IMG/VR virus record: IMGVR_UViG_3300048026_000549
Location: 1-62,667 of that record
Source of the DNA: a virus
Lineage: Duplodnaviria > Caudoviricetes
Reading direction: 5' to 3' (one strand)
Length of the DNA: 62,667 bases
In this document: in pieces, positions 1 to 62,667 of the stretch
How the letters are laid out: every line of letters begins with the position of its first letter
How positions within the stretch are numbered: position 1 is the stretch's first letter
Translations under genes and position numbers: made by a program
The notes under the pieces: model-generated
The model's database searches: none
What the model was told of the DNA's origin: nothing
The model's input: the letters and a program-made list of their open reading frames with translations, nothing else

Positions 1-390
1 TTTGTTGTTGCATCGAGTTGAATTACAGGTCGCCGCTATATCAAGATGGCGTTCGTCATTTTGTATTTAACATAGTTAGCCCCGAATATCGGCGTTAGGG
101 CGGCATGGGCGACCGGAATCCGAACCTCTCATGTGCGTGTACATGAGGCAGGGGCGGGCGAGTGCGTGTACGCAGGTGCGTTTAAGAAGGTTTCGTGGGC
201 GGGAGTGCACCTCATGTGCGGGGAAGTGCGCTGGAACCTACCCACATGCTCACAAATCGCCGCATTTTTACGCAATCCGTTGGAATTATGCCGAAAAGCG
301 GGGCACTTTGCCATATATAGCATGAAATCTGCCTTCACTTTGGACTTTTCCGGGTGAAAGTGGCTCTCTCCCTATGTGCATAGGCATACA
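1..390 (+). repeat. Terminal direct repeat, left copy
   Basis: Matches 62278-62667 apart from 7 substitutions found by eye (96, 100, 103, 106-108, 263). Confidence 0.95.
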
Positions 391-974
391 GGCTGAGTCT
401 TAAGACTACAAAAGGCCGATTGGACCGGAAACCACTGTTCTTGATACCTACGCACGGGTGGGTGCGCCCGCACACGAGGACTTGGGTTTTTGGGCGACCG
501 AAAAACGCTCTCCCTATGCGTGTGCGTGTGCTTTATTAGTCTTAAGACTTAGGGGGCCCAAAAAAAATAAAAGCGGCGTAAAAAAAACGCCATAGTCTCC
601 GGCCATGCGTCTTATCACTCCCCACGACGGGAGGTACTACTGTCTGTTCGTCTTTCGTTGTGAGATGGCGGTGGCTGTTGGTGTCCCGGCCAGCCTCCGG
701 GGAGTGGGTGTCACTCGGTGTCTCAAAACCCGCTTTTTGTGGGGTGTGTGCAGGGGGTGCGCGTTAGCATATTACCATGTCTATAATGGCTTACCGTCCT
801 CGCCGGTAAATCCATAATGACCAAGTGTCATTTGCATTTCCGTCCTCCTGTCCTGTGTTTGGACTGTGATGTGATGGGACCACCCCCCGCCGAAGCGAGG
901 GGCAGTCCGGCTACCCTTTCGGGAACGAGGTCTGTCTTCGACTACCTCGATGTGTGTCGGGCGTGGTTTTATAC

Positions 975-1232
975 TCACTCGATGTGGTTGCGGATAAATT
1001 CCGAGCGTGACATGTCGCCACGCATGGAGTCTATTCGGGCAAGCATGCTGACCGGCATAGAGATGCTGATTTTAACATTCATCTCAATGGCCTTGCCGTA
1101 AGCAAGGTCAAGGGCATGCTGTATTGCTTGGCTTCGACTCATGTTGAGTTCACCGAGCATTGCATCTTGGTCAGCCCGTATGCTTGCGCTAATCCCCACA
1201 TTCTTTCGTTCGTATTTATTCTTTCTTCCCAT
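975..1232 (-). CDS. Small DNA-binding protein with two ribbon-helix-helix-like repeats
   Basis: ISASI..QDAMLGELNMSRSQAIQHAL and ISISMP..MLARID..MSRSEFIR both fit the CopG/RHH pattern. ACAGGA lies upstream of the ATG. Confidence 0.7.
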   Translation of the reverse strand: MGRKNKYERKNVGISASIRADQDAMLGELNMSRSQAIQHALDLAYGKAIEMNVKISISMPVSMLARIDSMRGDMSRSEFIRNHIE

Positions 1233-1359
1233 ATTTTCATATCCTGTCCTGTGTTGGACTGTGGTCGCTGTTGGTATGCCAGTCAGCGTCTGGCCGGGGG
1301 TTGTCCCCGATTGGTTTTACCGCTCATGTTGGCGGGTATGTGTTGGGTGCGATTCAAAA

Positions 1360-1536
1360 TCAACGACGCTTGCTAATGACTAACTGGCGAACTTCATCTT
1401 CGGGCATGTGCCGTTCGATGGTCTTCCAAGTTGGGCACAAGCCACGGATAGTGCAGTTATTATCGCATTTACCGTGCTCAGTGCACCATTTGTCACAAGT
1501 GTTGGCGTACCAATTTCTTATCTGTTGTCTATTCAT
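1360..1536 (-). CDS. 58-aa Cys-rich protein (below the ORF-track cutoff)
   Basis: MNRQQIRNWYANTCDKWCTEHGKCDNNCTIRGLC..., preceded by AGGAGGT. Confidence 0.55.
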   Translation of the reverse strand: MNRQQIRNWYANTCDKWCTEHGKCDNNCTIRGLCPTWKTIERHMPEDEVRQLVISKRR

Positions 1537-1698
1537 AATTCAACCTCCTGTTGGAGTGGGTCGCTGTTGATGTCGCAGTCAGCGTCTGCGCGGGTGTCCC
1601 CGGTTGGGCGACAGCATCGTGACGCCATCTTGTGGTGTCGTGTGCCGTCCTCCGCTCGTGTTGGCGGTTATGTCTAAGGGGGTGTCCTCTCATGGGGT

Positions 1699-2169
1699 TC
1701 AGTTGTCGGGGTACAGGCCGAAGCGTGGCGGGAAGGTACCTTCGCTGAAGACATAAGCCTCCAACTCTTGCACTTCCATCTGCATCATGTCCGTGTCCCA
1801 CAACACACCGGTGCTGTGTTGCAGTTCGTTCATGAGGTTGCAGATTGACCGGGCGGTTTTGACTGCCTCGGTGCTACCCTCAGCCACCTGTTCCAACACG
1901 GCTATGTACGCTTTGTACAACGGGAGGTATGTGCCCCGGTGCATTTCTGCGTAAGCCCTGTTGCTGGGTTGCTGTCGAGGCTGTGCCTCAACGGGTTGTT
2001 CATCTGCATGCTTTGCTTCGTTCCGTGCTCGCCACTCGGCTTGACGACGGATAGAGCAGGGACCATCACAGTCCAGTGCTCCTTCACTGTCGTCGAACGA
2101 ATGCGGTTGCTCAAGGCCTCCGCATTCCACCATGTAGCAAACCCGCATTTCTGGTTCTGGTTTGTCCAT
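1699..2169 (-). CDS. Hypothetical protein
   Basis: 156 aa; GGAGGTGA RBS upstream of the ATG. Confidence 0.65.
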   Translation of the reverse strand: MDKPEPEMRVCYMVECGGLEQPHSFDDSEGALDCDGPCSIRRQAEWRARNEAKHADEQPVEAQPRQQPSNRAYAEMHRGTYLPLYKAYIAVLEQVAEGSTEAVKTARSICNLMNELQHSTGVLWDTDMMQMEVQELEAYVFSEGTFPPRFGLYPDN

Positions 2170-2349
2170 TTGTGTTCACCTCCGTCAGCCCCGAAGGGCT
2201 TGGAGTCCTGTTCTTGATAAGTGAATGTGAAGGGGGGTGGGGAGGATGGGGGCACTTGGCCCCCACCGTCCCCGTAGTACCTCTCGCATGGCGAGAGTAA
2301 GCCTTGATTGAATCAAGGGGTGTTCACTGTGTCACGAACGAAAGCGTAC

Positions 2350-5181
2350 TTAAGACCAACTGTACCATTCACCGTTGTTGTTAGCAACGATGTCATGCCA
2401 CTCCATGTCGAAGTCATCGACCATCTCGACCTTAACGGTGTCGTCGTCGAGGTCGGGGTCGAAGAGCCCTGCAAGTACCATAGCCATTGTGTCTGTGCAC
2501 ACATCGGGGGAGAAGTTCTTGCCGTCTTGCCACCGGAGTGGCAGGTCGTACTTGGACCCGTCCGGGCGGATGGCCATGTGTGATTGACCATCAAAGCCGT
2601 GGTACACTGCGTCTGCTGGCCATGACTGGTAGTACATCGCGTGGCGGGTGTTCCAGTTGGCACCGAGCATCTCGTTGTATGCGTTGTCGATTGCGTCGTT
2701 AAGGGCCATGTCGTCCCACTCGTATTGCATGAGTTGGATGGAAGCCACATTGACGGAGCCGATGGCACATGTGTCCGAGTCGCCGGTTGCTTTGGCTGGT
2801 GTCCTGTTCCACTGTGCGTATGTGCGCCAGTCGTATGACACACCTGCTGTGTCTGCACTGCCCTTGATGTGTCGGCTGGTTATCACACCATCGGGTGAGA
2901 TGGTGTACTCCTTGCCGATGGCACAAGCCCAACTGTTGTAGATGCGCTTGCCGTAGGCGTCGTGCAGATGCTTCTCAGTCGAGGCGACCACGATGATACC
3001 TGCGTCGGAGTCAAGGCGGCCCGCATGGAGCGGGTTGCCACCGTTAGTCCAGAACTTGAGTGTACCTGCTGGGTCACGAGCGTCGGACCAAATGAGGGAC
3101 ATTGAGCCCTCACACAGTTCGACCACCTTCTCGATGCCACCTGCTTCGAGGCAAGCGGCGACGGCTTGGCTGTCCACCGGACCAGTCTGTTTGGCGTCAA
3201 GCGCCTTCCAAACCGTGTCGTAGTTGTGAACCACACCGTTGTGCACGAGTGTCACATGGGCTTTGGGCCCGAAGTGAGGGTGTGCGTTGGCGGCGGTGTT
3301 TTTGCCGTGTGTCGCATACCGTGTGTGCATCATCATCCAAATGGTTGCCTTGCTGAAGTACTTCTTGAACAACTTCGGTGCAAGGGCCACACTGCTGGTT
3401 GGTGACTTTTGGTAGTACACTTCGCCATCGGTGGTCTTGAACCACGCCGCACCTGCCGCTTGGTTGCCACGGCTGGACAAGCCACTAAAGAGGCGTGTTG
3501 ATGCCTTCTTAGCGTTGTTGCCCTTGACGGAACCGGAGTGGACAAGACCGATGCCACACCCGACCAGTAGCGCCACTGCACCGATGAGAGGTGCTGTGAC
3601 AGCAAGGCCAAGCATGAACACTGCCAGTCCACCCATCTCGTAGGCGGTGGTGTGTGAGCGTGAACCCATTACAAGTTCTTCGCAACCACAGTAGGGGCAT
3701 TCCAAGTCTTCGCCATCATGTGGTGTGACAATGTAGTCGCCGGTGTCGTGTTCACTGAAGAACATCCGTAGGTAGTTGGCACTGAAGCGGTTTTCGTAGT
3801 TGTCTGCACTGAGTGAACTGCCGCAATCGTTGTTGTTGCAGTGGATGTAGGTGCTGGCAAGGTTGAGTTGGTTGTTCTCATCCAAGTTATTGAACTCTTG
3901 GAGAGCCGCCGCTCGGTCAATGAAGACCTCGCACTCACCGTGTACGCAGTGCGTTGAGCCGCATAGCACACACGCTGTTGTTGGTATGCCATGTAGCACG
4001 ACTGCTCGCTTCTCGTAGTAGTCACGGATGTGATGGTCCACTTCAAGGTCCATGAAGGCCCACATTGCGTCACGGGTGTTTGGTAGGTCGTCAAGCGAGA
4101 AGAAACCGAGGTAGTTGGTCTCGTCTTCGCAAGCCGCCACAAACCGTGTACAGAACTCGACCCAACGGCTGATTTTCATTGGGTTGACTGTGCCTTGATG
4201 TGCTCGGAACTCGATGGTACCGAATCCACGGGCAAACATTGACTTGAGGTTTAGGTGCTGGTAGCGTCCATGACCGGAGTGCCAGTCAAAGAGGTAGTGG
4301 TAGTGTTTGTCACCTGTGTGCTCAATCATCTCGTACTCGTCCGTGACATGGTTGTATGTGCGTCGTGTGTGCGAGGTGGCTGTGAAGACCATCTCACTTG
4401 GATGCATGTCCGGGTCGTGCAGATTGTGGGCTTGTGCGTACTGGTTGTCCCACCGGGATGATGGGAAAATCTTCTTCAAGTCGTGGAAGAAGAAAGACCA
4501 TGCGTATGCTACTCGTCCACCGATTGACTTGGCTTCGTCGTGCGACATCACACCATTGTCCCCAAACATTTCGTTGGGTTTTCTTAGTGCGACATGTGCG
4601 TGTAGCCCAGTCGTGGTGTTGATGCGGGCAATGGCTCGCAAGGGTTCTACTGTTTCAAGAATCCAAGCGGTCACTTCTGCCGGGGCAAGAGGTGGTGAGA
4701 CCACCTCGAAGCCGCCACTGCTGAGTGAACCATCCGTGGTGACACGGGTGATTCCGCCGGTGGTGCGACCTGCCATCCACTCCGAGGACTGGTGCGTGTG
4801 GTTGGTCTGCTCCGTTGGCTGTTCCACTGACCGAAGGTAGGCCCGCCGAGCGGCACGAGTTCGTCGTGCTTTGGCATTTTGACCTTGTACGAAGGACAGG
4901 AAGCGTTTGAAGGCCCCCGGTGCGTCTTTCGCTTTGTGAAGATTGAGCCAATGGGCTATCTTCTGGTTCGGTGCAGATTCAGCGTGTGCTTTGCGGATGG
5001 CCTCGATTTCGAGCCCGATGCCGTACATCTTGGTAGCGCCTACTTGTGCGTACTGCTTTCGTTCGTTCTTTCGCTGGACAGATGCGGATAGTATGGTAGC
5101 GGCCATGAGTACAAGTACCCAGCCCATTGCCAATACGAACCCGAGTCCGTCTGCTTCGTTCATCATTTGTGCGTTTTGCAT
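2350..5181 (-). CDS. Membrane-anchored putative amidoligase (COOH-NH2 ligase type 2) fused via Zn-finger/TM linker to a class II (Ntn) glutamine amidotransferase
   Basis: Ligase motifs GLEIE, TTDGSL, FEVVSPPL, TGLHAHV, RYQHLN, GTIEFRAHQGT. GATase-II motifs CGIG, HTRYATHG, NAHPH, VHNGVV, DSQ. AGGAGG places the start at 5181 rather than 5307. Confidence 0.85.
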   Translation of the reverse strand: MQNAQMMNEADGLGFVLAMGWVLVLMAATILSASVQRKNERKQYAQVGATKMYGIGLEIEAIRKAHAESAPNQKIAHWLNLHKAKDAPGAFKRFLSFVQGQNAKARRTRAARRAYLRSVEQPTEQTNHTHQSSEWMAGRTTGGITRVTTDGSLSSGGFEVVSPPLAPAEVTAWILETVEPLRAIARINTTTGLHAHVALRKPNEMFGDNGVMSHDEAKSIGGRVAYAWSFFFHDLKKIFPSSRWDNQYAQAHNLHDPDMHPSEMVFTATSHTRRTYNHVTDEYEMIEHTGDKHYHYLFDWHSGHGRYQHLNLKSMFARGFGTIEFRAHQGTVNPMKISRWVEFCTRFVAACEDETNYLGFFSLDDLPNTRDAMWAFMDLEVDHHIRDYYEKRAVVLHGIPTTACVLCGSTHCVHGECEVFIDRAAALQEFNNLDENNQLNLASTYIHCNNNDCGSSLSADNYENRFSANYLRMFFSEHDTGDYIVTPHDGEDLECPYCGCEELVMGSRSHTTAYEMGGLAVFMLGLAVTAPLIGAVALLVGCGIGLVHSGSVKGNNAKKASTRLFSGLSSRGNQAAGAAWFKTTDGEVYYQKSPTSSVALAPKLFKKYFSKATIWMMMHTRYATHGKNTAANAHPHFGPKAHVTLVHNGVVHNYDTVWKALDAKQTGPVDSQAVAACLEAGGIEKVVELCEGSMSLIWSDARDPAGTLKFWTNGGNPLHAGRLDSDAGIIVVASTEKHLHDAYGKRIYNSWACAIGKEYTISPDGVITSRHIKGSADTAGVSYDWRTYAQWNRTPAKATGDSDTCAIGSVNVASIQLMQYEWDDMALNDAIDNAYNEMLGANWNTRHAMYYQSWPADAVYHGFDGQSHMAIRPDGSKYDLPLRWQDGKNFSPDVCTDTMAMVLAGLFDPDLDDDTVKVEMVDDFDMEWHDIVANNNGEWYSWS

Positions 5182-5212
5182 TTTTGTTCCTCCTGTTTTT
5201 GGGGTTGTCCTG

Positions 5213-6134
5213 TTGCCTTTTGGGACTCTCGATATGTTGCCCCAGCAATCGGGGCTCGAGCCTGTCTTTGGTCGGTCAGTGTCCGGTGATGCAGGGTGAG
5301 GGTACAAGCCTCGGGTTGTTTGTATCGAACCCTGCTGGTGAGTAGGAAAGGTGGAGGGGTATCAACGCCTACCGGTACTTTGGCGCATCGGTGTTGGCTC
5401 AAGGCCATCGGCTACTCCCCCCCACTGTGCTATCTTCACAGGTTGATGTGAAAGAACGAATGTTCGCAGATATGACTCGCTACCGATGGGCTGATTGGCT
5501 CGACTGAAATCCTCGTCATATCCGCTATGTGCACCTTAGCCTAAGACCCACGGACTTTGACCCCGCTTCGACATCGAGTGTTCAACACTCTATGCACATC
5601 CCACCCCGGTGCCTCTTTCGAGGCTCAGTCCCTGCTTCAGGCCCGACTCACTGCATTGCGTATCTTTGCACTCGAGGGATAGGTTGGTTTTTGGGTGCTT
5701 GCGACTGCGAATCAGTCACTCCCAATCGCCGGTTTATCTCGAGTCACTCTTCTGTCCCCCGGCACGGTTGTGCCATCGGAAGAGTGCGGCGCCATCTTTA
5801 CGATGTCTTATGGCTTGGTTATTTTCGCCACTCCCGCTTGCATTTCCGGTGATTATCCGTACTTTGCGAATGTCTGTGAGTTATCGACCTCCGTCACATC
5901 TCAGCAAGGCATCTTCATGGATGCCCGAGCCACGAATCCGTGAACTGTCTTTGACCGACTGCTTTGTCGAGTGTGAACTTTGGTGGGTTCCGTTTGGTTG
6001 TTCGCAAGGGCATTTTCCGTAGAATAGCCGCCACGATGTGTCGCATGGACACTTGTCCCCCATTAGGAACCGCCGCCGGTTCCCACTGCTGAGGGCCTAT
6101 ACTTCTTCGGCTCGGGTCGGTACTTCCCAAGCAA
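5213..6134 (-). ncRNA. Candidate large (~920 nt) structured ncRNA or structured leader
   Basis: No credible ORF. More than 12 helices, ends pair with each other, and a TTTAAG box lies ~24 nt upstream of the 5' end. Confidence 0.65.
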
Positions 6135-6195
6135 AGTGAACATAGACCCCACGACCTTAAACCTGTCGGTCCAAAAAACGCTGTACTGAGAGCCT

Positions 6196-6215
6196 GACCC
6201 TATCATGATAGGGTC
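6196..6215. promoter_or_regulatory. Perfect 20-bp palindrome, operator candidate
   Basis: GACCCTATCATGATAGGGTC lies between divergent transcription units. Confidence 0.55.
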
Positions 6216-6417
6216 GTCCGTTCACAAGAAAATCAAGGGCGGACAATCGGCCAAATGTCCCAAAACAGCCCAAAAACGGCCATCCGGCGATTGAGAGGGG
6301 CCGCCGGTCTCGCAGTACAGCGTTTAGGCCGTTGGAACATACACATTGATAAGCATCCACGATGTGGCGAAACACATGCCGGAGGCGTTGCATTTGGACT
6401 TTCACGACATGAGAAAT

Positions 6418-6604
6418 CTCTCTCCCAAGAGTCCTCGTGGCAAAGGGGAAGTACCTAAGACTATTGTATAAGACAACGCCAAGCACTCTCTCCCCAGCGC
6501 ATTTTCATTTTCTAATGACGCAAGCACGGCGGCAACACTGGCGGCAAATCCAACCAAAATTCAAACATCGCTGGCTTGATATATGACCATGCATTGGGAA
6601 GGGC
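6418..6604 (+). repeat. Regulatory cassette repeat, copy 1
   Basis: TAAGACT; CTCTCTCCCCAGCGCATTTTCA (6486-6507); CGCTGGCTTGATATA (6569-6583). Confidence 0.8.
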
Positions 6605-7186
6605 ATGGACGGACACCAATTCCCAACCCTAAGCCTAACTGACAAATTGACCCAAGCCGACAACGGAGGTGAGTTCATGGCTAAGGTGAAAGCGCAATAC
6701 GAAACGCTTCAACACCAACTCGATAACACCTCACCGGAACTACTCGGAAACCGAGCCTCAAACCACTACGGAGCAGTCAAGCGAGTCAAGACCACACCAG
6801 CAGTGAAGAAGTTGATGATACCTCGGGACTCGAAAGGCAACCGCTCAACGAGCCGTCAAGTCAATGCAAAATCGTACAACGAATCAACATGCAAATGGTC
6901 CCATGTTGAGACATCATTCAAGCGCACTGTTGAAGTTCAACCAAAGGTCGAGGAAGTCATACCTCAACGGAACTGGACAGTGTACCGGAATGACCGAGTG
7001 AGTGAGAACATCATTGAGACATTGGCAACGCTTGAGCAGTTCCTCGACGACAACGGCGAGAACATCACCGCTGAGTTCCGCACCATGTACTTCGACCTTG
7101 AATTGTGCCGACAGCGCAACTGTCCCCGATGCGATGCAATAGGCCTTCAAATTGCACAGGCTCATGAAGCCAATGGAAACCGGTGA
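6605..7186 (+). CDS. Hypothetical protein with C-terminal Cys cluster
   Basis: 193 aa; ATG 21 nt after TTGATATA. Confidence 0.75.
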   Translation: MDGHQFPTLSLTDKLTQADNGGEFMAKVKAQYETLQHQLDNTSPELLGNRASNHYGAVKRVKTTPAVKKLMIPRDSKGNRSTSRQVNAKSYNESTCKWSHVETSFKRTVEVQPKVEEVIPQRNWTVYRNDRVSENIIETLATLEQFLDDNGENITAEFRTMYFDLELCRQRNCPRCDAIGLQIAQAHEANGNR

Positions 7187-7220
7187 ACAGGCCGGTTGAA
7201 GCCTAACCAATGGGAGCGAT

Positions 7221-7240
7221 TCCCAGCCTTCGGGCTGGGA
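7221..7240 (+). terminator. UUCG hairpin after ORF
   Basis: TCCCAGCC-TTCG-GGCTGGGA; terminator role inferred from position. Confidence 0.5.
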
Positions 7241-7266
7241 CTCCCAGCGGCTCCGGCGGAGGCGGA

Positions 7267-7492
7267 TTCTCTCTCTCTCTCCCTCGCCGGAGGCATTATT
7301 TTGCGTAAGACTTACTTACTATACTGCGTCGAACTCTCTCCCCAGCGCATTTTCAATTTATACGAGCATCCCCCCGAAGGTGGCTGAGGCTGGCAACCAA
7401 GCCCATCGCTGGCTTGATATAGGGGACACCTCCCATGTCGGAATAACCGACGAAACAAACGAAGCAGTCGGCCTAACAGGAGATGAAAAAAT
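7267..7492 (+). repeat. Regulatory cassette repeat, copy 2
   Basis: (CT)n tract, TTTGCGTAAGACTT, core 7334-7355, CGCTGGCTTGATATAG, RBS AACAGGAGATGAAAAA. Confidence 0.85.
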
Positions 7493-7726
7493 ATGCAAAA
7501 GATAGAATGCCCAACACCTGCCCAATTCGCAGTGCTGTTGAAGATTGAACAAAACACGGGGCTTGATGAAATGCGAGTGGCTATGGAACGAACAGGGATG
7601 ATTGTAGAAGGTCGCCCCCTCTTCGGTGAAGATGAGAAGTTAATGCGCCGGTTCCGGTCGTCGCTTTCGTACTTCGCCACACGATACCCGAAAGTCGTTG
7701 CCGAACTTTACGCAATGAACGCTTGA
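7493..7726 (+). CDS. Hypothetical protein
   Basis: 77 aa; RBS and cassette promoter upstream. Confidence 0.7.
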   Translation: MQKIECPTPAQFAVLLKIEQNTGLDEMRVAMERTGMIVEGRPLFGEDEKLMRRFRSSLSYFATRYPKVVAELYAMNA

Positions 7727-7809
7727 ATCCGGTAAGCCGGAGATCAAAATATAAACCGGAATAGTCGCAGACAGGTTCCGTTCCCACTCAACGATGGTAG
7801 CCAACAACC

Positions 7810-8048
7810 CGTCGCCCTTCGGGGCGGCGGTTCTCTCTCTCTCCCTCCCAGCGCAAGCATTGTTTTGCGTAAGACTTCGTTAATACAATACCAGCATTTC
7901 TCTCCCCAGCGCATTTTCAGTATATACGGCCGTCCCCCACTGAGTGGGGCAAACAGCCCGAGATTGGCTTCGCTCCGCTGGCTTGATATAGGAGAGTGCC
8001 TTAGCATGGATAAGTCGCACAGCGACAACACAAACAGGAGATGAAAAA
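7810..8048 (+). repeat. UUCG hairpin plus regulatory cassette repeat, copy 3
   Basis: CGTCGCCC-TTCG-GGGCGGCG, (CT)n, TTTGCGTAAGACTTCGTTAATAC, TCTCTCCCCAGCGCATTTTCA, CGCTGGCTTGATATAG. Confidence 0.85.
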
Positions 8049-8426
8049 ATGAGAAAAGAACTGAGAATGAAACCGGTAATGTTGGCGGTCCTATGGGCCT
8101 TCATCCAAGACCAGTGCAAGAGGCAAAAACCGATAGAATGGATGATGCAGGTAATGCACCTCGCTATCGAGGACTGCCAACGCCGAAACCTCATCTTGAG
8201 GGACCGAGCAACAGCCGAGCGAGTTGGCCGTAGAGCCATCATCGCTATGGTGAAGTTAGATGATGCCAACATCCACAGCATTATGGAAAGCGCTGACCGA
8301 TACGCAAGGTTGGAAAAGAAGTTGTACGAAGCCCGCAAAGACTTGGAAAGGCTCGGCATGGGAGTCCACAACACGGACAACCTACGGACTGACATCAACC
8401 CGCTCAACCGACGAAACCACGAGTGA
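8049..8426 (+). CDS. Hypothetical helical protein
   Basis: 125 aa; same RBS as the copy 2 gene. Confidence 0.7.
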   Translation: MRKELRMKPVMLAVLWAFIQDQCKRQKPIEWMMQVMHLAIEDCQRRNLILRDRATAERVGRRAIIAMVKLDDANIHSIMESADRYARLEKKLYEARKDLERLGMGVHNTDNLRTDINPLNRRNHE

Positions 8427-8488
8427 GTGAGTAGTCAGAAGCAACAGTCAACACCAGTCCCCTACGGGGGTCAATAGCCGCCTTCGGG

Positions 8489-8715
8489 CCCGCTTCGGCG
8501 GGCTCGATTGGCCTTCGTTCTCTCTCTCTCCCTCGGGGCGAAGCCATATATTTGCGTAAGACTTCGTTAATACCACGAATGAATCTCTCTCCCCAGCGCA
8601 TTTTCATTTAACACGGGTGCCCCCCGCAAGTATGCTGATGGTCCCTCGAGGCCCGCTTCAGCGGGCTGGGGTTCCCACCACCACCATTGATATAGGAGTG
8701 TGCCGTAGGAGTGGC
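8489..8715 (+). repeat. Hairpin plus regulatory cassette repeat, copy 4
   Basis: CCCGC-TTCG-GCGGG, (CT)n, TTTGCGTAAGACTTCGTTAATAC, core motif, TTGATATA 8687-8694. Confidence 0.85.
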
Positions 8716-9015
8716 ATGGACGGAGAACCCGAACCTACGAAGCCCGAGGAACAAACGACCCTACTATGCACCGAGGAATGGTGCGTTGCCTGTGGCAACT
8801 GTGACTTCCCAGTGAGTCACAAAGCACAGGGACTATGGAAGACCGAAGAGGTACTTGACGAATGTTGGGAATGCGAAGAAGAAACAGATGAACCAATGTC
8901 TTGCAGTGACTGTGGAATTGAAGCCCACTGCCCCGACTGCTGGACGACCTGTGGTTGCGATGTTGGCGACCTTGCCTACGATGCAATGATGGACGACATT
9001 GGAAGTGGTAACTGA
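8716..9015 (+). CDS. Acidic multi-CxxC zinc-binding protein
   Basis: CVAC, CWEC, CSDC, CPDC; leaderless ATG 21 nt after TTGATATA. Confidence 0.7.
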   Translation: MDGEPEPTKPEEQTTLLCTEEWCVACGNCDFPVSHKAQGLWKTEEVLDECWECEEETDEPMSCSDCGIEAHCPDCWTTCGCDVGDLAYDAMMDDIGSGN

Positions 9016-9344
9016 TGATGCCAATAGACCAAGCACTGCTTGAACTCGCTGTGTTGACCGCTGTGGTATGGTTCCCATACGCAGACACCTACAACTACAT
9101 CTGCGAACTGCTCGACAAGGATTGAGCACCCCTCAGCGACGACGGCGCAACGGTCGAGAGCCGAACCCTTCCCCGCCTCGGCGGGGTTGGGTTCTCCCAC
9201 CAGTGAGATGGCCTTTACACTGAGGATTTCACGCCCGCCAAAAACACAAAGACTATGGTATATTGGGACAGCCAAGCACCACGCGAATTTTTGGCAAATT
9301 TTTTTTGGAAACATTGATAAGGTGGCGACCATACCATACAGAAC

Positions 9345-10712
9345 ATGGACTTCCAAGCCATCATCAGCGAGCATGACCCTAATGACTTCACATCCCGTAT
9401 GCAATTTGCCCGGCATTTGCACTCACTGTACCCGATGGTATCAGTGAAGGGTTGGGAGATGCGACTCATTCGGGCGGTATCTTCGGGTAAAGTACAGGGA
9501 AAGAACTCATACGAGTATGACGAGACCACCGATACCTACACAACGCACCTAACGGGCGTACCTGTTGTCAAGACTGGGGAAGAACACCGTAGCATGATGC
9601 TTGATTGGTCCAGTGGCATGTCCACCAGTGAGTTCTGTGTCAAGCACAACATACCGGAGATGCGGGCACGACAGTACCGTCAAGTTCACAAAATGACTCG
9701 GCACTCAGTCCCCGTGACAGATGAGCAATTGTTTGAGGCAGATGAACAGGATGGTCTTGTCGAAGAAATCCTTTCGTCCCGACGACAGACTCTCATGACC
9801 GAGATTGCTAAGAAAAAGCACAAGCAGTTGGTCAAGGACTCCAACAACTGGCAAATTCTCAAGTACGACTACTTGGCGCACATGGTGTCACTACAAAAGG
9901 CACCTAAGTCCGTGCCTAAGTTGAGCCTAAAGAAAGCAAAGAACCCATACGCTCTTGTCGTATGCCCTACTGATTTTCACTGGGGTAAGTACGGTTGGGT
10001 CGATGAGGTGGGAGAATCCTACAATTTTGAGGAAGCAAGGAAGCGACTCATGGAAAAGACCGAAACACTTGTGTCTCGTATCTCGACCAAGCCCGAGAAA
10101 ATCTTTGTTGGCGCTGGGTCCGATTGGTTCCATGTGGACAATGATGCTGGGCTCACGACCCGTGGTACGCCACAAGACATGTGTGCCACCCCTGCTGAAA
10201 TCCTTATCACCGGGTGCAAGTTGGCCCGTGAGCACATTGACATGCTACGACAGGTTGCTCCTGTTGAAATCGTTATGATGGCTGGTAATCACGACCGTCA
10301 CTCGTCCCTTGCGCTAATGATGTACCTATCTGCCGCATACGAGAATGTCAAGGATGTCGAAATAGTTATCACGCCAAACAACCGGCGCTACATCGAGTAT
10401 GGCAACACTATCCTCGGCTTCACTCACGGAGATGGACTTGGTAAGACTGCACTCGGTCCTCTCATGGCTGTCGAGGCTCGTGAGATGTGGGGCAACACCG
10501 AACACAAGATTTGGTTCCACGGCCACCTACATCACCAGCGAATGCACGAGAAGGATGGGTGCCTTATTATCCAAATGCCATCTCTCGCCGGTCACGACCG
10601 CTACCATGCCCGCTCCGGGTACACTACCAGCAAAGCAGGGCTTGCCGCATACCTTATCGACGACAAAGAGGGCTACATCGGCTCACTCTTCGCACCAGTA
10701 TCTCACGAGTGA
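9345..10712 (+). CDS. Calcineurin-like metallophosphoesterase with N-terminal HTH-like region
   Basis: DFHWG, SDWFH, GNHD, THGD, GHLHH motifs. Confidence 0.85.
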   Translation: MDFQAIISEHDPNDFTSRMQFARHLHSLYPMVSVKGWEMRLIRAVSSGKVQGKNSYEYDETTDTYTTHLTGVPVVKTGEEHRSMMLDWSSGMSTSEFCVKHNIPEMRARQYRQVHKMTRHSVPVTDEQLFEADEQDGLVEEILSSRRQTLMTEIAKKKHKQLVKDSNNWQILKYDYLAHMVSLQKAPKSVPKLSLKKAKNPYALVVCPTDFHWGKYGWVDEVGESYNFEEARKRLMEKTETLVSRISTKPEKIFVGAGSDWFHVDNDAGLTTRGTPQDMCATPAEILITGCKLAREHIDMLRQVAPVEIVMMAGNHDRHSSLALMMYLSAAYENVKDVEIVITPNNRRYIEYGNTILGFTHGDGLGKTALGPLMAVEAREMWGNTEHKIWFHGHLHHQRMHEKDGCLIIQMPSLAGHDRYHARSGYTTSKAGLAAYLIDDKEGYIGSLFAPVSHE

Positions 10713-10717
10713 TTAGC

Positions 10718-10861
10718 ATGGCACGGATTGTTAGAAAGACAATGAGACAATGCCAAAATTGCGGGCACACTACCGACTCACGATACAACAGTCACAAGAA
10801 CTGGTGTCCCATCAAAAAGAAAATGGTGTACTGCGGCTACATGAGGGTGGTTCGTGAATGA
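10718..10861 (+). CDS. Small zinc-finger protein
   Basis: MARIVRKTMRQCQNCGH...WC...YCG; ATGA overlap with TerL. Confidence 0.6.
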   Translation: MARIVRKTMRQCQNCGHTTDSRYNSHKNWCPIKKKMVYCGYMRVVRE

Positions 10862-12375
10862 GTATCACTAACTTTAATTTTCAGCGGTCGAAGTACGACA
10901 TTAAGCACTTCTATGAGTGGCTGTCCCCCGAGTACAAGTGGGCTGACCACATCGGTCAGTGGATGGAATTGTATAGTGAGCGCAAGGGTGCGTCAGTACA
11001 TCGTGTGTGTATTATCGCCCCTCGTTCCCACAGCAAGTCTGCTACACTGCGTGTCAAGTTGCTACACATGTGTCTATTCGAGGAACGCAACGGCAACCCT
11101 ATGGAAGTGTGGTTGTTCTCGGCATCTATTCGGCAATCAACCAACCGTCTTGAAGAAATTAAGACTGACATGCGCCGACACCCGGAACTACGCAAGTACC
11201 TCGATGAGCGCCGCTCTAACAAGCAAAGAATCTCGTTCACAAACGGTGCGTGGATTCAAGCCACAGGTGTGGGTTCCGCTATCCGTGGTGAGCACCCTGC
11301 TGTCGTAGCACTTGACGATGTACTGGCTGAGATGGGGGACATGACAATGGACTCCGTGCGAGAGTGGTTCAAGAAAGTCATTACGCCTATGCTCGACCCC
11401 GGTACATCGTTGTTCTGTGTAGGTACGCCTATGTCCCACACTGACCTATACCAAACCGAAATGCTGTCCGAGAAGGCAAAGGAAGTATGGAAGTCCGGTG
11501 TGTGGTCAGCATTCCCCAATTGGGATGAGCATAGAGCCAACCCCGAAGTAGAATTACTCCCACTCTGGCCCGAGTTCCGACCCACCGACTTTCTTTTGGA
11601 ACAAAAAATCAGCATGGACGACGACCTCGCCTTCGCTCAAGAGTATCTGTGCAAGGTCGTGGACGATGATGCCCAAGTCTTCAACAGGAACCTCATCCGA
11701 AAAAACATAGACATAAGTTCCGAGGGAGGTTTCAACGCTCATCTCGATGATGGTTCCCGGTTCGTTCTCGGTTTCGACCCCGCTCATGGTATTGGTAAAG
11801 ACTACTCCGTTTTAATATGCTTGCGGCAAGATGCGCAGGGCTATATCCACTTTGTTGATATGTGGCGTCGAAATGACTTCCCGCCGGACAAGCAAGCAGA
11901 TGTCATTATTGAGTGGGCCGACCAGTTCAAAGCGCCAGTAGCCGCAGAAGATGTAGGTTTCCAGCGACTGTATGAAACAGTCATTGAGCAAAAGGGTGCA
12001 GTTCTCGACTATCGTCCATCGAAAGCCTCAAATAAGGGACTGAAACAGGGGCTACTTAACCGGTTTAGGGTATGGTTCGAGAGAGAACTTATCATTTTCC
12101 CGTATGGTTCCGATGAAATACGCAAGAAAGTGGCAATCATTCTCGACGAACTGGAGAACCATGTATGGAAAGATGGCAACATTATTGATGTCGGCAAGCA
12201 CAACGATACAGTCATGGCATTCGCCCACGCCATCGACCAATTCAAAGCAAAGCGCATGGATTATATGCCTATGGCTACCGGAAAAAGTAGCATGGGTGGT
12301 TGGTCAAAAAATAAAAAACCGACAAAACAATCAAAAGTACGCAATACTCACGGTAAATATGTCGGATTTAGTTAA
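10858..12375 (+). CDS. terL: Terminase large subunit
   Basis: Walker A APRSHSKS, IRGEHP, Walker B ALDDV, GTP coupling motif, nuclease GFDPA and HNDTVMA. Confidence 0.95.
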   Translation: MSITNFNFQRSKYDIKHFYEWLSPEYKWADHIGQWMELYSERKGASVHRVCIIAPRSHSKSATLRVKLLHMCLFEERNGNPMEVWLFSASIRQSTNRLEEIKTDMRRHPELRKYLDERRSNKQRISFTNGAWIQATGVGSAIRGEHPAVVALDDVLAEMGDMTMDSVREWFKKVITPMLDPGTSLFCVGTPMSHTDLYQTEMLSEKAKEVWKSGVWSAFPNWDEHRANPEVELLPLWPEFRPTDFLLEQKISMDDDLAFAQEYLCKVVDDDAQVFNRNLIRKNIDISSEGGFNAHLDDGSRFVLGFDPAHGIGKDYSVLICLRQDAQGYIHFVDMWRRNDFPPDKQADVIIEWADQFKAPVAAEDVGFQRLYETVIEQKGAVLDYRPSKASNKGLKQGLLNRFRVWFERELIIFPYGSDEIRKKVAIILDELENHVWKDGNIIDVGKHNDTVMAFAHAIDQFKAKRMDYMPMATGKSSMGGWSKNKKPTKQSKVRNTHGKYVGFS

Positions 12376-12419
12376 AAATCGTCGTGATGTTCAAGTAGCA
12401 TACCACCTGTGCTGAGAAC

Positions 12420-13817
12420 ATGGCATGGTGGAATCCATTTTCGACGACCCCAGTAGTCGCTCAAGAAGAGGTACAGAAGATTGTGCCTATCACAAGCACT
12501 GCGAGCCGTCGAGCAGAAAACCCATTTACCGTTATGGCGGCTGGGATTGACGAAATAGTGAAACAAACCGAGCAACTTCGTGGGTCATTCGACCACACAA
12601 ATGAATTTGACCTGTATGACGACATGCTGAACTACGACCCGGAACTCAATGGGGCGGTACGAACCATCAGCCTAACAGCAAACAAGTATGAAATCCTCGG
12701 TGGTAAGAACTCAGCCATCCGAAACGCCATCACGACACTCACGCAAGAAGTCCTTGACTTCGACGACCTGCTCATCAACGGTATGAGAAACCTCATGGTG
12801 TACGGCAACGACATCTCAAAGATGGTAGGTAAGACTGGGACTGGCATCACTGACCTACAATCCCTACCAATCTCACAAATGACTGCCCTTGACGACCGTA
12901 GTGCTTCGACACAAACCGACAAGGAGAACGCTATCCTGTCAGCAACCCGCTACATCCTCCGTGAGCAGGTCCGTGACCCACAAGAATACCCAGCAGATGA
13001 AATCCTACACATCCGTATTGACTACCGGTCTAACTGGTTCCGTGACCGATTGGGTCGGTGGACCTATGGTGTATGGGGCGCATCCCGATTCACTGCTCTC
13101 AAGCAAGCAATTCGTGCCAAGTACAACAGCATGAACAACCGCATCGCTCTCGAAGACTCATTGACCAAGCAATACATCACCATTGGTCCCGAGGCAGTTG
13201 AGAATATCAGCGACCCCGACGAAGCCGCAGAACGACTCCAGTATGTCATTAACAATGTGGGGACGCTATTGGACGGACTACGCTCGGACCAAGTACCTAT
13301 CCTCCCCCACTATGTTAAGATGGAGTTCGTGGACCTCAAGAATACTGTGCCCGATAACTCCGGGTTCATGGATTCAGTCAACGCTGACATCTCATCGGTA
13401 CTCCATGTGCCACGAGTCAGTATGGGACAAGAGCGAGGCTCGACCTTCGCCGCTACCTACAACGCAAGTCAGTGGTCAGTTCAAGCAATTCGCCGCCTAC
13501 AATCAATCCTTGCACAATCTATGCAGGGTCTGTTCTCAAAGCACTTGGAACTACTCGGTATTGCACACACCAACGCAGACCTACCGAAAGTTGTATTCCA
13601 ACCGCTCGATGAAGAATCTCCATTCGAGCAAACACGCAGAACAACTATGGCTTATGAGGCTGGAATCACAACTCTAAACGAAGCAAGATTCGATATTGGG
13701 CTCGGTCCCGAAAAGGGCAACTTAGGGAAACAACGATATGTCAAGTCGAAGTCCCCATCAAGTACAGGAGAGTTGCCCCGTGAAAACGAAAATAAACCCC
13801 CGGAAGAGAGTGAGTGA
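12420..13817 (+). CDS. Portal protein
   Basis: 465 aa directly after TerL; LMVYGN, EILHIR, LHVP, GITTLNEAR portal-like motifs. Confidence 0.9.
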   Translation: MAWWNPFSTTPVVAQEEVQKIVPITSTASRRAENPFTVMAAGIDEIVKQTEQLRGSFDHTNEFDLYDDMLNYDPELNGAVRTISLTANKYEILGGKNSAIRNAITTLTQEVLDFDDLLINGMRNLMVYGNDISKMVGKTGTGITDLQSLPISQMTALDDRSASTQTDKENAILSATRYILREQVRDPQEYPADEILHIRIDYRSNWFRDRLGRWTYGVWGASRFTALKQAIRAKYNSMNNRIALEDSLTKQYITIGPEAVENISDPDEAAERLQYVINNVGTLLDGLRSDQVPILPHYVKMEFVDLKNTVPDNSGFMDSVNADISSVLHVPRVSMGQERGSTFAATYNASQWSVQAIRRLQSILAQSMQGLFSKHLELLGIAHTNADLPKVVFQPLDEESPFEQTRRTTMAYEAGITTLNEARFDIGLGPEKGNLGKQRYVKSKSPSSTGELPRENENKPPEESE

Positions 13818-13818
13818 A

Positions 13819-14229
13819 ATGAGAGACACCAAAGGCAAATCGTTCAATGACCGTATGGTACAGCGCACTGTGCTACCAGCGATTTATTTGTGGCTTGCCG
13901 CCGCTGGCGCAGTTGTCGCAATGGGTATTTGGAAACCCGATGTGGTTCTCGAAAACCTTGACGGCTTCATTGCTCTTATTGCTATCATTGGTGGCGTTGC
14001 CGCCCCAGCACTTAACACAGTGCTTCGTATGTGGGAGTCCGAGCAGACTGTCGAAATCGACAACATCGCTGTTGAACTCAAGCACGACCGAGAGCGAGCA
14101 CAAGACCAGCACATACATGCTATGGGCTTGGAGAAAGAACACCAACTACACGCACACGATGTTGAGAAGCATGAAGTGGGAATCACCATAAAGAACAAAG
14201 TAGTTCCTATGGGCAAAGATAAGAAGTGA
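13819..14229 (+). CDS. Two-TM membrane protein with His-rich tail
   Basis: Two hydrophobic helices followed by a His-rich charged C-terminus. Confidence 0.7.
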   Translation: MRDTKGKSFNDRMVQRTVLPAIYLWLAAAGAVVAMGIWKPDVVLENLDGFIALIAIIGGVAAPALNTVLRMWESEQTVEIDNIAVELKHDRERAQDQHIHAMGLEKEHQLHAHDVEKHEVGITIKNKVVPMGKDKK

Positions 14230-14233
14230 TACT

Positions 14234-16345
14234 ATGACAGAAGAAGCAGAAGTAGTGGAAGCACTACAATACGGCAAGCCGGGCAAAGACGATAAGCGCA
14301 AGACGCCCGCTAAACCAAGCGAGCGCCGCAAGGGTTCTAAGAAAAACAAGAAGGATTCGGCAAGCAAGCCCAACGACTCAATCAAGATGAGTGAGTCAAC
14401 TGAGGCCAGCATTCGCAAGTTAATGGAAGAGCACAACAAGAAAGACAAGGGTAGCAAAGCCTCTATGGGTATGCTAAAGTCAGTCTTTCGTAGGGGTGCT
14501 GGTGCTTTCAGCCGGAGTCACGCTCCTAACATGTCAAGAAACGGCTGGGGTCTTGCTCGAGTCAAAGCATTCCTATACCTTTTGCGAAACGGACGACCCA
14601 GCAACCCGAACTACAAGCAAGACAATGACCTTCTGCCAAAGTCCCATCCAAGAGCCGAAGAAGAATATGAAGATTGGGGTGAGCCTTTTGCCGCCGCCGA
14701 GTATCAAGGCAAAAAGGTCACTCTAAACAAACCATTCCGCACACAAGGTGGAAAGAAAAAGTTCGCCGTGTATGTACAGAACGGAGCAGGTCGAGTTATC
14801 ATCGTGCGCTTTGGCGACCCTAACATGGAAATTAAGCGTGACGACCCTAAGCGTCGAAAGGCATTCCGTGACCGACACGACTGTGCTAACAAGAAAGACA
14901 AGACCACACCCGGCTACTGGTCATGCCGCCAATGGTCCACAAACAAAGTCGAAGCCAATGCTGATAAGTCGGAAGAGTCCGTCGAGAGTAGTATGGGTTG
15001 CGGCGAAGTGGAAGCAGACTGTGGCTGTGGTTGCACAGGTCACTCAGTCGAAGCGGCTGAACCTAAGCCATCCGCCAATGAAACCCACGATGAGTACATG
15101 ACTCGTTGTCAAAAGGCTGGTTATTCCAAAGAGGAATGTATGGCCGCACACGAAGGCCACTCTTTCAAGGAAGAAGCCGCATACCACGACGATGAAAAGA
15201 AAATGAAAGCATCGGAGTGCGACGACGAATGTCCTATTGGCCAAGAGATGGTCAACGGGGAGTGCATTCGTGTTGCAGTCACCTGTGAAATCGAAATCGA
15301 CAGTATTGAGACTCGCATCGAGGCGAGCACCGGCAAGAGCGTCATGCGTATCACCGGTATTGCATTTACTGATGGAGTCAATAAGAACTCGTGGGGCATT
15401 CGCCCTGCTCTCGCACAGCGCCTTACCAACGATATGGTTGGCGCAGATGTGACACTCAACCACCCTAAGTCCGAGATGGGTCGCTTCCGACGCAACATGG
15501 ATGGCGGTGTGGATGAGGCTACTGTCGGTGTTGTCACCGAAGCATCATACCACCAAACAAACACTGGGTACCAAGTTCGATATGTAGCAGAAGTTCACCG
15601 AACAGAACTATTTGCTTCTCTTGAGTCTGGTCTATGGATGCGCCCCGAGTACGGCGTGTCAATTGGCGGCACAGGAATCCCAAGTGAAATTGTAGAAGCC
15701 ACCGAAGAAGGTGGACGACCAACCATGTGGTTCGCTGACGACTTTGCCTTTGACCATCTTGCTATTGTGCACCGCCCGGCGTACCCCGAAGCAAACATAG
15801 AATCGGTCAAAAAGGTCGAGGCATCAACAATGCTTAAGTACCAACCCGATGGTAGCACGGTTCAGTCGAAGGTGAATAAAATGACCGAAGAACAAATTGA
15901 ATCAACCGCATCCGAATTGGAAGCACTACAAGCAGAACTCGTCCTACGAGAAGCAAAAATTGCAGAATTTGAAGCCGCAGATGTCGCACGAGCAGAAGAC
16001 GCTCGTCTTGCTCTCGTTAGCAAGGCAACTGAAATGGGCCTAAAGGGTCACGAAGACTTCACTGCTGAAACACTTAACTCAGTTATCGCATCTTGGGAAT
16101 CCTCCCGACCTGCACCAGTCGCAGAACCTGCTGTCGAAATGGCACCAGTTGCACCAGCAAGCGAACCAGCAGTGGCTTCCGAAGAATCCGCTGAACCTGT
16201 TATCGCTAACTACCTAAATGGAAAGATGGTAGAATCCTCCGAATCCCTGTACGCACGATGCTACAACAGTTGGGCTAACGCCTACAACACTGTTATGGCT
16301 GGAGCCGACATGCAAAAGGCTAAATTGTACGAGGAACTTAACTGA
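14234..16345 (+). CDS. Polyprotein: basic internal-head-type domains + prohead protease + scaffold
   Basis: Protease motifs VTLNHP, VGVV, GVSIGG, DHLAIVHRPAYPEA; C-terminal coiled coil; lies between portal and MCP. Confidence 0.85.
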   Translation: MTEEAEVVEALQYGKPGKDDKRKTPAKPSERRKGSKKNKKDSASKPNDSIKMSESTEASIRKLMEEHNKKDKGSKASMGMLKSVFRRGAGAFSRSHAPNMSRNGWGLARVKAFLYLLRNGRPSNPNYKQDNDLLPKSHPRAEEEYEDWGEPFAAAEYQGKKVTLNKPFRTQGGKKKFAVYVQNGAGRVIIVRFGDPNMEIKRDDPKRRKAFRDRHDCANKKDKTTPGYWSCRQWSTNKVEANADKSEESVESSMGCGEVEADCGCGCTGHSVEAAEPKPSANETHDEYMTRCQKAGYSKEECMAAHEGHSFKEEAAYHDDEKKMKASECDDECPIGQEMVNGECIRVAVTCEIEIDSIETRIEASTGKSVMRITGIAFTDGVNKNSWGIRPALAQRLTNDMVGADVTLNHPKSEMGRFRRNMDGGVDEATVGVVTEASYHQTNTGYQVRYVAEVHRTELFASLESGLWMRPEYGVSIGGTGIPSEIVEATEEGGRPTMWFADDFAFDHLAIVHRPAYPEANIESVKKVEASTMLKYQPDGSTVQSKVNKMTEEQIESTASELEALQAELVLREAKIAEFEAADVARAEDARLALVSKATEMGLKGHEDFTAETLNSVIASWESSRPAPVAEPAVEMAPVAPASEPAVASEESAEPVIANYLNGKMVESSESLYARCYNSWANAYNTVMAGADMQKAKLYEELN

Positions 16346-16361
16346 ATAAGGAAGTGAAAAA

Positions 16362-16817
16362 ATGAACTATGTACAGCCTCTAAACGCAACTTTGAAAGAC
16401 GCAGAAATCGTCCGTTCCGCTGGTCGCCTATTGACTATGGACGGAAGTACCAACACACTCGAAACCACAGATGTGACCGATGTCTGTATCGGTGTCGCAG
16501 TCGAAGAATCCTCCCGTGACTCACTACAAGTGTACGAAACCACAGGAGCAACTGTGTCCTACTACCCATTGACCGGTATCTTGCTCGTGCAAGTTGATGC
16601 CGCATCAACCTTCAACATTGGCGATACCGTCTATGTCGGAGGCGCTGGTCTTGCTACATCCACCGCAGGGTCCAACAAGAAGTTGGGACTCTATGTGGGC
16701 GAATCCGCTCACGCCGCTACTGCTCTCTCAGCCCCACTTGGTGGAAACGACGGACAATCGGGTGCCACAGAAGGTGCTCTCATCCGTGTGAACACCTCAC
16801 ACGCACAGATTGCTTGA
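16362..16817 (+). CDS. Capsid cement/decoration protein
   Basis: CIGVA..., GDTVYV, KLGLYV pattern; directly upstream of MCP. Confidence 0.7.
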   Translation: MNYVQPLNATLKDAEIVRSAGRLLTMDGSTNTLETTDVTDVCIGVAVEESSRDSLQVYETTGATVSYYPLTGILLVQVDAASTFNIGDTVYVGGAGLATSTAGSNKKLGLYVGESAHAATALSAPLGGNDGQSGATEGALIRVNTSHAQIA

Positions 16818-16850
16818 GGCTGATTGAAGAAAAATAAGGAAGTGAAATAT

Positions 16851-17762
16851 ATGGCTAACAAATCCCTCGAAGAACTACTTGAAGTGACTGCCGCAACCGG
16901 ACCATTCGGTAAAGGTGACGCTGTGCTCGAACAAACCCTCCGTGACTTTATCCAACTACAATCCACAACGATTGCAGTCGGAACTCAAGTCGTCGGTGTC
17001 CGAACTGTCCCGTGGCTCCAATTTACTTGGTACACTGGTGCAGAAGGAACATTCACCTACCCCCTCGACGATAACGCAGTCGTGGACCCGACCAAGATTG
17101 GTACCAAGAACTACTCCGTTAAGTTGGAGAAAGGTCAAGGCCGCTGTATCTTCCTCGACTCCACACTACTTCGTGGAGAAACATGGGAGAACATGAACCG
17201 ACAGCAAATGGCTATCGTTCAAGCCCGTGCTGACCTCATCGACAACCACATCCTCTCCAAGTTGATTGGTGGCGCTGGTCAAACCCAAGCCGCAACCGCT
17301 GTTTGGGGAACCGGTAGCGCAGACGAAGAGCAAGACATCCTCGACTCGATGGACAAAATCTTCGCAAACGCTCGTGTGTCCGGCAATGAACCATTGTCGC
17401 TCATCCTTCCAGCAATCTGCCGTGCTCAAATGTTGAACACTCGCCTTTACACGAATGTTCTCCAGTCTCTCCAAGAGCGATTGAACACCATGATTAACCT
17501 CAAGGTGTACTACACTCGAGACTTCGACACTGGCAAGGCACTCGGTAAGGACGCTCTTCTCTTGATTGGCGGCTCGCAGACTGCTGAGTTCTTCACCTAC
17601 AACGGTGACGGATTCACCGAAACAGAACTCACTCGTATCGAAGGTGTCGGCTACTCTTGGCTACTCACCTCCTACATGGGCTCAGTGATTCACGAGATGC
17701 AAGATGGTGCCGCCGCTGGTACTAACAACCGCATCGTCAAAATCACCGGCGTTATCGCTTGA
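16851..17762 (+). CDS. Major capsid protein (HK97 fold, inferred)
   Basis: 303 aa at the canonical position; C-terminal IVKITGV; AGGAAGTGA RBS. Confidence 0.85.
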   Translation: MANKSLEELLEVTAATGPFGKGDAVLEQTLRDFIQLQSTTIAVGTQVVGVRTVPWLQFTWYTGAEGTFTYPLDDNAVVDPTKIGTKNYSVKLEKGQGRCIFLDSTLLRGETWENMNRQQMAIVQARADLIDNHILSKLIGGAGQTQAATAVWGTGSADEEQDILDSMDKIFANARVSGNEPLSLILPAICRAQMLNTRLYTNVLQSLQERLNTMINLKVYYTRDFDTGKALGKDALLLIGGSQTAEFFTYNGDGFTETELTRIEGVGYSWLLTSYMGSVIHEMQDGAAAGTNNRIVKITGVIA

Positions 17763-18130
17763 TGGTGTTGCTCTTGAATAAGGCGCAACTCATTAAACGA
17801 CTAAAAGCAAAGGATGTACCCGTCCCCAAAGACGGGTCTATGACCGAACTCAAGCATAGGCTTGAGCATTGGGATGGAGGAAAGGGCTTCCTTTTCCGAC
17901 TGGCTATACCAGCGGGTCGGAGAGGGAACGACAACCCTGCAACTATGCTTGAACATGGTGTCCTATACTGGGTACCTAACAGCAGATTCGCTCGAATGAT
18001 TGCCGAAACCCAACTGGTGTTTATCATTGGTCGTGAGATGGATGTACCAAAGAGTGCAACCGTGCTTGATGTACCAAAAGACTTTAACAACAGATGGGGA
18101 ATAGGTGAATCTAATGGCAGTGACGAGTGA
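17762..18130 (+). CDS. Hypothetical protein with SAP/HeH-like N-terminus
   Basis: NKAQLIKRLKAKDV...GSMTELKHRL; TGATG coupling to MCP. Confidence 0.55.
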   Translation: MVLLLNKAQLIKRLKAKDVPVPKDGSMTELKHRLEHWDGGKGFLFRLAIPAGRRGNDNPATMLEHGVLYWVPNSRFARMIAETQLVFIIGREMDVPKSATVLDVPKDFNNRWGIGESNGSDE

Positions 18131-18494
18131 TAACATTCGGGATGTCCTTAACAGGCCGAGAGGCTTGAACGAGGGTACTATCTCCGAGATGATAACCATT
18201 CGGACCAACGAAGTCAACAAGATGGCTCGTGGCACTAACTACAATGTGTCTTCTGCTGTGGACACTGACCTCAAGGAAGGTGCAATCAAAATGCTGGTTG
18301 CTCTTGACTGCCTTAACATTCTCATTGATACCGTTCCGACCTATTATAGTGAAGACCAGCAAAGTGTGTACGACAGACGGTTTCAGCAACAAATTGTGAC
18401 CTTTCAGCGACGGGCTGATGAGGCCGTGGCTTTGATTGCTGAACAAGGCACTGCGACTTTTGCGACAGGTAGTAGCAAGACTCGCTTGGTGTGA
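18114..18494 (+). CDS. Putative head-tail adaptor
   Basis: ~126-aa helical protein after MCP; GGTGA RBS. Confidence 0.5.
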   Translation: MAVTSDNIRDVLNRPRGLNEGTISEMITIRTNEVNKMARGTNYNVSSAVDTDLKEGAIKMLVALDCLNILIDTVPTYYSEDQQSVYDRRFQQQIVTFQRRADEAVALIAEQGTATFATGSSKTRLV

Positions 18495-18500
18495 TTGTGA

Positions 18501-21425
18501 ATGGCAGATAGATACTGGGTTGCTAAGGGATTAGTGGCGAACGCATCCGACACCTCCAGTTGGAATACAGCCCCGGACGGAGGTGGGTCTTCCGGCGTAC
18601 CTGCTCTTAATGATGTACTACACTTTGGTGATGAAGTGTCGGTGCAGACTGGAGTAGGCTTCGCTAAGTGCAATTATAACATTACCACTACCATAGAGCA
18701 TCTAAAGACATCAAGTGGCTACAACGGCGCAACAGTGACCTCTACGGACATTTCTTTCACAGCACCCGGCACTATAACCCACAGTCACTCTAATTGGGAG
18801 GACTTGGGGTTCAAGCAAGGTATGACCATCACAATATCGGGGGCCGCTAATGCCGCCAACAATCAAACCCGAGAAATCCAAGTAGTGACCAGCAACACTA
18901 TGACACTCTTGGGTTTGAGCCCTTCACTTGCTGACGAAGCGGCTGGTGCTAATGTGACAATAACATGTGACATTTCAATCGACATCACCGCTTCATTTAC
19001 TACCGACCTATTGACTCTCGATACTAAGATGCAAAACACAAGTGGTTCGGGAGTGACTATTACAATCAACGGTAATGACGCACCCTTCTATGTGACTAAT
19101 GGGTCAAACGCAGTCATTGAAAATGTTGACGACATAACCTACGACTATAACAACTCTTACCAGACTGTTATTTTTGATGATGGTCCTTATCCCATTGTAG
19201 TAGGTACTTCCAGTGACTTTACCCCGGAGTATCAAGCCCCCACATCCACTGACTTCGGTGCCGCAACCATGAGAACCTTGAGATTGGACTCGAGTTGTAC
19301 TTTCGCTCCTAACCCAAGCCCTGCGGCATCACCACGACTAAACAGCAGTAAGGTCTTCAACATTACTAAGACCAGCAACTTTCAAATACAACACAACACC
19401 TTTGACACAGGACTAAGTACATTTGCTTTCACACTCGACGCCAGCAATTGGACACTACCTATTAGCGGTGACACTTCCTATGGTGCTGGTACCTTTGTGT
19501 CAAAGTTCTATAACCTCATCATACGCACTCCCGATACTGCTGGGCATGTCACACTAATACCGAGTGACCGGACACTATCAGTCAACAGCCTAACTGTCGA
19601 GAGCGGAGCAGTCCTCCGTGGGCAGACTACTACGAACACCGGTACTACCAGCACGATATGCTCGGTTAGGCGACCATTGATTCAAGGCGCTTGGAACTTC
19701 TCACAACTATCCGATGGAGTGTATGTCTCAGTGCTGTCCGATTCTTTCCCAATCACACCGTCGAGTGGGGCCAAAGGACTGGTACAAATATCCAACGGTG
19801 CTGGTACCTTCTCATCCGATTCTAAATTGACATGGACCAGCGGCACATCCACCTTACTTGTTGATGGTAAATTGGATGTCACTGGACTAATTGACCCTAC
19901 GGGCATGCAGTTCGACAGGCAAGCGACCAATCCCGGCACTGCTGATACAGTGTGGGTGGACAATACCGGGTCACTAATGTTTGGAGCAAGCGCAGTTGGT
20001 GGTTCCGGCAGTCAAGGACCAGCCGGGCCAGCCGGACCACAAGGTCCAGCGGGAGCAGATGGGGCTGACGGAGCCGATGGCGCACAAGGTCCAGCCGGAC
20101 CAGCAGGTGCTACCGGAGCGGCTGGTGCAACCGGACCTGCGGGTCCACAAGGACCGGCGGGAGCGGCAGGTGCTGATGGAGCAGACGGCTCCGATGGTGC
20201 GACAGGCGCACAAGGCCCACAGGGACCGGCAGGGGCAACAGGACCGGCAGGTTCTAATGGCTCGGACGGAAGTGATGGTGCAGACGGTTCGGATGGAGCG
20301 CAAGGTCCACAGGGACCAGCAGGTGCGACAGGACCAGCAGGGCCTCAAGGACCGGCGGGACCGACCGGTGCTACTGGACCTCAAGGACCACAAGGCCCAG
20401 CCGGTAGTGGGGGTACGATTGACATTTCAGCACTTACAGCAGACACACAAATCCGAGACGCCGACCTAATTCTCATTGACGCGGCGGCTAATGGAACCAA
20501 TAGGAAAACCACATTTACCGAGGTCAAGGAGTGGATTCGTGGCGAAGGCCAACGGGTTGGTCGAGATGGTGGTGTCAACGAATTAAGGATTCGAGATTCA
20601 AGGGACGACGGAGATGTTCACCCCAACGAGTTCGTTAATCAGACTGTATCGTTTGACTTCACCGACGACATAACAGGCTCAACGAACTCTTGGGACTCGG
20701 TTATGACCATGAAGGGGTGGACTGATAACTACCGAGCATGGCAGATATGGTCTGCGGCGCATACAAGTTCGGGGTCCGTCGATACAGTGCCACTGTTCTT
20801 CCGTAGCGGAGAGGAAGATGTGCAAGACGGTTGGGGCCAAATAAAGGAGATTTTAACATTTCCCGGTACTGCTCCGAGAGTCGATGGTTCGGCAGGTCAA
20901 ATTCTACAAACCAACGGCAATGGCGTACTTTCTTGGGCTTCACTGCCTCCTACATCTCCCCCACCCATTACGGGCCAGTACGAAAAATACATACTTCAAC
21001 AGTCAATTTCAACGGGCGGAGGGACCATAACACTTGGATTCAATCCCAATGAACTATTCGGTACATACCAAACAGGTTCAGTGTCGGATTGGGCGGAGGG
21101 GCCGGACCACCTTGAAATCACCGCAGACGGGCTGTTCCAATTCACCTTCGGTGTGTTCGTAGATACACTTGGTGCAAATTCGGCTGAAACGCTATTTACA
21201 ATCTCAACCAACCCTTTTGCATCGGGCGACCTACTTTCGCACCGAAACAGAGGGGACACGGACAGGTTCACGGACACAGGGGTCACTACTGCATATTTGA
21301 CTGCTGGACAGCGTGTGTGGTTTGATGTTTCTTGTAATAGAACTCACGCAATCGGTGGCTTTGTACCCGGTCCTTTTGGACGGAATGAGGTCCGTACTTT
21401 CCTTGATGTAAGGAGGCTTGAATAA
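18501..21425 (+). CDS. Collagen-repeat fibre / receptor-binding protein
   Basis: Beta-rich N-terminus (DRYWV..SSWNT..GG..SGVP), long G-X-Y run, beta-sandwich-like C-terminus. Confidence 0.85.
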   Translation: MADRYWVAKGLVANASDTSSWNTAPDGGGSSGVPALNDVLHFGDEVSVQTGVGFAKCNYNITTTIEHLKTSSGYNGATVTSTDISFTAPGTITHSHSNWEDLGFKQGMTITISGAANAANNQTREIQVVTSNTMTLLGLSPSLADEAAGANVTITCDISIDITASFTTDLLTLDTKMQNTSGSGVTITINGNDAPFYVTNGSNAVIENVDDITYDYNNSYQTVIFDDGPYPIVVGTSSDFTPEYQAPTSTDFGAATMRTLRLDSSCTFAPNPSPAASPRLNSSKVFNITKTSNFQIQHNTFDTGLSTFAFTLDASNWTLPISGDTSYGAGTFVSKFYNLIIRTPDTAGHVTLIPSDRTLSVNSLTVESGAVLRGQTTTNTGTTSTICSVRRPLIQGAWNFSQLSDGVYVSVLSDSFPITPSSGAKGLVQISNGAGTFSSDSKLTWTSGTSTLLVDGKLDVTGLIDPTGMQFDRQATNPGTADTVWVDNTGSLMFGASAVGGSGSQGPAGPAGPQGPAGADGADGADGAQGPAGPAGATGAAGATGPAGPQGPAGAAGADGADGSDGATGAQGPQGPAGATGPAGSNGSDGSDGADGSDGAQGPQGPAGATGPAGPQGPAGPTGATGPQGPQGPAGSGGTIDISALTADTQIRDADLILIDAAANGTNRKTTFTEVKEWIRGEGQRVGRDGGVNELRIRDSRDDGDVHPNEFVNQTVSFDFTDDITGSTNSWDSVMTMKGWTDNYRAWQIWSAAHTSSGSVDTVPLFFRSGEEDVQDGWGQIKEILTFPGTAPRVDGSAGQILQTNGNGVLSWASLPPTSPPPITGQYEKYILQQSISTGGGTITLGFNPNELFGTYQTGSVSDWAEGPDHLEITADGLFQFTFGVFVDTLGANSAETLFTISTNPFASGDLLSHRNRGDTDRFTDTGVTTAYLTAGQRVWFDVSCNRTHAIGGFVPGPFGRNEVRTFLDVRRLE
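20013..20403 (+). repeat. Collagen G-X-Y coding repeat
   Basis: QGPAGPAGPQGPAGADGADG... about 40 triplets. Confidence 0.9.
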
Positions 21426-21527
21426 TGACGAGATGTGTATATTTAGACGGATGGTTCGACGCTAAATCGAAAGAACTTGACGCAGAAGAAAAAAGACAAA
21501 AAAAAGACTTGATAACAGGTGAGAAAA

Positions 21528-21695
21528 ATGAGTAGTCGAAAAGGAAAAATTGTGTATCAACCACCGGAAAGATGCTACACCAATGTGAACATTGAAAAGA
21601 CGGAGCATGGGTACGCAGTATATAGGGTGGGCGAAAACAAGCCGTTTTCCTTCATCCCGACATCAGCAGTTAAGCAAATTGAATACAAGGAGTGA
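21528..21695 (+). CDS. Small hypothetical protein (55 aa)
   Basis: MSSRKGKIVYQPPERCY...; AGGTGA RBS. Confidence 0.55.
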   Translation: MSSRKGKIVYQPPERCYTNVNIEKTEHGYAVYRVGENKPFSFIPTSAVKQIEYKE

Positions 21696-21700
21696 ACAAA

Positions 21701-22000
21701 ATGGACACCGAAATGATTATCTTGCTCGCCGCCATCGCCGTTGGTCTTGGTTTGGCTGGGTACAAAGCATACAAAAAATTGATGGCAGATGGTAAAATCA
21801 CACTTGATGAAGTGATTGACTTGGCCGACGACCTAAAGAAAATCGTCGATAAGTTGCCATCCCCATCCGCAATGAAGAAAATGAAAAAGGACGAACTGAT
21901 TGCCCTTGCTAATGACAACGGTCTTGCAGTCGATGGCACTAAAGCCGACCTCATCTCCCGCCTTGAAGAAGCAAAGCAGGTGATTGAAGATGGACAGTGA
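21701..22000 (+). CDS. TM-anchored protein with C-terminal SAP-like domain
   Basis: N-terminal TM helix, DGKITLDE, then KMKKDELIALANDNGLAVDGTKADLISRL. Confidence 0.75.
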   Translation: MDTEMIILLAAIAVGLGLAGYKAYKKLMADGKITLDEVIDLADDLKKIVDKLPSPSAMKKMKKDELIALANDNGLAVDGTKADLISRLEEAKQVIEDGQ

Positions 22001-22142
22001 GGCTCGCTTGGATAACTTGGAAGAAAGAACACGCTTGCTTGAGCAAGCCGTTCTTGAACTATCGACTATGGCCAAGTATTTGAAATACGCCGCTATCGCC
22101 CTGTTCGCTTCGCTTGGCGTTGATGTACAGGGGGTCATGTGA
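21990..22142 (+). CDS. Small coiled-coil + TM protein
   Basis: MDSEARLDNLEERTRLLEQ...YAAIALFASLGV; GGTGA RBS. Confidence 0.55.
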   Translation: MDSEARLDNLEERTRLLEQAVLELSTMAKYLKYAAIALFASLGVDVQGVM

Positions 22143-22143
22143 T

Positions 22144-22479
22144 ATGACCTACTGCACCAGCACTGATGTATCAATCCGACTCGGACTTGACTCAGCACAA
22201 CAGGCTCGAGCGGCTACCCGCATCACAAGCGCCATCTCCCGAGCAACAATCAACATTGACCAAGAGTTCCGAGACTACGGTAGAGCCGCTCCAACTGGCG
22301 CTACTGGCAACATGGCCGCAGTTCTCAAAGAAATTTGTGCTGACCTCGCATCGGCAATTTACCTTGAGGACGATGCGGCATTCCATCAGTCCGGCGTTGA
22401 AGCAGTTCGCTCCAATGTTCTCCGAATGAGGGGCAATGGTGAACTCCAGCGACTCGCTCATTTGGGAACGGTGAGTTGA
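22144..22479 (+). CDS. Head-tail connector-like protein
   Basis: MTYCTSTDV..RL...AISRAT..ID...LKEICADLA pattern. Confidence 0.65.
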   Translation: MTYCTSTDVSIRLGLDSAQQARAATRITSAISRATINIDQEFRDYGRAAPTGATGNMAAVLKEICADLASAIYLEDDAAFHQSGVEAVRSNVLRMRGNGELQRLAHLGTVS

Positions 22480-22480
22480 T

Positions 22481-23047
22481 ATGGGCTACACCATCAACCT
22501 AAAGAATAGTCTTGGTAGCGTCAGTGCTACCATTAAAGACAGGCAACTCAATGCCGCAATGGATAATTTTGAGAAGACTGCTGGCGCAGTCATTGCCGAC
22601 GCAATCAAAGATGTACTAAGACAAGAAGCCGCAAGCACTCAGCGTTTCATCAACGGCGCAGTCAGTCCCCGACAACGATACATGGGTAAGCGAGTGGCAG
22701 ATTCTATTGCGGTTGAGATGGGGCAAGACGAGGCTAACAACATCGTGGTTAGATTTGGTGCTGACCCAATGGACGACGGTGGACCGGAAGGTTCTCGTGG
22801 TGGGAAGTTGGCACTGCTACTCGAGTACGGGGCACGACCGTTTGAATACGGATTCACATTCAAGACAATTAAGAACTCCCCTTCGTGGGGCAGTGGTGCT
22901 GGCGAAGGTGGTTTCATTAACGCCAAAGGTCGCAATTCCACTCACCCCGGTTTCAAGTCAATAGGCTGGCTCGAGCGAGCAGAAGAGCGAGTTAAGCCGG
23001 AGATAGGACAAGCAATAGCAGATGCACTTAGGGAGGCATACGGATGA
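22481..23047 (+). CDS. Neck/tail completion protein (HK97 gp10-like)
   Basis: VADSI, LLEYG, HPGF..WL motifs. Confidence 0.65.
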   Translation: MGYTINLKNSLGSVSATIKDRQLNAAMDNFEKTAGAVIADAIKDVLRQEAASTQRFINGAVSPRQRYMGKRVADSIAVEMGQDEANNIVVRFGADPMDDGGPEGSRGGKLALLLEYGARPFEYGFTFKTIKNSPSWGSGAGEGGFINAKGRNSTHPGFKSIGWLERAEERVKPEIGQAIADALREAYG

Positions 23048-24132
23048 GCATAGCAACGACAACCCAATTTTGGACAAGCAGAATGAACGGCGGCGACCCG
23101 TCGAATTTGACAGACTACGGCACCGACAACGCCTCGTTCACACGAACTGCTGGCGATGGCGGCTCGGGTAGTGAAGTCAATGGTTCATGGCAAATCTTGG
23201 CAGGTGCTGGACAAGAGTGGTCAATCACTCCTACCAGCGATGCCTACACTATGGTCGTCTGTTTCAAAATGACCAGCACTCCGGCAGACAGCACAGTTCT
23301 CATGGAACTCGACAACGGCACACACAAGGCACAGGTACAGGCTACCGGTGACTTGCAGACGCTAAGGCTCGTGGGAGCGACGAGTACGACAATGACCAAT
23401 CTTGACTTGGCACAGGCTGGTGCCTTCGACGCAGTACCCATCATGGTTAGGTTGACCCTAAGTTCAACGGGAACTGCCACCATGTACTGCCGGGAAATCA
23501 TCGAAGACGATGCAGGTACGGCCAACTATGTGCAGGTCACAGGCGATACTGGTTCCTCTAAGGCAATCAAGTGGGGCAACGACAGTGGCACAATCATTTG
23601 GAACAATGTGTATTGCACCACCTACGGTGCATTCGACCCCGATGAAATGTCCACATCCCCATTCGTCACCGACAGTCTAATGAGGATGGGTTTGTCAATC
23701 GTGGAGTTGCTCAAGAACAGCAAGCGATTTTACCTCAAGAACCAAGTGTCGGACGCATCAATCCTGTATGGCTACGACATCTCATCGCAGATGGTCACAC
23801 GAATACCACAGCCGTCAATACATGTCCTCCTAAAGCAGTTGGAGTCACCATCATTCACCACTCTCGGTGGTACACGAATCGAACAGAACTACTCGGTGAT
23901 TCTATTCATCACCACTCGTGGTACTGACTACAAGAACTCGTACCGCATGGGACTTGAGATTGCAGGGGACACCTTTGACGAACTGTACACCAACACCGGT
24001 TTGCTCGGCAACACCGACAGTCTAACTGACTACACTATCTCATTCGACACGAAGATGGACGATGATGAAGTTGTGTGTGTCCATAGGCTGGAAGTCACCT
24101 ATATGCGGCGACTAAATATGCTTCACAGGTGA
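23044..24132 (+). CDS. Putative tail terminator with extra N-terminal beta domain
   Basis: Directly upstream of the tail tube gene; C-terminal PSIHV...YSVILFI pattern. Confidence 0.5.
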   Translation: MSIATTTQFWTSRMNGGDPSNLTDYGTDNASFTRTAGDGGSGSEVNGSWQILAGAGQEWSITPTSDAYTMVVCFKMTSTPADSTVLMELDNGTHKAQVQATGDLQTLRLVGATSTTMTNLDLAQAGAFDAVPIMVRLTLSSTGTATMYCREIIEDDAGTANYVQVTGDTGSSKAIKWGNDSGTIIWNNVYCTTYGAFDPDEMSTSPFVTDSLMRMGLSIVELLKNSKRFYLKNQVSDASILYGYDISSQMVTRIPQPSIHVLLKQLESPSFTTLGGTRIEQNYSVILFITTRGTDYKNSYRMGLEIAGDTFDELYTNTGLLGNTDSLTDYTISFDTKMDDDEVVCVHRLEVTYMRRLNMLHR

Positions 24133-24180
24133 AACCCTTAAGTGATAAGCCGCAAGTAGCCTGTACTAAGGTGAACCTTT

Positions 24181-25257
24181 ATGGCTTCCAATCTCAAGTA
24201 CCGATATGTCGCACTGACCCCCGAACACACTACTGTCACTGGCGCTCGTTCCTACGGAACAGCATCGGCTGGTGCTTCCGCTCGAATTGGCGGAGAAGCA
24301 GACAGTGAGTCGATTCAATACCAATTTGACCTCTTGACCCGAGCAGACATGAGTCACTACGGTGCACAAAAGTCCGTGAACGGCAAGGAATACTCGAGCG
24401 GAAGCATCGACTTGGTTATGCAACCGGACGACTTCCTCGGCCTTTGCATTTACGGTATTTACGGTGACAACACTGCAAACCCACCCGCTTCCTCTGGCTA
24501 TACGCAGACTGCCAAAGTCCACACCTTCAAGGAGGCTTCCGACCAAGTTCTCCCATCATTCACTCTCGAAGTGGGTCGTGAAGAAAAGGAACACACCTAC
24601 ACAGGTATGTGTGTTGAAAGCCTTTCGTTCAGCGCATCCCACGGTGAGTACGCAACAATCAGCGCATCATTTACTGGTAGGTCGGAATCAGCACTTAGCA
24701 CCCTCACAAACCCTCCGCTCTCCGGCAACACAGTTGATGGCTTCCACTTCGCAGAAGGCACTGTGTCCTTTGCATCAGCAGGTGGTTCACCAGTGGCCAG
24801 CACTCGAATCCAATCAATCAGTCTTGACTTCAACATGAACCTCGACACAGATGCGGCTTGCTCAATCGGTAGCCGAACCTACCTCCGACAACCTCTTCCA
24901 CAAATGAGAGAAATCAGCGGTACTGTTGAGTTCTCAACAGCACACGATGTGGCTGGAAGCGTGGACGACCCAGCATACGACACAGCACTCGGTACTGGAG
25001 GCGCTATCTTTGATGGAAGCGCCTCAAACCCTGCACTAAGACTGGTATTTTCCAGTGGAACCAGTGAACTTGAAATCCAAATCCAAAAATTGCGATGGGA
25101 AGCACCTACATCCAATGTGTCGGGCCGTGACACTGAAACACTCAGCATGTCCTTCGTTGGTTTGCTTGACCAAACCACCGACACCATGTCAAAGATGGTT
25201 CTAACCAACACCAGCAACGCTGGTGCACTGTCAGGCGCACGATACTCCGCACTTTGA
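24181..25257 (+). CDS. Major tail tube protein
   Basis: SGSID, LPSFTLE, YTGMCVESLSF, REISGTVE pattern typical of tail tubes. Confidence 0.85.
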   Translation: MASNLKYRYVALTPEHTTVTGARSYGTASAGASARIGGEADSESIQYQFDLLTRADMSHYGAQKSVNGKEYSSGSIDLVMQPDDFLGLCIYGIYGDNTANPPASSGYTQTAKVHTFKEASDQVLPSFTLEVGREEKEHTYTGMCVESLSFSASHGEYATISASFTGRSESALSTLTNPPLSGNTVDGFHFAEGTVSFASAGGSPVASTRIQSISLDFNMNLDTDAACSIGSRTYLRQPLPQMREISGTVEFSTAHDVAGSVDDPAYDTALGTGGAIFDGSASNPALRLVFSSGTSELEIQIQKLRWEAPTSNVSGRDTETLSMSFVGLLDQTTDTMSKMVLTNTSNAGALSGARYSAL

Positions 25258-25652
25258 GGTGATTTAGTTGGCATCTCCAATCAACAACCCAGCCGCAATG
25301 ACAGTCGTTAAGGTTGTTAGCGATATGGCTTCGGTTGATGCAGACCTACAAACAGCACTGAGGGCAAGAAGTGCCAACGATATGGTGTTTTCAATTGACC
25401 TTGTTCGTAGTGCACTTAACAACCAAGTTGTTGCGTATATCACATACGAAGCCGCACCATGAGGTGATTAAATGAAGAGAATGAAACCAATTAAAGGAAG
25501 CGAACTCAAGAACCTACACGGCGTTAAGCCAAAGAGTGTGGGAATGGTGCCCGAGGCACCTGTACCGGAACCTAAGCCAGCAGTGGTTGAAGTTCCAAAG
25601 GCTGTCAAGCCGAAGAAAAAGACAAGTAAAGCAAAGAAGAGTGTGAAGAAGA

Positions 25653-26275
25653 ATGGCAGTGATGAAAAAACAATTTGATATTGGTAGCAAGAAGATTTGG
25701 GTCCGACAAGCAAGCGGTATGGAACGCTTGAAGTACGAAACCCTACTCGCAAAAACCTTCCGAAAGTTCAAGCATTTTGGACCGGATAACACAAAGTGGA
25801 CACCCGAGCAACAAGAAGAATTTCTTGTGGCCCTCGAAGACGCTGGTGCATCTATGGAAGACCAAATCCGTGACATGGTACCAGCCTGTCTTGTTGATGA
25901 TGTGGATATGAACCTCATTGACCGGGACGACCTCATGGAAATTTTCGACTTCGTTCGTGGCGGAGAGGACACACCGGAAGGTGCTGTCCCTTTGGACTCG
26001 TGAGCAAGGTAGCCCCGGCACTTTGCTCATCGTTCAAGGGAGTCCTCCCTTCGGTGTTGCTCGAAAGATACACTCAAGAGGGGGGCTGGCGAATGATGGA
26101 ATACGACCTCGCTTGTCTCAACACTATACACGATGGTATAGAAGAGTCGCAAGCATCCTCCCGCAAGGACGGGGCATCTATGGAAGCACGGCGAAAGCAA
26201 CGCCGAGCGCAGACTATGGACGACGATGCTATGGTCGCATTATTGAAACAACAGGGCATACCTGTGAATGAATAG
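25653..26275 (+). CDS. Tail assembly chaperone (25653-26003) with -1 frameshift extension to 26275
   Basis: Lies between tube and tape measure; in-frame slippery C CCT TTG at 25988-25994. Confidence 0.75.
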
Positions 26276-26287
26276 GGGGTGTAATAC

Positions 26288-29200
26288 ATGACTCGAATCG
26301 GTGCATCCCAAGTCTTTTTCAACATCGTTGCTCAGTTCAACGCTGAGAAGTTGATTAAGGACAGGGAAGCAATCAACACCGTTATGAAGGCGGTTTCGAT
26401 TGACACTGCCGAAGCAATCATGAAGCCGATGGAAGATGCTTCTAAGGCCATAGGTATGATGGTTAATGAAACAACCCTCTTGGCCCAAGAACTTGGTTTC
26501 GCTTCTATTGAGTTCGAGAAGTTCTTCGGCTCATCTGCTGATGTCGATACGATGCGTGACAGTGTGGTCGAACTCGGTATGTCCTTTGCTATGACCGGGG
26601 AAGAAGCACTGGCCGCAGGTTCTCGTGCGTCCCAAGTCGCTAACTTGATTGGCCGTGCGAATGTTGGAGTTCTCACGGAACTGGCATTTACTCTTGCTGA
26701 AATCTCCGACCTTAACGCTGAGGAAGCACAGCGTGGTATTATTCAATTGCACCAGCAGACAGGTATGCTATTTGGTGAACTTGACCAAGCGGCATTCAAA
26801 CGCTTGAGCCTACAAGAGCAACAGAATGTCCTCGTAAGGGAGGGTGCTGAGGCACTCGACGCACTGAACACTATCGCTAACCGGTCGGTTGCCCTTGAAG
26901 GCGACTTGGTTCGTGTCATGGGTACATTCGCCGCACAGGGTGAGTTGGTCGGTGACTCGTTTGAGTTCATGGCCGCTCAATCCGCAGTTCTACTCGAAGC
27001 CGGTGAGGAACAAGGTACAGCAGGTCGTGCCCTGCGTATGATGTACGCTCGTCTTGGTGGTGACATCTCCGGCGCTCGAACTGAAATTGAGGCTCTTGGT
27101 TATGAGTTCACTAAGGGCGACGGTATCAATAAGCAAATGAAAACCATGCAAGAAATCATGGAAGAACTTAAATCCAAAGGTTGGGACCAACTCAATCCGG
27201 CACAAAAACAGAATATCGCACAGACCATTGCTGGAAACCGACACTATGTCCGTTTCATCAAGTTGATGGAGAACTACGACCGTGCACTACAACTGTCTGC
27301 TGATGGTGCCGCAGGGTTTGACTCGGCATTGGGACAGGCTAACAAGGCTCTTGAGCACCAATCTAACCTGCTTAAGAAGGCAACAAATGAACAAGAGTTG
27401 CTAAAGGCTGAGATTGGGGAGGGGCTTATGCCCATCACCACTGCGTATGTACAAAAGCAGAATCAAATGCTTGAGGTCACTAAGAATTTAACGAAAGGCA
27501 CTGGTCCACTCGGCAGAAGTCTTGGTAGGCTTGCCGCCAATATGCAAGTATTGGGTGGTGCAGTCAAGTTGGGTCTTGGAATCCGCACTCTCGGTGTTGG
27601 TTTCGAGATGTTCACTTCGATTCAAAAGCAATTGCACGGTATTCTTGTTGCTAACGAACACCTACACAGCAAGCAAGCGAACCACCTTGCGTTCAATGTA
27701 AAGGCATCAAAGTATCAAACGGACATCCTCAAGGGACAACAGCACATTCAACAAAAAATCAACGCCGCTATTGAAAACAGAAGGGTGGTTCAGTACGCTA
27801 TGGCACCGCTTATTAGGGAACAAGAACCCATCCTTGAAAGGCTGGTGGAACTTGAGAAGCAAAGGGTCGAACACGAAGACACACTGGCTGAAAAAGCGAC
27901 TATTTACAACATGGCTGTCGAGAGAAGACTCTCTCAACAGGACCACGGTGCCAATAGTGCCCAGCATAGAGTCATGATGGCCAAACAAGAGGTGCAACTA
28001 CAAAGCCACCTTGTTGATTTGGCAAAAGACCTGTACATGAATAAATCATCCTTCAAGGATGATGCACTCGTCCGTCAATTCTTGACCGATTCGGAAATGG
28101 TTAAGAACATGACTGAGAGTGAGAAGAAATTGCTCGTTGAAAGAAACATGGAACTCAAGAAAACCCACACGCTACTCCAGCGCATAAAGGGGGAGAATGA
28201 ACTGATAGGTGCTTTGGGTGGCCGTGATACACTTTCGGGTATTAACCAAAAAAGTATTCGACTCGAGCGAATTGGTGATACCGTTGGGGACATGCTTGAA
28301 ACGGACAGGATTCAACTCGCAAAAATTTTGGAACAAATGGGTCAGTACAATGTAAAACAACTGTCAATGAAATACAAAGGCATAAGTGAAGCAGATGTGC
28401 GAGCCTATGCTGTTGATTACAAAGAAAAGGGGAGTCTTGCCGTCCACTTAAACAAGCAGTTCGAGAACGACCCAATAGGAAGACGGTCAGAAGGCGACAT
28501 CATAAGCACCGCCACAGCGTTTGACACATTGGCCGCTTCCATAAAGAACACTGAGAAACCACTAACAGTGACAAGGTTTGAGTACGATGCGTTGATGCAA
28601 GCACTGACAAGATACGGTGGTAAAATCGCCCAAACAGAAGATATTCTCAATATCATGGGCGAGGCAGAACGCCAAGAACTCACCAACCAATTCCACTTGG
28701 AAGATGCTGTTAGGGCACAAAATGAAGCAAGAAGGGCACTCAATGGTACACTTAGAGAAGAGTTGAAGTTGGAGGTGAGAAGTGTTGAACTACAAAAGGA
28801 ACTCGCTCCTATGCTGGCTAAGGTCAATGACACAACTCTCGAGCAAGAGGAACGGTACAGACAACTCGGTATAATGATTGACGCTCTCACCAAAAAAGTC
28901 GAAAAGAAAGACAAGGCTATGGTCAATGAGTACATGCAGAAGAGTCAGTTGAAGTTCAGTGAAGACACAGTAAAGTCTATTGAAAAGATGCAATTCTCAC
29001 TTGTTAGTCTTACCACAGTGGTCAGTGGAATGGCACCACAGCAATACATGGCTGTTTTTAGCATGGCTGGTCTTGCGTCAAGCATGACAAAATCTGCTGG
29101 TGCCGCTGGAACTGCAATCAAAGCGTTCGTCGCACTTCAAGTCGCAGAAGCGAAGGCCACAGTCACAACACAGGTCAATACCGGAGCAGTTCAAGCAAAC

Positions 29201-30277
29201 AATGCGGCACAAGCCACCCGTCTGCTCACACTGGGAAAAATAACAAAGGGTATTGGAATGGCACTGCTTCCAATGGCGGCTCTCGGAGGGGCTTTGCTTG
29301 CAGTCAATTATCATCAACAGAAACAAAGCGAACTTATGAGGGAGGCCAATCAAAATATGCTGGAGTACGAATCCACCATTGACCGGTTGGGCAACAGTAC
29401 AAAGGTCATTGCAGATGAGGAATTGGCAAAGGCGCTCGGTGCTGGAAGCCTTGAAACCAAAGAGATGCTTGAGAACACCGAGTTGATTGACGACGAACTC
29501 AAAATTATGACAGACAACATGCACAAGTACACTGACGCTCAACAGACTACAATAACACAAGGGATGTCCTACCTTCATATCCTCAAGGCAATTAGTGGTG
29601 AGTCCAAGACTTTGAATGACATGGCCTTCGCTGATGCAAAAATGAGAGCGAGGAAGCAACTCGAAGGAGTTAGTGGTGCTTTGGCAATGTTTTCATTCGA
29701 CCTTGTTCCGTTCCAAGATGATATGGAGAGCATGGAGGAATTGTTTGATTCATTCGATAGGGCTGGAGTTGAAGCATACAAATCGAAATACGGCAACCCC
29801 GTGGACACTATGAGGCAAAACCTAAACAACTTATTCCAAGTGATGGAGAGTGGTGTGGCGCTCACAGAAGACCAAATCATATTGTTTGACAAAGCATTCG
29901 ACAACGATGCGCTTACCGCTATGATTAGGGAGATGAACTCGCTTGTAGCAACTGACGAAAGACTGAACTTTGCTCAAGGTAAAGTGAATAACACAATGGA
30001 TGGTACAAGCGCAAGCGCCGCAAGCACAGCCAGTGAGATAGAGAACCTAACTGCTGAGATTTACAATTTCAACGGGGCTCGTGATGAACTATTCTTCGGT
30101 GGTCAGTACGGCAATGTGACTGGCTCACTGTACAAGCAAGTGGTTCAGCAAGGGGTCGGTACTTTGTACCATAAGAATGAGGTCATTATGACCACGAACT
30201 TCCACGGCTTCTTCAACGAGCAAGAAGCGGCTGACCGGATAACAAGAATAGTGACAGATGTTTTGGCATCTCAGTAA
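26288..30277 (+). CDS. Tape measure protein
   Basis: 1329 aa, helical; AGEEQGTAGRALRMMYARL TMP-like motif; late hydrophobic segments. Confidence 0.9.
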   Translation: MTRIGASQVFFNIVAQFNAEKLIKDREAINTVMKAVSIDTAEAIMKPMEDASKAIGMMVNETTLLAQELGFASIEFEKFFGSSADVDTMRDSVVELGMSFAMTGEEALAAGSRASQVANLIGRANVGVLTELAFTLAEISDLNAEEAQRGIIQLHQQTGMLFGELDQAAFKRLSLQEQQNVLVREGAEALDALNTIANRSVALEGDLVRVMGTFAAQGELVGDSFEFMAAQSAVLLEAGEEQGTAGRALRMMYARLGGDISGARTEIEALGYEFTKGDGINKQMKTMQEIMEELKSKGWDQLNPAQKQNIAQTIAGNRHYVRFIKLMENYDRALQLSADGAAGFDSALGQANKALEHQSNLLKKATNEQELLKAEIGEGLMPITTAYVQKQNQMLEVTKNLTKGTGPLGRSLGRLAANMQVLGGAVKLGLGIRTLGVGFEMFTSIQKQLHGILVANEHLHSKQANHLAFNVKASKYQTDILKGQQHIQQKINAAIENRRVVQYAMAPLIREQEPILERLVELEKQRVEHEDTLAEKATIYNMAVERRLSQQDHGANSAQHRVMMAKQEVQLQSHLVDLAKDLYMNKSSFKDDALVRQFLTDSEMVKNMTESEKKLLVERNMELKKTHTLLQRIKGENELIGALGGRDTLSGINQKSIRLERIGDTVGDMLETDRIQLAKILEQMGQYNVKQLSMKYKGISEADVRAYAVDYKEKGSLAVHLNKQFENDPIGRRSEGDIISTATAFDTLAASIKNTEKPLTVTRFEYDALMQALTRYGGKIAQTEDILNIMGEAERQELTNQFHLEDAVRAQNEARRALNGTLREELKLEVRSVELQKELAPMLAKVNDTTLEQEERYRQLGIMIDALTKKVEKKDKAMVNEYMQKSQLKFSEDTVKSIEKMQFSLVSLTTVVSGMAPQQYMAVFSMAGLASSMTKSAGAAGTAIKAFVALQVAEAKATVTTQVNTGAVQANNAAQATRLLTLGKITKGIGMALLPMAALGGALLAVNYHQQKQSELMREANQNMLEYESTIDRLGNSTKVIADEELAKALGAGSLETKEMLENTELIDDELKIMTDNMHKYTDAQQTTITQGMSYLHILKAISGESKTLNDMAFADAKMRARKQLEGVSGALAMFSFDLVPFQDDMESMEELFDSFDRAGVEAYKSKYGNPVDTMRQNLNNLFQVMESGVALTEDQIILFDKAFDNDALTAMIREMNSLVATDERLNFAQGKVNNTMDGTSASAASTASEIENLTAEIYNFNGARDELFFGGQYGNVTGSLYKQVVQQGVGTLYHKNEVIMTTNFHGFFNEQEAADRITRIVTDVLASQ

Positions 30278-30292
30278 AGCAAGGTGAAGTAA

Positions 30293-33200
30293 ATGCGAGA
30301 TGTGGACCGACGACTGACCTTTTGGATGGCTGGCTACTACGACGATTTCATCGGTGCTCGTGCAGTCCCCGACGACCAAAACATACAGGGCACTGACTGG
30401 CAGTCCTCCAAGACTCACCACGGCAACCCTATCAACGGCTGGGCGACACTCAATCCCCGCTACACCTACGCATGGTGTGAGCGAGGCGATGGTGCCACCA
30501 GTCGATTTAACAATTCCTCAGTCGCCGCCGCAGACCAATACAAACACAACGCAGGTATTCACGAGTGGCTAACCTACGACCAAAACCGCAGGGAGGCTGG
30601 CAAATACGAAGGTCTTGCTCAACTCCAATATCCCGACTCACTCTCCAACGCTAACCGCCAGCGATTCGACGGTGGCACAGGTATTATTGGTTCGGCATAT
30701 AAGGGGACTGATGTCAACGATGGCTTCCTCATGTTCTGCTACGGCTATGATACCACGAACCGATACTTCTCGGCCATCGGTACTAACGACAGTACCTTCG
30801 GTCGAGCGACCTCACGCATCCCCGACTACAACGGTGGTTCACCAAACACTCTCGACCCAACGGCTGGAATACCAACTGGTGTGTCCACACCTACTACCGC
30901 AGTTCGCACACACCTTGCTGGTGTGTACTCGGGCGAAGTCCTATTCAACGATGCTTATACCGGCAGTCTTCCTAAAGCGTACCTGTACCCCATCAAGTCC
31001 CCAGCAGGTAAGCCATTCTTGGTCACGGAAGTGTACACTTCTTCTGCCTCCTACATCCCTATCTTTTCATACGACGGTACACTCAACTCCAAAGGCGACG
31101 GTGACATATTTACCATCCGAATCCACGCCACAGCGGTTGATACATCCGCCGCTCGACTCAAGTTGAGAATTGGTTGTGAGGGTACAGCCTTCACCAGCAC
31201 CGGTAGTGGTGACACAGGCTACACCAACGCCGCCATTGAGTACGAAATCACACCAGTAGCGTATCAAGAAAGCACCTCACTATCCTACGCCAGTCCCCCG
31301 ACACTCGATTCTATTTGGGACGACTATGATTTTGTGATTGACTACACAAACAACCGATACACCCTATACAAAAATGGCACTGCTATCCTCACAAACCAAG
31401 CCATGACCAACAAGGCTGACGGGAGTGCCTTCACAGCGGCAGATATGTACGGCTGGGAGGTCGATGCTAAAAGTTGCTCTAAGAAGGCCGCTATGCTCAT
31501 TGACCGTGTTGGGCTGGTTAGACCCCTTAACGACTATCCGAGTGGCTTAGAGATGCCTCCAGCGACCTCTATGCGGTGGTCTGCCGGAGTCAACAGTGTT
31601 TCGTCACTATCACTCGACCTAATTGACGACGACCAACAACTAAAGTTGCTCTCATTCTTCAACCAATCGTCTTATGCCGACTGGTCACTTCTCATGTTCC
31701 GGGGGGACATAGCCCGCCCTGTTTGGCGAGGTAGCGTAAATGGTATGCGATACACCCAATCGGCAACTGACCGAACTCCTAAAATCACCCTTGATGCTTC
31801 CGACTATTTTAGCAACATGGACACACAACTACCTACTTGGGAACTTGGGAACAGTGGTGACGCTGACAGTACCTCAGTCGTGGCATACAACCGCAGTGAG
31901 TCGCAGAACAACCTCAACACCTACTACTTCGGGGCCTCTCGTCTTATATCGTCTAACGCTGGTCTTGGATTCAACGAAGTCGAGGACGGGTCCGGGGTAT
32001 TCCTTGCTCACAAGGATAGTCGAATGCGAAACCGCTCCGCTCACCCAATCCAAATGTACTGCAACGAGGACACCACGCTCGGACCCAACACGCCCTACGC
32101 TGATTGGGACGCCGCTTGTGTTGCTACCGATGCAACCGCTTCCGCTCAATACCGAGCACTACACTCTCGCTGGATGCTGGACCTCAAAGAATCGGCTTGG
32201 TTCAAACACATGTTTGGTCGAATCGAAAAAGACGCAATCACTACTACACTGTCCTCCAACTTCACAGTCGGTGACACAAGCATAGCCCTCACTGACTACT
32301 GTGGCAATCTGCTGAACGGTGGTAGCATTGAAATCATAGACCCCGATGGCTTTGTGGATTCTGGCGTGGTGACAAGCGCCACTAATACTACTGCCACAAC
32401 AATCGTGGCAATTGATTGGGTGGCTATTAACCAACTAACAATGAAGAGGGTGGGGGGTCTTGTCACATTCTCAGCATCTAACCCGGAATACCACGCTTTC
32501 GTGTATCTCCCAGCGTCAATAGGTGCTACCGTAGCAAATACAGTCATAACCATATCGGGGTCGAGCAACAGTAATTTGAACGGACAATGGTATGTTCGTC
32601 GGGCGCATTTGCCCGATGCAACCGGAGCACAACAACTACTTGTTAATCGCAATGGAGTCAATTGCGCTCGATTTACTATCTCGGACCCTGTGACTCGACA
32701 TCAAAATTTTGTTCCATCAGCAAATTACTCGCCAATTACGGGCCACAGCAACACATGTACTTTCCCACGAGGCAAAGTGTACACCACTAATCCCACACAA
32801 TCCTTCGCAACTCCTTCGCCCATGATAGGTCTAAACAAGGTAGTCGAAGTAGTCCCAACTGCTGGAGTCACTCAATATCAAGGGACTACGGCGGTAGCAC
32901 CAGCCACCAACTTCTTCCAGCGTGACCACGCAAGCGGCACGACCGTCAAGATTAGGGACTTCAAAGAAGACTACAAGCACATTTGGGTTATGTGGGCAGA
33001 CATGAGAAACGATGGTTCAGCCAACGCAGACGCAAACCTACGCAAGAATGACTTCGGACTACTGGCCCCATACGCATCGAACTACTCGGTATCATTGGTA
33101 TATGCTGATTCTAACACCACGACCGGTGAAGAGCGACAGGAGTTCATTGATTTGTCTATTGGTCCCGACTTGACTATGTGGTCTATGGATGCTGAAAAAG

Positions 33201-36200
33201 ACCCCATCACCGGCAACACATGGTCTTCTGCTGGCTCGGACTCATTCACACCTGCCTCATTCGCCGGTTCGGACAACACTCGATACCAAAATTGGCAAGA
33301 CAAGGCTGGGTCATTCATTATTCTCGACACATCCCCTTTCTTCAATCTAAACACACAAAGCAACGGTGGCCGCACCGGACAAATTGCCGGTGGTAGGAAA
33401 GAAGTTGGCGACTACCTCGTCGAAACCGAAGGATTCCCTGTGCTTATCGACAACTATTGGGTCAAGGCACCAACAGGACCATACAATCTCGACGAAGCAG
33501 ACTCCGACAGTTGGAACTCCAACTACAAATTCTTCAACAGCGCATTCACAACGCTCGCTGAGGACATACAGGTAGGCGACCAAGTTATCCAACTCAATGA
33601 CGATATTATCAAGTTCCCACTTGAAGACACAAACCCCACACTTGCTGGTCAAATTGTATCTCACGAGAAGAATAAAATTTTCCACTTCGCCGCAGACCTA
33701 AAAATACCAGCCAAGAACGGAATAACAGTCACTTATGTGAGCAACAACATTGTGAAATTGACAGGAACAGGTTTGAGTGGTGTCACATTCAAAGGAAATA
33801 ATTTGCGAGCAGGGCATCACATCATTATCACCAACTCCACTACTACGCCATCCATTGACGGAACCTACGAGATAATCGCTGACAATGGCGTTCGTACACT
33901 TCTTGGTTATGAACTGCAAATTGATGTGGGCGTAGCAGTGACCTCAAATGGACAATGCACATTTGATGTTGCATTCCCCACCTACATGGTTGATGCCATC
34001 AGTGATTTGGGTAAGCCAAACCCTTCCAGCACACAGCCGGGAGATTGGAATGGTGCCGCATACGGAGGTACCAGTCAATCAACAGCGCAAAGTGCCGAGG
34101 CACTTATCTTTGCCAAAGGACAGGTGTATTCGGAGGTCGCTATCAGCACTGACCCGGATGTCGAAAATTCCTACCCCGATGCAACAGTCTATGTTGGACT
34201 GGCACAGGTCTTCCCAATGCGAATGATGATGCAGGTGGATGGGTTTATCGAGAATAAGGCCAGCATGACTCACACTGACAGTGACAAGTTCCGAGTATCG
34301 TACCTCGACTCACTCACTGACAACTGGCTACAACAATCCACACTATACGGCATACCATCTCTCGCATCCATCCCCCTCACAAACAGCATGACTACAAGTC
34401 AATTGAGTGTGGCACAGGGAGGGCTTGGTGGGTATATTGCATCAACAAGTGCTACGAGTGGTACTAAGGTCATAGTAGTGGGCGACAACACGCATGAACC
34501 ACCGGAACTCCAACCCGGTGATATTATTGAGATTGTGGACAATGCTCAACTCAGTGATGCAACAGACAACTACCGAACTCGCTATGTTGTGACGGATGTA
34601 TTTTATGGGGGTAGTCCTTTCAACTTTAGAATCACAGCCGCAGGTAAGACTGCGACAGTCGGTGATGGTTATTGGAGGAAGGTTGGGCAGATTGACACCT
34701 TCGCAACGGTCAATGACTGTCGAAACACAAGCATCGCCAACATTTACTCGACTACTCAACAAGGTAGTGGGGTTGGTATCGAGGACTCATCACGCTCAGT
34801 AATGTCTTGGTTGATGGGTCGAGACTCACAGCCCTCATTCCGCCCGACATACAGCAACGGAATTGTACTGACTCGTGATAACCTACGGGTTTCTAACCTC
34901 ACAACAGAAGGCAGTACGCAGATTTCAAATGTTAGGGTGTTTTACGCCGGAGGAACATCTTATGTGGACTTCCCATCGGCAACACTCGGCACTAAACCAC
35001 GCTGGGAAATGATTCATGTCCCCAAAGTGACCTCAAGCAACGAAGCAATGGTTATCGCCAAGCAAGAGTACGCCAAGAATAGAATGGCTCCTATGTCAAT
35101 CAACGCCACCATGCTAAGATTCAACAACAATAACACTCTCGACGGACTCAACGACCTAATGCTCAGTGATGCTCGCTACGGTTATGTGGCTGACCAATCA
35201 CGCACAATCCCCCGCACATCCACGGTTGCTGGAGCGTACACCGAAGACAAAGCATGGGCTTGGTTCTCACTATGGGGCGGTAATCTCTTCCCCGGAATAC
35301 AAAACGCTCTTGATGGTCGAGATGGCGCTACTCTCAGTCACATTGGTACGCCTCTACTACTCGACTACGACGAAAATTACTACTGGTACGGTGCTAACTC
35401 AGTGTCGTATGCTATGCAGATTGTGCATATCCCAAAGGGTATGCCGAAGACCACTGATAAAACGCCGGGAGCGGGTAAATACAACGCTGACGGGCACTTG
35501 CGTATCGTGATTGATATTGAGGACGGGCAAGGTTCCTACGCTGACATCAACAATACAATCTTCCGAGTTAGACTGCTCGATTATGATTGGGATGCTGGCA
35601 TTCTCGGAGCAGTTCCTACACTACGGAGCAGTACCTCGGTCAGTGTTGCTGGCAACGGCTACTACCAACTGGCTATACCGAGCACATATTGGGCCGCACA
35701 GGACAGTACGGAGCGCATTGTCGTGTCAATCAATCACGACTACTTGGTGTCTTTGGTACGACAACGCTGTGGTACATCCAACACGCATCTAAATTCTCAC
35801 GACTGGGCTGGTGTCACCTACACTGCCGGATTCAATGTTGATAGCATCTTCCCACTCGGAGCACGAAAGTTCGGAGAGGCTGATTATTGGAACAAGAACA
35901 GTGAGTGGTACGCACCACGCCTACATATCGTGGACGACCTCAACTTCATGCCAGCGACAACGCTGACATACACCGATGCGGCGCTTGAACTGAGCAACGA
36001 AAAAATGTCAATCAAGTCACTGGATTGGGTTATCGACGGTCGAGGTACTGAGCAAGTCAATCTTAAGTTGGAGAGAGATGTGTCGAGAGCGGCCAAGAAC
36101 TTCGCATCATACATCCTACCCCGAGTGTCTCGTGGAGGACAGCAGTCTGCTGGACAAGGCAATCAAGGCGGTGGCACTGGTGGTGGTAGCGATGGTCAAT

Positions 36201-37030
36201 CGACCAGCGGTGGTACTACTGGTGGTCGAGGCGGAACAAGCGGCGGAGAGCCGAGTGGCGGCAACTGGAGAGATTGGGGAGGCTGGGGTGACGGCGGAGC
36301 GGCTCAAACAAGCAGTTCGGAACTGAACCCTAACACCACACCGGGTCGAACCAACCTACCGGACGGTCTAAGTGGGGCAATCGGAAGCGCGTTGACCACC
36401 ACTTCGTCTTCGATGGGTACACTCCTTCGCAACAGGGTCAGTGGTACTATGAACTTCAACAATGATAGCGTGACTGGTGGGTCATTTGGCGTCCTCGGAC
36501 AAACAAAGACCTCGCCACCACCAAGAGATTCGTCGGGTATCAGCGGCATAGACTCATTCATCACACCATCTTCGGGTGACGCAGTGATGGGCGAGGATGG
36601 TATGACCTTCCCCGGCGGTGGAACTGACGCAGGTTGGGCATCCCCACCTACACGATTCAATATCACGGCAAGAATCCCAGCAGGGGCTGTGAGCAAGTCG
36701 GTGAGAGTCATGGGTAGGGTCAGCATGGCTGGTGCTGGTCAAACAGCAGTGCTTCTTGTCACTGTGAACTGCAATGAATCATCACGAGTGTACGAGCGAA
36801 CAGTCAATATCACCGAGATAGAGCGAGGCAATGTAGTCTTGTTCACCGGAGATGTCGATGGCGCAGATGTAGCCAGCAACACACTGAGCATCACCATTGA
36901 AAGAAACCCAGCGACAGGCGACGACGACGCCAAATATGCGTCGGTTCAGTTGCACAATGTACAGGTTGCCACTGACAATCGTGCGGTGCAAGGCTCTTCC
37001 GAATCCTCGTCCTACTCCTACTCGGAGTGA
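30293..37030 (+). CDS. Giant tail-tip/baseplate hub-adhesin protein
   Basis: 2245 aa, T/S/G/N-rich and beta-rich, directly after TMP; Gly-rich linker near 36130-36300. Confidence 0.7.
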   Translation: MRDVDRRLTFWMAGYYDDFIGARAVPDDQNIQGTDWQSSKTHHGNPINGWATLNPRYTYAWCERGDGATSRFNNSSVAAADQYKHNAGIHEWLTYDQNRREAGKYEGLAQLQYPDSLSNANRQRFDGGTGIIGSAYKGTDVNDGFLMFCYGYDTTNRYFSAIGTNDSTFGRATSRIPDYNGGSPNTLDPTAGIPTGVSTPTTAVRTHLAGVYSGEVLFNDAYTGSLPKAYLYPIKSPAGKPFLVTEVYTSSASYIPIFSYDGTLNSKGDGDIFTIRIHATAVDTSAARLKLRIGCEGTAFTSTGSGDTGYTNAAIEYEITPVAYQESTSLSYASPPTLDSIWDDYDFVIDYTNNRYTLYKNGTAILTNQAMTNKADGSAFTAADMYGWEVDAKSCSKKAAMLIDRVGLVRPLNDYPSGLEMPPATSMRWSAGVNSVSSLSLDLIDDDQQLKLLSFFNQSSYADWSLLMFRGDIARPVWRGSVNGMRYTQSATDRTPKITLDASDYFSNMDTQLPTWELGNSGDADSTSVVAYNRSESQNNLNTYYFGASRLISSNAGLGFNEVEDGSGVFLAHKDSRMRNRSAHPIQMYCNEDTTLGPNTPYADWDAACVATDATASAQYRALHSRWMLDLKESAWFKHMFGRIEKDAITTTLSSNFTVGDTSIALTDYCGNLLNGGSIEIIDPDGFVDSGVVTSATNTTATTIVAIDWVAINQLTMKRVGGLVTFSASNPEYHAFVYLPASIGATVANTVITISGSSNSNLNGQWYVRRAHLPDATGAQQLLVNRNGVNCARFTISDPVTRHQNFVPSANYSPITGHSNTCTFPRGKVYTTNPTQSFATPSPMIGLNKVVEVVPTAGVTQYQGTTAVAPATNFFQRDHASGTTVKIRDFKEDYKHIWVMWADMRNDGSANADANLRKNDFGLLAPYASNYSVSLVYADSNTTTGEERQEFIDLSIGPDLTMWSMDAEKDPITGNTWSSAGSDSFTPASFAGSDNTRYQNWQDKAGSFIILDTSPFFNLNTQSNGGRTGQIAGGRKEVGDYLVETEGFPVLIDNYWVKAPTGPYNLDEADSDSWNSNYKFFNSAFTTLAEDIQVGDQVIQLNDDIIKFPLEDTNPTLAGQIVSHEKNKIFHFAADLKIPAKNGITVTYVSNNIVKLTGTGLSGVTFKGNNLRAGHHIIITNSTTTPSIDGTYEIIADNGVRTLLGYELQIDVGVAVTSNGQCTFDVAFPTYMVDAISDLGKPNPSSTQPGDWNGAAYGGTSQSTAQSAEALIFAKGQVYSEVAISTDPDVENSYPDATVYVGLAQVFPMRMMMQVDGFIENKASMTHTDSDKFRVSYLDSLTDNWLQQSTLYGIPSLASIPLTNSMTTSQLSVAQGGLGGYIASTSATSGTKVIVVGDNTHEPPELQPGDIIEIVDNAQLSDATDNYRTRYVVTDVFYGGSPFNFRITAAGKTATVGDGYWRKVGQIDTFATVNDCRNTSIANIYSTTQQGSGVGIEDSSRSVMSWLMGRDSQPSFRPTYSNGIVLTRDNLRVSNLTTEGSTQISNVRVFYAGGTSYVDFPSATLGTKPRWEMIHVPKVTSSNEAMVIAKQEYAKNRMAPMSINATMLRFNNNNTLDGLNDLMLSDARYGYVADQSRTIPRTSTVAGAYTEDKAWAWFSLWGGNLFPGIQNALDGRDGATLSHIGTPLLLDYDENYYWYGANSVSYAMQIVHIPKGMPKTTDKTPGAGKYNADGHLRIVIDIEDGQGSYADINNTIFRVRLLDYDWDAGILGAVPTLRSSTSVSVAGNGYYQLAIPSTYWAAQDSTERIVVSINHDYLVSLVRQRCGTSNTHLNSHDWAGVTYTAGFNVDSIFPLGARKFGEADYWNKNSEWYAPRLHIVDDLNFMPATTLTYTDAALELSNEKMSIKSLDWVIDGRGTEQVNLKLERDVSRAAKNFASYILPRVSRGGQQSAGQGNQGGGTGGGSDGQSTSGGTTGGRGGTSGGEPSGGNWRDWGGWGDGGAAQTSSSELNPNTTPGRTNLPDGLSGAIGSALTTTSSSMGTLLRNRVSGTMNFNNDSVTGGSFGVLGQTKTSPPPRDSSGISGIDSFITPSSGDAVMGEDGMTFPGGGTDAGWASPPTRFNITARIPAGAVSKSVRVMGRVSMAGAGQTAVLLVTVNCNESSRVYERTVNITEIERGNVVLFTGDVDGADVASNTLSITIERNPATGDDDAKYASVQLHNVQVATDNRAVQGSSESSSYSYSE

Positions 37031-37728
37031 CGGTCGGGTTGGTCGGGATAGCGTTCTCGCAGTGAGAGGATTGCCTTTGCTCTCTTGCGACCTATGCCGT
37101 CAATCTGCATGAGTTGGCGCTGGCTTGTCCTCGCTCTTAGAATACGAGGTAGCGACCCGAACTCAGTGAGAAGGTCGTGAGCCGCTCGCTCGGAGATACC
37201 CTCGATAGCAGTGAGAGCCGCTACTCTTGCATCCACGCCACGAACTGCTTTCTTCTGTACTTCCGGTGGTTCAGCAGTAGTGATACCACGGATTCGCAGA
37301 TTGTGGTGCATGGCGTTGAGCCAGTCAACAAAGTCGTCCATGCTCGGGACTTCCATGTACTGAATGTTGGGGAACATGACGCAGAAGGTTTGCTTGAATT
37401 TTTTTATGACCGCTTGCATTTTTTTATGCTCTCGGGCCACTGCGCCCCTGTTTCCACCACGGACATAGGGTTTCAACTTGGTGTTGTACACGACAAGCAT
37501 TGGCTTCTCGAAAGTATCGTTGAGTTCGTGCAGTTGTCCCATGATTGTACGGCTTCTACCGTGTCCCATGATTGAGTGATACAGGTCGTTAATCTCTTTG
37601 GCCTCAATGCCAATCTCACCGATGATGTAGTCGGCAGATTTCAAACGCTTGACCTTCACATGGTCGCCCATAGCAACCAGCAATTTATGTTTCAAAAGGT
37701 CATTCTCACGGTCGTCCACTACCAGCAT
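37018..37728 (-). CDS. ERCC4/XPF-family structure-specific nuclease with HhH
   Basis: VVDDRE, ADYII, IEAKEINDLYHSI, two HhH motifs (IEGIS, IDGIG). Confidence 0.9.
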   Translation of the reverse strand: MLVVDDRENDLLKHKLLVAMGDHVKVKRLKSADYIIGEIGIEAKEINDLYHSIMGHGRSRTIMGQLHELNDTFEKPMLVVYNTKLKPYVRGGNRGAVAREHKKMQAVIKKFKQTFCVMFPNIQYMEVPSMDDFVDWLNAMHHNLRIRGITTAEPPEVQKKAVRGVDARVAALTAIEGISERAAHDLLTEFGSLPRILRARTSQRQLMQIDGIGRKRAKAILSLRERYPDQPDRHSE

Positions 37729-37760
37729 CAAACCTACCAAGCACTATGCTTATATGAGGG

Positions 37761-38837
37761 TCATTGAGAGTTGGGCACCTTCGCAGTGCCGTCATAACGC
37801 CAGCACTTACCAGCACACATACCACGAGCCACGAACCAAGCACACGACGGCACACGGCTGTATCTCATGGTCGTCTTTATGCCTTTACGGGACTGTGTTG
37901 GGTTCCAGTTAGACCAACCAAGACCCTTGATGTAGTCAAAAATCTCATCTTCTATTTTCTCACGCTGTTCTTTGCTCAGTGACTCGGGATTAGCAAAGTC
38001 CCGCAGGTTGTCAGCCATGTGTTGCACGAGTGCTACACGAACATGGTGATTAGGCTTGTTCTTATGCACCTCACGGGCCAAGCAGGGCATCAGTGGTACT
38101 GTACCAGCGGTGAGGGTTTTATCGTCCAATTCAACGCTGTCTGCGAAAGAATAATCCTCGGCCTCGGGAGCGTACTTTTCAGCCCAACCTATGAAGTCAA
38201 AGTGGTTGTTCGCTGGCAAAGTGCTGTGGATGCCAAACGGATGCAGGGTGCGAGGCAAACGCTGTGGTGATTTAGGGATTACAAAGTTGTCCGGGTCTGC
38301 GGCAAAGGCATGAGCGTCGATAACCACACACCATCGTCCCCTCTTGGGGTTGTAGGTGTTAGGTATGCGAGTCATTTTTTCGGGGAAGCCTACGCCATCG
38401 AGCGTGGCAAGTCCCTTAGCCTTGCGGCGTTGGTAGTGCTCAAGACTCAATCGGTACTCCGGTCCACAGACAGATTCGTTGAACAATTGGTGGACATGAA
38501 AGCCACGCCCTGTGGCAACAAGTCGTATGTCACCGTCCAAACGCTTGATGAGTTCAGCAACATCTTGCTTGACCTGTTCGATTCCGCCTCGTTCTCCCGC
38601 ATCAAAATCCCACCATGCTCTATCAATTATTGCGTATCGGTAGTCCGGCTTGTTGTGTTCGTTTTTTCGTGCAAAGGAGTATAGGCTTGTGTAGCATGAG
38701 GTCTTACTTCTCATGTTGTCAAGGTATCGCTTGTATTGATGTTGGCTGTGGACGATTGTTCTTTTGAGGCCGATTTCCCGAGGGAAGTTCAGCAGACTCA
38801 AATATGTCCCCTCCACTTGTGTCCACATTCCTTGCAT
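37761..38837 (-). CDS. Archaeo-eukaryotic primase, PriS-PriL fusion
   Basis: WDFD, TGRGFHV, RIPNTYN; C-terminal PCL..NHHVR..PSC..C..C Fe-S ligands. Confidence 0.88.
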   Translation of the reverse strand: MQGMWTQVEGTYLSLLNFPREIGLKRTIVHSQHQYKRYLDNMRSKTSCYTSLYSFARKNEHNKPDYRYAIIDRAWWDFDAGERGGIEQVKQDVAELIKRLDGDIRLVATGRGFHVHQLFNESVCGPEYRLSLEHYQRRKAKGLATLDGVGFPEKMTRIPNTYNPKRGRWCVVIDAHAFAADPDNFVIPKSPQRLPRTLHPFGIHSTLPANNHFDFIGWAEKYAPEAEDYSFADSVELDDKTLTAGTVPLMPCLAREVHKNKPNHHVRVALVQHMADNLRDFANPESLSKEQREKIEDEIFDYIKGLGWSNWNPTQSRKGIKTTMRYSRVPSCAWFVARGMCAGKCWRYDGTAKVPNSQ

Positions 38838-38947
38838 GTGTGCACAATAAGCATCTTCTCTTCACCACCAATCTGCCCGGTCACGAGCATCATGGCGTCT
38901 GTTTGGTGGTCTTGGCTACCGCATTCCGGGCATGTTTCTTTGTTCAT
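38798..38947 (-). CDS. Small zinc-ribbon protein
   Basis: CPECGS...CKECGHKW. Confidence 0.65.
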   Translation of the reverse strand: MNKETCPECGSQDHQTDAMMLVTGQIGGEEKMLIVHTCKECGHKWRGHI

Positions 38948-38951
38948 GTTT

Positions 38952-39920
38952 TCACCATTCCTCGTCGGCAGTATATGAAGCCGTTGGGTCGCCACTCATC
39001 CCGAGAAGTTGTTCTTCACAGGACATATTGAAGTCACACCACTCAGTACAGAAGTAATCGTTCCACTTGATGTCCCACAAGAAGTTCTCTATGCCATCAA
39101 AGGTCTTGTCAAGGGACTTGTGCATGGCCGTTATGGACCGCTTCTGCACCTTCTCCAAGACAGCCATGCCTTGAAGGTCGCCAAGCCACACCTCAGTGTT
39201 CTTCTTGCCGTCGAGTTCGTGGAACAATTTGGTGTTGGTTGCCTCGGGGAACAGGTAATAAAAATACACTGCATCATCCCACCCAAGCATAGCCAACATA
39301 TAGCGGTAGTAGCACAGTTCCTTGCGAGTCTTGCTCAACTTACCACTGGTAGCCTTACCAGTCTTCAATTCAGTGATAACAAGCCCGCCATCGGGGTGAC
39401 GGTGAACACCGTCAATCATACCGACAAGCACAAAGTTCCTATCGGGCACTTTGAGAGTGTGTTTGACCTCGAACTCTTCGGGTGCGAAGTGCTCCGCTCC
39501 CCATCGCCTTAGTCTTTCTTCTTCGAGTTGAGCAAGAGCCTCCACAGAACCTTCATAGATTCGCTTTTGCTCATCATCCCACTCGGTGTGAGGTGCATAA
39601 AAATCACCATCACCCTCCCAATCGTGCATCATCAAGTCACCAAAACCTCGTTCAGTACCAGCAACCCAATTACCATAGAGATTCTCAAGTGCAGTGTGGA
39701 CTGCGGTCCCATGAACCATAAAATGATTCCTCGGCCCTCGTATCTCGGCAACATTTGACCACCAATACTTGCGTGGACAGCCAAGATAGGTCATGAAGGC
39801 TGACTTGGATAGTCGTACTGGCCAGTCGTTGTTCTTAGCCTTAAATGGGTTAGCGTGTCCGTGTTCGGGCCCGTGGATTTCAAACCACTCTTTGCTGTAT
39901 TTACTCGGTTGTTGGTTCAT
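38952..39920 (-). CDS. Cas4/RecB-like PD-(D/E)XK exonuclease
   Basis: LSKS..YLGCPRKY, GTAVH, GMIDG, ELKTG, C-terminal CTEWCDF..C. Confidence 0.9.
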   Translation of the reverse strand: MNQQPSKYSKEWFEIHGPEHGHANPFKAKNNDWPVRLSKSAFMTYLGCPRKYWWSNVAEIRGPRNHFMVHGTAVHTALENLYGNWVAGTERGFGDLMMHDWEGDGDFYAPHTEWDDEQKRIYEGSVEALAQLEEERLRRWGAEHFAPEEFEVKHTLKVPDRNFVLVGMIDGVHRHPDGGLVITELKTGKATSGKLSKTRKELCYYRYMLAMLGWDDAVYFYYLFPEATNTKLFHELDGKKNTEVWLGDLQGMAVLEKVQKRSITAMHKSLDKTFDGIENFLWDIKWNDYFCTEWCDFNMSCEEQLLGMSGDPTASYTADEEW

Positions 39921-40199
39921 CCTTCTTCGCCTCTTGCTTCTTGGCCTTTGGTGCGGCCTTCTTCACAGGGGCGGAAGTGATGTACTCGGAGAACATCTTA
40001 GGGTCAGCATCAGCGCCGACCAAGCAAAAAGTATCGAGTCCAAGAGCGACTGCTCGCTGGAGGTTCTCGACGCCGTTGTCCATAGCGATGTACACATCAC
40101 GCTTTCCGTGTTGTGCGATGGCCTTAGCCACCAATTTTTCGTCCATTTCTGCCAACAGTACTTTTGCCATAGTCATTCCACATCCCGTGTGTTTTTTAA

Positions 40200-40484
40200 T
40201 CATTCTTCTTCTTTTGTGTCCAAGTCACTACCACATGCAGGGCAGTGGGTAGGTGCTGGCACTTCATCCAACTTAGGATGTCGCAGTTCAGTACCACACG
40301 AGGGGCAAGTGATTGTTTCCAATAGTCCCAAGTGCGTCAAAAGACCGCCGAGAACCGCCATAATCTGCGTCATGTCCTCCGTCAGTGCGTTAGCGAGTCG
40401 GTTCATAGATGAGCCGAGGCTATGCACTGCTTCGGTGAGTTCTTTCGTTGTCATTTTGCGGGGTGTTCGATTTTCTTCAGTCAT
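40200..40484 (-). CDS. Coiled-coil + double zinc-ribbon protein
   Basis: CPSCG, CPACG; TATATA 23 nt upstream. Confidence 0.65.
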   Translation of the reverse strand: MTEENRTPRKMTTKELTEAVHSLGSSMNRLANALTEDMTQIMAVLGGLLTHLGLLETITCPSCGTELRHPKLDEVPAPTHCPACGSDLDTKEEE

Positions 40485-40514
40485 ATTACTCACTTTGCCT
40501 ACGCCACTATATAG

Positions 40515-42767
40515 TCATACCCATCGAACAGCACCAAGACCACGGTGGGCATTCCACAATTCCTGTGTACTCCACCCAACAAGGTCGTAAATGTCGCATG
40601 CTTTGTTGACAATGTATGTCTCCGTCATTCTCGCCCAGTCAATGGTACACACACCTTGCAGTTGCTCAAAATTGTCAAATGCAATGTGCTGTCCCCTCTT
40701 GTTGACGGCGGTTAGGAAAGCCTCATCGACCTCATAGTTGCGACCGAGGTTCTTTTTAGCCCATTCAGCACCCGCTGAGGCACCCGAAAGTACTTTATAC
40801 TGTGAAAGACGACGCTTCAACTTTCCTACCATCAACACATCCTCGGCAAGTTCACCGTTGATGCCCTTAGTGATGAGCCCACATACCTCAGTATCGACCT
40901 CATCTTGAGCCACACCATCGAGGATAGCACGAAGTATGGAGTCCATTGTGGACTTCATGGCCTTTGGCATCCTCGCTTGCTTGAGTTCAAGACCCTTGTA
41001 GTAGTATTCGGGTTCGTGCGACTGACCATCGGTCCATGTGACCTTGCCAGCGTAGCGGTTCTTGCGCTTGAGAATCATAGACTCACACCACTTCTCGAAC
41101 TCGGTTTCGATAGGAGCCATAGCCTTGTTAATTTCATCGACCAACAGCATCCCTTCTTCGGGACTTGGTACCTCACAAAATATAGAGTCAGTGTGTCCAT
41201 AGCGCACAGGATAACCACGCTCGTTGCATTCGTCACGCAGACGGAATAGGGTCTGTCGAGAAGTGTAGGTGATAGCGGCGGCTATATCGGGGTGGTACAT
41301 GCCGAACTTAGAATCACCGCAGATACCATAGAGAGAAGCGACCATTGATTTGGTAGCAAATTGAGCCCCATCCCACTTCTTGTAGGCGATGTTATCGCCA
41401 TCAGCCCGAGCCTGTTTCATTAGCGCCTTGTATTCGTTGCGCTTGACAGTCAACTTGTCCATAGTCCTACCAAGCAAGCCACGCTTGCCTTGTGTGAACT
41501 TAGCACCACTACCACAGTCCACACCCTCATCCGATAGAGTAGTCCAGCAGATGTTATGTAGATTTACATTGGAGTGGTACATGGCCTTGATGTCCATAAT
41601 AGCAATGTTGGTGTATCGTCCGGGCTCCGGCTCTTGAATATCAGCACCGGTGTAGTCTTGCTTCTCGAACTTAGCGGAGTCGGGTAGGCGTAGGTCGAAC
41701 TCATCGTCTTGTAGGAAGAGACTTGCCGAACAAGCGGTGATGAGGGGAGTCGTAGCCAACTGACACTGTACAAGATGTTGCATAGAGGTGTGATAACCCA
41801 CAGCATTTACTGCTTCATCCAAGCGGGGGAGTAGCCTCACATCCTGTTGGTTGTAGTCGAGGTATGTGCCTACATCGGAATAGTAGGTATCGTGGCCATT
41901 AGGCAACTCAACCTTTCTTTCTTGTAGCACATGCCAAGCAATATCGTCCAACTTCTGCGATGCCAACTGTCCATTCTTGATAGTCCACAGTCGCTTGAAT
42001 CCAACCATGAGGTCAAAGCAAAGTCGTCCCGGTATAGGTTGTGACCAGTGTTTGTCACTCCAATTGTACATGAAGTCGTGACGGTTGTACGGTGATAGGC
42101 TCTTGGGGTTAAGGCCCACAGCCCTCATGCGGTCACATATCTGCTTGATGTCAGCATCCACCACATACCAACCAGCAATGACATCGGGGTCATGCTTAGA
42201 CATCTGCGATGCAAAGTGAGCGAGTAGTTGTCGCTCGTTAGCAAACGCTCGTACAGGAGTGTCGAAATGAATCTCCTTGAGCCCATCCGGGTGGTCAGTA
42301 CAAGGTAGGGACTTGTGCAATCCCGGCTCGATGTCGGGGCTCGTGACCCATGTTAGCATCCGCTTGGTGTAGGAGTCCAGTACCGAGAGCATGGTGATTT
42401 CACCGGAGGTAGTCTTCCACTCACCGTCGAGATACCACACCCTGTGCTCGTAGTTAGGGATAGGGTCTTCACCCTTGACCAAGCGGTCATTAAGGACTTG
42501 GTTGGGGAAGGTTATGTTGGCCTCCCATGTATCGACATGCTTGGCCCATAGTCTTCTGTCGTACTCGGTACGGAAGTGTACCTTGTTCAAGCCCGTACCA
42601 TACAGTCCCTCATACCCTTCTTCGACTTTGACCAACCCATATCGGTCATTGACATTCTTGGCAAAGCAGTATGGGTATGCCTCGACGACATAATCCCTAC
42701 GCTCATTTGTTTCGGGGTTTCGAGAACGAATCCGTACCTTCCTACCACCAATATGTGTGACAATCAT
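40515..42767 (-). CDS. polB: Family B DNA polymerase
   Basis: Exo DGE and YNQQD; pol DIKAMYHS, KSMVASLYG, YGHTDS, KNRY. Confidence 0.95.
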   Translation of the reverse strand: MIVTHIGGRKVRIRSRNPETNERRDYVVEAYPYCFAKNVNDRYGLVKVEEGYEGLYGTGLNKVHFRTEYDRRLWAKHVDTWEANITFPNQVLNDRLVKGEDPIPNYEHRVWYLDGEWKTTSGEITMLSVLDSYTKRMLTWVTSPDIEPGLHKSLPCTDHPDGLKEIHFDTPVRAFANERQLLAHFASQMSKHDPDVIAGWYVVDADIKQICDRMRAVGLNPKSLSPYNRHDFMYNWSDKHWSQPIPGRLCFDLMVGFKRLWTIKNGQLASQKLDDIAWHVLQERKVELPNGHDTYYSDVGTYLDYNQQDVRLLPRLDEAVNAVGYHTSMQHLVQCQLATTPLITACSASLFLQDDEFDLRLPDSAKFEKQDYTGADIQEPEPGRYTNIAIMDIKAMYHSNVNLHNICWTTLSDEGVDCGSGAKFTQGKRGLLGRTMDKLTVKRNEYKALMKQARADGDNIAYKKWDGAQFATKSMVASLYGICGDSKFGMYHPDIAAAITYTSRQTLFRLRDECNERGYPVRYGHTDSIFCEVPSPEEGMLLVDEINKAMAPIETEFEKWCESMILKRKNRYAGKVTWTDGQSHEPEYYYKGLELKQARMPKAMKSTMDSILRAILDGVAQDEVDTEVCGLITKGINGELAEDVLMVGKLKRRLSQYKVLSGASAGAEWAKKNLGRNYEVDEAFLTAVNKRGQHIAFDNFEQLQGVCTIDWARMTETYIVNKACDIYDLVGWSTQELWNAHRGLGAVRWV

Positions 42768-42943
42768 ACTAACAAATCTGCTGTCGGCAGTATATAGATG
42801 TTCACAAAGGATTGTACAAGCAGTTGCACCACGGGACAGCCGTCATAAAATTCTGTATGGCGGCACTGTCAGCAGTCTTGTTCTCGTCCTTTCTCTTCAC
42901 CCTAATTATGCCGTCGCAATCGCAACACATAATCACTTGGTAT

Positions 42944-43270
42944 TTATTGTCCAGCGGAAGATTTACCACGACCTCGCCCCCTTGTGGGGATGTTGTGGCG
43001 TCGTAGCCAGTTCTGTATAGTCATTGGTGTGACCCCACACATACGGGCAATCTGCGCCATCGTACATCTATTGGTCACATAAGCATTAGTGAGCCAATGC
43101 TTGTCACGGAAATCATCATTTAGTGTCTTGACACTAACAGTGATTAGGTGTAGGGAGTCACACCCACTACACTCCATGCTGAGTTGTGTGTCAGCGAGTA
43201 CGCTCGCAATACTCCACGGTTCAGTCGTTCTATTTTCTGTATCGCACTTTTCACATTTCCAAGTTATCAT
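42944..43270 (-). CDS. Zn-ribbon + HTH protein
   Basis: CEKC..CSGC; TMAQIARMCGVTPMTIQNWLRRHNI. Confidence 0.75.
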   Translation of the reverse strand: MITWKCEKCDTENRTTEPWSIASVLADTQLSMECSGCDSLHLITVSVKTLNDDFRDKHWLTNAYVTNRCTMAQIARMCGVTPMTIQNWLRRHNIPTRGRGRGKSSAGQ

Positions 43271-43614
43271 TGTTTCACCTTCTTGTATTCTCTCGAGCCT
43301 TCCCCTTTGCGGAACTCGACGACTCCACGAGCAATCATAACTCGCATGAGTGTCCCTATCCGAACATTGGTTATCATCATAGAAGAACCACCCCTCGCAT
43401 CGTGCTCAAGGCACATGTGGCGCAGTTCATCAGTAGTGTACCACTGTTCTTCATCCATTTCATGGTGAATGACCATAGAGAGTATGATTCGCATTCTGCG
43501 CCTTCGGTCGGAGCCACGATAAATCCATCGCTTAAACACAGCATGTTCGCATGTGTCCTCGACCTGTTGCATACTGAACCCAGTGATAGAGTCGTATTTA
43601 TGACCAAGAGTCAA
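43267..43614 (-). CDS. Winged-helix-like protein
   Basis: YTTDEL...IGTLMRVMIARGVV; ATGA coupling. Confidence 0.55.
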   Translation of the reverse strand: MTLGHKYDSITGFSMQQVEDTCEHAVFKRWIYRGSDRRRRMRIILSMVIHHEMDEEQWYTTDELRHMCLEHDARGGSSMMITNVRIGTLMRVMIARGVVEFRKGEGSREYKKVKQ

Positions 43615-44418
43615 TCAAAGCACCCCGGATTGAAATACCCAGTCGCCATTTTCCATAGCGAGTAGTAGGCGGATGCCTTGTCCGTACTCCTTGAAGTCGA
43701 AAAAGCGCAACTTAATCTTGGTTGAGTAGTGCTTGGCGATGTTCTCCAAACCACCCTCATACACGGCTTCAAAGTCGTCCATAGTGTAGTCACCCAAGTG
43801 CACCTCAGTCAGTCCCTTGAAGGCACCTCCTACGGTCACGAAGAACTGATTGTCCTTGACGGAGAACTTGTAGCGGTTCAACTTCTGTCCATTCATACCA
43901 TCACACTGCAACGCACTGTACAACTCGTTAGCATCAACCTCAGCCGTAAAGAACGGGGGAATCACCTGCTTGTCGAGAGTCATGTAGGTCTTGCCGTCGA
44001 TAATCTGCTCGGCTCGCTTCAACGCTTGCTTAGACCACTCATCGAGAGTGTACTGACTGTTGGCAAATGCCTTAGCATCAAGACCACCAGTTAGCGTAGT
44101 CTGCTTGTTCTTCGACTTAACGACAACCTTGCCGGTGTCGTGGGTCAATTTAACATAGTCCTTGTCGTGGTGCTTTAGAACACCAAGCATGCGCCTAATG
44201 TCCGGCACAGGAATAGACTCATCCTCATGCTTACCCACTTCAAAAGAGAAGCGACTAAGCGAGGTCTTGCCATCCTTGACAATGCTGGTGGTACCTACCT
44301 TCCCTTCCGAGAGGATAAGTACGCACCCAGCAACTTGGTCTTGCGACTTGCCGTTGATATTCTGCTCCCGTAGCGTAGCCATGAGCAATTGCTCCAAAGC
44401 CTTGCGGGGTAGCATCAT
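43615..44418 (-). CDS. Divergent PCNA-like sliding clamp
   Basis: 267 aa, two-domain alpha/beta pattern, located between PolB and RFC. Confidence 0.6.
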   Translation of the reverse strand: MMLPRKALEQLLMATLREQNINGKSQDQVAGCVLILSEGKVGTTSIVKDGKTSLSRFSFEVGKHEDESIPVPDIRRMLGVLKHHDKDYVKLTHDTGKVVVKSKNKQTTLTGGLDAKAFANSQYTLDEWSKQALKRAEQIIDGKTYMTLDKQVIPPFFTAEVDANELYSALQCDGMNGQKLNRYKFSVKDNQFFVTVGGAFKGLTEVHLGDYTMDDFEAVYEGGLENIAKHYSTKIKLRFFDFKEYGQGIRLLLAMENGDWVFQSGVL

Positions 44419-44672
44419 CGAGGCACACCGCCCGAGATGTAGTGTGTGAAGACGGATGCCGGAGCGTCGTGTTGCTCTTGTAGTTCTTGCACTGCGGCGA
44501 GAATCTTGCCGAGGTTAGGTATCTCTTCGACCTCGTGCTCCAAATCAGCAATGCGTACTGACAGGAGGTTAAGGTGTTCTTGTAGCAGGTCGAGGCGCTT
44601 GGAAACCAGTTCGGAGTTGATTTGCAGTTGCTTGAACGCCTCAAGGATGAAGTTATCTCTTGTGTCGCTCAT
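44415..44672 (-). CDS. Coiled-coil protein
   Basis: Leu heptads; tightly coupled to neighbours. Confidence 0.6.
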   Translation of the reverse strand: MSDTRDNFILEAFKQLQINSELVSKRLDLLQEHLNLLSVRIADLEHEVEEIPNLGKILAAVQELQEQHDAPASVFTHYISGGVPR

Positions 44673-44673
44673 T

Positions 44674-45603
44674 TCACTCCCACCCGAATGGTAGTCCTTC
44701 CCAAGAAACACTGCCGCCTTTGACCGACATAACATCGTATCGCTTGCCCAAGTGCTCCATGTTGCGACCTTTCATCTCATTGACAGTAGCACGGATGATG
44801 AAGTCCCCTTCGTTAAGGCTCTTGTCAGCCTCAACACCAGCGGTCTTGTCACCCTTCTTTGTGTACCGTCGTAGCAGAATCTGCTGACTGACGAATCGCT
44901 GAGTACCATCGACCCAATCGACAATCTCGCCAATCTTCATCATGGCCTTTGTGCCGTTGCCGACATCCATGAACTGCTTCTTGTCCTTCAAGTGGAAGGT
45001 GAAGAAGATGTAGGGGATTGGTAGCGCAGTCAAGCGGTTAAGGACACCCTTAAACACACGGTTGCGCTCTCGCCATTCCTTTTGGTTGAAGTTGTCGCTG
45101 TCGTCCTTGATAACGCCACGCTCAATCAGTCGCTCAGTCATAACGAACTCGCACCACTTTAGGAAAGTGGAGCCGCCGTCCATGACCACTGCGCCGATAC
45201 TTTCGTGTTGCTCACCCAAGTAGGAGGTGAACCATTCCAACTTCTTGACTACTGCGAGCCAGTTGGTAGTGTTGTCTTCATTCCACATGGCATCATCCAT
45301 CTCGTCGATGAGGGGAATGACACGGATGCGGTCTGCACCATCTACTTTGTTGGAGAGTAGCAGGTCAACAGTGTTCTGTGCCGAGTTGTCGCAGTCGAGG
45401 ACAATGATTTGCTTGTCCGTGTGCTTGAGTGCGAGGTCAAGCGAGAGCCCGGTCTTGGCCGTGTTCTCCTTGCCAACGAGGGCCATGCGGATAGGAGCGT
45501 GGTTCTCACGCTTCTTCTCGAACAGCGCCTTGTAGTAGTCAGCACCGTAGGTAGGTTGCTGACCCTTGCTTGCGGTAGGTTGCTCACTCTTCGCCCAAGC
45601 CAT
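44674..45603 (-). CDS. RecA-fold P-loop ATPase (Sak4/RadA-like recombinase candidate)
   Basis: Walker A GKENTAKT, LDCD, Walker B VVMDG, FTFH; adjacent to SSB. Confidence 0.7.
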   Translation of the reverse strand: MAWAKSEQPTASKGQQPTYGADYYKALFEKKRENHAPIRMALVGKENTAKTGLSLDLALKHTDKQIIVLDCDNSAQNTVDLLLSNKVDGADRIRVIPLIDEMDDAMWNEDNTTNWLAVVKKLEWFTSYLGEQHESIGAVVMDGGSTFLKWCEFVMTERLIERGVIKDDSDNFNQKEWRERNRVFKGVLNRLTALPIPYIFFTFHLKDKKQFMDVGNGTKAMMKIGEIVDWVDGTQRFVSQQILLRRYTKKGDKTAGVEADKSLNEGDFIIRATVNEMKGRNMEHLGKRYDVMSVKGGSVSWEGLPFGWE

Positions 45604-46799
45604 CAGTCCCACCCCTCAGTGTCTGCGTCCCCGAGGTCTGCTGAAACAGCCATCGACTCAGCACACCACCAGCCGGTAGTGACGAGGCGAGCCTCATTGT
45701 CACGGCTGATGTATGGTTGTCCGAGAACCATGAGCGTTGAACCGACACCGAAGTCCACTTGGGATTCGTGTGCCGCAGGGATGTAGATGTCCACAGTGCC
45801 AGCAGTGGACATGATGTCCAAGTCGCCAACAGTTAGGATGTACCCACCGTTGTCACGAGGGTCAATGTGAATGACCTCGACGATAACAGACACGAGTGCA
45901 TCCCACTTCTCTTTGTCGCTGAGTCCGTGGACATACGACTCGATACCCTCGAGTCCTTTCTCAAGTCGGTGAACACCATCGTAGTTCATGGTGTCCGGTG
46001 AGTCACTGAACACCGATTGTAGTGCGTTGTCAACAGCGAAGGTCGAGACACCCGGCTTGGCGTAGGCAACATTGCCGTTGCGAGCAGGTCGCATGGCGAT
46101 TGTACCGGGGACAAAGGTAGGTTGGTCAGTCTCAGCCAAGTTGCCGTTGAATCGGAAGGAGAACATCTGCACATCCGTTTCACCTTGCTTGCGACCCAAG
46201 AAAGTACAGGTTCGGTCCTTCTCACTGAGAGGTCGGGCCGCACCGTACTTGAAGTTCTTGTCGCCGGATGGGAAGGTGGCGCTGTTCTTGTCCCACACAA
46301 GGTGGAAGTGAAGACCATTGCCAGCGTCGTAGGTGTCCTTTGGTAGCGAAGTGATTTCAACCGTAGCCATCTCCGGCTCGAAGGATTGCTTTGCGGCAAG
46401 CGAAGGGTTGTAGGACTTAGTGAATGTCCCATCGTTGTTGTCTTCGTACACTGTCGCAAGTCCGTCAGTGACCATAGCCTCAACGACTGCTTCGCCGCCA
46501 GTGCTTAGGGTGGTGCCCGCTTTCTTGTAGGCCATTTGAGCCCAGTCTTTGTATCGTGGTGCGCTAATGAACATTCCTTCAAAGAGTGTTGCGCCGGAAC
46601 GCTTTAGTCGCTCTCCTTCGCTCTTCACTTGTCGTCCGGCAATTCTTAGTGCTTGCACTTTGCAGTCTTCTTCGGTCTTACCCGAGTCCATCCAAGCAGT
46701 ACAGTTCTCACTGTACACACTCTCCATACGCTGTTGTAGCGCATCAATCGTGCAGTTCACATTTTTGGCAATTCGTTCAATCATCTGTTGTAGTTCCAT
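45603..46799 (-). CDS. RPA-like ssDNA-binding protein
   Basis: OB-fold-like C-terminus (LTVGD..FGVGSTLMVLG) with acidic tail ending EGWD. Confidence 0.6.
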   Translation of the reverse strand: MELQQMIERIAKNVNCTIDALQQRMESVYSENCTAWMDSGKTEEDCKVQALRIAGRQVKSEGERLKRSGATLFEGMFISAPRYKDWAQMAYKKAGTTLSTGGEAVVEAMVTDGLATVYEDNNDGTFTKSYNPSLAAKQSFEPEMATVEITSLPKDTYDAGNGLHFHLVWDKNSATFPSGDKNFKYGAARPLSEKDRTCTFLGRKQGETDVQMFSFRFNGNLAETDQPTFVPGTIAMRPARNGNVAYAKPGVSTFAVDNALQSVFSDSPDTMNYDGVHRLEKGLEGIESYVHGLSDKEKWDALVSVIVEVIHIDPRDNGGYILTVGDLDIMSTAGTVDIYIPAAHESQVDFGVGSTLMVLGQPYISRDNEARLVTTGWWCAESMAVSADLGDADTEGWD

Positions 46800-46847
46800 G
46801 TCTAAACCTCTATTTTCTTATCTATCTCCGCCACTATATAACCCTGT

Positions 46848-47744
46848 CTATTCTGCCAATCGGCGGCAGAAATCCCACACAACATAGTGCTCATCCACAC
46901 CACTCAACAAGTCCCGTTGGGCTTGTGTAGCGGCATCGACCAACAGCAATTTGCTTTGGCTTTTGGCTGGAGATGAAACACCGTATTGGAATACAGCGTC
47001 TATGGTTCTGCGTAGGTTGTCTTGGCCCATCAACTTAACGGCTTCCTCGACCCTACTTTCCTTGATACACAGTGTTAGGATGCGAGCCGCATCGACCACT
47101 GGCTCCGAGATGGAGCGGAGGAATTGTCCTCGAGCATCGGGAGAGATGGAGTGGTAGGCTTGTAGTGAATTGATTGCGTTGCGAAGGTCGCCCTTGTTAG
47201 CGGAGATGATGGCATCCAAGTCCTCACTGCTTGTAGTGAAACCTTCGGCGGCATCGACCTTGTGTAGTCGGAAAAACATCTCGGAATCTGTGAGAGGTTT
47301 GAAGTGTCGGACTTGGCAACGAGATTGTAGCCACGGTGACAACTTGCTTAGGTCATTGCAGGTGAGAATGAAGTAGCCTTGAGCGCCTTCAATAACACCC
47401 TTGAGAGCCGACTGTGCGGCGGGAGTTAGTTGGTCTGCTTCGTCCAAGAAGTAAATGGTTTCCCATTGACCAAGACGAGTCATAGGTGCCAGTTCCTCTT
47501 CGATGAACTCGATACCACGCTGTCGCTTAGACGACGCATTGTACATGTGGATGTGATAGCCAAGTTGCGTGGCGAGTATGTGTGCGAGACTGGTCTTACC
47601 TGTACCCGCCTCAACAGAATAGAAGATGTAGTGTTGCATTGGCTTGCCATCGAGGATGCCCTCGAACTCCGATGCAATGTGTTCTTGACCCATGAACTCA
47701 TTGAGAGTAGTAGGTCGGTGCTTGGTAGCCCATACTTGCTTCAT
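46848..47744 (-). CDS. rfcS: Replication factor C small subunit (clamp loader)
   Basis: WATKHRP, GTGKTS, NAS..RGI, LDEAD, QSRC, GDLR. Confidence 0.95.
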   Translation of the reverse strand: MKQVWATKHRPTTLNEFMGQEHIASEFEGILDGKPMQHYIFYSVEAGTGKTSLAHILATQLGYHIHMYNASSKRQRGIEFIEEELAPMTRLGQWETIYFLDEADQLTPAAQSALKGVIEGAQGYFILTCNDLSKLSPWLQSRCQVRHFKPLTDSEMFFRLHKVDAAEGFTTSSEDLDAIISANKGDLRNAINSLQAYHSISPDARGQFLRSISEPVVDAARILTLCIKESRVEEAVKLMGQDNLRRTIDAVFQYGVSSPAKSQSKLLLVDAATQAQRDLLSGVDEHYVVWDFCRRLAE

Positions 47745-47776
47745 AGATACTCATGTATCTACGCCACTATATAATG

Positions 47777-48181
47777 CTACTGACGAATACAGGAAAGGCA
47801 CTCGTCCGATTGCTCCGGCATAATTCGGGTGCGACCACAAGAAGGGCACTGCGTTGCTGTCTTGCGTTCTTTGGGAGTCATAACTGAGATTGGTCGAGTC
47901 AAGATTAAGTCCCCCTTGTCTTTGATAACGGCTCGGTCAATGTCGAACAGCATGTGGTGAGTGTTGATACCTATGGTCATTTCGACCTTCTGCCTACCGA
48001 CAATGACCACCTGCGGATTCTTCGACATGAGAGCAGAAATGCTATTAGGAGAAGGGACATTCTTGACACCCTTGTATGTTTGCAGGTACTCAGCAACTTC
48101 TTCTCGTGTGGCTGGTCCATGTTCGAGCAGTATTTCCACTATGGCTCGACGGACTCGCTTGTTGTTGTTATTAGCCGACAC
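47777..48181 (-). CDS. wHTH + Zn-ribbon protein
   Basis: AIVEILLEHGPATREEV; CPSC..CLSC. Confidence 0.65.
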   Translation of the reverse strand: MSANNNNKRVRRAIVEILLEHGPATREEVAEYLQTYKGVKNVPSPNSISALMSKNPQVVIVGRQKVEMTIGINTHHMLFDIDRAVIKDKGDLILTRPISVMTPKERKTATQCPSCGRTRIMPEQSDECLSCIRQ

Positions 48182-48374
48182 ATATTATGCTATAAGCATT
48201 GGGTCCATAAGGTTCATTCGTTGTTGTACATGTTCAAGAACATGGCAGACTCGCCCAATGAACTCGCCTCGTACTCGCTAAAGTGGTACGGTTCATACAC
48301 ATGGCTGACATCTGCTTGTAGGACTGGTATGACAACTTGCCATACCAACCACGCTATAAAAATAATAAATGAAA

Positions 48375-48755
48375 TCATTCCCACACCACCATTCCGTCAG
48401 CGTTAGGTTTGATTTGCGGGCCCAAGTGACCACCAAAGAACACTCCATCAGCAATGTATGCCCATGCGTTGCGGTCGGTACTGTTGTGCATTTGCAGTGC
48501 GATTTGCTCACGAGCGTACATGCCGACCTCAACACCTTCGAGGGCGTCCACTCTATCAAGAGCCTCATCGGAGATGGCCCACACCTCACCAAACACCTTA
48601 TTATCCCCAAGCATCATGGCGGGGAAGGCACCAACACTATGAAGTTCAGCGCCATAGGTGTTAGCGTAGTCCACGAACTCAGCATCAGCGCCGAGCACAT
48701 GGTGGTTGTAGTGTCCTTTCTTGAGAGTGCCGTACACAAACACAGTGTGTTTCAT
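48375..48755 (-). CDS. Gamma-glutamylcyclotransferase (AIG2-like)
   Basis: VFVYGTLKKG..NH, FPAM, VFGEVW, DALEG, AWAY. Confidence 0.9.
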   Translation of the reverse strand: MKHTVFVYGTLKKGHYNHHVLGADAEFVDYANTYGAELHSVGAFPAMMLGDNKVFGEVWAISDEALDRVDALEGVEVGMYAREQIALQMHNSTDRNAWAYIADGVFFGGHLGPQIKPNADGMVVWE

Positions 48756-48793
48756 GCTTCGTTCATCATCTCGTGCGTCGTGTGTTAGTGTCT

Positions 48794-49462
48794 TCAAATC
48801 CATTGTATTACCTTCTGTTGTGTTTTGTTTTGTCCTTTCGGAAGTGCTTGGTTGTCGTTAATGCGAATCTCATTCGTCACAACGATGTCATTGTTGACAA
48901 TGATGTCCAAGTGTTTGTCTGTTCTTCTCATACCGCTCGGCAGTATATAGTCACTGCGCTTGCTCTTGGGTGGCCACTTGAAGCCACGGACAGGCACAAT
49001 ACCATAAGCGATTGCGGCACGAGTATAACTGTCATGTAGTGTGAATTTGCATCGAGCCAATAGCCTACCGAAGCCAATGTCATTGACATTGACCTTGATG
49101 AAAGCGTTGGCGAGAGCAAGGGGAATAGGAGAGAGGGCACTGTGTGCACGGTCACGGTCAGCCCAGCATAGGGCGGCTCGCATCTTGCGGGAGAAGTCTT
49201 CCTTCGCTACTCGAGAGCGTTGGTCCACGATAACACAATCATCACTCTTCTTGGTTAGCCGTGGCATCTTACTACTCACGACCACCATGCGATGTGGTAC
49301 TACCTGCGCCCAGTACAGGGCATCGCTCTCAGTGAACTTGTCCGTGTGGAAAATGTAGGTGGTGTTTGGTTGGGTGGGGGAGATTGTCATTTGACCGTAC
49401 ATAACGAAGTAGTCCCCGGTGCGGTATTGTGTGTCGTCTGTTGTGAAAATTATTACTCCCAT
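48794..49462 (-). CDS. Hypothetical protein
   Basis: 222-aa ORF within the replication operon. Confidence 0.6.
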   Translation of the reverse strand: MGVIIFTTDDTQYRTGDYFVMYGQMTISPTQPNTTYIFHTDKFTESDALYWAQVVPHRMVVVSSKMPRLTKKSDDCVIVDQRSRVAKEDFSRKMRAALCWADRDRAHSALSPIPLALANAFIKVNVNDIGFGRLLARCKFTLHDSYTRAAIAYGIVPVRGFKWPPKSKRSDYILPSGMRRTDKHLDIIVNNDIVVTNEIRINDNQALPKGQNKTQQKVIQWI

Positions 49463-49762
49463 GTGTTCAACCCCGATGAATTTGTTAGTGCCCAGTGAAT
49501 CAATCGGCGCATTTGGTGCGGGGTCAATCCCCACACCTCACGAATCGACTTCGCAGGGACTTGATAGTCTGCTACAAGCCACTGATAACCATTCGCATTG
49601 TCGGCCAAGACAATGCTTATACCATCCTCGGCCATTGAAGCCGCAAGAGCAGGGAACTCCGACTCATAGATGGGTCGAGTAAAGAGCATGTTGGCACTCT
49701 TACTACGCCATTTTTTCATACTCATTCTTCTTCACCATCCATCATCCAGTCCCACTCACGCT

Positions 49763-50416
49763 TCACTCAATCACCTCGAAGTCTGCGTCGTCGTAGGACA
49801 TGACTGGCGCTTGCATAGTAGCAAGTCGCAATTGGATTTGGTCAAGGTACAGCGGCTCGTTGCGTAGTACCTCGACAAGAATACCCATCATGGCATCGAC
49901 CTTGCGGTCGGCAAGTAGCAATTGGGAATCGACACCGATTTCACTTTTCAATTGACCTACCAATTTCAAGAAGCCTTGTCCTTGTGACAGCAATTTGGTA
50001 GCGTCACCAATCCATTCGGAGGTGAGCCCCTCAGTGACCTTGCGTTGCTCGAGTTCATCAAGCCACGACACGAGTCGCTGGACAAGGTTCTCAGCCACAT
50101 TGAGTGTGCTGATGGACTCATCACGCATCTGCTCGATGTGAGATGCTTCGTTGGGGTCGTATTGCAGGTGTTCATCCATGTGAGTCATGACCGTACCGAC
50201 AGGCCATGAGTACTTCGACTCAAGGAATGTGCTTGTCATTTCACCACGATGAATCTTGACCTCAACATCACGCTTGTTTGCCAGTTGGCACACAGCACAG
50301 TTGTTGTCCTCAATGACCCACTTAAGTGCACTGCTGGCAGAGATTTGTGTAGGTGAGGCGTGAGGCAATTCGGGGTACTCATTTATCCGGTCTTGGATTT
50401 GTCGTCGAGTCTTCAT
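49763..50416 (-). CDS. CxxC-HTH-H helical DNA-binding protein (possible TerS)
   Basis: CAVC...VMTHMDEH followed by long amphipathic helices. Confidence 0.45.
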   Translation of the reverse strand: MKTRRQIQDRINEYPELPHASPTQISASSALKWVIEDNNCAVCQLANKRDVEVKIHRGEMTSTFLESKYSWPVGTVMTHMDEHLQYDPNEASHIEQMRDESISTLNVAENLVQRLVSWLDELEQRKVTEGLTSEWIGDATKLLSQGQGFLKLVGQLKSEIGVDSQLLLADRKVDAMMGILVEVLRNEPLYLDQIQLRLATMQAPVMSYDDADFEVIE

Positions 50417-50950
50417 GCAAGCACACTCCATACCTTGACTCGGTAGTGGTAGGACCGGCCCATCTCGCCATCACCCTGCTGATAAGAACCAACATCGGGC
50501 GTGTGTCCTATGAACCTCGGGTCACGAAGCAGTGCTTGTGAGGCTGACTGGACGCTGGTTGGGCTTCGTCGAGCACTGAATCCCTGCTCGGCAATGTTGT
50601 GTAGGAGAGCACGGGAGGACATCTCGCCGTTGCGTAGGATTTGGATTTTGGCTTGGTCGCACCAAGCAGTGTACCTACCCATCACTCATCACCCGCCAAG
50701 TAGTATTCTTTCACCACATACGGTGACTTAAGTGCGACATCGACCCGAGTCACCAAGACATCTCGGCTGGAGAGCAGACTGCATCGTGCGAGCAATTGCT
50801 GGGCTTGGCGACGGCTCGGGCTATCCCTAAGCAATTTACCAGTCTTGGTGTATCGTACTTGCTCGTGCAGTACACCCGCAGTTGATGGTCCGTTGACCTT
50901 GATGTATTCGATTGCATCCCGTAGGAATCGTTGCTTACCTGTATTTGATT

Positions 50951-52294
50951 TCATTGTTTCACCTTCTGTGCGTCGATTTGGATTTTGGCTTGCGGGTACC
51001 CAATGATACACGACACTCCCTTCCGACCCCGACCGGTCTTTGTACTCCTTTCTTCATTAAACCACGGCTGTATTTGTAGGTTGTCCTCAATCCACCGCTT
51101 GGCAGATTGATAATCACCGTTGGTAATCATCCGTGCTACTTCTTTGATAAGGTTGGAGCGTGACATGGCTTGGTTCCAAAACGCTGTCTTGATGAGCCGT
51201 AGGTCGGCATCCATCACAGTGCGGCGCATGTCCAAGCAACGGTCGAGAATGGCTCGGAGTTGAGCAGTCATTTCGATGTGTAGTATGTCCCCTCCCTTGT
51301 AGTAGGGGGACATGATAGCGTAGCCGAGGGCCATGCGACGGAACAAGTCGGCCTCGTGGCTACGGACTTCGGGGCGGAACAACCATTCGTTGAACTCGTC
51401 GTCGAAGCGGAGAGAGGTAGGTGGGTTGGTGATAACCTCAAGAGCACGGTCAGTAAAGAAGTTGCGAATATCATCAGCCATGCCAACGAGTTCGGCTCGC
51501 TCTTGAGGGCTCATGCTTGCTTGCTTGGCCTGTGCCATCTTGAACAGGCGTTCCTTCTCCGGGTTCATCTCGATGTCGATGATAAAGAATCGTCGGTCAA
51601 GACCGGACTCCATCTCAAACCGAGCCGGTTGAGTACCTGCCCACAGTGTGTAGCGAGTGGTGTACTCGACCCAGCCAGCCCGCATGACCTTCTTGACCCG
51701 ACCATTGTCGGTGGAGGTCAGCAGTTGATTCTTGATGTCGGTACTGTGTTCCTTCTTACCAGCATCAGTGATGGATGAAAATTCCTCGAACCCGAGGAAT
51801 CCACCACACATCTCACGAGCGAGAGGACGGCCCATGATGTTCCCGTCTTCGTCAACCGAGCCGAACATACCTGCTTCGGTGATAGAGTTGGGGCCGATGT
51901 CGGTACGGAAGCCCATACCTATGTCAGCGTTGAGTGCGTTGGCAAGCAACCCTGTGCGTGGACTCAAGAACAATTGAATTAGCACAGACTTACCGGACCC
52001 CTTCATACCCCGCATGAGGATATGTAGTCGGGTGTCTGCTACATGGGACATCGGTGTGTAGATTGGTGCGCTATCGTGGCGCAGTATGCAAGCGTCAATA
52101 GCGAAGTCCTTTTCTTCCATAGGGATGAACGGGCAGGTACCGCACTTGTTGAGACCATTGAAGATGTGAGTACCGATGGAACACAGGAAGACTGGCACCT
52201 TGTCGGCCACATCCACATAGTGGTTGCGCTCAACATATTCGGTCATGGCCTTGAAGATGTCCACGGTATCAACCCCACATTCCTTGAGGTGCAT
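50951..52294 (-). CDS. MCM-like AAA+ replicative helicase
   Basis: GMKGSGKS, SITEAGMFGSV, FEEF, GTQP, SGLDRRF; lacks a long N-terminal domain. Confidence 0.85.
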   Translation of the reverse strand: MHLKECGVDTVDIFKAMTEYVERNHYVDVADKVPVFLCSIGTHIFNGLNKCGTCPFIPMEEKDFAIDACILRHDSAPIYTPMSHVADTRLHILMRGMKGSGKSVLIQLFLSPRTGLLANALNADIGMGFRTDIGPNSITEAGMFGSVDEDGNIMGRPLAREMCGGFLGFEEFSSITDAGKKEHSTDIKNQLLTSTDNGRVKKVMRAGWVEYTTRYTLWAGTQPARFEMESGLDRRFFIIDIEMNPEKERLFKMAQAKQASMSPQERAELVGMADDIRNFFTDRALEVITNPPTSLRFDDEFNEWLFRPEVRSHEADLFRRMALGYAIMSPYYKGGDILHIEMTAQLRAILDRCLDMRRTVMDADLRLIKTAFWNQAMSRSNLIKEVARMITNGDYQSAKRWIEDNLQIQPWFNEERSTKTGRGRKGVSCIIGYPQAKIQIDAQKVKQ

Positions 52295-53096
52295 CTCGGT
52301 GATTCACTTTTTCGAGGGTCTTCTTGATGTCCTCGAGCATCTCGGTAGTACGAGCGGCTTCTTCTCGAGCCAACTTAAGTGAACGCTTGAACTTGGTCTT
52401 GTTCCACCTACGACCATCGAAGTTCGAGTTGCTCAACACATGCTCATACAGCCTGTGTGCGGCTTCGGCATCAATATCTTCACCACTCTCGTGGCCACTG
52501 AATACGGTGCTTGAACTCAAGCCGAGCCCAGCCGCAAGGGTAGGGAACAACCATGCTGGGGGTGTAAAGAAGGAGTGCAATTCGTTTTGCGTATGTAGCG
52601 TCATGCCAGTGAACTCGTAGGTCTGTACCTCGCTCGGTTTCAACGAGGTGAAGTAGTCGGACTGCATGTTGTCGTGGATGTGTGTGGTCGTTAGGTACTT
52701 GACTGTGACCTCTTGACCAGTTAGTCCACCCCATATATTCTGTATGGCCTTGACAGTATCACGCACCGGTTGGTATGCGTAAATCCATGTGGCCTCGGCT
52801 TCTTCTATGGGCATGATGGGTGTGTGTGGCCACTTGTTAATGTTGATGAAAGCAACATCTTCCACGAAGTGAACAGGCCAGCCCGGAAATTCAAAGTCAA
52901 CGGATTGGTTGAACACCATGTTTTTGATTAGGTGGCTCACGATGTAAGCATCTGCATCCTCTCCTTGAATGAATGCTTGTGCGGCTACATAAGCGGCCCC
53001 ACCGTAGTCATTCTCGGAGTACACCACCACTTGATTGATGTCAAGTGGTAGGTCGCAGTCGTGGTAAATGTCGATTGTTCCTTGTTGTGTTAGCAT
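52269..53096 (-). CDS. Hypothetical protein, weakly PAC2-like
   Basis: 275 aa; GGAAYVAA and DAEAAHRLYE; TTAAGTA 23 nt upstream. Confidence 0.5.
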   Translation of the reverse strand: MLTQQGTIDIYHDCDLPLDINQVVVYSENDYGGAAYVAAQAFIQGEDADAYIVSHLIKNMVFNQSVDFEFPGWPVHFVEDVAFININKWPHTPIMPIEEAEATWIYAYQPVRDTVKAIQNIWGGLTGQEVTVKYLTTTHIHDNMQSDYFTSLKPSEVQTYEFTGMTLHTQNELHSFFTPPAWLFPTLAAGLGLSSSTVFSGHESGEDIDAEAAHRLYEHVLSNSNFDGRRWNKTKFKRSLKLAREEAARTTEMLEDIKKTLEKVNHRDAPQGMWG

Positions 53097-53135
53097 ATCA
53101 ATTCCTCTATTGTCGTCAGTACTTAAGCGTTATGG

Positions 53136-53375
53136 AATTAAGTTGGTAAAGTCAGTTCAACAAACGAAATAAAATCGAGGCACTGCGTGATATTTGCCGG
53201 GTAATAATTTATTTCGTATAGGAGATATTTCAATAAATAGTAATAGTATAGTATAGTACAGTAGTATAGTACACCATTATGTTGAAACCCTTAGACGAAA
53301 TAACTTAATTAGAGCAATATCCTCGCAGTTGCACGGTTTTAATTCGTTTGAAAAAAATACCTAACCAACTTAATT
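53136..53375. other. Candidate replication origin
   Basis: ~80-bp imperfect inverted arms (53136-53217 / 53295-53375) around an AT-rich core with AGTA(T/C) repeats. Confidence 0.7.
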
Positions 53376-53384
53376 GCGGAACGC

Positions 53385-54155
53385 TTATATCTGCCTCCCG
53401 AATCTTTCGTACAGAAGTGTATCAACCTCAACTGTGCGACTGGAGTGTGGTACAATGATGGCACGACCCATGTGCTTGCCACTTCGGTCGTGACGGTACA
53501 TGGTTTCAGCGACCATCTCGTTGATGTGCTTGGTGACTTTGGCCCGCTCATTTTTGCTTATGCTCTCGGGCTTAATCGGGATGAACTTATGACCCCTATC
53601 ATCCACCCCTGTTATGGTGCAATAGAGGCGCTTCCCGAGGTCTGTTATGCGAATTAGGTACACACCTACCTCGCACACCAAAGAAGGCCGTATATGGGCC
53701 CCGTTCTTATCTCTAAAGACGAACGGTTCTTGGTGACTGCCGTACCCATTCTTGTCGAACACGACCGAGTACGCCTCAACATCACGGCTGAGTACATACT
53801 CGTCAAGCCCGAACACATTAACGATGTCACCATCCTTGTATTGTAGTACGAGGTAGCGCACATCTTCCTGTGCTTCTTCCAAGAAGCCCTGCATTATCTC
53901 ACGCATGGAAGGGATATGCTCACTGGGAGCAAAAAAATCGTCTTCGACCGGTCCTCTCGGCAGAATTTTTTTGGGAAAAATTGAATCCAAGAACTTCCAC
54001 ATGATGATTTTGCTGGCAAAGAGGTGAACAGTATCAGCCTCTTGTAGTGTGAAGATTGGGAATTGCTTGAGTCGGGTTGTTCTCGGGTCACGCACATAGG
54101 CTGTGGCCGACTCGACACGGCATTTGTGTAGGTCAAGCACCGAATACATCAGCAC
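53385..54155 (-). CDS. Hypothetical protein adjacent to origin candidate
   Basis: 256-aa ORF ending about 10 bp from the inverted repeat. Confidence 0.6.
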   Translation of the reverse strand: MLMYSVLDLHKCRVESATAYVRDPRTTRLKQFPIFTLQEADTVHLFASKIIMWKFLDSIFPKKILPRGPVEDDFFAPSEHIPSMREIMQGFLEEAQEDVRYLVLQYKDGDIVNVFGLDEYVLSRDVEAYSVVFDKNGYGSHQEPFVFRDKNGAHIRPSLVCEVGVYLIRITDLGKRLYCTITGVDDRGHKFIPIKPESISKNERAKVTKHINEMVAETMYRHDRSGKHMGRAIIVPHSSRTVEVDTLLYERFGRQI

Positions 54156-54423
54156 CCCTCCACTCGTTGTATGCTTCTATGTCGATACTCCACACGACCA
54201 CTGTGCGTGGTCCGGCTGTTGAATATCCGGTGGCAGTACCTTGTTTGTTGATGCCACCAATGGCCCTCAATTTAGGACCGAATGAGTTGCGGGTCGGTAG
54301 CCAGCGTGTCTTTAGATTGCTGTCTGCCAACCGATTGAATAGTTCGTAGGTCGAAAGCCCTTCGGGATTTGCGACCAAGATTTTTGCTACGATGTCTGCC
54401 AAAATGTATGTGTTTGTTTTCAT
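54133..54423 (-). CDS. wHTH-like protein
   Basis: ILVANPEGLSTYELFNRL; AGGAGG RBS. Confidence 0.6.
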   Translation of the reverse strand: MKTNTYILADIVAKILVANPEGLSTYELFNRLADSNLKTRWLPTRNSFGPKLRAIGGINKQGTATGYSTAGPRTVVVWSIDIEAYNEWRGADVFGA

Positions 54424-55024
54424 ATTTAATCCTCCTGTGTTTAGGTGGGAGCAGGTGCACGAAACAAAAGCCCAAACACAAAAGGAGGTAATTGCCGAAG
54501 CAACGAACACAGGATTACACCTGCTCCCTTGTTGTAATATGACCTTTGTCTGCGCCACTACTTAACCTTATTCCGATTTCACCGCCTTTGCTTCCCACAA
54601 TTCCGCTTTCTCGATGCAGTCGGAGCAGGTCGGCGGGGTATGCCCACTTCGGAACAATGTGGGTACTTGACGATGTACTATAAAGTCTGCGGGTCGAGTC
54701 GCCCTGTCTTTCACTCGCTCGAAGTACACAGTGCCTTGAATCATCCCCGCTTGACCGCATAGGTCACACAGTCCGGGCTCATAAGTACAGCGATAACCGG
54801 CACTCGTGATGTAGCCCATGATAATTTTCCTATTCTTCACGCCGTCACCTCCAATTCATCCACTCGCACGACAATCCCACCGCATGAACAAAGGTCGCCA
54901 TACATCGGCCTTATGTTTCCATCGGTGTTATTCTTGATGTAATCTTCTGTAAAGTCCCACCGACACTTCTCGCATATTATCATGAAGGGTTTCTCTTTCT
55001 TCTCTTCTTTCTTCTTCCAAAATC

Positions 55025-55549
55025 TCACGCCATCACCTCCACGCCTCGCCACCAGTCGGGGGCAGGTGTGCCCTTGTCCCACTTGGCGAACTGCTTGGAA
55101 TGGTAGTAGGCTTGGTAAGCCTTGACCGCATCTGCATCACGATACTCGTCGGGCATGGCCTGTGCGAATGGTGTGAGTGCGGCTTTGGTACTTGGGTACT
55201 TGTCCTTGAACAAAAACACCAAGCCAATCATCGAGTGTATGGGTCGGTCACAGGCGTGTGTTTTGCCGAAGCGTTTGGTATATTCGCCACACAGTGCCAC
55301 TGCGTGTCGAGCAAGCCAAACGAAGTTAGCCTCACTATCGCCAGCCCATACGGTGCATGGGTGGTGAGCGTAGCCACCCTTGTAGGGCTTGCCCGCTTTG
55401 GTGAGGGGCATCTGCTCATCAGTCGCACCATGTCGGCGCAGGGCTGATGCCATCATCTGTGCGGCCTCCACGACCATCTTGGGCACATGCTTGTCGCAGT
55501 GCATGTGAGCCGCAGTAGCAGGGTCAGTGTCAAGTACGAAGATGTTCAT
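55025..55549 (-). CDS. Pyrimidine-dimer DNA glycosylase (T4 endonuclease V-like) family protein
   Basis: MNIFVLD, CDKHVPKMVVEAAQM, HHPCTVW, EYTKRFGKTH, QAMPDEY. Confidence 0.8.
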   Translation of the reverse strand: MNIFVLDTDPATAAHMHCDKHVPKMVVEAAQMMASALRRHGATDEQMPLTKAGKPYKGGYAHHPCTVWAGDSEANFVWLARHAVALCGEYTKRFGKTHACDRPIHSMIGLVFLFKDKYPSTKAALTPFAQAMPDEYRDADAVKAYQAYYHSKQFAKWDKGTPAPDWWRGVEVMA

Positions 55550-57367
55550 CAGTCCCACCTCGATGCTTGTTGGTCTGCCCGTAGGTGCTCGAGGTCGTTG
55601 TGGCAATCGTCGCAGATGTACTGGTCACTGTCGTGGTAGTCGTCTGCACAAATGGCACACTGCTCGCCATCATCCCAGTTCTTGTCGGGCATTGACTCGT
55701 GTAGTGCTTCGGTCGCACACTGCTTGCAGTGCAAGACGCCCTCCATAGCGGGCTTGTGCTTGAGTGGCTTGCGGCACTTCATGCAGTCACCCCCCATGAT
55801 GCGTCGAGTGTGCAGTGGTAGCATGCTCGCTCGTGTTCGGTCGGTATCACTGCGTCGTCGCACAGTGGGCACAGCATCAGTTGCTTCGATGCCAGTACTC
55901 GCTTCACAAAGTATTTTGTAATTCGGTTGGTCATTGTGTGTTGCCTCCATTTTGGTTGTGTGGGCCGCCCCCATATATATGTTTCTGCGCATCCATCATT
56001 CGCTGAGTGAGGATGTCGGCCACTGAATCGTATTCGAGTGCTCGTAGGCACTTGATTGCGTCGATGAGCACATCTGTGGTGTTCATGAGCGCCTCGAGTG
56101 TCGGGTTCATACAATCACCCACTTGCCTTCGACCTTGCGTACACACTTGGCCAGTTCGTCCCAGCGTTCCGCTTCTGCTTGGAACTCACTTGCTTTCTCA
56201 GCCGCTTGGTACACCATCGGCTTGGTGATGTTAGCACACTGTCGCTCGACCCACTTCTCAATGTCCTTCATGCGACCACGCCAGTGCTTTGCTCGCTCAC
56301 GAGCGTGTGCCTTGACATTGACATCTGCATCGAGGCGTGAGAGCATGTCCCACATCGGTATCGAGTTCATTCAATCACCTTACCTTCTTCATCTTTGTAT
56401 AGTCTAAGCGTTCCAATGTATTCGCATCCTTCAAGGCGCATCGTTACGCAATAACCTTCATCACGACTTCCCTCATCAATGCTCAACAGTTCACGCAACC
56501 GCTTGACTTCTGCGAGTAGTTTAAGTGCCATCATATTGTTTCTTCCATCAAGCCTATATGTTTCGTCTTTGAGCATACGCTCGTATTTGTCTGTGTCAAT
56601 CTGGTTCATTGGCTCGCCTCCCGTTCTTCTGTACGGATGCGTGTCGCATGGTGCATGACCTTGCGATACCTTGCCGGTGCTGGGTTAGGTGCTTTGCGTC
56701 CGATGTACTCGTATGCTACGGCCATCTGTGACCGCAAGAACATGATTTCATCGAGCAGTGCTCGTGTGAAGGTGTGCATGTTCACGCTGTCACCATCGGC
56801 CATAGTCTGTGAGTAGGCTACGGCTGAAACCTCTTCGTATTTTGTTAGTTCATCCCGTGTTAGCGGGGTATATTGCTCCATTAGGTATTCTTCGTATTTT
56901 TTCATTGTTGTTCCTCCTGTGTTGGTGGTAGCCATGCGATGAAGTACGGGACTCCATCTCGCATGAGCATCTTGGTGTGTGTGTACTTGTTGTTCTTCGC
57001 CCACACCACTACCTCTTGAAAGAGCATAGCGGCCTGTGCCATTGGGTACAGGGTGCACTTGGCTTCCTGTGTCCCGTTAGGCGATTTGTCTTCTTCGACT
57101 TCGATGTAGCCGTTGATGAACTGTATTCTGTAAGGGTCCATGTTTGTCATTAGCGGCTCCCCCTATATCAATTGAGCGGTGATTCGCCCTTGTAGAATGC
57201 CCAGCGTAGTGACTTGACGACGCCACGCAGTGCATTGTAGTTCCGAATCGCTTCCGCTCGCTCGCTCCGTGTGCTTGCCTCACGCATGGTGATGTACCAG
57301 CGTTCCTTGAGCACCTCGGCCTCGTCAATCATGCGTGTGACCTCGCCACCGGGTCGTATCACTTGAC

Positions 57368-58297
57368 TCACTCTTCTTCACCGCCATTCACATCTTCGTA
57401 GTCCTCGACCAACTTTGTCCACTTGGCGACTTCCTTAGTCAACTTCTCGATGGCGTGGTCCCACAACTGGACCTCAGCAACAGGGTCACGCTGTACTGCA
57501 CCATGTGTGTACAGTACATGTTGGCCCACATCATGACTTTGCAGGTGCTTGGGCATGGCTGAGAGCCACTCTCGCTGTGCGTTCCACTTAGCCTCGAAGT
57601 CGTGGTACTCAGCGAGCCACTTGTCATACGCTTCTTGCTTTCGATTGAGACCGGTCTTAGCGTACTCGAGGTCACGCTTGTTGTACTCATGTTCCGCTTT
57701 GCCCCTACTTGTCTTCAATTTTAGGCTCGCCTTAGCGATAAGCAGTTCGTACTTGTCCAAGAAGGCCAAGAAGTTGAGTGCCAGTTGGCTGTCGATGAAT
57801 CGGGTAGTCTGCCACGATTTCATGTAGCCGAAGTCCCTTCGCTTGACCTCGAACTTGGTTAGGTGAGGTATGGACTTGAGGGTGTACACACCGATGTGAT
57901 TATTCGCACGAGGTGATTGAACTCGAGTGACAACCAACTTGGGTACATGCTGTGCGCCCTTCATCAGTGCTATGAGGTCGGCGTTTTGAACCACACATTC
58001 GAGTAGGCTTGACACAATGTTTTCTGTGCCGTCGTCCCGAGGATTATCACTTTGCAGGTACTCCTTGAGTCGGAATGAGTAGTACTCCATGCCCCACATC
58101 TCGTGGGTCTTGGCTGTGACACGGCGCTTTTGCTCCCCGTCCATGTAGTACTCGCCGTAGTCGGGGTACTTGTCCACGACTTCGCCGGTGTGGTTAATCA
58201 TCCATGTCTTAGCGACCTTGATGTGCCGTGTTAGAAAATTCACACCACGATGTAGAGACAGGGTGCCTTCGCCTCGCATCAATTTCACATTACTCAT
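57368..58297 (-). CDS. Hypothetical protein with coiled-coil C-terminus
   Basis: 309 aa; GGAGGTG RBS and ATGA coupling. Confidence 0.65.
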   Translation of the reverse strand: MSNVKLMRGEGTLSLHRGVNFLTRHIKVAKTWMINHTGEVVDKYPDYGEYYMDGEQKRRVTAKTHEMWGMEYYSFRLKEYLQSDNPRDDGTENIVSSLLECVVQNADLIALMKGAQHVPKLVVTRVQSPRANNHIGVYTLKSIPHLTKFEVKRRDFGYMKSWQTTRFIDSQLALNFLAFLDKYELLIAKASLKLKTSRGKAEHEYNKRDLEYAKTGLNRKQEAYDKWLAEYHDFEAKWNAQREWLSAMPKHLQSHDVGQHVLYTHGAVQRDPVAEVQLWDHAIEKLTKEVAKWTKLVEDYEDVNGGEEE

Positions 58298-58692
58298 GCG
58301 AGCACCTCCATCGACTGTGCTTGCACGGCCAAGATGTACTCGGCCATGATGGTCACTGCAATCTCGGTTGCGTACTCGACCAAGAACCAGCGAGCCGTTG
58401 GTTCTACCGCAAAGTCGCCTTTGATATGAATACCAGCCCACACCTTGTCGAGATGCCAGCCAGCACCGTCGCCAAGAATGTAGCCGAGGGTGTGCACAGG
58501 TTCTTCGTTGCACAGGTCGAAGAACGCTTCGAGCGTATCTTCGCTGGTCATGTCTGCACCCATGCTCATCTTCTCATCCGTGAGGTTGAGAACACGGTTG
58601 GCCCATAGGCCCACCACATAGGTTGGTTTGTTAGATGTCACGCTCTCAAAGAGTGCGGTCGCTTCGTCGGTGTTCACAATGCTTCGTTTCAT
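58294..58692 (-). CDS. Hypothetical protein
   Basis: 132 aa behind a TATATAGGGG promoter-like box. Confidence 0.6.
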   Translation of the reverse strand: MKRSIVNTDEATALFESVTSNKPTYVVGLWANRVLNLTDEKMSMGADMTSEDTLEAFFDLCNEEPVHTLGYILGDGAGWHLDKVWAGIHIKGDFAVEPTARWFLVEYATEIAVTIMAEYILAVQAQSMEVLA

Positions 58693-58906
58693 GTTATTGT
58701 CTCCGTTTTGGGTTGTTGCCCCATTTGTACTTAGGGAGGGCTCCCCTATATATTCGTTTGGGTTGCTGGTATCATACCAGTCCGTAGGACTGCTCATGAC
58801 ATCGCCTCCAGCGTTTGTTCGGCCCATGCCTTGTCGTCGTCGTTGGTACTGTGGGCGATTATCATGTTGAGCATACGCTTGTACTGCTCGGGTGTAGGTG
58901 TGATGT

Positions 58907-59269
58907 TCACTCGCTCACCCCCAATTCCTCGATGATTGCCTTTCGGTGAAAGTCGTTCTTATTTGGGTCTATGCGACCGAGTGTGTCCAGCCACAAGACG
59001 ATTTGGATAGGCAGGGAATAGATGCCGTCGTAGTCGCACAGGTAATGAGGTTCTTCACGGTTAAACCACAGCCCGCCTTCGGCGTAGTATCGCTCGCTGT
59101 TCTCGGTGTCGTACATCTCAAATCCACCACGAGTACCACGCACCCATGCTGTGTAGCGCATGCTACGCTTCTCGGGCTTGGTGCCTCCCCATGAACCCAC
59201 CATGTTCACCCATGTGTCCTCGGTGATGTCGAGTTGGTCTTTGTCGCCGCCAAATAGAGGTGTACTCAT
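58907..59269 (-). CDS. Hypothetical protein
   Basis: YYAEGGLWF..LCDYDGIYSLP; coupled to the upstream Zn finger. Confidence 0.6.
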   Translation of the reverse strand: MSTPLFGGDKDQLDITEDTWVNMVGSWGGTKPEKRSMRYTAWVRGTRGGFEMYDTENSERYYAEGGLWFNREEPHYLCDYDGIYSLPIQIVLWLDTLGRIDPNKNDFHRKAIIEELGVSE

Positions 59270-59472
59270 TGTTCCACCTCCGTCGAGTGAATGGTTGAAT
59301 ACCATATCACGCTGTACGAATCCCCACATGACTCGCATGATACCTCGGCTCGCATTGTGATTTGGTCGCCATCGAATGACTCGATGTTGGCATCCCATAG
59401 GTCCACTGCATCATTTTCGGCATTGCAGTGCGGGCAATCCGCAAAGACGCTACTGTCCACTGCTACGCTCAT
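59266..59472 (-). CDS. Zinc-ribbon protein
   Basis: CPHC..CESC. Confidence 0.65.
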   Translation of the reverse strand: MSVAVDSSVFADCPHCNAENDAVDLWDANIESFDGDQITMRAEVSCESCGDSYSVIWYSTIHSTEVEQ

Positions 59473-59939
59473 TCAACCACCTCGGAGAATCGCTCATCGG
59501 CTTCCCGACTTAGACACACTGCACACAGGAGAACGCCCTTGTTGGCATCTATCCATTCCATGCGTTCTTCGGGCATCATGGGAGAGAATCGTTGATTCCC
59601 TCGAATGGTCCGAGTAGGCACTTGTATGAGGTCTTGACACAGCCTGTGTGCCACCGTTCGAGATTTTCCGTCGAAGCCTCGGGTCGTTCGTCCTGTCATT
59701 TTGCCGTAGTTCTTACAGGCAATCCACTGCTCAGTGCGTGTGATTTTTGCCTGTGTAGGAACATCGTAGTCCCTGTGGTCGTCGTCCGGCATGACATCGC
59801 CGCTGTCAACGGCCTCCTTAGCCGCCTTCTTCGTGCCTCCCCATACCGTGTGGTACGAGGTCACTCGTTCTGTGGTTTCGACGATGTGCCGCTTTAGCAC
59901 ACCGCTTCGCTCTTGTTCGCTTAGGTTTGTTCTTCTCAT
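59469..59939 (-). CDS. Hypothetical protein
   Basis: 156 aa; GGAGG RBS; TTGATATA upstream. Confidence 0.6.
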   Translation of the reverse strand: MRRTNLSEQERSGVLKRHIVETTERVTSYHTVWGGTKKAAKEAVDSGDVMPDDDHRDYDVPTQAKITRTEQWIACKNYGKMTGRTTRGFDGKSRTVAHRLCQDLIQVPTRTIRGNQRFSPMMPEERMEWIDANKGVLLCAVCLSREADERFSEVVE

Positions 59940-59982
59940 TGGTATTCCTCCATTTTCGTTTCAATTAGGGGTCGCTCGTATA

Positions 59983-61293
59983 TCAATCTTGCTCCCACCC
60001 TTCGCCCCAATCGGGCTTCGTGTCAATCTTGCCTCGTGTCACGGTCGTTTGCTTCGTGTCCTTGTACGAGTCATGCTTCTTGACGGTTGCTGTGAGGCCA
60101 ATGATTTGGCCTTTGGTAAGGTCGTTCTTGTCCCCACTACGGAACCACACCAGTTGGTTGCCCTTGAGGTCAACGAACTTGGTCAGTGTGCTGATGCCGT
60201 ACATGGTTTCGATACGGCGCACGAATGTGACCTTGCACGGGAGCACGGTCATACGCTCACCCACCTTGCCTACCCACTGGCTCGTGACCGTAGGCATAGG
60301 CTTGGGGGCAGGTTCGGGCTTGCGCTTGAGCCAGCCAGCGAGTGCACCACCAGCGTAGCCAGCGGTTTTGTTAGTCACCACATGGGCCTTAGCGATACCA
60401 CGCAGGTTGTGCTCGAAGTTGTTGAGCCCCGGCAGGTCAGTCATGTACTTGATGATGTCCTGTGCGGTGTTCCACACCGCCTCACTCACTTGAGGTAGTT
60501 CGTCGGGCCGACCGAAGAAAGTACCCTCCCCCAAGATACCGTGTATCTTCTCGAGAACAACCAACTTCTTGCTTTCTGGGTGCCAATACCCCACTTCGCC
60601 CCATCCGTTTTCTGTGGGTACTGCGTGTGCCCACGAGTTGAATATCCACCGACCAATGTTGCTTCGGTACCTGCCATGTGTGTTCGCATACAGGGCGAGG
60701 GCTACGGCCATGTTCGTGAGGCTCATGTTTGGGTGCTGACGCTTGTTGCGCTCACCGGTGTGTGTGGCCCAGTCGATGCGGCTGTTGCCCTTCAACTTGA
60801 GCCAAGATTCGGCCATCTCGGGTGTGATGCCTGTGTACTCGAGTAGGCATGCTGTCCCCACTTGCTTGACTGCGGAGCCATCCGTGACTGTGTACACGGT
60901 CTGCCGTCCACGCTTACCACTTGTGCAGTGGTCGCAGTGGTCGGTGAACTTGTGCGGGGGCGTGAGTGTGTCCTCGATGGTCGGGTTGGGGCTGAAAATC
61001 ACGGGCTGTCCGTGCGCTGGTTGGTTGATGTCCACCGGCTGAATTTTGGCCTGTACGGTCCATGCGTTCTCGAACTCTTCGCAAATGACCGCAAGCAGGG
61101 CCTGTTGCACATAGTACACACGCCCTCGAGAGTTCTTGAACTGGGTCAACACTGGGTCGTGAATGTGCCAAGAGAATATCTTGCCACGCATGCTAAACGC
61201 TCGAGCAAGACGCTTGAGTGTACGCTCAACTGATGCGAGGTTCACGGTGTCAATGGTCACTTTGTGCTCAATCAATACGGGTGTCGAACTCAT
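59983..61293 (-). CDS. Zn-binding + C-terminal OB-fold-like protein
   Basis: CDHC..KQVGTACL; WVGKVGER..KFVD..GNQLVW..ATVKKH. Confidence 0.7.
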   Translation of the reverse strand: MSSTPVLIEHKVTIDTVNLASVERTLKRLARAFSMRGKIFSWHIHDPVLTQFKNSRGRVYYVQQALLAVICEEFENAWTVQAKIQPVDINQPAHGQPVIFSPNPTIEDTLTPPHKFTDHCDHCTSGKRGRQTVYTVTDGSAVKQVGTACLLEYTGITPEMAESWLKLKGNSRIDWATHTGERNKRQHPNMSLTNMAVALALYANTHGRYRSNIGRWIFNSWAHAVPTENGWGEVGYWHPESKKLVVLEKIHGILGEGTFFGRPDELPQVSEAVWNTAQDIIKYMTDLPGLNNFEHNLRGIAKAHVVTNKTAGYAGGALAGWLKRKPEPAPKPMPTVTSQWVGKVGERMTVLPCKVTFVRRIETMYGISTLTKFVDLKGNQLVWFRSGDKNDLTKGQIIGLTATVKKHDSYKDTKQTTVTRGKIDTKPDWGEGWEQD

Positions 61294-62092
61294 TCTTCCA
61301 CCTCCCGCTGTGCGAGCCAGTCGCTAAGACCGACTTCGTAGGCTATCGGGTCAAATACCTTGAGCAAATCAGAGGCATGTGCAGAAGTTCCACAGAACTC
61401 AACGATGGGGTTGCACTGGTCAATCATCTCGTCGTATGCGTCGTAGATGTGTTGTGGGTACTCGCTCATTCGCCCACCTCGCTCAAGACCCATTCGAGGG
61501 CCTCAATGAAGCCATCCATCCAGCACATCTTCTCACCTGTGGTGGTGTGTGCCTTGCCGGTCGGGTAATCTTCGATGAGCATGTGTGAAATCTCATCAAA
61601 TTTTTCGTGTATCATCGTTCTCATTGCTTGCATGTTCATTTTCGTATCTCCTTGTTTCGGTTTGTTTGCCGTTGATTCCCTATGGGTGGCATCCCCCATA
61701 TATACTGTTCGGTCTCTATCGGCGGTGAATGCGTTGCTCATGCGCCCACCTCCGGTACCTGTGTGAGCAGTGCGCCGGTCATGGCGATGCTGTGAGCGAG
61801 GTCGGGCTGTCCAAGTTCGCTCAGTCTGTCTGCGATGTCGTGCAATCGGGCGTGACGGCAACTCGGACAGATGCCGCACTTCGGTGTTTTCCAAGTTCGG
61901 TTGCTTCCGTAGCATGTGACTCTCATGCGACCACCTCGATTTTGGAGAGGTCCAATCGAACACGAACTCGCACTCGCTCGGATATGCGCATGTGGGCGTA
62001 GATGCACACGGGGTCATAGGTGAACTCGCTTGGGCGGTCAAAGATGAACGCCGGGGTACACCGGAACTGCTCGTATGTAGGCATGTGTGGGC

Positions 62093-62290
62093 TCATTCCG
62101 TCCCCTCCAAAATGTCTCTCACGGCACAGGCTATCTCGGAAAGAAAGTGGGCCATACAGAAACCCTCGTCGTTCATCTCTTCGGGTGTAGGGCGTGAGGC
62201 CAAGACGCTCAAGGCCCGCTTAATTGCCAACTCGCTCGGTGTCAAGGGTTTGAACCCCGTCGCTGGGTTGATGTCTGTTTGTTGTTGCAT
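62093..62290 (-). CDS. First early gene, starting inside the terminal repeat
   Basis: ATG 23 nt after TTGATATA (62314-62321). Confidence 0.6.
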   Translation of the reverse strand: MQQQTDINPATGFKPLTPSELAIKRALSVLASRPTPEEMNDEGFCMAHFLSEIACAVRDILEGTE

Positions 62291-62667
62291 CGAGTTGAAT
62301 TACAGGTCGCCGCTATATCAAGATGGCGTTCGTCATTTTGTATTTAACATAGTTAGCCCCGAATATCGGCGTGAGGCCGACACAAGCGACCGGAATCCGA
62401 ACCTCTCATGTGCGTGTACATGAGGCAGGGGCGGGCGAGTGCGTGTACGCAGGTGCGTTTAAGAAGGTTTCGTGGGCGGGAGTGCACCTCATGTGCGGGG
62501 AAGTGCGCTGGAACCTACCCACATGCTCACAAATCGCCGTATTTTTACGCAATCCGTTGGAATTATGCCGAAAAGCGGGGCACTTTGCCATATATAGCAT
62601 GAAATCTGCCTTCACTTTGGACTTTTCCGGGTGAAAGTGGCTCTCTCCCTATGTGCATAGGCATACA
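62278..62667 (+). repeat. Terminal direct repeat, right copy
   Basis: Matches 1-390. Contains the TTGATATA box and start codon of ORF 62093-62290. Confidence 0.95.

Follow-up and report, generated by a model that had tools for sequence, protein, structure and literature searches.

A predicted membrane-tethered precursor joining a carboxylate-amine ligase to a class II glutamine amidotransferase in a marine tailed virus

To our knowledge, every known active class II glutamine amidotransferase (GATase) uses the free amino group of a cysteine at residue 1. How could such an enzyme work if its cysteine lay at residue 542 of a longer chain, directly behind a hydrophobic helix? This question is raised by an open reading frame in the 62,667-nucleotide viral DNA analyzed here (referred to as the window). 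The frame is open from 2350 to 5307 on the minus strand and its first ATG defines a gene at 2350–5181 (minus strand) coding for 943 amino acids plus the stop codon. Homologues begin at the equivalent methionine, and the cluster representative P0002 is 100% identical to the protein. The chain opens with a transmembrane (TM) helix, which is followed by an Amidoligase_2 domain and a Cys-rich module; then come a second hydrophobic helix and a class II GATase domain. An earlier note on this DNA had read the gene as such a single chain. That reading is borne out, and the same layout is conserved in 105 cluster representatives with identities down to 30%.

The carboxylate-amine ligase domain (Amidoligase_2, glutamine synthetase/gamma-GCS fold) is built up from residues 52 to 400, approximately (3982–5028, minus strand). 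The Pfam match to Amidoligase_2 covers residues 271–348 with an E-value of 4.8e-11 and 43.4 bits (cut-off 22), corresponding only to positions 173–245 of the 245 profile positions; the family (PF12224) is precomputed in 96 of the 105 homologues. In a search of the ligase domain with Foldseek alone, no matches were obtained at E ≤ 0.001. VIA-align gave 1tt4 as the best hit with a Z-score of 12.5. Its top 18 rows (Z from 8.8 to 12.5) all belong to the glutamine synthetase/gamma-GCS fold and comprise YbdK-like proteins, glutamine synthetases I and III, GmaS, gamma-GCS, Dop and PafA. They are followed by Lengsin, a member of the glutamine synthetase family (Z = 6.0), and then by unrelated rows at 4.8 or below. 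The ligase fold is thus shared with YbdK, gamma-GCS and glutamine synthetase as well as with Dop (Z = 10.2) and PafA (Z = 9.8), at 9–15% identity, which is a kinship at the level of the fold only. Residues E58, E60, D150, S152, E159, H194, H196, R306, E324 and R326 are invariant. Among these, E58, E60, E159, H194, H196, E324 and R326 are of the kinds expected for metal and ATP binding, as judged from residue type.

The ligase domain is followed by the Cys-rich module (residues 404–500; 3682–3972, minus strand), delimited by its cysteine positions and their conservation. Strict CxxC motifs start at residues 404 and 495, and further cysteines are found at 412, 417, 448, 453 and 500. C404, C407, C412, C417, C495 and C498 are conserved to at least 90%. 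The module is modeled with a pLDDT of 84–93, and it probably binds zinc.

The class II (Ntn) GATase domain consists of residues 542–790 (2812–3558, minus strand). Pfam GATase_6 matches residues 609–709 (2.8e-14; 53.7 bits versus a cut-off of 27), and GATase_7 and GATase_4 likewise exceed their cut-offs. The HMM search that the earlier note had called for therefore finds Amidoligase_2 and GATase_6 both above the Pfam cut-offs; in NCBIfam, the GlmS and PurF matches stay below threshold. Foldseek retrieved the glutaminase domains of GlmS, GFAT and PurF with E-values of about 1e-12 (1xff_B, TMt 0.70), and a PDB profile search matched GlmS at 3e-17. A further C-terminal domain (residues 810–943, approximately; 2353–2754, minus strand) is without assigned function. 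Pfam gave no match for it, and an Atlas search with residues 800–943 gave no usable one. It accompanies leader-bearing forms only: its profile matches are confined to 22 fused ORFs, and the domain is also present in the split leader-bearing forms described below.

The codon of Cys542 is located at 3556–3558 (minus strand). The internal CGIG motif begins with this residue in the context GAVALLVG-CGIG, exactly as had been read from the sequence before. Residue 542 corresponds to position 2 of the PHROG GATase profile, and in standalone relatives it is protein residue 2 that falls on profile column 457. Cys542, G543, G545 and H548 are invariant in 105 of 105 representatives, while position −1 is occupied by Gly in 96, Ala in 5 and Asn in 4 of them; the conservation of the Gly-Cys pair, proposed earlier as a check, is accordingly complete for Cys and high for Gly. 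R621, T624, H625, N648, G649 and D670 align with R73, T76, H77, N98, G99 and D123 of GlmS, which we take to be its glutamine-site and oxyanion residues; across the homologues they are either invariant or conserved to at least 90%. Judged from these alignments, the internal Cys542 is the predicted canonical Ntn nucleophile. Since all glutamine-site residues are retained and Cys542 occupies the canonical nucleophile position, a cut between G541 and C542 would be the natural consequence. In the AlphaFold2 model the pLDDT drops below 50 at residues 529–539, and a confident first strand (residues 543–548) follows.

Kyte-Doolittle (KD) windows above 1.6 are restricted to residues 9–36 and 515–552, and AlphaFold2 places helices at 14–41 and 518–537. 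The first TM helix (TM1, residues 12–36, approximately; 5074–5148, minus strand) has an acidic N-side and a basic C-side. Its C-flank carries more Lys and Arg than its N-flank in 97 of 97 family members, and an orientation with the N-terminus outside and the C-terminus inside is therefore predicted. The second helix, in the following called the leader (residues 517–541; 3559–3633, minus strand), reaches KD values of 2.0–2.4, ends with LLVG and is found in 105 of 105 representatives, with G525 conserved in 92, P531 in 91, L538 in 91, V540 in 92 and G541 in 96 of them. Counted over the 15 residues following the first strand, the mean number of Lys and Arg after the leader is 4.51 compared to 0.50 before it, and the C-flank is the richer one in 102 of 104 sequences. 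Both helices thus bear the same outside-to-inside charge signature, whereas an intact chain with two helices can satisfy it for only one of them. Soluble relatives that start with Met-Cys also carry a basic stretch after the cysteine (e.g. MCGIAGFSLSKKSKINSRK), so that this stretch cannot count as a signal devoted to topology. If fused and split forms are to share one arrangement, the simplest is N-inside/C-outside for the leader, which would export the GATase. An internal translation start at Met516 was considered and rejected: there is no Shine-Dalgarno motif upstream, and Met occurs at this column in 44 of 105 sequences.

Relatives with and without the leader differ in how the cysteine is presented. 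Without it, Met directly precedes Cys in 55 of 56 ORFs with a placeable Cys (the remaining one has Ile), and an MC start is found in 40 of the best 150 library representatives, from which we conclude that a free Cys1 is the rule in this clade. Among the leader-bearing forms Met-Cys was never seen. A hydrophobic 20-mer (KD 1.77–2.50) precedes Cys in all 22 fused viral ORFs. Split-form loci were detected with alignment A2; the single query P0133 gave none. In the CGIGAYH subgroup, 8 of 20 loci are split. Here the ligase ORF stops immediately upstream of the helix and the GATase ORF starts with MLMLLSLLLPLAILVN or MSLFILMMVAPIALMVG, each directly followed by Cys. The split leader thus consists of 16–18 hydrophobic residues without Lys or Arg and then Asn-Cys or Gly-Cys, placing the cysteine at residue 17–20. 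Asn at position −1 characterizes whole fused and split subclades. All 200 bootstrap trees required two fusion/fission changes, and the tree topology suggests two independent gene fissions, both cutting upstream of the hydrophobic helix. As the leader stays with the GATase in split forms and is never replaced by Met-Cys, it belongs to the GATase, and a cut would be needed in both forms. The nearest soluble pairs (L065, L077 and L086) have no TM helix, which suggests that ligase and GATase were partners in one compartment. At 50% identity there are about 26 clusters.

Based on these observations we propose that the protein is a membrane-tethered GATase zymogen that cleaves itself on the cytoplasmic side, in the manner of Ntn enzymes, and is thereby activated, a prediction to which we give about an even chance. 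TM1 would act as a reverse signal-anchor holding the ATP-dependent carboxylate-amine ligase. The hydrophobic leader of 23–25 residues leads directly into Cys542, and the GATase would be synthesized as a zymogen. Once the domain has folded at the membrane, the thiol of Cys542 would attack the carbonyl group of residue −1 in an N-to-S acyl shift. Breakage of the bond would turn Cys542 into residue 1 with the free amino group required for catalysis. The leader would stay embedded in the membrane: in fused forms it would make up the C-terminus of the ligase chain, in split forms a separate small peptide. Both catalytic domains would reside on the cytoplasmic face. Arguments for this side are the excess of Lys and Arg after the leader, the ATP requirement of the ligase, the position of the Cys-rich module upstream of the leader and the lack of TM helices in the nearest soluble pairs. 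Gly or Ala at position −1 (small and flexible), as well as Asn in 4 of 105 sequences, would fit self-cleavage; that this position varies (Gly, Ala, Asn) and Cys at +1 is invariant points to the cysteine itself as the agent of the cut. With less confidence, we suggest that the substrate is membrane-associated and that the two enzymes form or trim gamma-glutamyl-type amide bonds on it. In one version, the ligase would use glutamine-derived ammonia for the amidation of a carboxylate; in the other, a gamma-glutamyl amide would first be built and hydrolyzed later.

The chemistry of this step has precedents. Ntn hydrolases self-cleave via an N-to-S acyl shift, and among class II GATases self-processing is known for the propeptide of Bacillus subtilis PurF and the presequence of GltB, the large subunit of glutamate synthase. 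In these enzymes, too, the cysteine is uncovered after translation. Their propeptides, however, are short (11 residues in PurF) and soluble, whereas the cysteine here is preceded by 541 residues that comprise an entire enzyme and a membrane helix; in the split forms the leader has 16–18 residues and is purely hydrophobic. The proposed attack of the nucleophile on the preceding bond is also the mechanism of gamma-glutamyltranspeptidase, of penicillin and cephalosporin acylases and of proteasome beta subunits; in the proteasome subunits, a small residue at position −1 (Gly) is typical. In the two-chain Ntn hydrolases both chains remain part of one fold, whereas the upstream piece would here be an independent ATP-dependent ligase.

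Alternatively, the chain might not be cleaved at all. The helix would then be a permanent anchor or linker, and the internal cysteine would either act in a non-canonical way or belong to a module for binding glutamine or gamma-glutamyl groups, or for regulation. We consider this unlikely, given that the full catalytic set is invariant, that the leaderless relatives so regularly start with Met-Cys and that the known active enzymes all rely on the amino group of Cys1. On the other hand, the conservation of the leader (G525, P531, L538 and V540) and its survival through two fissions fit a permanent anchor at least as well, and the chain is uninterrupted in the AlphaFold2 model. H548, six residues past the cysteine, is invariant in the 105 representatives and absent from all listed Met-Cys relatives, which could speak for this reading; however, it sits at the distant end of the first strand, away from Cys542, and is also missing in the distant leader-bearing forms P0335 and P0395. 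Should the leader never be removed, the protein could be the first class II GATase fold with a working internal cysteine, held at the membrane beside its ligase, or the leader could be a membrane-sensing latch that switches the glutaminase on only after insertion. Either would break the need of Ntn amidotransferases for Cys1, and we regard them as quite improbable.

The earlier note had named, besides autoprocessing, a membrane peptidase acting at a lipobox-like site as a route to the cut. According to this reading the helix is an internal (fused) or N-terminal (split) export signal, and the Gly-Cys bond is cut by signal peptidase I or, after Lgt, by LspA. Exposure of the nucleophile by signal-peptide removal is known from periplasmic penicillin V acylases, which are Ntn Cys hydrolases. 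The leader indeed resembles bacterial lipoprotein precursors, with their hydrophobic stretch ending in [LVI]-x-[GA]-C: the lipobox core [LVI]-[ASTVI]-[GAS]-C (presumably PROSITE PS51257) is present here as L-V-G-C, Gly or Ala occupies position −1 in 101 of 105 sequences, and the split forms resemble pre-proteins, their N-terminus being hydrophobic over 16–18 residues. Moreover, the N-inside/C-outside orientation alone suits fused and split forms without special pleading. Nevertheless, we find export distinctly unlikely, and the lipobox route does not hold up well. In a lipoprotein signal the cysteine should lie no further than about 35 residues from the N-terminus and come after a basic stretch and the hydrophobic helix, whereas this one is internal, at residue 542, and in the split forms, at residue 17–20, no stretch of Lys or Arg precedes the hydrophobic helix. 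Asn at position −1, found in 4 of 105 sequences and throughout whole fused and split subclades, suits neither signal peptidase. The part to be exported carries a mean of 4.5 Lys and Arg in the 15 residues past its first strand. Lgt modifies the Cys thiol, and would thus be expected to place a diacylglycerol on the very nucleophile needed for catalysis. In addition, the ATP-dependent ligase would end up across the membrane from the GATase, the nearest relatives are soluble cytoplasmic pairs, and an archaeal host, if there is one, is not expected to have Lgt or LspA.

Cleavage at or near the Gly-Cys bond by another viral or host protease, for instance an intramembrane or membrane-proximal one, would account for the conserved site LLVG-CGIG. 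Nothing else speaks specifically for this reading, and it appears very unlikely, as the 22 fused loci showed no linked protease gene and position −1 varies between Gly, Ala and Asn while Cys at +1 is invariant. Finally, most phages keep amidoligase and GATase genes separate, but the chance that two adjacent genes were merged here by a sequencing or assembly error is negligible in view of 105 fused cluster representatives from many sources (the earlier note would have suspected an error if homologues were always split), 22 fused viral or MAG loci, a Cys542 without a preceding Met and DNA contigs of other runs without insertion or deletion. One such contig from an independent run covers 3255–4369 with 0 insertions or deletions, and the ORF is likewise unbroken in independent seawater runs. 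An RNA-library contig spans 3509–3732; in the RNA libraries X17 and X18, contigs cover 14 of 30 and 7 of 30 bins, respectively, where DNA carry-over is possible and the bins without coverage are uninformative.

Combinations of an ATP-dependent, carboxylate-activating ligase with a glutamine or gamma-glutamyl amidohydrolase are also found in MurT/GatD, AsnB1/LtsA and EgtA/EgtC, which offer an analogy for the pairing of ligase and GATase seen here. MurT/GatD works on a membrane-bound substrate, and EgtA/EgtC consists of a gamma-GCS-type ligase and a class II GATase-like gamma-glutamyl hydrolase. The ligases differ, however, MurT being of the Mur type and AsnB adenylating, and the kinship with our protein concerns the GATase or the glutamine synthetase fold at most.

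The closest known counterparts are the phage pairs of an amidoligase (PF12224) and a class II GATase, where a virus likewise encodes both enzyme families. Examples are gp087/gp086 of Escherichia phage KBNP1711, Privateervirus, Arthrobacter phages and gp05/gp06 of the OM43 phage MEP401. KBNP1711 has a gamma-glutamyl cyclotransferase in the neighborhood of its pair, and such an enzyme is virus-encoded here as well. Those pairs are separate genes for soluble proteins, with a GATase starting Met-Cys, whereas here a single chain bears two hydrophobic helices, the Cys-rich module and the additional C-terminal domain, and its cysteine is internal. The passages on these genes in PMC10580990 and PMC11706807 treat phage amidoligase and GATase as auxiliary genes, citing Iyer et al. 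2009. A fused or membrane form is not mentioned in the relevant passages of PMC10580990, PMC11706807, PMC2938197 and PMC4431377, but Iyer et al. 2009 may describe fused architectures, which limits the novelty of the fused form. With this limit, the precursor appears to be a so far unreported form of the known phage pair.

Among the auxiliary phage genes that lack an explanation, amidoligase/GATase pairs rank with the commonest, and the precursor family places them at a membrane and adds a predicted built-in step. Its members are leader-bearing class II GATases, none of which starts with Met-Cys and which retain the hydrophobic leader even after the gene is split. If self-cleavage is true, the protein would be an enzyme polyprotein of a prokaryotic virus that is resolved by the Ntn nucleophile itself, and a novel kind of zymogen for a long-studied enzyme class.

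The lineage is one of widespread, uncultured marine tailed viruses with genomes of about 60 kb that are abundant in seawater. At least half of the sampled words of the precursor gene are present in 16 of the 24 runs listed. The substrate could therefore matter for the remodeling of host envelopes or metabolism by marine viruses. With the whole protein as query, none of 200 records reached a coverage of 80%, and the ligase half had one weak match among phage isolates; a cultured relative was not found. With regard to the host, an archaeal virus is weakly suggested by PolB, an RFC-like ATPase and ERCC4. The ERCC4 homologues all lie on contigs of about 60 kb. A relative with 84% identity lies in a MAG labelled Opitutales, and TerL and PolB are 22–25% identical to proteins of Firmicute phages and haloarchaeal viruses. 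The segment 9345–21425 (12,081 bases) gave no megablast match, and no tRNAs were found in the window. A peptidoglycan hydrolase domain was found neither in 51 ORFs of the window with Pfam nor in 21 with PHROGs, which is a weak negative.

Two other genes of the window may be connected to the precursor. A small ORF directly downstream (156 amino acids with a Cys motif; 1699–2169, minus strand) has a syntenic match in 11 of 22 fused loci, and its N-terminal Cys motif recurs in 10 of 42 loci; it has no family match in Pfam, PHROG or NCBIfam and is a possible candidate partner. A gamma-glutamyl(amine) cyclotransferase (GGACT/AIG2-like; 48375–48803, minus strand) was assigned by PF06094 at 2e-21. 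It could possibly be the third enzyme of the same gamma-glutamyl chemistry, and all 5 related viral records with the fused gene encode one, too.

The fused gene lies on the minus strand of the window, in an open reading frame that runs from 5307 to 2350. Its first ATG at 5181, which encodes a start Met shared by homologues, gives a protein of 943 residues. Residues 271–348 match Amidoligase_2 of Pfam (43.4 bits, cut-off 22), and GATase_6, GATase_7 and GATase_4 are matched within residues 566–740. Residue 542, which corresponds to position 2 of the PHROG GATase profiles, is the cysteine of a CGIG motif (codon 3556–3558) in the context GAVALLVG/CGIG, where the slash marks the predicted cut. The Kyte-Doolittle mean exceeds 1.6 only at residues 9–36 and 515–552. 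CxxC motifs begin at residues 404 and 495, and further cysteines are located at residues 412, 417, 448, 453 and 500. Pfam and PHROG profiles, hydrophobicity and Cys positions thus bear out every element of the layout proposed in an earlier note, a single chain with a transmembrane helix (TM1), a ligase, a Cys-rich module, a second hydrophobic helix (the leader) and a class II glutamine amidotransferase (GATase). An AlphaFold2 model of the whole protein (mean pLDDT 81.4, pTM 0.54) contains helices at residues 14–41 and 518–537 and the first GATase strand at residues 543–548; the pLDDT is below 50 at residues 529–539.

The window protein belongs to a large, virus-only family of ligase/GATase proteins, predicted to be precursors anchored in the membrane; in every member the Ntn cysteine stands behind a hydrophobic leader. 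A search of 5.8 billion proteins resulted in 105 cluster representatives (P0002–P0106, E ≤ 4e-82) with 542–1129 residues and 30–100% identity to the window protein, many of them on contigs of 55–63 kb. PF12224 and PF13522 are both present in the precomputed annotation of 96 representatives, and the next matches after the 105 are GlmS proteins with E of about 1e-8. The hydrophobic stretch reaches the Cys in all 105; the N-terminal helix is found in 98, the remaining seven being shorter at the N-terminus. The Gly-Cys site at which cleavage had been proposed proved to be well conserved in a MAFFT alignment: Cys542, Gly543, Gly545 and His548 are present in 105/105 and Ile544 in 104/105, and residue −1 is Gly in 96, Ala in five and Asn in four. 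Within the leader, Gly525 (92/105), Pro531 (91), Leu538 (91) and Val540 (92) are strongly conserved. In an alignment of 97 sequences the ligase residues Glu58, Glu60, Asp150, Ser152, Glu159, His194, His196, Arg306, Glu324 and Arg326 are invariant, as are Arg621, Thr624, Asn648, Gly649 and Asp670 of the GATase. Clustering at 50% yields about 26 fused clusters among 405 matches at E ≤ 1e-30.

The fused gene is nearly unchanged across seawater metagenome runs: half or more of its sampled words are present in 16 of the 24 runs listed. A DNA contig from run X6 covers 3255–4369 with no insertion or deletion; a contig from the RNA library X17, which may be DNA carry-over, covers 3509–3732 and thereby the Gly-Cys site. 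A sequencing error as the cause of the fusion is ruled out by the many fused relatives and these contigs from independent runs.

For comparison we used 82 viral or MAG loci with a relative, restricted to ORFs encoded on the same strand as the match. Ligase and GATase share a single ORF in 22 loci, all of which have a hydrophobic 20-mer (Kyte-Doolittle mean 1.77–2.50) before the Cys and an extra C-terminal domain. This domain is found in 0 of the 60 unfused loci, 31 of which have a same-strand ligase ORF within the flank. In the 56 unfused loci where the Cys could be placed, it follows Met in 55 cases and Ile in one (L069). The closest soluble pairs (L065, L077 and L086) lack a TM helix altogether, the GATase sequence beginning with IMCGLIGY. 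Cultured phages show the same pattern: the GATase of Proteus phage 3H10_20 reads ..NMCGIV, and in OM43 phage MEP401 gp06 starts with MCIAIM and adjoins the soluble ligase gp05. In the library, 40 of the 150 best representatives begin with Met-Cys, and in 25 the Cys comes after a hydrophobic 14-mer. Most of the remaining 85 are ligase-only proteins or fragments; a few are fused forms below the hydrophobicity threshold. Together, the comparisons of loci, phages and library support the rule, as judged from sequence, that a leaderless GATase starts with Met-Cys and that a leader-bearing one never does.

The annotated GATase coding sequence of Escherichia phage KBNP1711 (L001) begins at a downstream GTG and leaves out the catalytic Cys. 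The frame at 4100–4111 reads TAG AAA ATT TGT, which makes the ATT next to the Cys codon the probable start of the gene. L069 resembles this case (..NII/CSITGF). More distant leader forms are the fused P0395 (1288 residues, ..LLIN/CGIGG at residue 772) and the split P0335 (351 residues), which starts with MILFAIVAAIGLMVG directly followed by CGVGG; neither has a His at position +6. Since both carry a leader, the design reaches past the close family.

Shorter relatives of 353–372 residues begin at the hydrophobic segment. The subgroup with the motif CGIGAYH comprises 20 loci with the Cys placed: 11 fused, eight split and one truncated where its contig ends. The ligase ORF of the split loci retains TM1 and the Cys-rich module and ends with ...ECEC. 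The GATase starts with MLMLLSLLLPLAILVN directly followed by CGIG in L088, L101, L102 and L104 (with one residue changed in L102 and L104) and with MSLFILMMVAPIALMVG followed by CGIG in L090 and L091; the leaders of L099 and L100 are slightly longer than MLMLLSLLLPLAILVN. In L088 the GATase starts in a frame different from that of the ligase; its ATG and the ligase stop overlap by 7 nt, and a GGAGGA is placed 6 nt upstream. In L090 (1440–1452) and L091 both ORFs share one frame and are separated by a single TGA with an immediate ATG. There is no further in-frame TGA within the two ORFs, and read-through of this TGA would restore the fused protein.

A maximum-likelihood tree of the GATase part was calculated from 30 rows. 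These are 13 family representatives and the 17 loci that remain of the 20 without the duplicates L093 and L098 and the cut L103. Every one of the 200 bootstrap trees requires two changes of the fused/split label, and the split groups branch from within the fused ones. Both observations point to two independent fissions, each between ligase and helix and not at the predicted cut before the Cys. As the fissions lie upstream of the helix, the leader is functionally part of the GATase, and the Cys would have to be freed in fused and split forms alike. The pattern is thus more general than was seen in the single window sequence: it extends to the whole family, and the leader was kept through two fissions. 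The fused family is a variant of the known phage amidoligase/GATase pair, and its novelty is stated with reservation relative to the founding comparative paper (Iyer et al. 2009).

There are good grounds for predicting that cleavage is needed. The mechanism with the best support is self-cleavage on the cytoplasmic side, to which we give an even chance of being correct. It is suggested by the invariant +1 Cys next to a variable, mostly small −1 residue and, in the model, by the low-confidence segment before the confident first strand. Ntn hydrolases and propeptide-bearing class II enzymes are general precedents for self-cleavage. The strong conservation of the leader would suit a permanent anchor, too.

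The weakest part of the earlier note is its lipobox route, in which a membrane peptidase would cut between Gly and Cys. Several points speak against a lipobox or signal-peptidase cut. Asn occupies −1 in 4/105 representatives and throughout entire subclades of both fused and split forms, the site is internal, and the leaders of the split forms have no Lys or Arg. The 15 residues after the first strand contain on average 4.51 Lys+Arg and 0.12 Asp+Glu, as opposed to 0.50 and 2.82 in the 15 residues before the helix, and Lys+Arg is higher in the C-terminal flank in 102 of 104 cases; this basic stretch is also found in soluble Met-Cys relatives. Lgt alkylates the Cys thiol ahead of the LspA cut, and the thiol in question would be the nucleophile of the GATase. 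Export would also leave the GATase and the ATP-dependent ligase apart, while in the nearest relatives both enzymes of the pair are soluble.

The flanks of TM1 contain on average 0.12 Lys+Arg before and 4.27 after the helix, the C-terminal flank being the richer one in 97/97. By the charges of their flanks both helices would signal an outside N-terminus and an inside C-terminus, which is jointly impossible as long as the chain with its two helices is uncut. The conflict could be resolved by a re-entrant or interfacial leader, which the conserved Gly525 and Pro531 would fit, by tail-anchor insertion following cleavage, or by export after all.

The GATase part matches the glutaminase domains of GlmS, GFAT and PurF (Foldseek E about 1e-12; 1xff_B, TMt 0.70). 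In a pairwise alignment Arg621, Thr624, His625, Asn648, Gly649 and Asp670 correspond to Arg73, Thr76, His77, Asn98, Gly99 and Asp123 of E. coli GlmS, which we take to serve in glutamine binding and the oxyanion hole. With this fold and these residues the domain looks like a competent glutamine or γ-glutamyl amidohydrolase. The ligase part was modeled alone (pLDDT 74, pTM 0.76), and Foldseek found no match to this model at E ≤ 0.001. In a wide VIA-align search each of the top 18 rows (Z 8.8–12.5) is a carboxylate-amine ligase with the glutamine synthetase fold: the YbdK-like protein 1tt4 (Z 12.5, rmsd 4.3, 224 aligned), type I and type III glutamine synthetases, γ-glutamylmethylamide synthetase, γ-glutamylcysteine ligases, Dop (Z 10.2) and PafA (Z 9.8). 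They are followed by lengsin of the glutamine synthetase family (Z 6.0) and unrelated rows with Z ≤ 4.8.

A GGACT/AIG2-like γ-glutamyl cyclotransferase (2e-21) is encoded at 48375–48803 on the minus strand, far from the fused gene, and a cyclotransferase is present in 5/5 related viral records with the fused gene. KBNP1711 has one in the same neighbourhood as its amidoligase/GATase genes. The predicted shared target of the three linked enzymes is γ-glutamyl-type amides, and the two helices of the fused protein point to a membrane-associated substrate. By analogy, one option would be glutamine-dependent amidation of a carboxylate, as by MurT/GatD and LtsA, which amidate wall precursors; another would be a γ-glutamyl "attach and trim" cycle as in EgtA/EgtC. 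The passages on phage amidoligase/GATase pairs in PMC10580990 and PMC11706807, citing Iyer et al. 2009, merely speculate on cell-wall modification or superinfection exclusion.

A 156-residue ORF directly downstream of the fused gene (1699–2169, minus strand) has a syntenic counterpart in 11 of the 22 fused loci. The motif C-x4-EC-GG..QPH..DCDGPCS..RR at its N-terminus recurs in 10 of 42 loci, and the C-termini group as ..CYWKQ, ..GLYP[DS]N or ..HC[ST][IM]H... A family match for this ORF was looked for and none was found. Because the Gln/Asn ends recall Pup, one may speculate that it is a partner or substrate of the fused protein.

The IMG/VR record (62,667 bases, estimated completeness 98%) carries tailed-virus genes for a large terminase, portal, tail tube and tape measure. 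The replication module (37018–47744, minus strand) encodes an ERCC4+HhH nuclease, a family B DNA polymerase and an RFC-like AAA+ ATPase and has an archaeal/eukaryotic flavour; a PD-(D/E)XK nuclease is also encoded in the window. The ERCC4 protein keeps 48–98% identity among the 120 homologues listed, many on contigs of about 60 kb. The polymerase is closest to those of haloarchaeal tailed viruses (22–25% identity), and the terminase matches phiH and Firmicute phages equally weakly. A protein 84% identical to that of the fused gene is encoded on a contig of 61,226 bases from a MAG with the label Opitutales; a relative with 34% identity comes from a Parvibaculum MAG. No peptidoglycan hydrolase domain was found among the 51 window ORFs scanned.

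Positions 1–390 of the window are repeated at 62278–62667 with seven mismatches. The two copies are either direct repeats at the termini or a circular overlap, which leaves a unit of 62,277 bases; in IMG/VR the record is classed as linear and without end repeats. A 2245-residue ORF after the tape measure gene (30293–37030, plus strand) has no Pfam match, nor has a 703-residue ORF (14234–16345, plus strand), whose PHROG matches are all of unknown function. A 974-residue ORF at 18501–21425 has tail-fibre PHROG matches, including collagen-like minor tail families.

Follow-up and report, generated by a model that had tools for sequence, protein, structure and literature searches.

What lies in the roughly 920 nt directly upstream of the amidoligase-GATase gene (hereafter the ligase) of a tailed virus whose DNA, a stretch of 62,667 nt (the window), was analyzed here? 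From sequence alone, a first-pass annotation had read this region as a novel, large, structured minus-strand non-coding RNA reaching the ligase, and this claim held with respect to covariation, lack of coding signal, tetraloops, promoter, RNA-library contigs and Rfam searches. Positions 5207–6134 on the minus strand are a member of an undescribed family of large multi-domain structured RNAs. We are highly confident of the joint statement that this new RNA starts downstream of a TATA-like box and forms the leader of the ligase transcript; its carriers are a group of marine tailed viruses, probably archaeal. The genome holds a single copy of the RNA, which has an average GC content. In the clade of the window, 941–966 nt separate the RNA start from the ligase ATG, located at 5181.

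An undescribed family of structured RNAs

A stretch of ~920 nt without a credible gene may conceal a protein gene whose frame is disguised by a non-standard code, by frameshifts or by introns. Plus-strand open reading frames of 137 and 107 aa, the longest on that strand within the element, speak for this possibility; the longest minus-strand frames span 71 and 60 aa. Against it, variable sites within the RNA part are distributed 103/122/106 by position modulo 3 and hence lack codon periodicity, whereas the ligase, serving as control, clearly displays it (mismatches by codon position of 125/92/270 and 95/69/195). Moreover, 1- and 2-base indels as well as whole-hairpin insertions occur among close relatives, and all six frames of the element are closed, a result that applies to the standard code only. 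No protein-coding signal was thus detected, and a hidden gene is all but excluded. Identity of the RNA exceeds that of the ligase DNA in all seven comparisons made, for instance 81.2% versus 66.5% in relative L017.

The consensus structure of the window clade comprises 243 pairs in 43 helices, with 98.0% of cells paired. Both sides have changed in 38 of these pairs, compared with 14.2 (sd 2.5) in shuffles, none of 500 reaching 38, and with 1–5 in slid controls. For a distant clade, double changes were counted at 49 of 101 pairs, where shuffles gave 32.0 (0/500 reaching the observed count) and slid controls 12–19. Compensatory change is therefore above all 500 shuffles and all slid controls in both clades, with the caveat that the alignments used for the pair counts had also supplied the consensus structures. 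Folding statistics are modest: the minus strand folds better than 20/20 shuffles, though with a z-score of only −2.23, and the plus strand yields −1.23, with 3/20 shuffles equally good. Strand assignment is supported by tetraloops, as GNRA or UNCG loops close 36 of 245 four-base-loop hairpins in sense orientation versus 19 of 392 in antisense among 12 representative RNAs. RNAalifold reports similar numbers of compensated pairs on either strand (43 vs 50), as mirrored helices would lead one to expect. Counts of G-U versus A-C in helices (33 vs 32 in one count, 83 vs 60 in another) remained undecided and were dropped as an indicator of strand.

Could the conserved unit act at the level of DNA, for example as an origin of replication, a packaging site or a regulator-binding array, and not be an RNA at all? 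The DNA is very well conserved, the adjacent block 6162–6480 resembles a DNA-level control region, and the G-U and A-C counts do not settle the strand. Yet compensatory changes preserve 38 pairs across 43 small helices, which a DNA site would not need, and tetraloops are enriched on one strand only. In other clades, unrelated hairpins replace hairpins at the same place; furthermore, cover by RNA-library contigs is uneven relative to the flanks and the GC content is unremarkable. We consider a DNA element very unlikely.

Relatives were collected from metagenomes, of which 80 out of ~385 were kept; a single-protein scan of viral contigs returned none, whereas alignment-based scans succeeded. RNA profiles match upstream of the ligase and on the same strand at 39 of 48 loci (L002–L049), many of these matches being the models' own training sequences or duplicates. 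Among the nine misses, six lack upstream DNA and two represent a single contig whose layout, judged by eye, is the same; loci with no profile match upstream of the ligase include L044 and L007/L042. None of the 38 loci L050–L087, distant and mostly partial ligase matches, was hit, which is no proof of absence, and the distant-clade profile does not match in the window. The connection between clades rests on h1 profile matches, a shared module, layout and motifs identified by eye. Every profile match lies upstream of a ligase, and the RNA has not been seen apart from it, albeit in a weak search for free-standing copies. A loose pattern, TTGCYTN{8,30}GAGCCGAAG, hit more than 116 stretches in viral contigs that we judged to be chance matches and uninformative. 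RNA length ranges between clades from ~395 to 1236 nt; much of the fold must therefore be dispensable, something compatible with a regulator and equally with a partner. The ligase itself is only ~40% identical across RNA-carrying relatives, and ~35–40% in short-form loci found by profile.

Domains and helices of the RNA

Features of the locus are compiled in the table below.

Coordinates of the RNA, its parts and the neighboring elements in the window
Feature	Position	Strand	Evidence or remark
TATA-like box TTTAAG, candidate promoter	6156–6161	−	invariant in 9/9 sequences (alignment A2)
Conserved upstream control region	6162–6480		outside the RNA, probably acts as DNA
Structured non-coding RNA, ~930 nt	5207–6134	−	no codon periodicity, covariation, RNA-library contigs, 0 Rfam matches
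5' motif UUGCUU and first hairpin (GCUUGGG/CCCGAGC)	6110–6134	−	helix 1, 100% paired
Conserved motif GAGCCGAAG after the first hairpin	6105–6113	−	at most 2 changes in representatives of all clades
Two-hairpin domain	6038–6095	−	helices 3–5; 7 pairs changed on both sides
Hairpin GCCUC-GAAA-GAGGC, GNRA loop	5611–5624	−	helix 25; U-A to G-U in L017
11-bp helix closing a branched domain	5466–5525	−	helix 31; 4/11 pairs double-changed, 100% of cells paired
Three-way junction with 71-nt ultra-conserved module (5353–5423)	5351–5425	−	helices 36–39
Invariant 14-bp helix	5291–5335	−	helix 40; 14/14 pairs never vary
Hairpin CUCGAG...CGAGAG and inner stem	5228–5260	−	helices 41–42; 2 pairs double-changed
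Terminal hairpin GUCC/GGAC, conserved loop AAAAGGCAACA	5207–5226	−	helix 43; C-G to U-A in L017
Shine-Dalgarno AGGAGG of the ligase	5189–5194	−	in unpaired A/C-rich linker
Fused amidoligase/class-II glutamine amidotransferase, 943 aa	2350–5181	−	Pfam matches, codon-position bias

The first-pass annotation had proposed 16 internal helices, of which 13 coincide with consensus helices, two are refuted and one never varies. Ten of the 13 contain one or more double-changed pairs. Such double changes were found in the long-range helices 5745–5752/5779–5786, 5670–5676/5738–5744, 5527–5533/5593–5599 and 5469–5476/5515–5522, and in the local hairpins 6066–6083, 5908–5925, 5761–5774, 5703–5717, 5239–5255 and 5611–5624, the last with a GAAA loop that, as claimed, reads as GNRA on the minus strand only. 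The helices 5291–5297/5329–5335, 5576–5590 and 5435–5452 match the consensus and never vary or depart from it only by unpaired cells. Two of three mutually crossing long-range helices were wrong: 6087–6093/5900–5906 and 6001–6007/5864–5870 were rejected, being broken in 2–4 of 9 sequences. The third, 6109–6116/5924–5931, is paired in 72/72 cells and practically invariant, so that covariation provides no test of it. Likewise, helix 40 never varies, and covariation speaks neither for nor against it. The two ends of the element are complementary as described, UUGC (6134–6131) and UUGGGA (6130–6125) facing GCAA (5216–5213) and UCCCAA (5225–5220); they could pair end to end, in competition with hairpins 6110–6132 and 5207–5226, both covarying across clades.

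At the 5' end, the distal stem of the first hairpin is built from entirely different sequences in other clades (by eye: CUCC/GGAG, AUCC/GGAU, GAACAGU/ACUGUU or CCC-GCAA-GGG). The motif that follows appears as GGGCCGAAG in L040/L041 and as GACCGAAG in L006 and L031. Near the 3' end, the inner stem of the 5228–5260 hairpin is remodeled in L017, and the terminal stem reads GGC/GCC, GCGC/GCGC, GACU/AGUC or GUUUC/GAGAC depending on the clade, again by eye, around a conserved AGGCAA. The 71-nt module within the three-way junction is 84–94% identical in L005, L027, L022, L036–38, L029 and others, where the ligase is only ~40% identical; in L004, L031, L003, L023, L026 and L033 the module is replaced. 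An exact pattern derived from it was absent from 185,579 prokaryote genomes, and an exact 32-nt module pattern occurred in only two viral contigs, both already known.

Candidate promoter, RNA-library contigs and link to the ligase gene

A TTTAAG box had been pointed out ~24 nt upstream of the element on the minus strand; it is present as claimed, and comparable spacing was found in all clades checked. By eye, a TATA-like box (TTTAAG, TTTATA or ATATAC) is located 18–21 nt before the conserved UUGC at nine loci, its sequence varying by clade with the distance kept. In the window, a T6 run (6173–6178) lies just upstream of it. The conserved block extending from 6162 to 6480 is likely a DNA-level control region and not RNA. 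It contains a palindrome (6198–6213), and the motif AAACGCTGTACTGNGAG is found at 6309–6325 (minus) and 6175–6191 (plus); these two copies are inverted in the window and direct in L022, L036 and others.

On the sense strand, no T-run of four or more was found between 6172 and 4470, and one RNA contig, 4915–5342, spans the ATG. Co-transcription of RNA and ligase is thus likely but not proven. That the AGGCAA box sits in the loop of the covarying terminal hairpin speaks against a promoter function. Downstream of this hairpin, the ribosome-binding site is placed in an open A/C-rich linker that gives no sign for a cis-control or a partner mechanism. The ligase matches Amidoligase_2 (4.8e-11) and GATase_6 (2.8e-14) in Pfam. 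Only some of the RNA-linked ligases carry an arginine-rich insert; the idea that it serves as an RNA-binding arm was dropped, as its presence does not track the RNA.

Metatranscriptome contigs from four runs of four studies cover 5170–6122. A 967-nt contig spans this entire interval at a depth of 31.3, compared with 2.8–3 for ligase contigs in the same run. Overall, leader contigs are 5–10x deeper than ligase contigs, which is weak evidence, and element contigs are deeper than the flanks in two runs. RNA contigs end at 6122 and 6107, and none was found on 6123–6500, although contigs cannot show absence. As contigs provide no strand, ends or level, and DNA carry-over in RNA libraries is possible, neither the difference in depth nor the 5' end is more than a hint.

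Known large RNAs and a putative role of the leader

Rfam 15 gave no match at gathering score, neither in the whole window nor in the loci of 12 relatives. Relaxed thresholds yielded only five weak unrelated matches on 5100–6700 at E up to 10 (best E 0.9), only three unrelated ones on 1–10000 at E up to 5, and none in seven relatives at E up to 0.5. In particular, GOLLD, ROOL, OLE, HEARO, RNase P and group I/II introns, which the annotation had listed for comparison, do not match; nor do twister and other self-cleaving ribozymes of Rfam 15 in the window or in tested relatives. No description of such an RNA was found in the literature searched.

OLE RNA of Bacillota, with OapA and other partners, localizes to the membrane through a protein partner (PMC3413148, PMC12265935), and oapA is located immediately downstream of the ole gene. 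Like OLE, the present RNA is large, highly structured, of unknown chemistry and tied to a membrane protein. The two differ in that their sequence and structure models do not match, OLE is bacterial while the present RNA is viral and probably archaeal, and OLE measures ~600 nt compared with ~930–1240 nt. The neighbor is OapA in one case and an amidoligase-GATase enzyme, for which there are no binding data, in the other. GOLLD and ROOL are very large, ornate RNAs of bacteria and phages with unknown function (PMC12286853, PMC5737381), and the RNA described here resembles them as a very large ornate virus-borne RNA whose function is likewise unknown. However, neither model matches it with E relaxed to 10, it has no nearby tRNA genes, and it is fixed as the leader of one enzyme gene with an archaeal-type promoter. 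With riboswitches, T-boxes and phage translational operators it shares the position directly upstream of a gene on the same strand, ending beside a ribosome-binding site; in contrast to these, it is several-fold larger and more branched, without a known aptamer or a visible alternative terminator or anti-terminator.

We propose the following explanation. Transcription would start ~20 nt after the archaeal-type TATA-like box (6156–6161), at the conserved UUGCUU, a start that is strongly inferred and remains unmapped, and would continue without an intrinsic stop into the amidoligase-GATase gene, again a strong inference. With no such stop before the ligase, the RNA would be made as the leader of its transcript, ending in a hairpin ~12 nt before the ribosome-binding site. 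The folded leader may be stable and autonomous, persisting as an RNA body after the coding part has gone, and it may work with the membrane-anchored enzyme as scaffold, partner or autoregulatory binding platform. The 71-nt junction module would then be the place where a conserved protein or RNA docks. That a stable leader body acts together with the downstream enzyme is drawn by analogy from the OLE precedent, and we lean slightly against it; support for this partnership is limited to genetic linkage, in the absence of binding data. For the explanation as a whole, comprising a new RNA family, a ligase leader and a stable body working with the enzyme, our confidence falls slightly short of even.

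One rival explanation, which remains possible, regards the RNA as a purely cis-acting giant leader, that is a 5' untranslated region sensing a metabolite, host factor or temperature and setting ligase translation or mRNA stability. In favor of it, the RNA, where detected, immediately precedes the ligase and shares its strand, the terminal hairpin stands beside the ribosome-binding site in every clade whatever the RNA length, and neither a terminator nor an evident second promoter separates the RNA start from the ligase. Complementarity between the last-hairpin loop AGGCAA and the conserved 5' UUGCYU might provide a switch, and the wide range of lengths hints at a small functional core. Against it, the RNA, at ~0.9–1.2 kb and 43 helices, exceeds severalfold the size of any leader or riboswitch known to us, and the ribosome-binding site is not visibly sequestered. 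UUGCUU is already paired inside the first hairpin in 9/9 sequences. The missing Rfam riboswitch match and, as weak evidence, the higher depth of leader contigs also count against it.

Alternatively, an independent trans-acting RNA of the GOLLD/ROOL type, for instance a self-assembling particle or a host-factor decoy, might merely share the ligase promoter. Size and ornate fold fit such an RNA; its ultra-conserved 71-nt module is swapped as a unit between clades, RNA-library cover is deeper than for the neighboring gene, and large viral RNAs of unknown role are known in bacterial phages (PMC12286853, PMC5737381). On the other hand, it was not seen apart from the ligase in our weak search, occurs as a single genome copy, goes undetected by the models for GOLLD and ROOL and has no tRNA genes nearby. 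This explanation appears unlikely.

A bolder version of our preferred reading, a leader working with the enzyme, is conceivable, though unlikely: the RNA would be an obligate partner of the membrane-anchored amidoligase-GATase within a virus-encoded membrane ribonucleoprotein in marine archaea, where it might act as scaffold, as substrate carrier or even be itself catalytic. If this holds true, archaeal viruses would have yielded their first known large functional RNA machine. Few richly structured RNA classes that are neither ribosomal RNA nor introns approach 1 kb, and, to our knowledge, unexplained classes near this size are not known outside bacteria (GOLLD, ROOL, OLE, raiA and others are all bacterial). 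The viruses that carry the present RNA have promoters and replication genes of archaeal type, contigs of it occur in marine RNA libraries, and its natural short (~400 nt) and long (~1200 nt) versions point to a core. It offers a testable handle on a giant viral RNA and on the still unknown role of amidoligase-GATase systems in phages and viruses; both the transcript and the soluble domains of the enzyme lend themselves to in vitro production, which removes the need for a cultured host.

Close DNA relatives were not found among named phages. The best ligase match to a named phage reaches 32% identity over 25% of the length, and the terminase is 22–25% identical to those of bacterial phages and haloarchaeal viruses alike; from such weak matches, no named relative or host follows. 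An MCM protein that the first-pass annotation had named was not confirmed, the frame at 50951–52294 lacking a Pfam match. An RFC-like AAA+ protein, a family B polymerase and GGACT were found in the genome.

Conservation and lack of coding signal in the gap upstream of the ligase gene

The virus record spans 62.7 kb and has a completeness rating of 98%. Its genes include those for a terminase, a portal protein, a family B DNA polymerase, a metallophosphoesterase and an RFC-like AAA+ protein, as well as one for a GGACT enzyme that could possibly use amidoligase products. Between the fused amidoligase/class-II glutamine amidotransferase gene (amidoligase-GATase, hereafter ligase) and the next credible gene lies a 1.4-kb gap of average GC content that contains only short ORFs (≤137 aa), no tRNA and no Rfam family. 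Features of this region and its relatives are listed in the table. Separately, an arginine-rich insert (KARRTRAARRAYLR and variants) was seen within the amidoligase domain (4831-4878, ligase residues ~102-117); many homologues have kept it and others have not, and its presence is not correlated with that of the RNA. Four plus-strand small-gene cassettes are each preceded by the same repeats in the same order, CTCTCTCCCCAGCGCATTTTCA then CGCTGGCTTGATATA (6469-6613, 7317-7426, 7881-7995 and 8568-8724).

Features of the leader RNA, its surroundings and its relatives
Feature	Position	Strand	Remark
Fused amidoligase/class-II glutamine amidotransferase gene	start 5181	minus	943 aa
Shine-Dalgarno sequence of ligase	5189-5194	minus	after terminal hairpin and A/C-rich linker, before ATG
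Terminal hairpin of RNA	5207-5226	minus	stem covaries between clades; conserved loop AGGCAA
TATA-like box variants			TTTAAG: window, L005, L027, L040; TTTATA: L041, L007; ATATAC: L003, L004, L023, L036
Motif AAACGCTGTACTGNGAG	6309-6325; 6175-6191	minus; plus	flanks T-rich runs and palindrome
Palindrome CCCTATCATGATAGGG	6198-6213		within upstream block
Next credible gene after gap	start 6605	plus	
GGACT/AIG2-like gamma-glutamyl cyclotransferase and RFC-like AAA+ clamp-loader protein	48375-48803 and 46848-47744		replication block; GGACT/AIG2-like match 2e-21
Natural short leader forms	L041:3478-3872; L040:2402-2947; L006:3593-4016; L007:about 3155-4000		same 5' plan; covarying hairpin before ribosome-binding site

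Searches with the ligase as query yielded 27 proteins, six viral loci and the best 80 of 385 metagenomic relatives (L numbers denote the loci fetched). Across its full 1423 nt, the gap shows 87-91% identity in 12 loci and still 79.6% in L017, though the L017 ligase shares only 59% protein identity. In all seven comparisons the RNA part (5207-6134) exceeds the ligase DNA in identity (93.4% vs 82.8% in L011, 81.2% vs 66.5% in L017). Variable sites show no three-base rhythm, either overall (173/191/176 by phase) or in the RNA part (103/122/106), whereas mismatches in the ligase, used as control, concentrate at third codon positions (e.g. 125/92/270). Close relatives are also separated by indels of one or two bases and by the gain or loss of whole hairpins. 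We conclude that the stretch is non-coding, as the first-pass annotation had proposed.

Covarying structure

RNAalifold applied to nine sequences of the window clade (the closest relatives) over the whole gap predicted 339 pairs, 44 of them compensated. Restricted to the RNA (alignment columns 347-1335), the consensus comprises 243 pairs in 43 helices, with 98.0% of cells paired compared with 94.5% in shuffles. Thirty-eight pairs changed on both sides, a number reached by none of 500 shuffles (mean 14.2, sd 2.5), and slid controls gave 1-5; the covariation score was 0.133 vs 0.069. A second alignment, made independently from eight RNAs of distant clades (mean column identity 55%), had 49 of 101 pairs compensated, compared with 32.0 in shuffles (0/500 as high) and 12-19 in slid controls, with a covariation score of 0.442 vs 0.190. 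Both structures were derived from the same alignments in which pairs were counted, which flatters these figures; despite this bias, chance is an unlikely origin of the covariation in view of the slid controls and the second clade. The folding-energy z-score is modest by itself (-2.23 sense, -1.23 antisense; 20 shuffles per strand).

Thirteen of the 16 internal helices proposed at first pass are consensus helices, ten with compensatory change. Two long-range helices (6087-6093/5900-5906 and 6001-6007/5864-5870) failed, being broken in several sequences, and 6109-6116/5924-5931 is paired in every sequence but practically invariant. The proposed end-to-end pairing remains possible, but would compete with helix 1 (the 5' hairpin, 100% paired) and helix 43 (the terminal hairpin); across clades, each of these two varies in sequence while staying paired.

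Neither the window nor its relatives matched any Rfam model, even far below threshold; GOLLD, ROOL, OLE, HEARO, introns, RNase P, riboswitches, self-cleaving ribozymes and twister are thereby among the families without a match, and the claim of novelty was supported. No description of a large RNA in archaeal viruses was found in the literature searched. Amidoligase, GATase and metallophosphoesterase are auxiliary genes of Vyasavirus, among Poseidoniales viruses (PMC11706807); that paper lacks the words "noncoding", "ncRNA" and "intergenic", and the ICTV profile (PMC13108676) contributes nothing on RNA. A Poseidoniales-type host is plausible from the shared gene set and the archaeal-type promoters, though not shown.

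Strand, transcription unit and presence in RNA libraries

G-U vs A-C counts in helices left the strand undecided. Stable tetraloops decide for the ligase strand, on which we therefore place the RNA: across 12 representative RNAs, GNRA or UNCG closes 36 of 245 four-base-loop hairpins on this strand and 19 of 392 on the opposite one. One covarying hairpin of a distant clade carries GCAA, GUGA or GCGA as its loop. The 5' end follows one plan in every clade, UUGCYU, a hairpin whose stem sequence differs wholly between clades, then GAGCCGAAG; by eye, the short forms L040, L041, L006 and L007 share it. The UUGC motif is preceded, at a distance of 18-21 nt, by a TATA-like box whose constant position with differing sequence is as a promoter predicts, supporting the TTTAAG box noted at first pass as a candidate promoter. 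Sense-strand T-runs of at least four are concentrated at 6173-6276, immediately before the box, and recur only at 4469, within the ligase gene; RNA and ligase thus probably form one transcription unit, as inferred from sequence alone. Transcription would start at the RNA's own TATA promoter and read through into the ligase gene. Over 2200-6500 on this strand, every such T-run but the intragenic one sits just upstream of the promoter, and the minus-strand cluster might insulate against upstream read-through.

The block at 6162-6480 is conserved too, and behaves unlike the RNA. The two copies of AAACGCTGTACTGNGAG are inverted relative to each other in the window, whereas loci such as L022 and L036 have them in direct orientation, and the motif also occurs upstream in L006. 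From sequence inference, this block is a likely regulator-binding control region for divergent promoters, outside the RNA.

In six metatranscriptome runs, 9-14% of the stretch's sampled words were present, and contigs from four of them (four studies) were aligned to 2000-9500. Run X18 gave a 967-nt contig (depth 31.3) covering 5170-5664, 5831-6029 and 6092-6122, where it ends, with two variable parts replaced; ligase contigs of this run had depth 2.8-3. In X16, contigs on 5432-6054 reached depth 17-61, and one bridging the ATG (4915-5342) depth 6. X19 contributed a contig at 5831-6107, stopping at 6107, and X15 one at 5562-5824 with 100% identity. The stretch is thus present in RNA libraries with an uneven profile; contigs give neither strand, true ends nor level. 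The folded leader is predicted to be more stable than the coding part.

Linkage to the ligase and variation within the family

Of the 48 loci L002-L049, 39 have a match to RNA profiles from three clades, ahead of the ligase and in its orientation. Training sequences or their duplicates account for many of these matches; L005, L022, L027, L029, L036, L048 and L049 are among the independent or cross-clade ones. Nine loci gave no match. Six of them have no upstream DNA; L007 and L042 are a single contig that shows the same layout on inspection by eye; L044 stays unexplained. The profiles found nothing in 38 distant loci (L050-L087), and the RNA is single-copy in the window genome. These data establish a family of structured non-coding RNAs that is conserved, occurs in RNA libraries and invariably precedes the amidoligase-GATase gene; the central first-pass claim, a novel large structured minus-strand ncRNA ahead of the ligase, was supported.

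What the RNA does remains speculative. It may work with the enzyme as scaffold, partner or autoregulatory platform, a reading that we favour without considering it probable; by analogy, OLE RNA works with membrane proteins. That it acts only as a cis regulator is possible and ranks lower, an independent viral RNA is unlikely, and something else altogether very unlikely.

Leader length, from UUGC motif to ATG, is 941-966 nt for the window clade and 1093-1236 nt for other clades; L041, L006, L040 and L007 have short natural forms of ~395-845 nt that could help to define a minimal core. The junction module at 5353-5423 (71 nt) retains 84-94% identity between clades with ligases ~40% identical and with flanking RNA that defies alignment, yet other sequence takes its place in sister lineages (present in L036, absent from L023, L026 and L033). 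As an exact pattern it was not found in prokaryote genomes. The module may be constrained at every base, or it may have spread by recombination. In L006, the stretch upstream of the leader region (560-3050) contains at least three long runs rich in (GA)n, and a GGGCCGAAGCCC hairpin follows every one of them.
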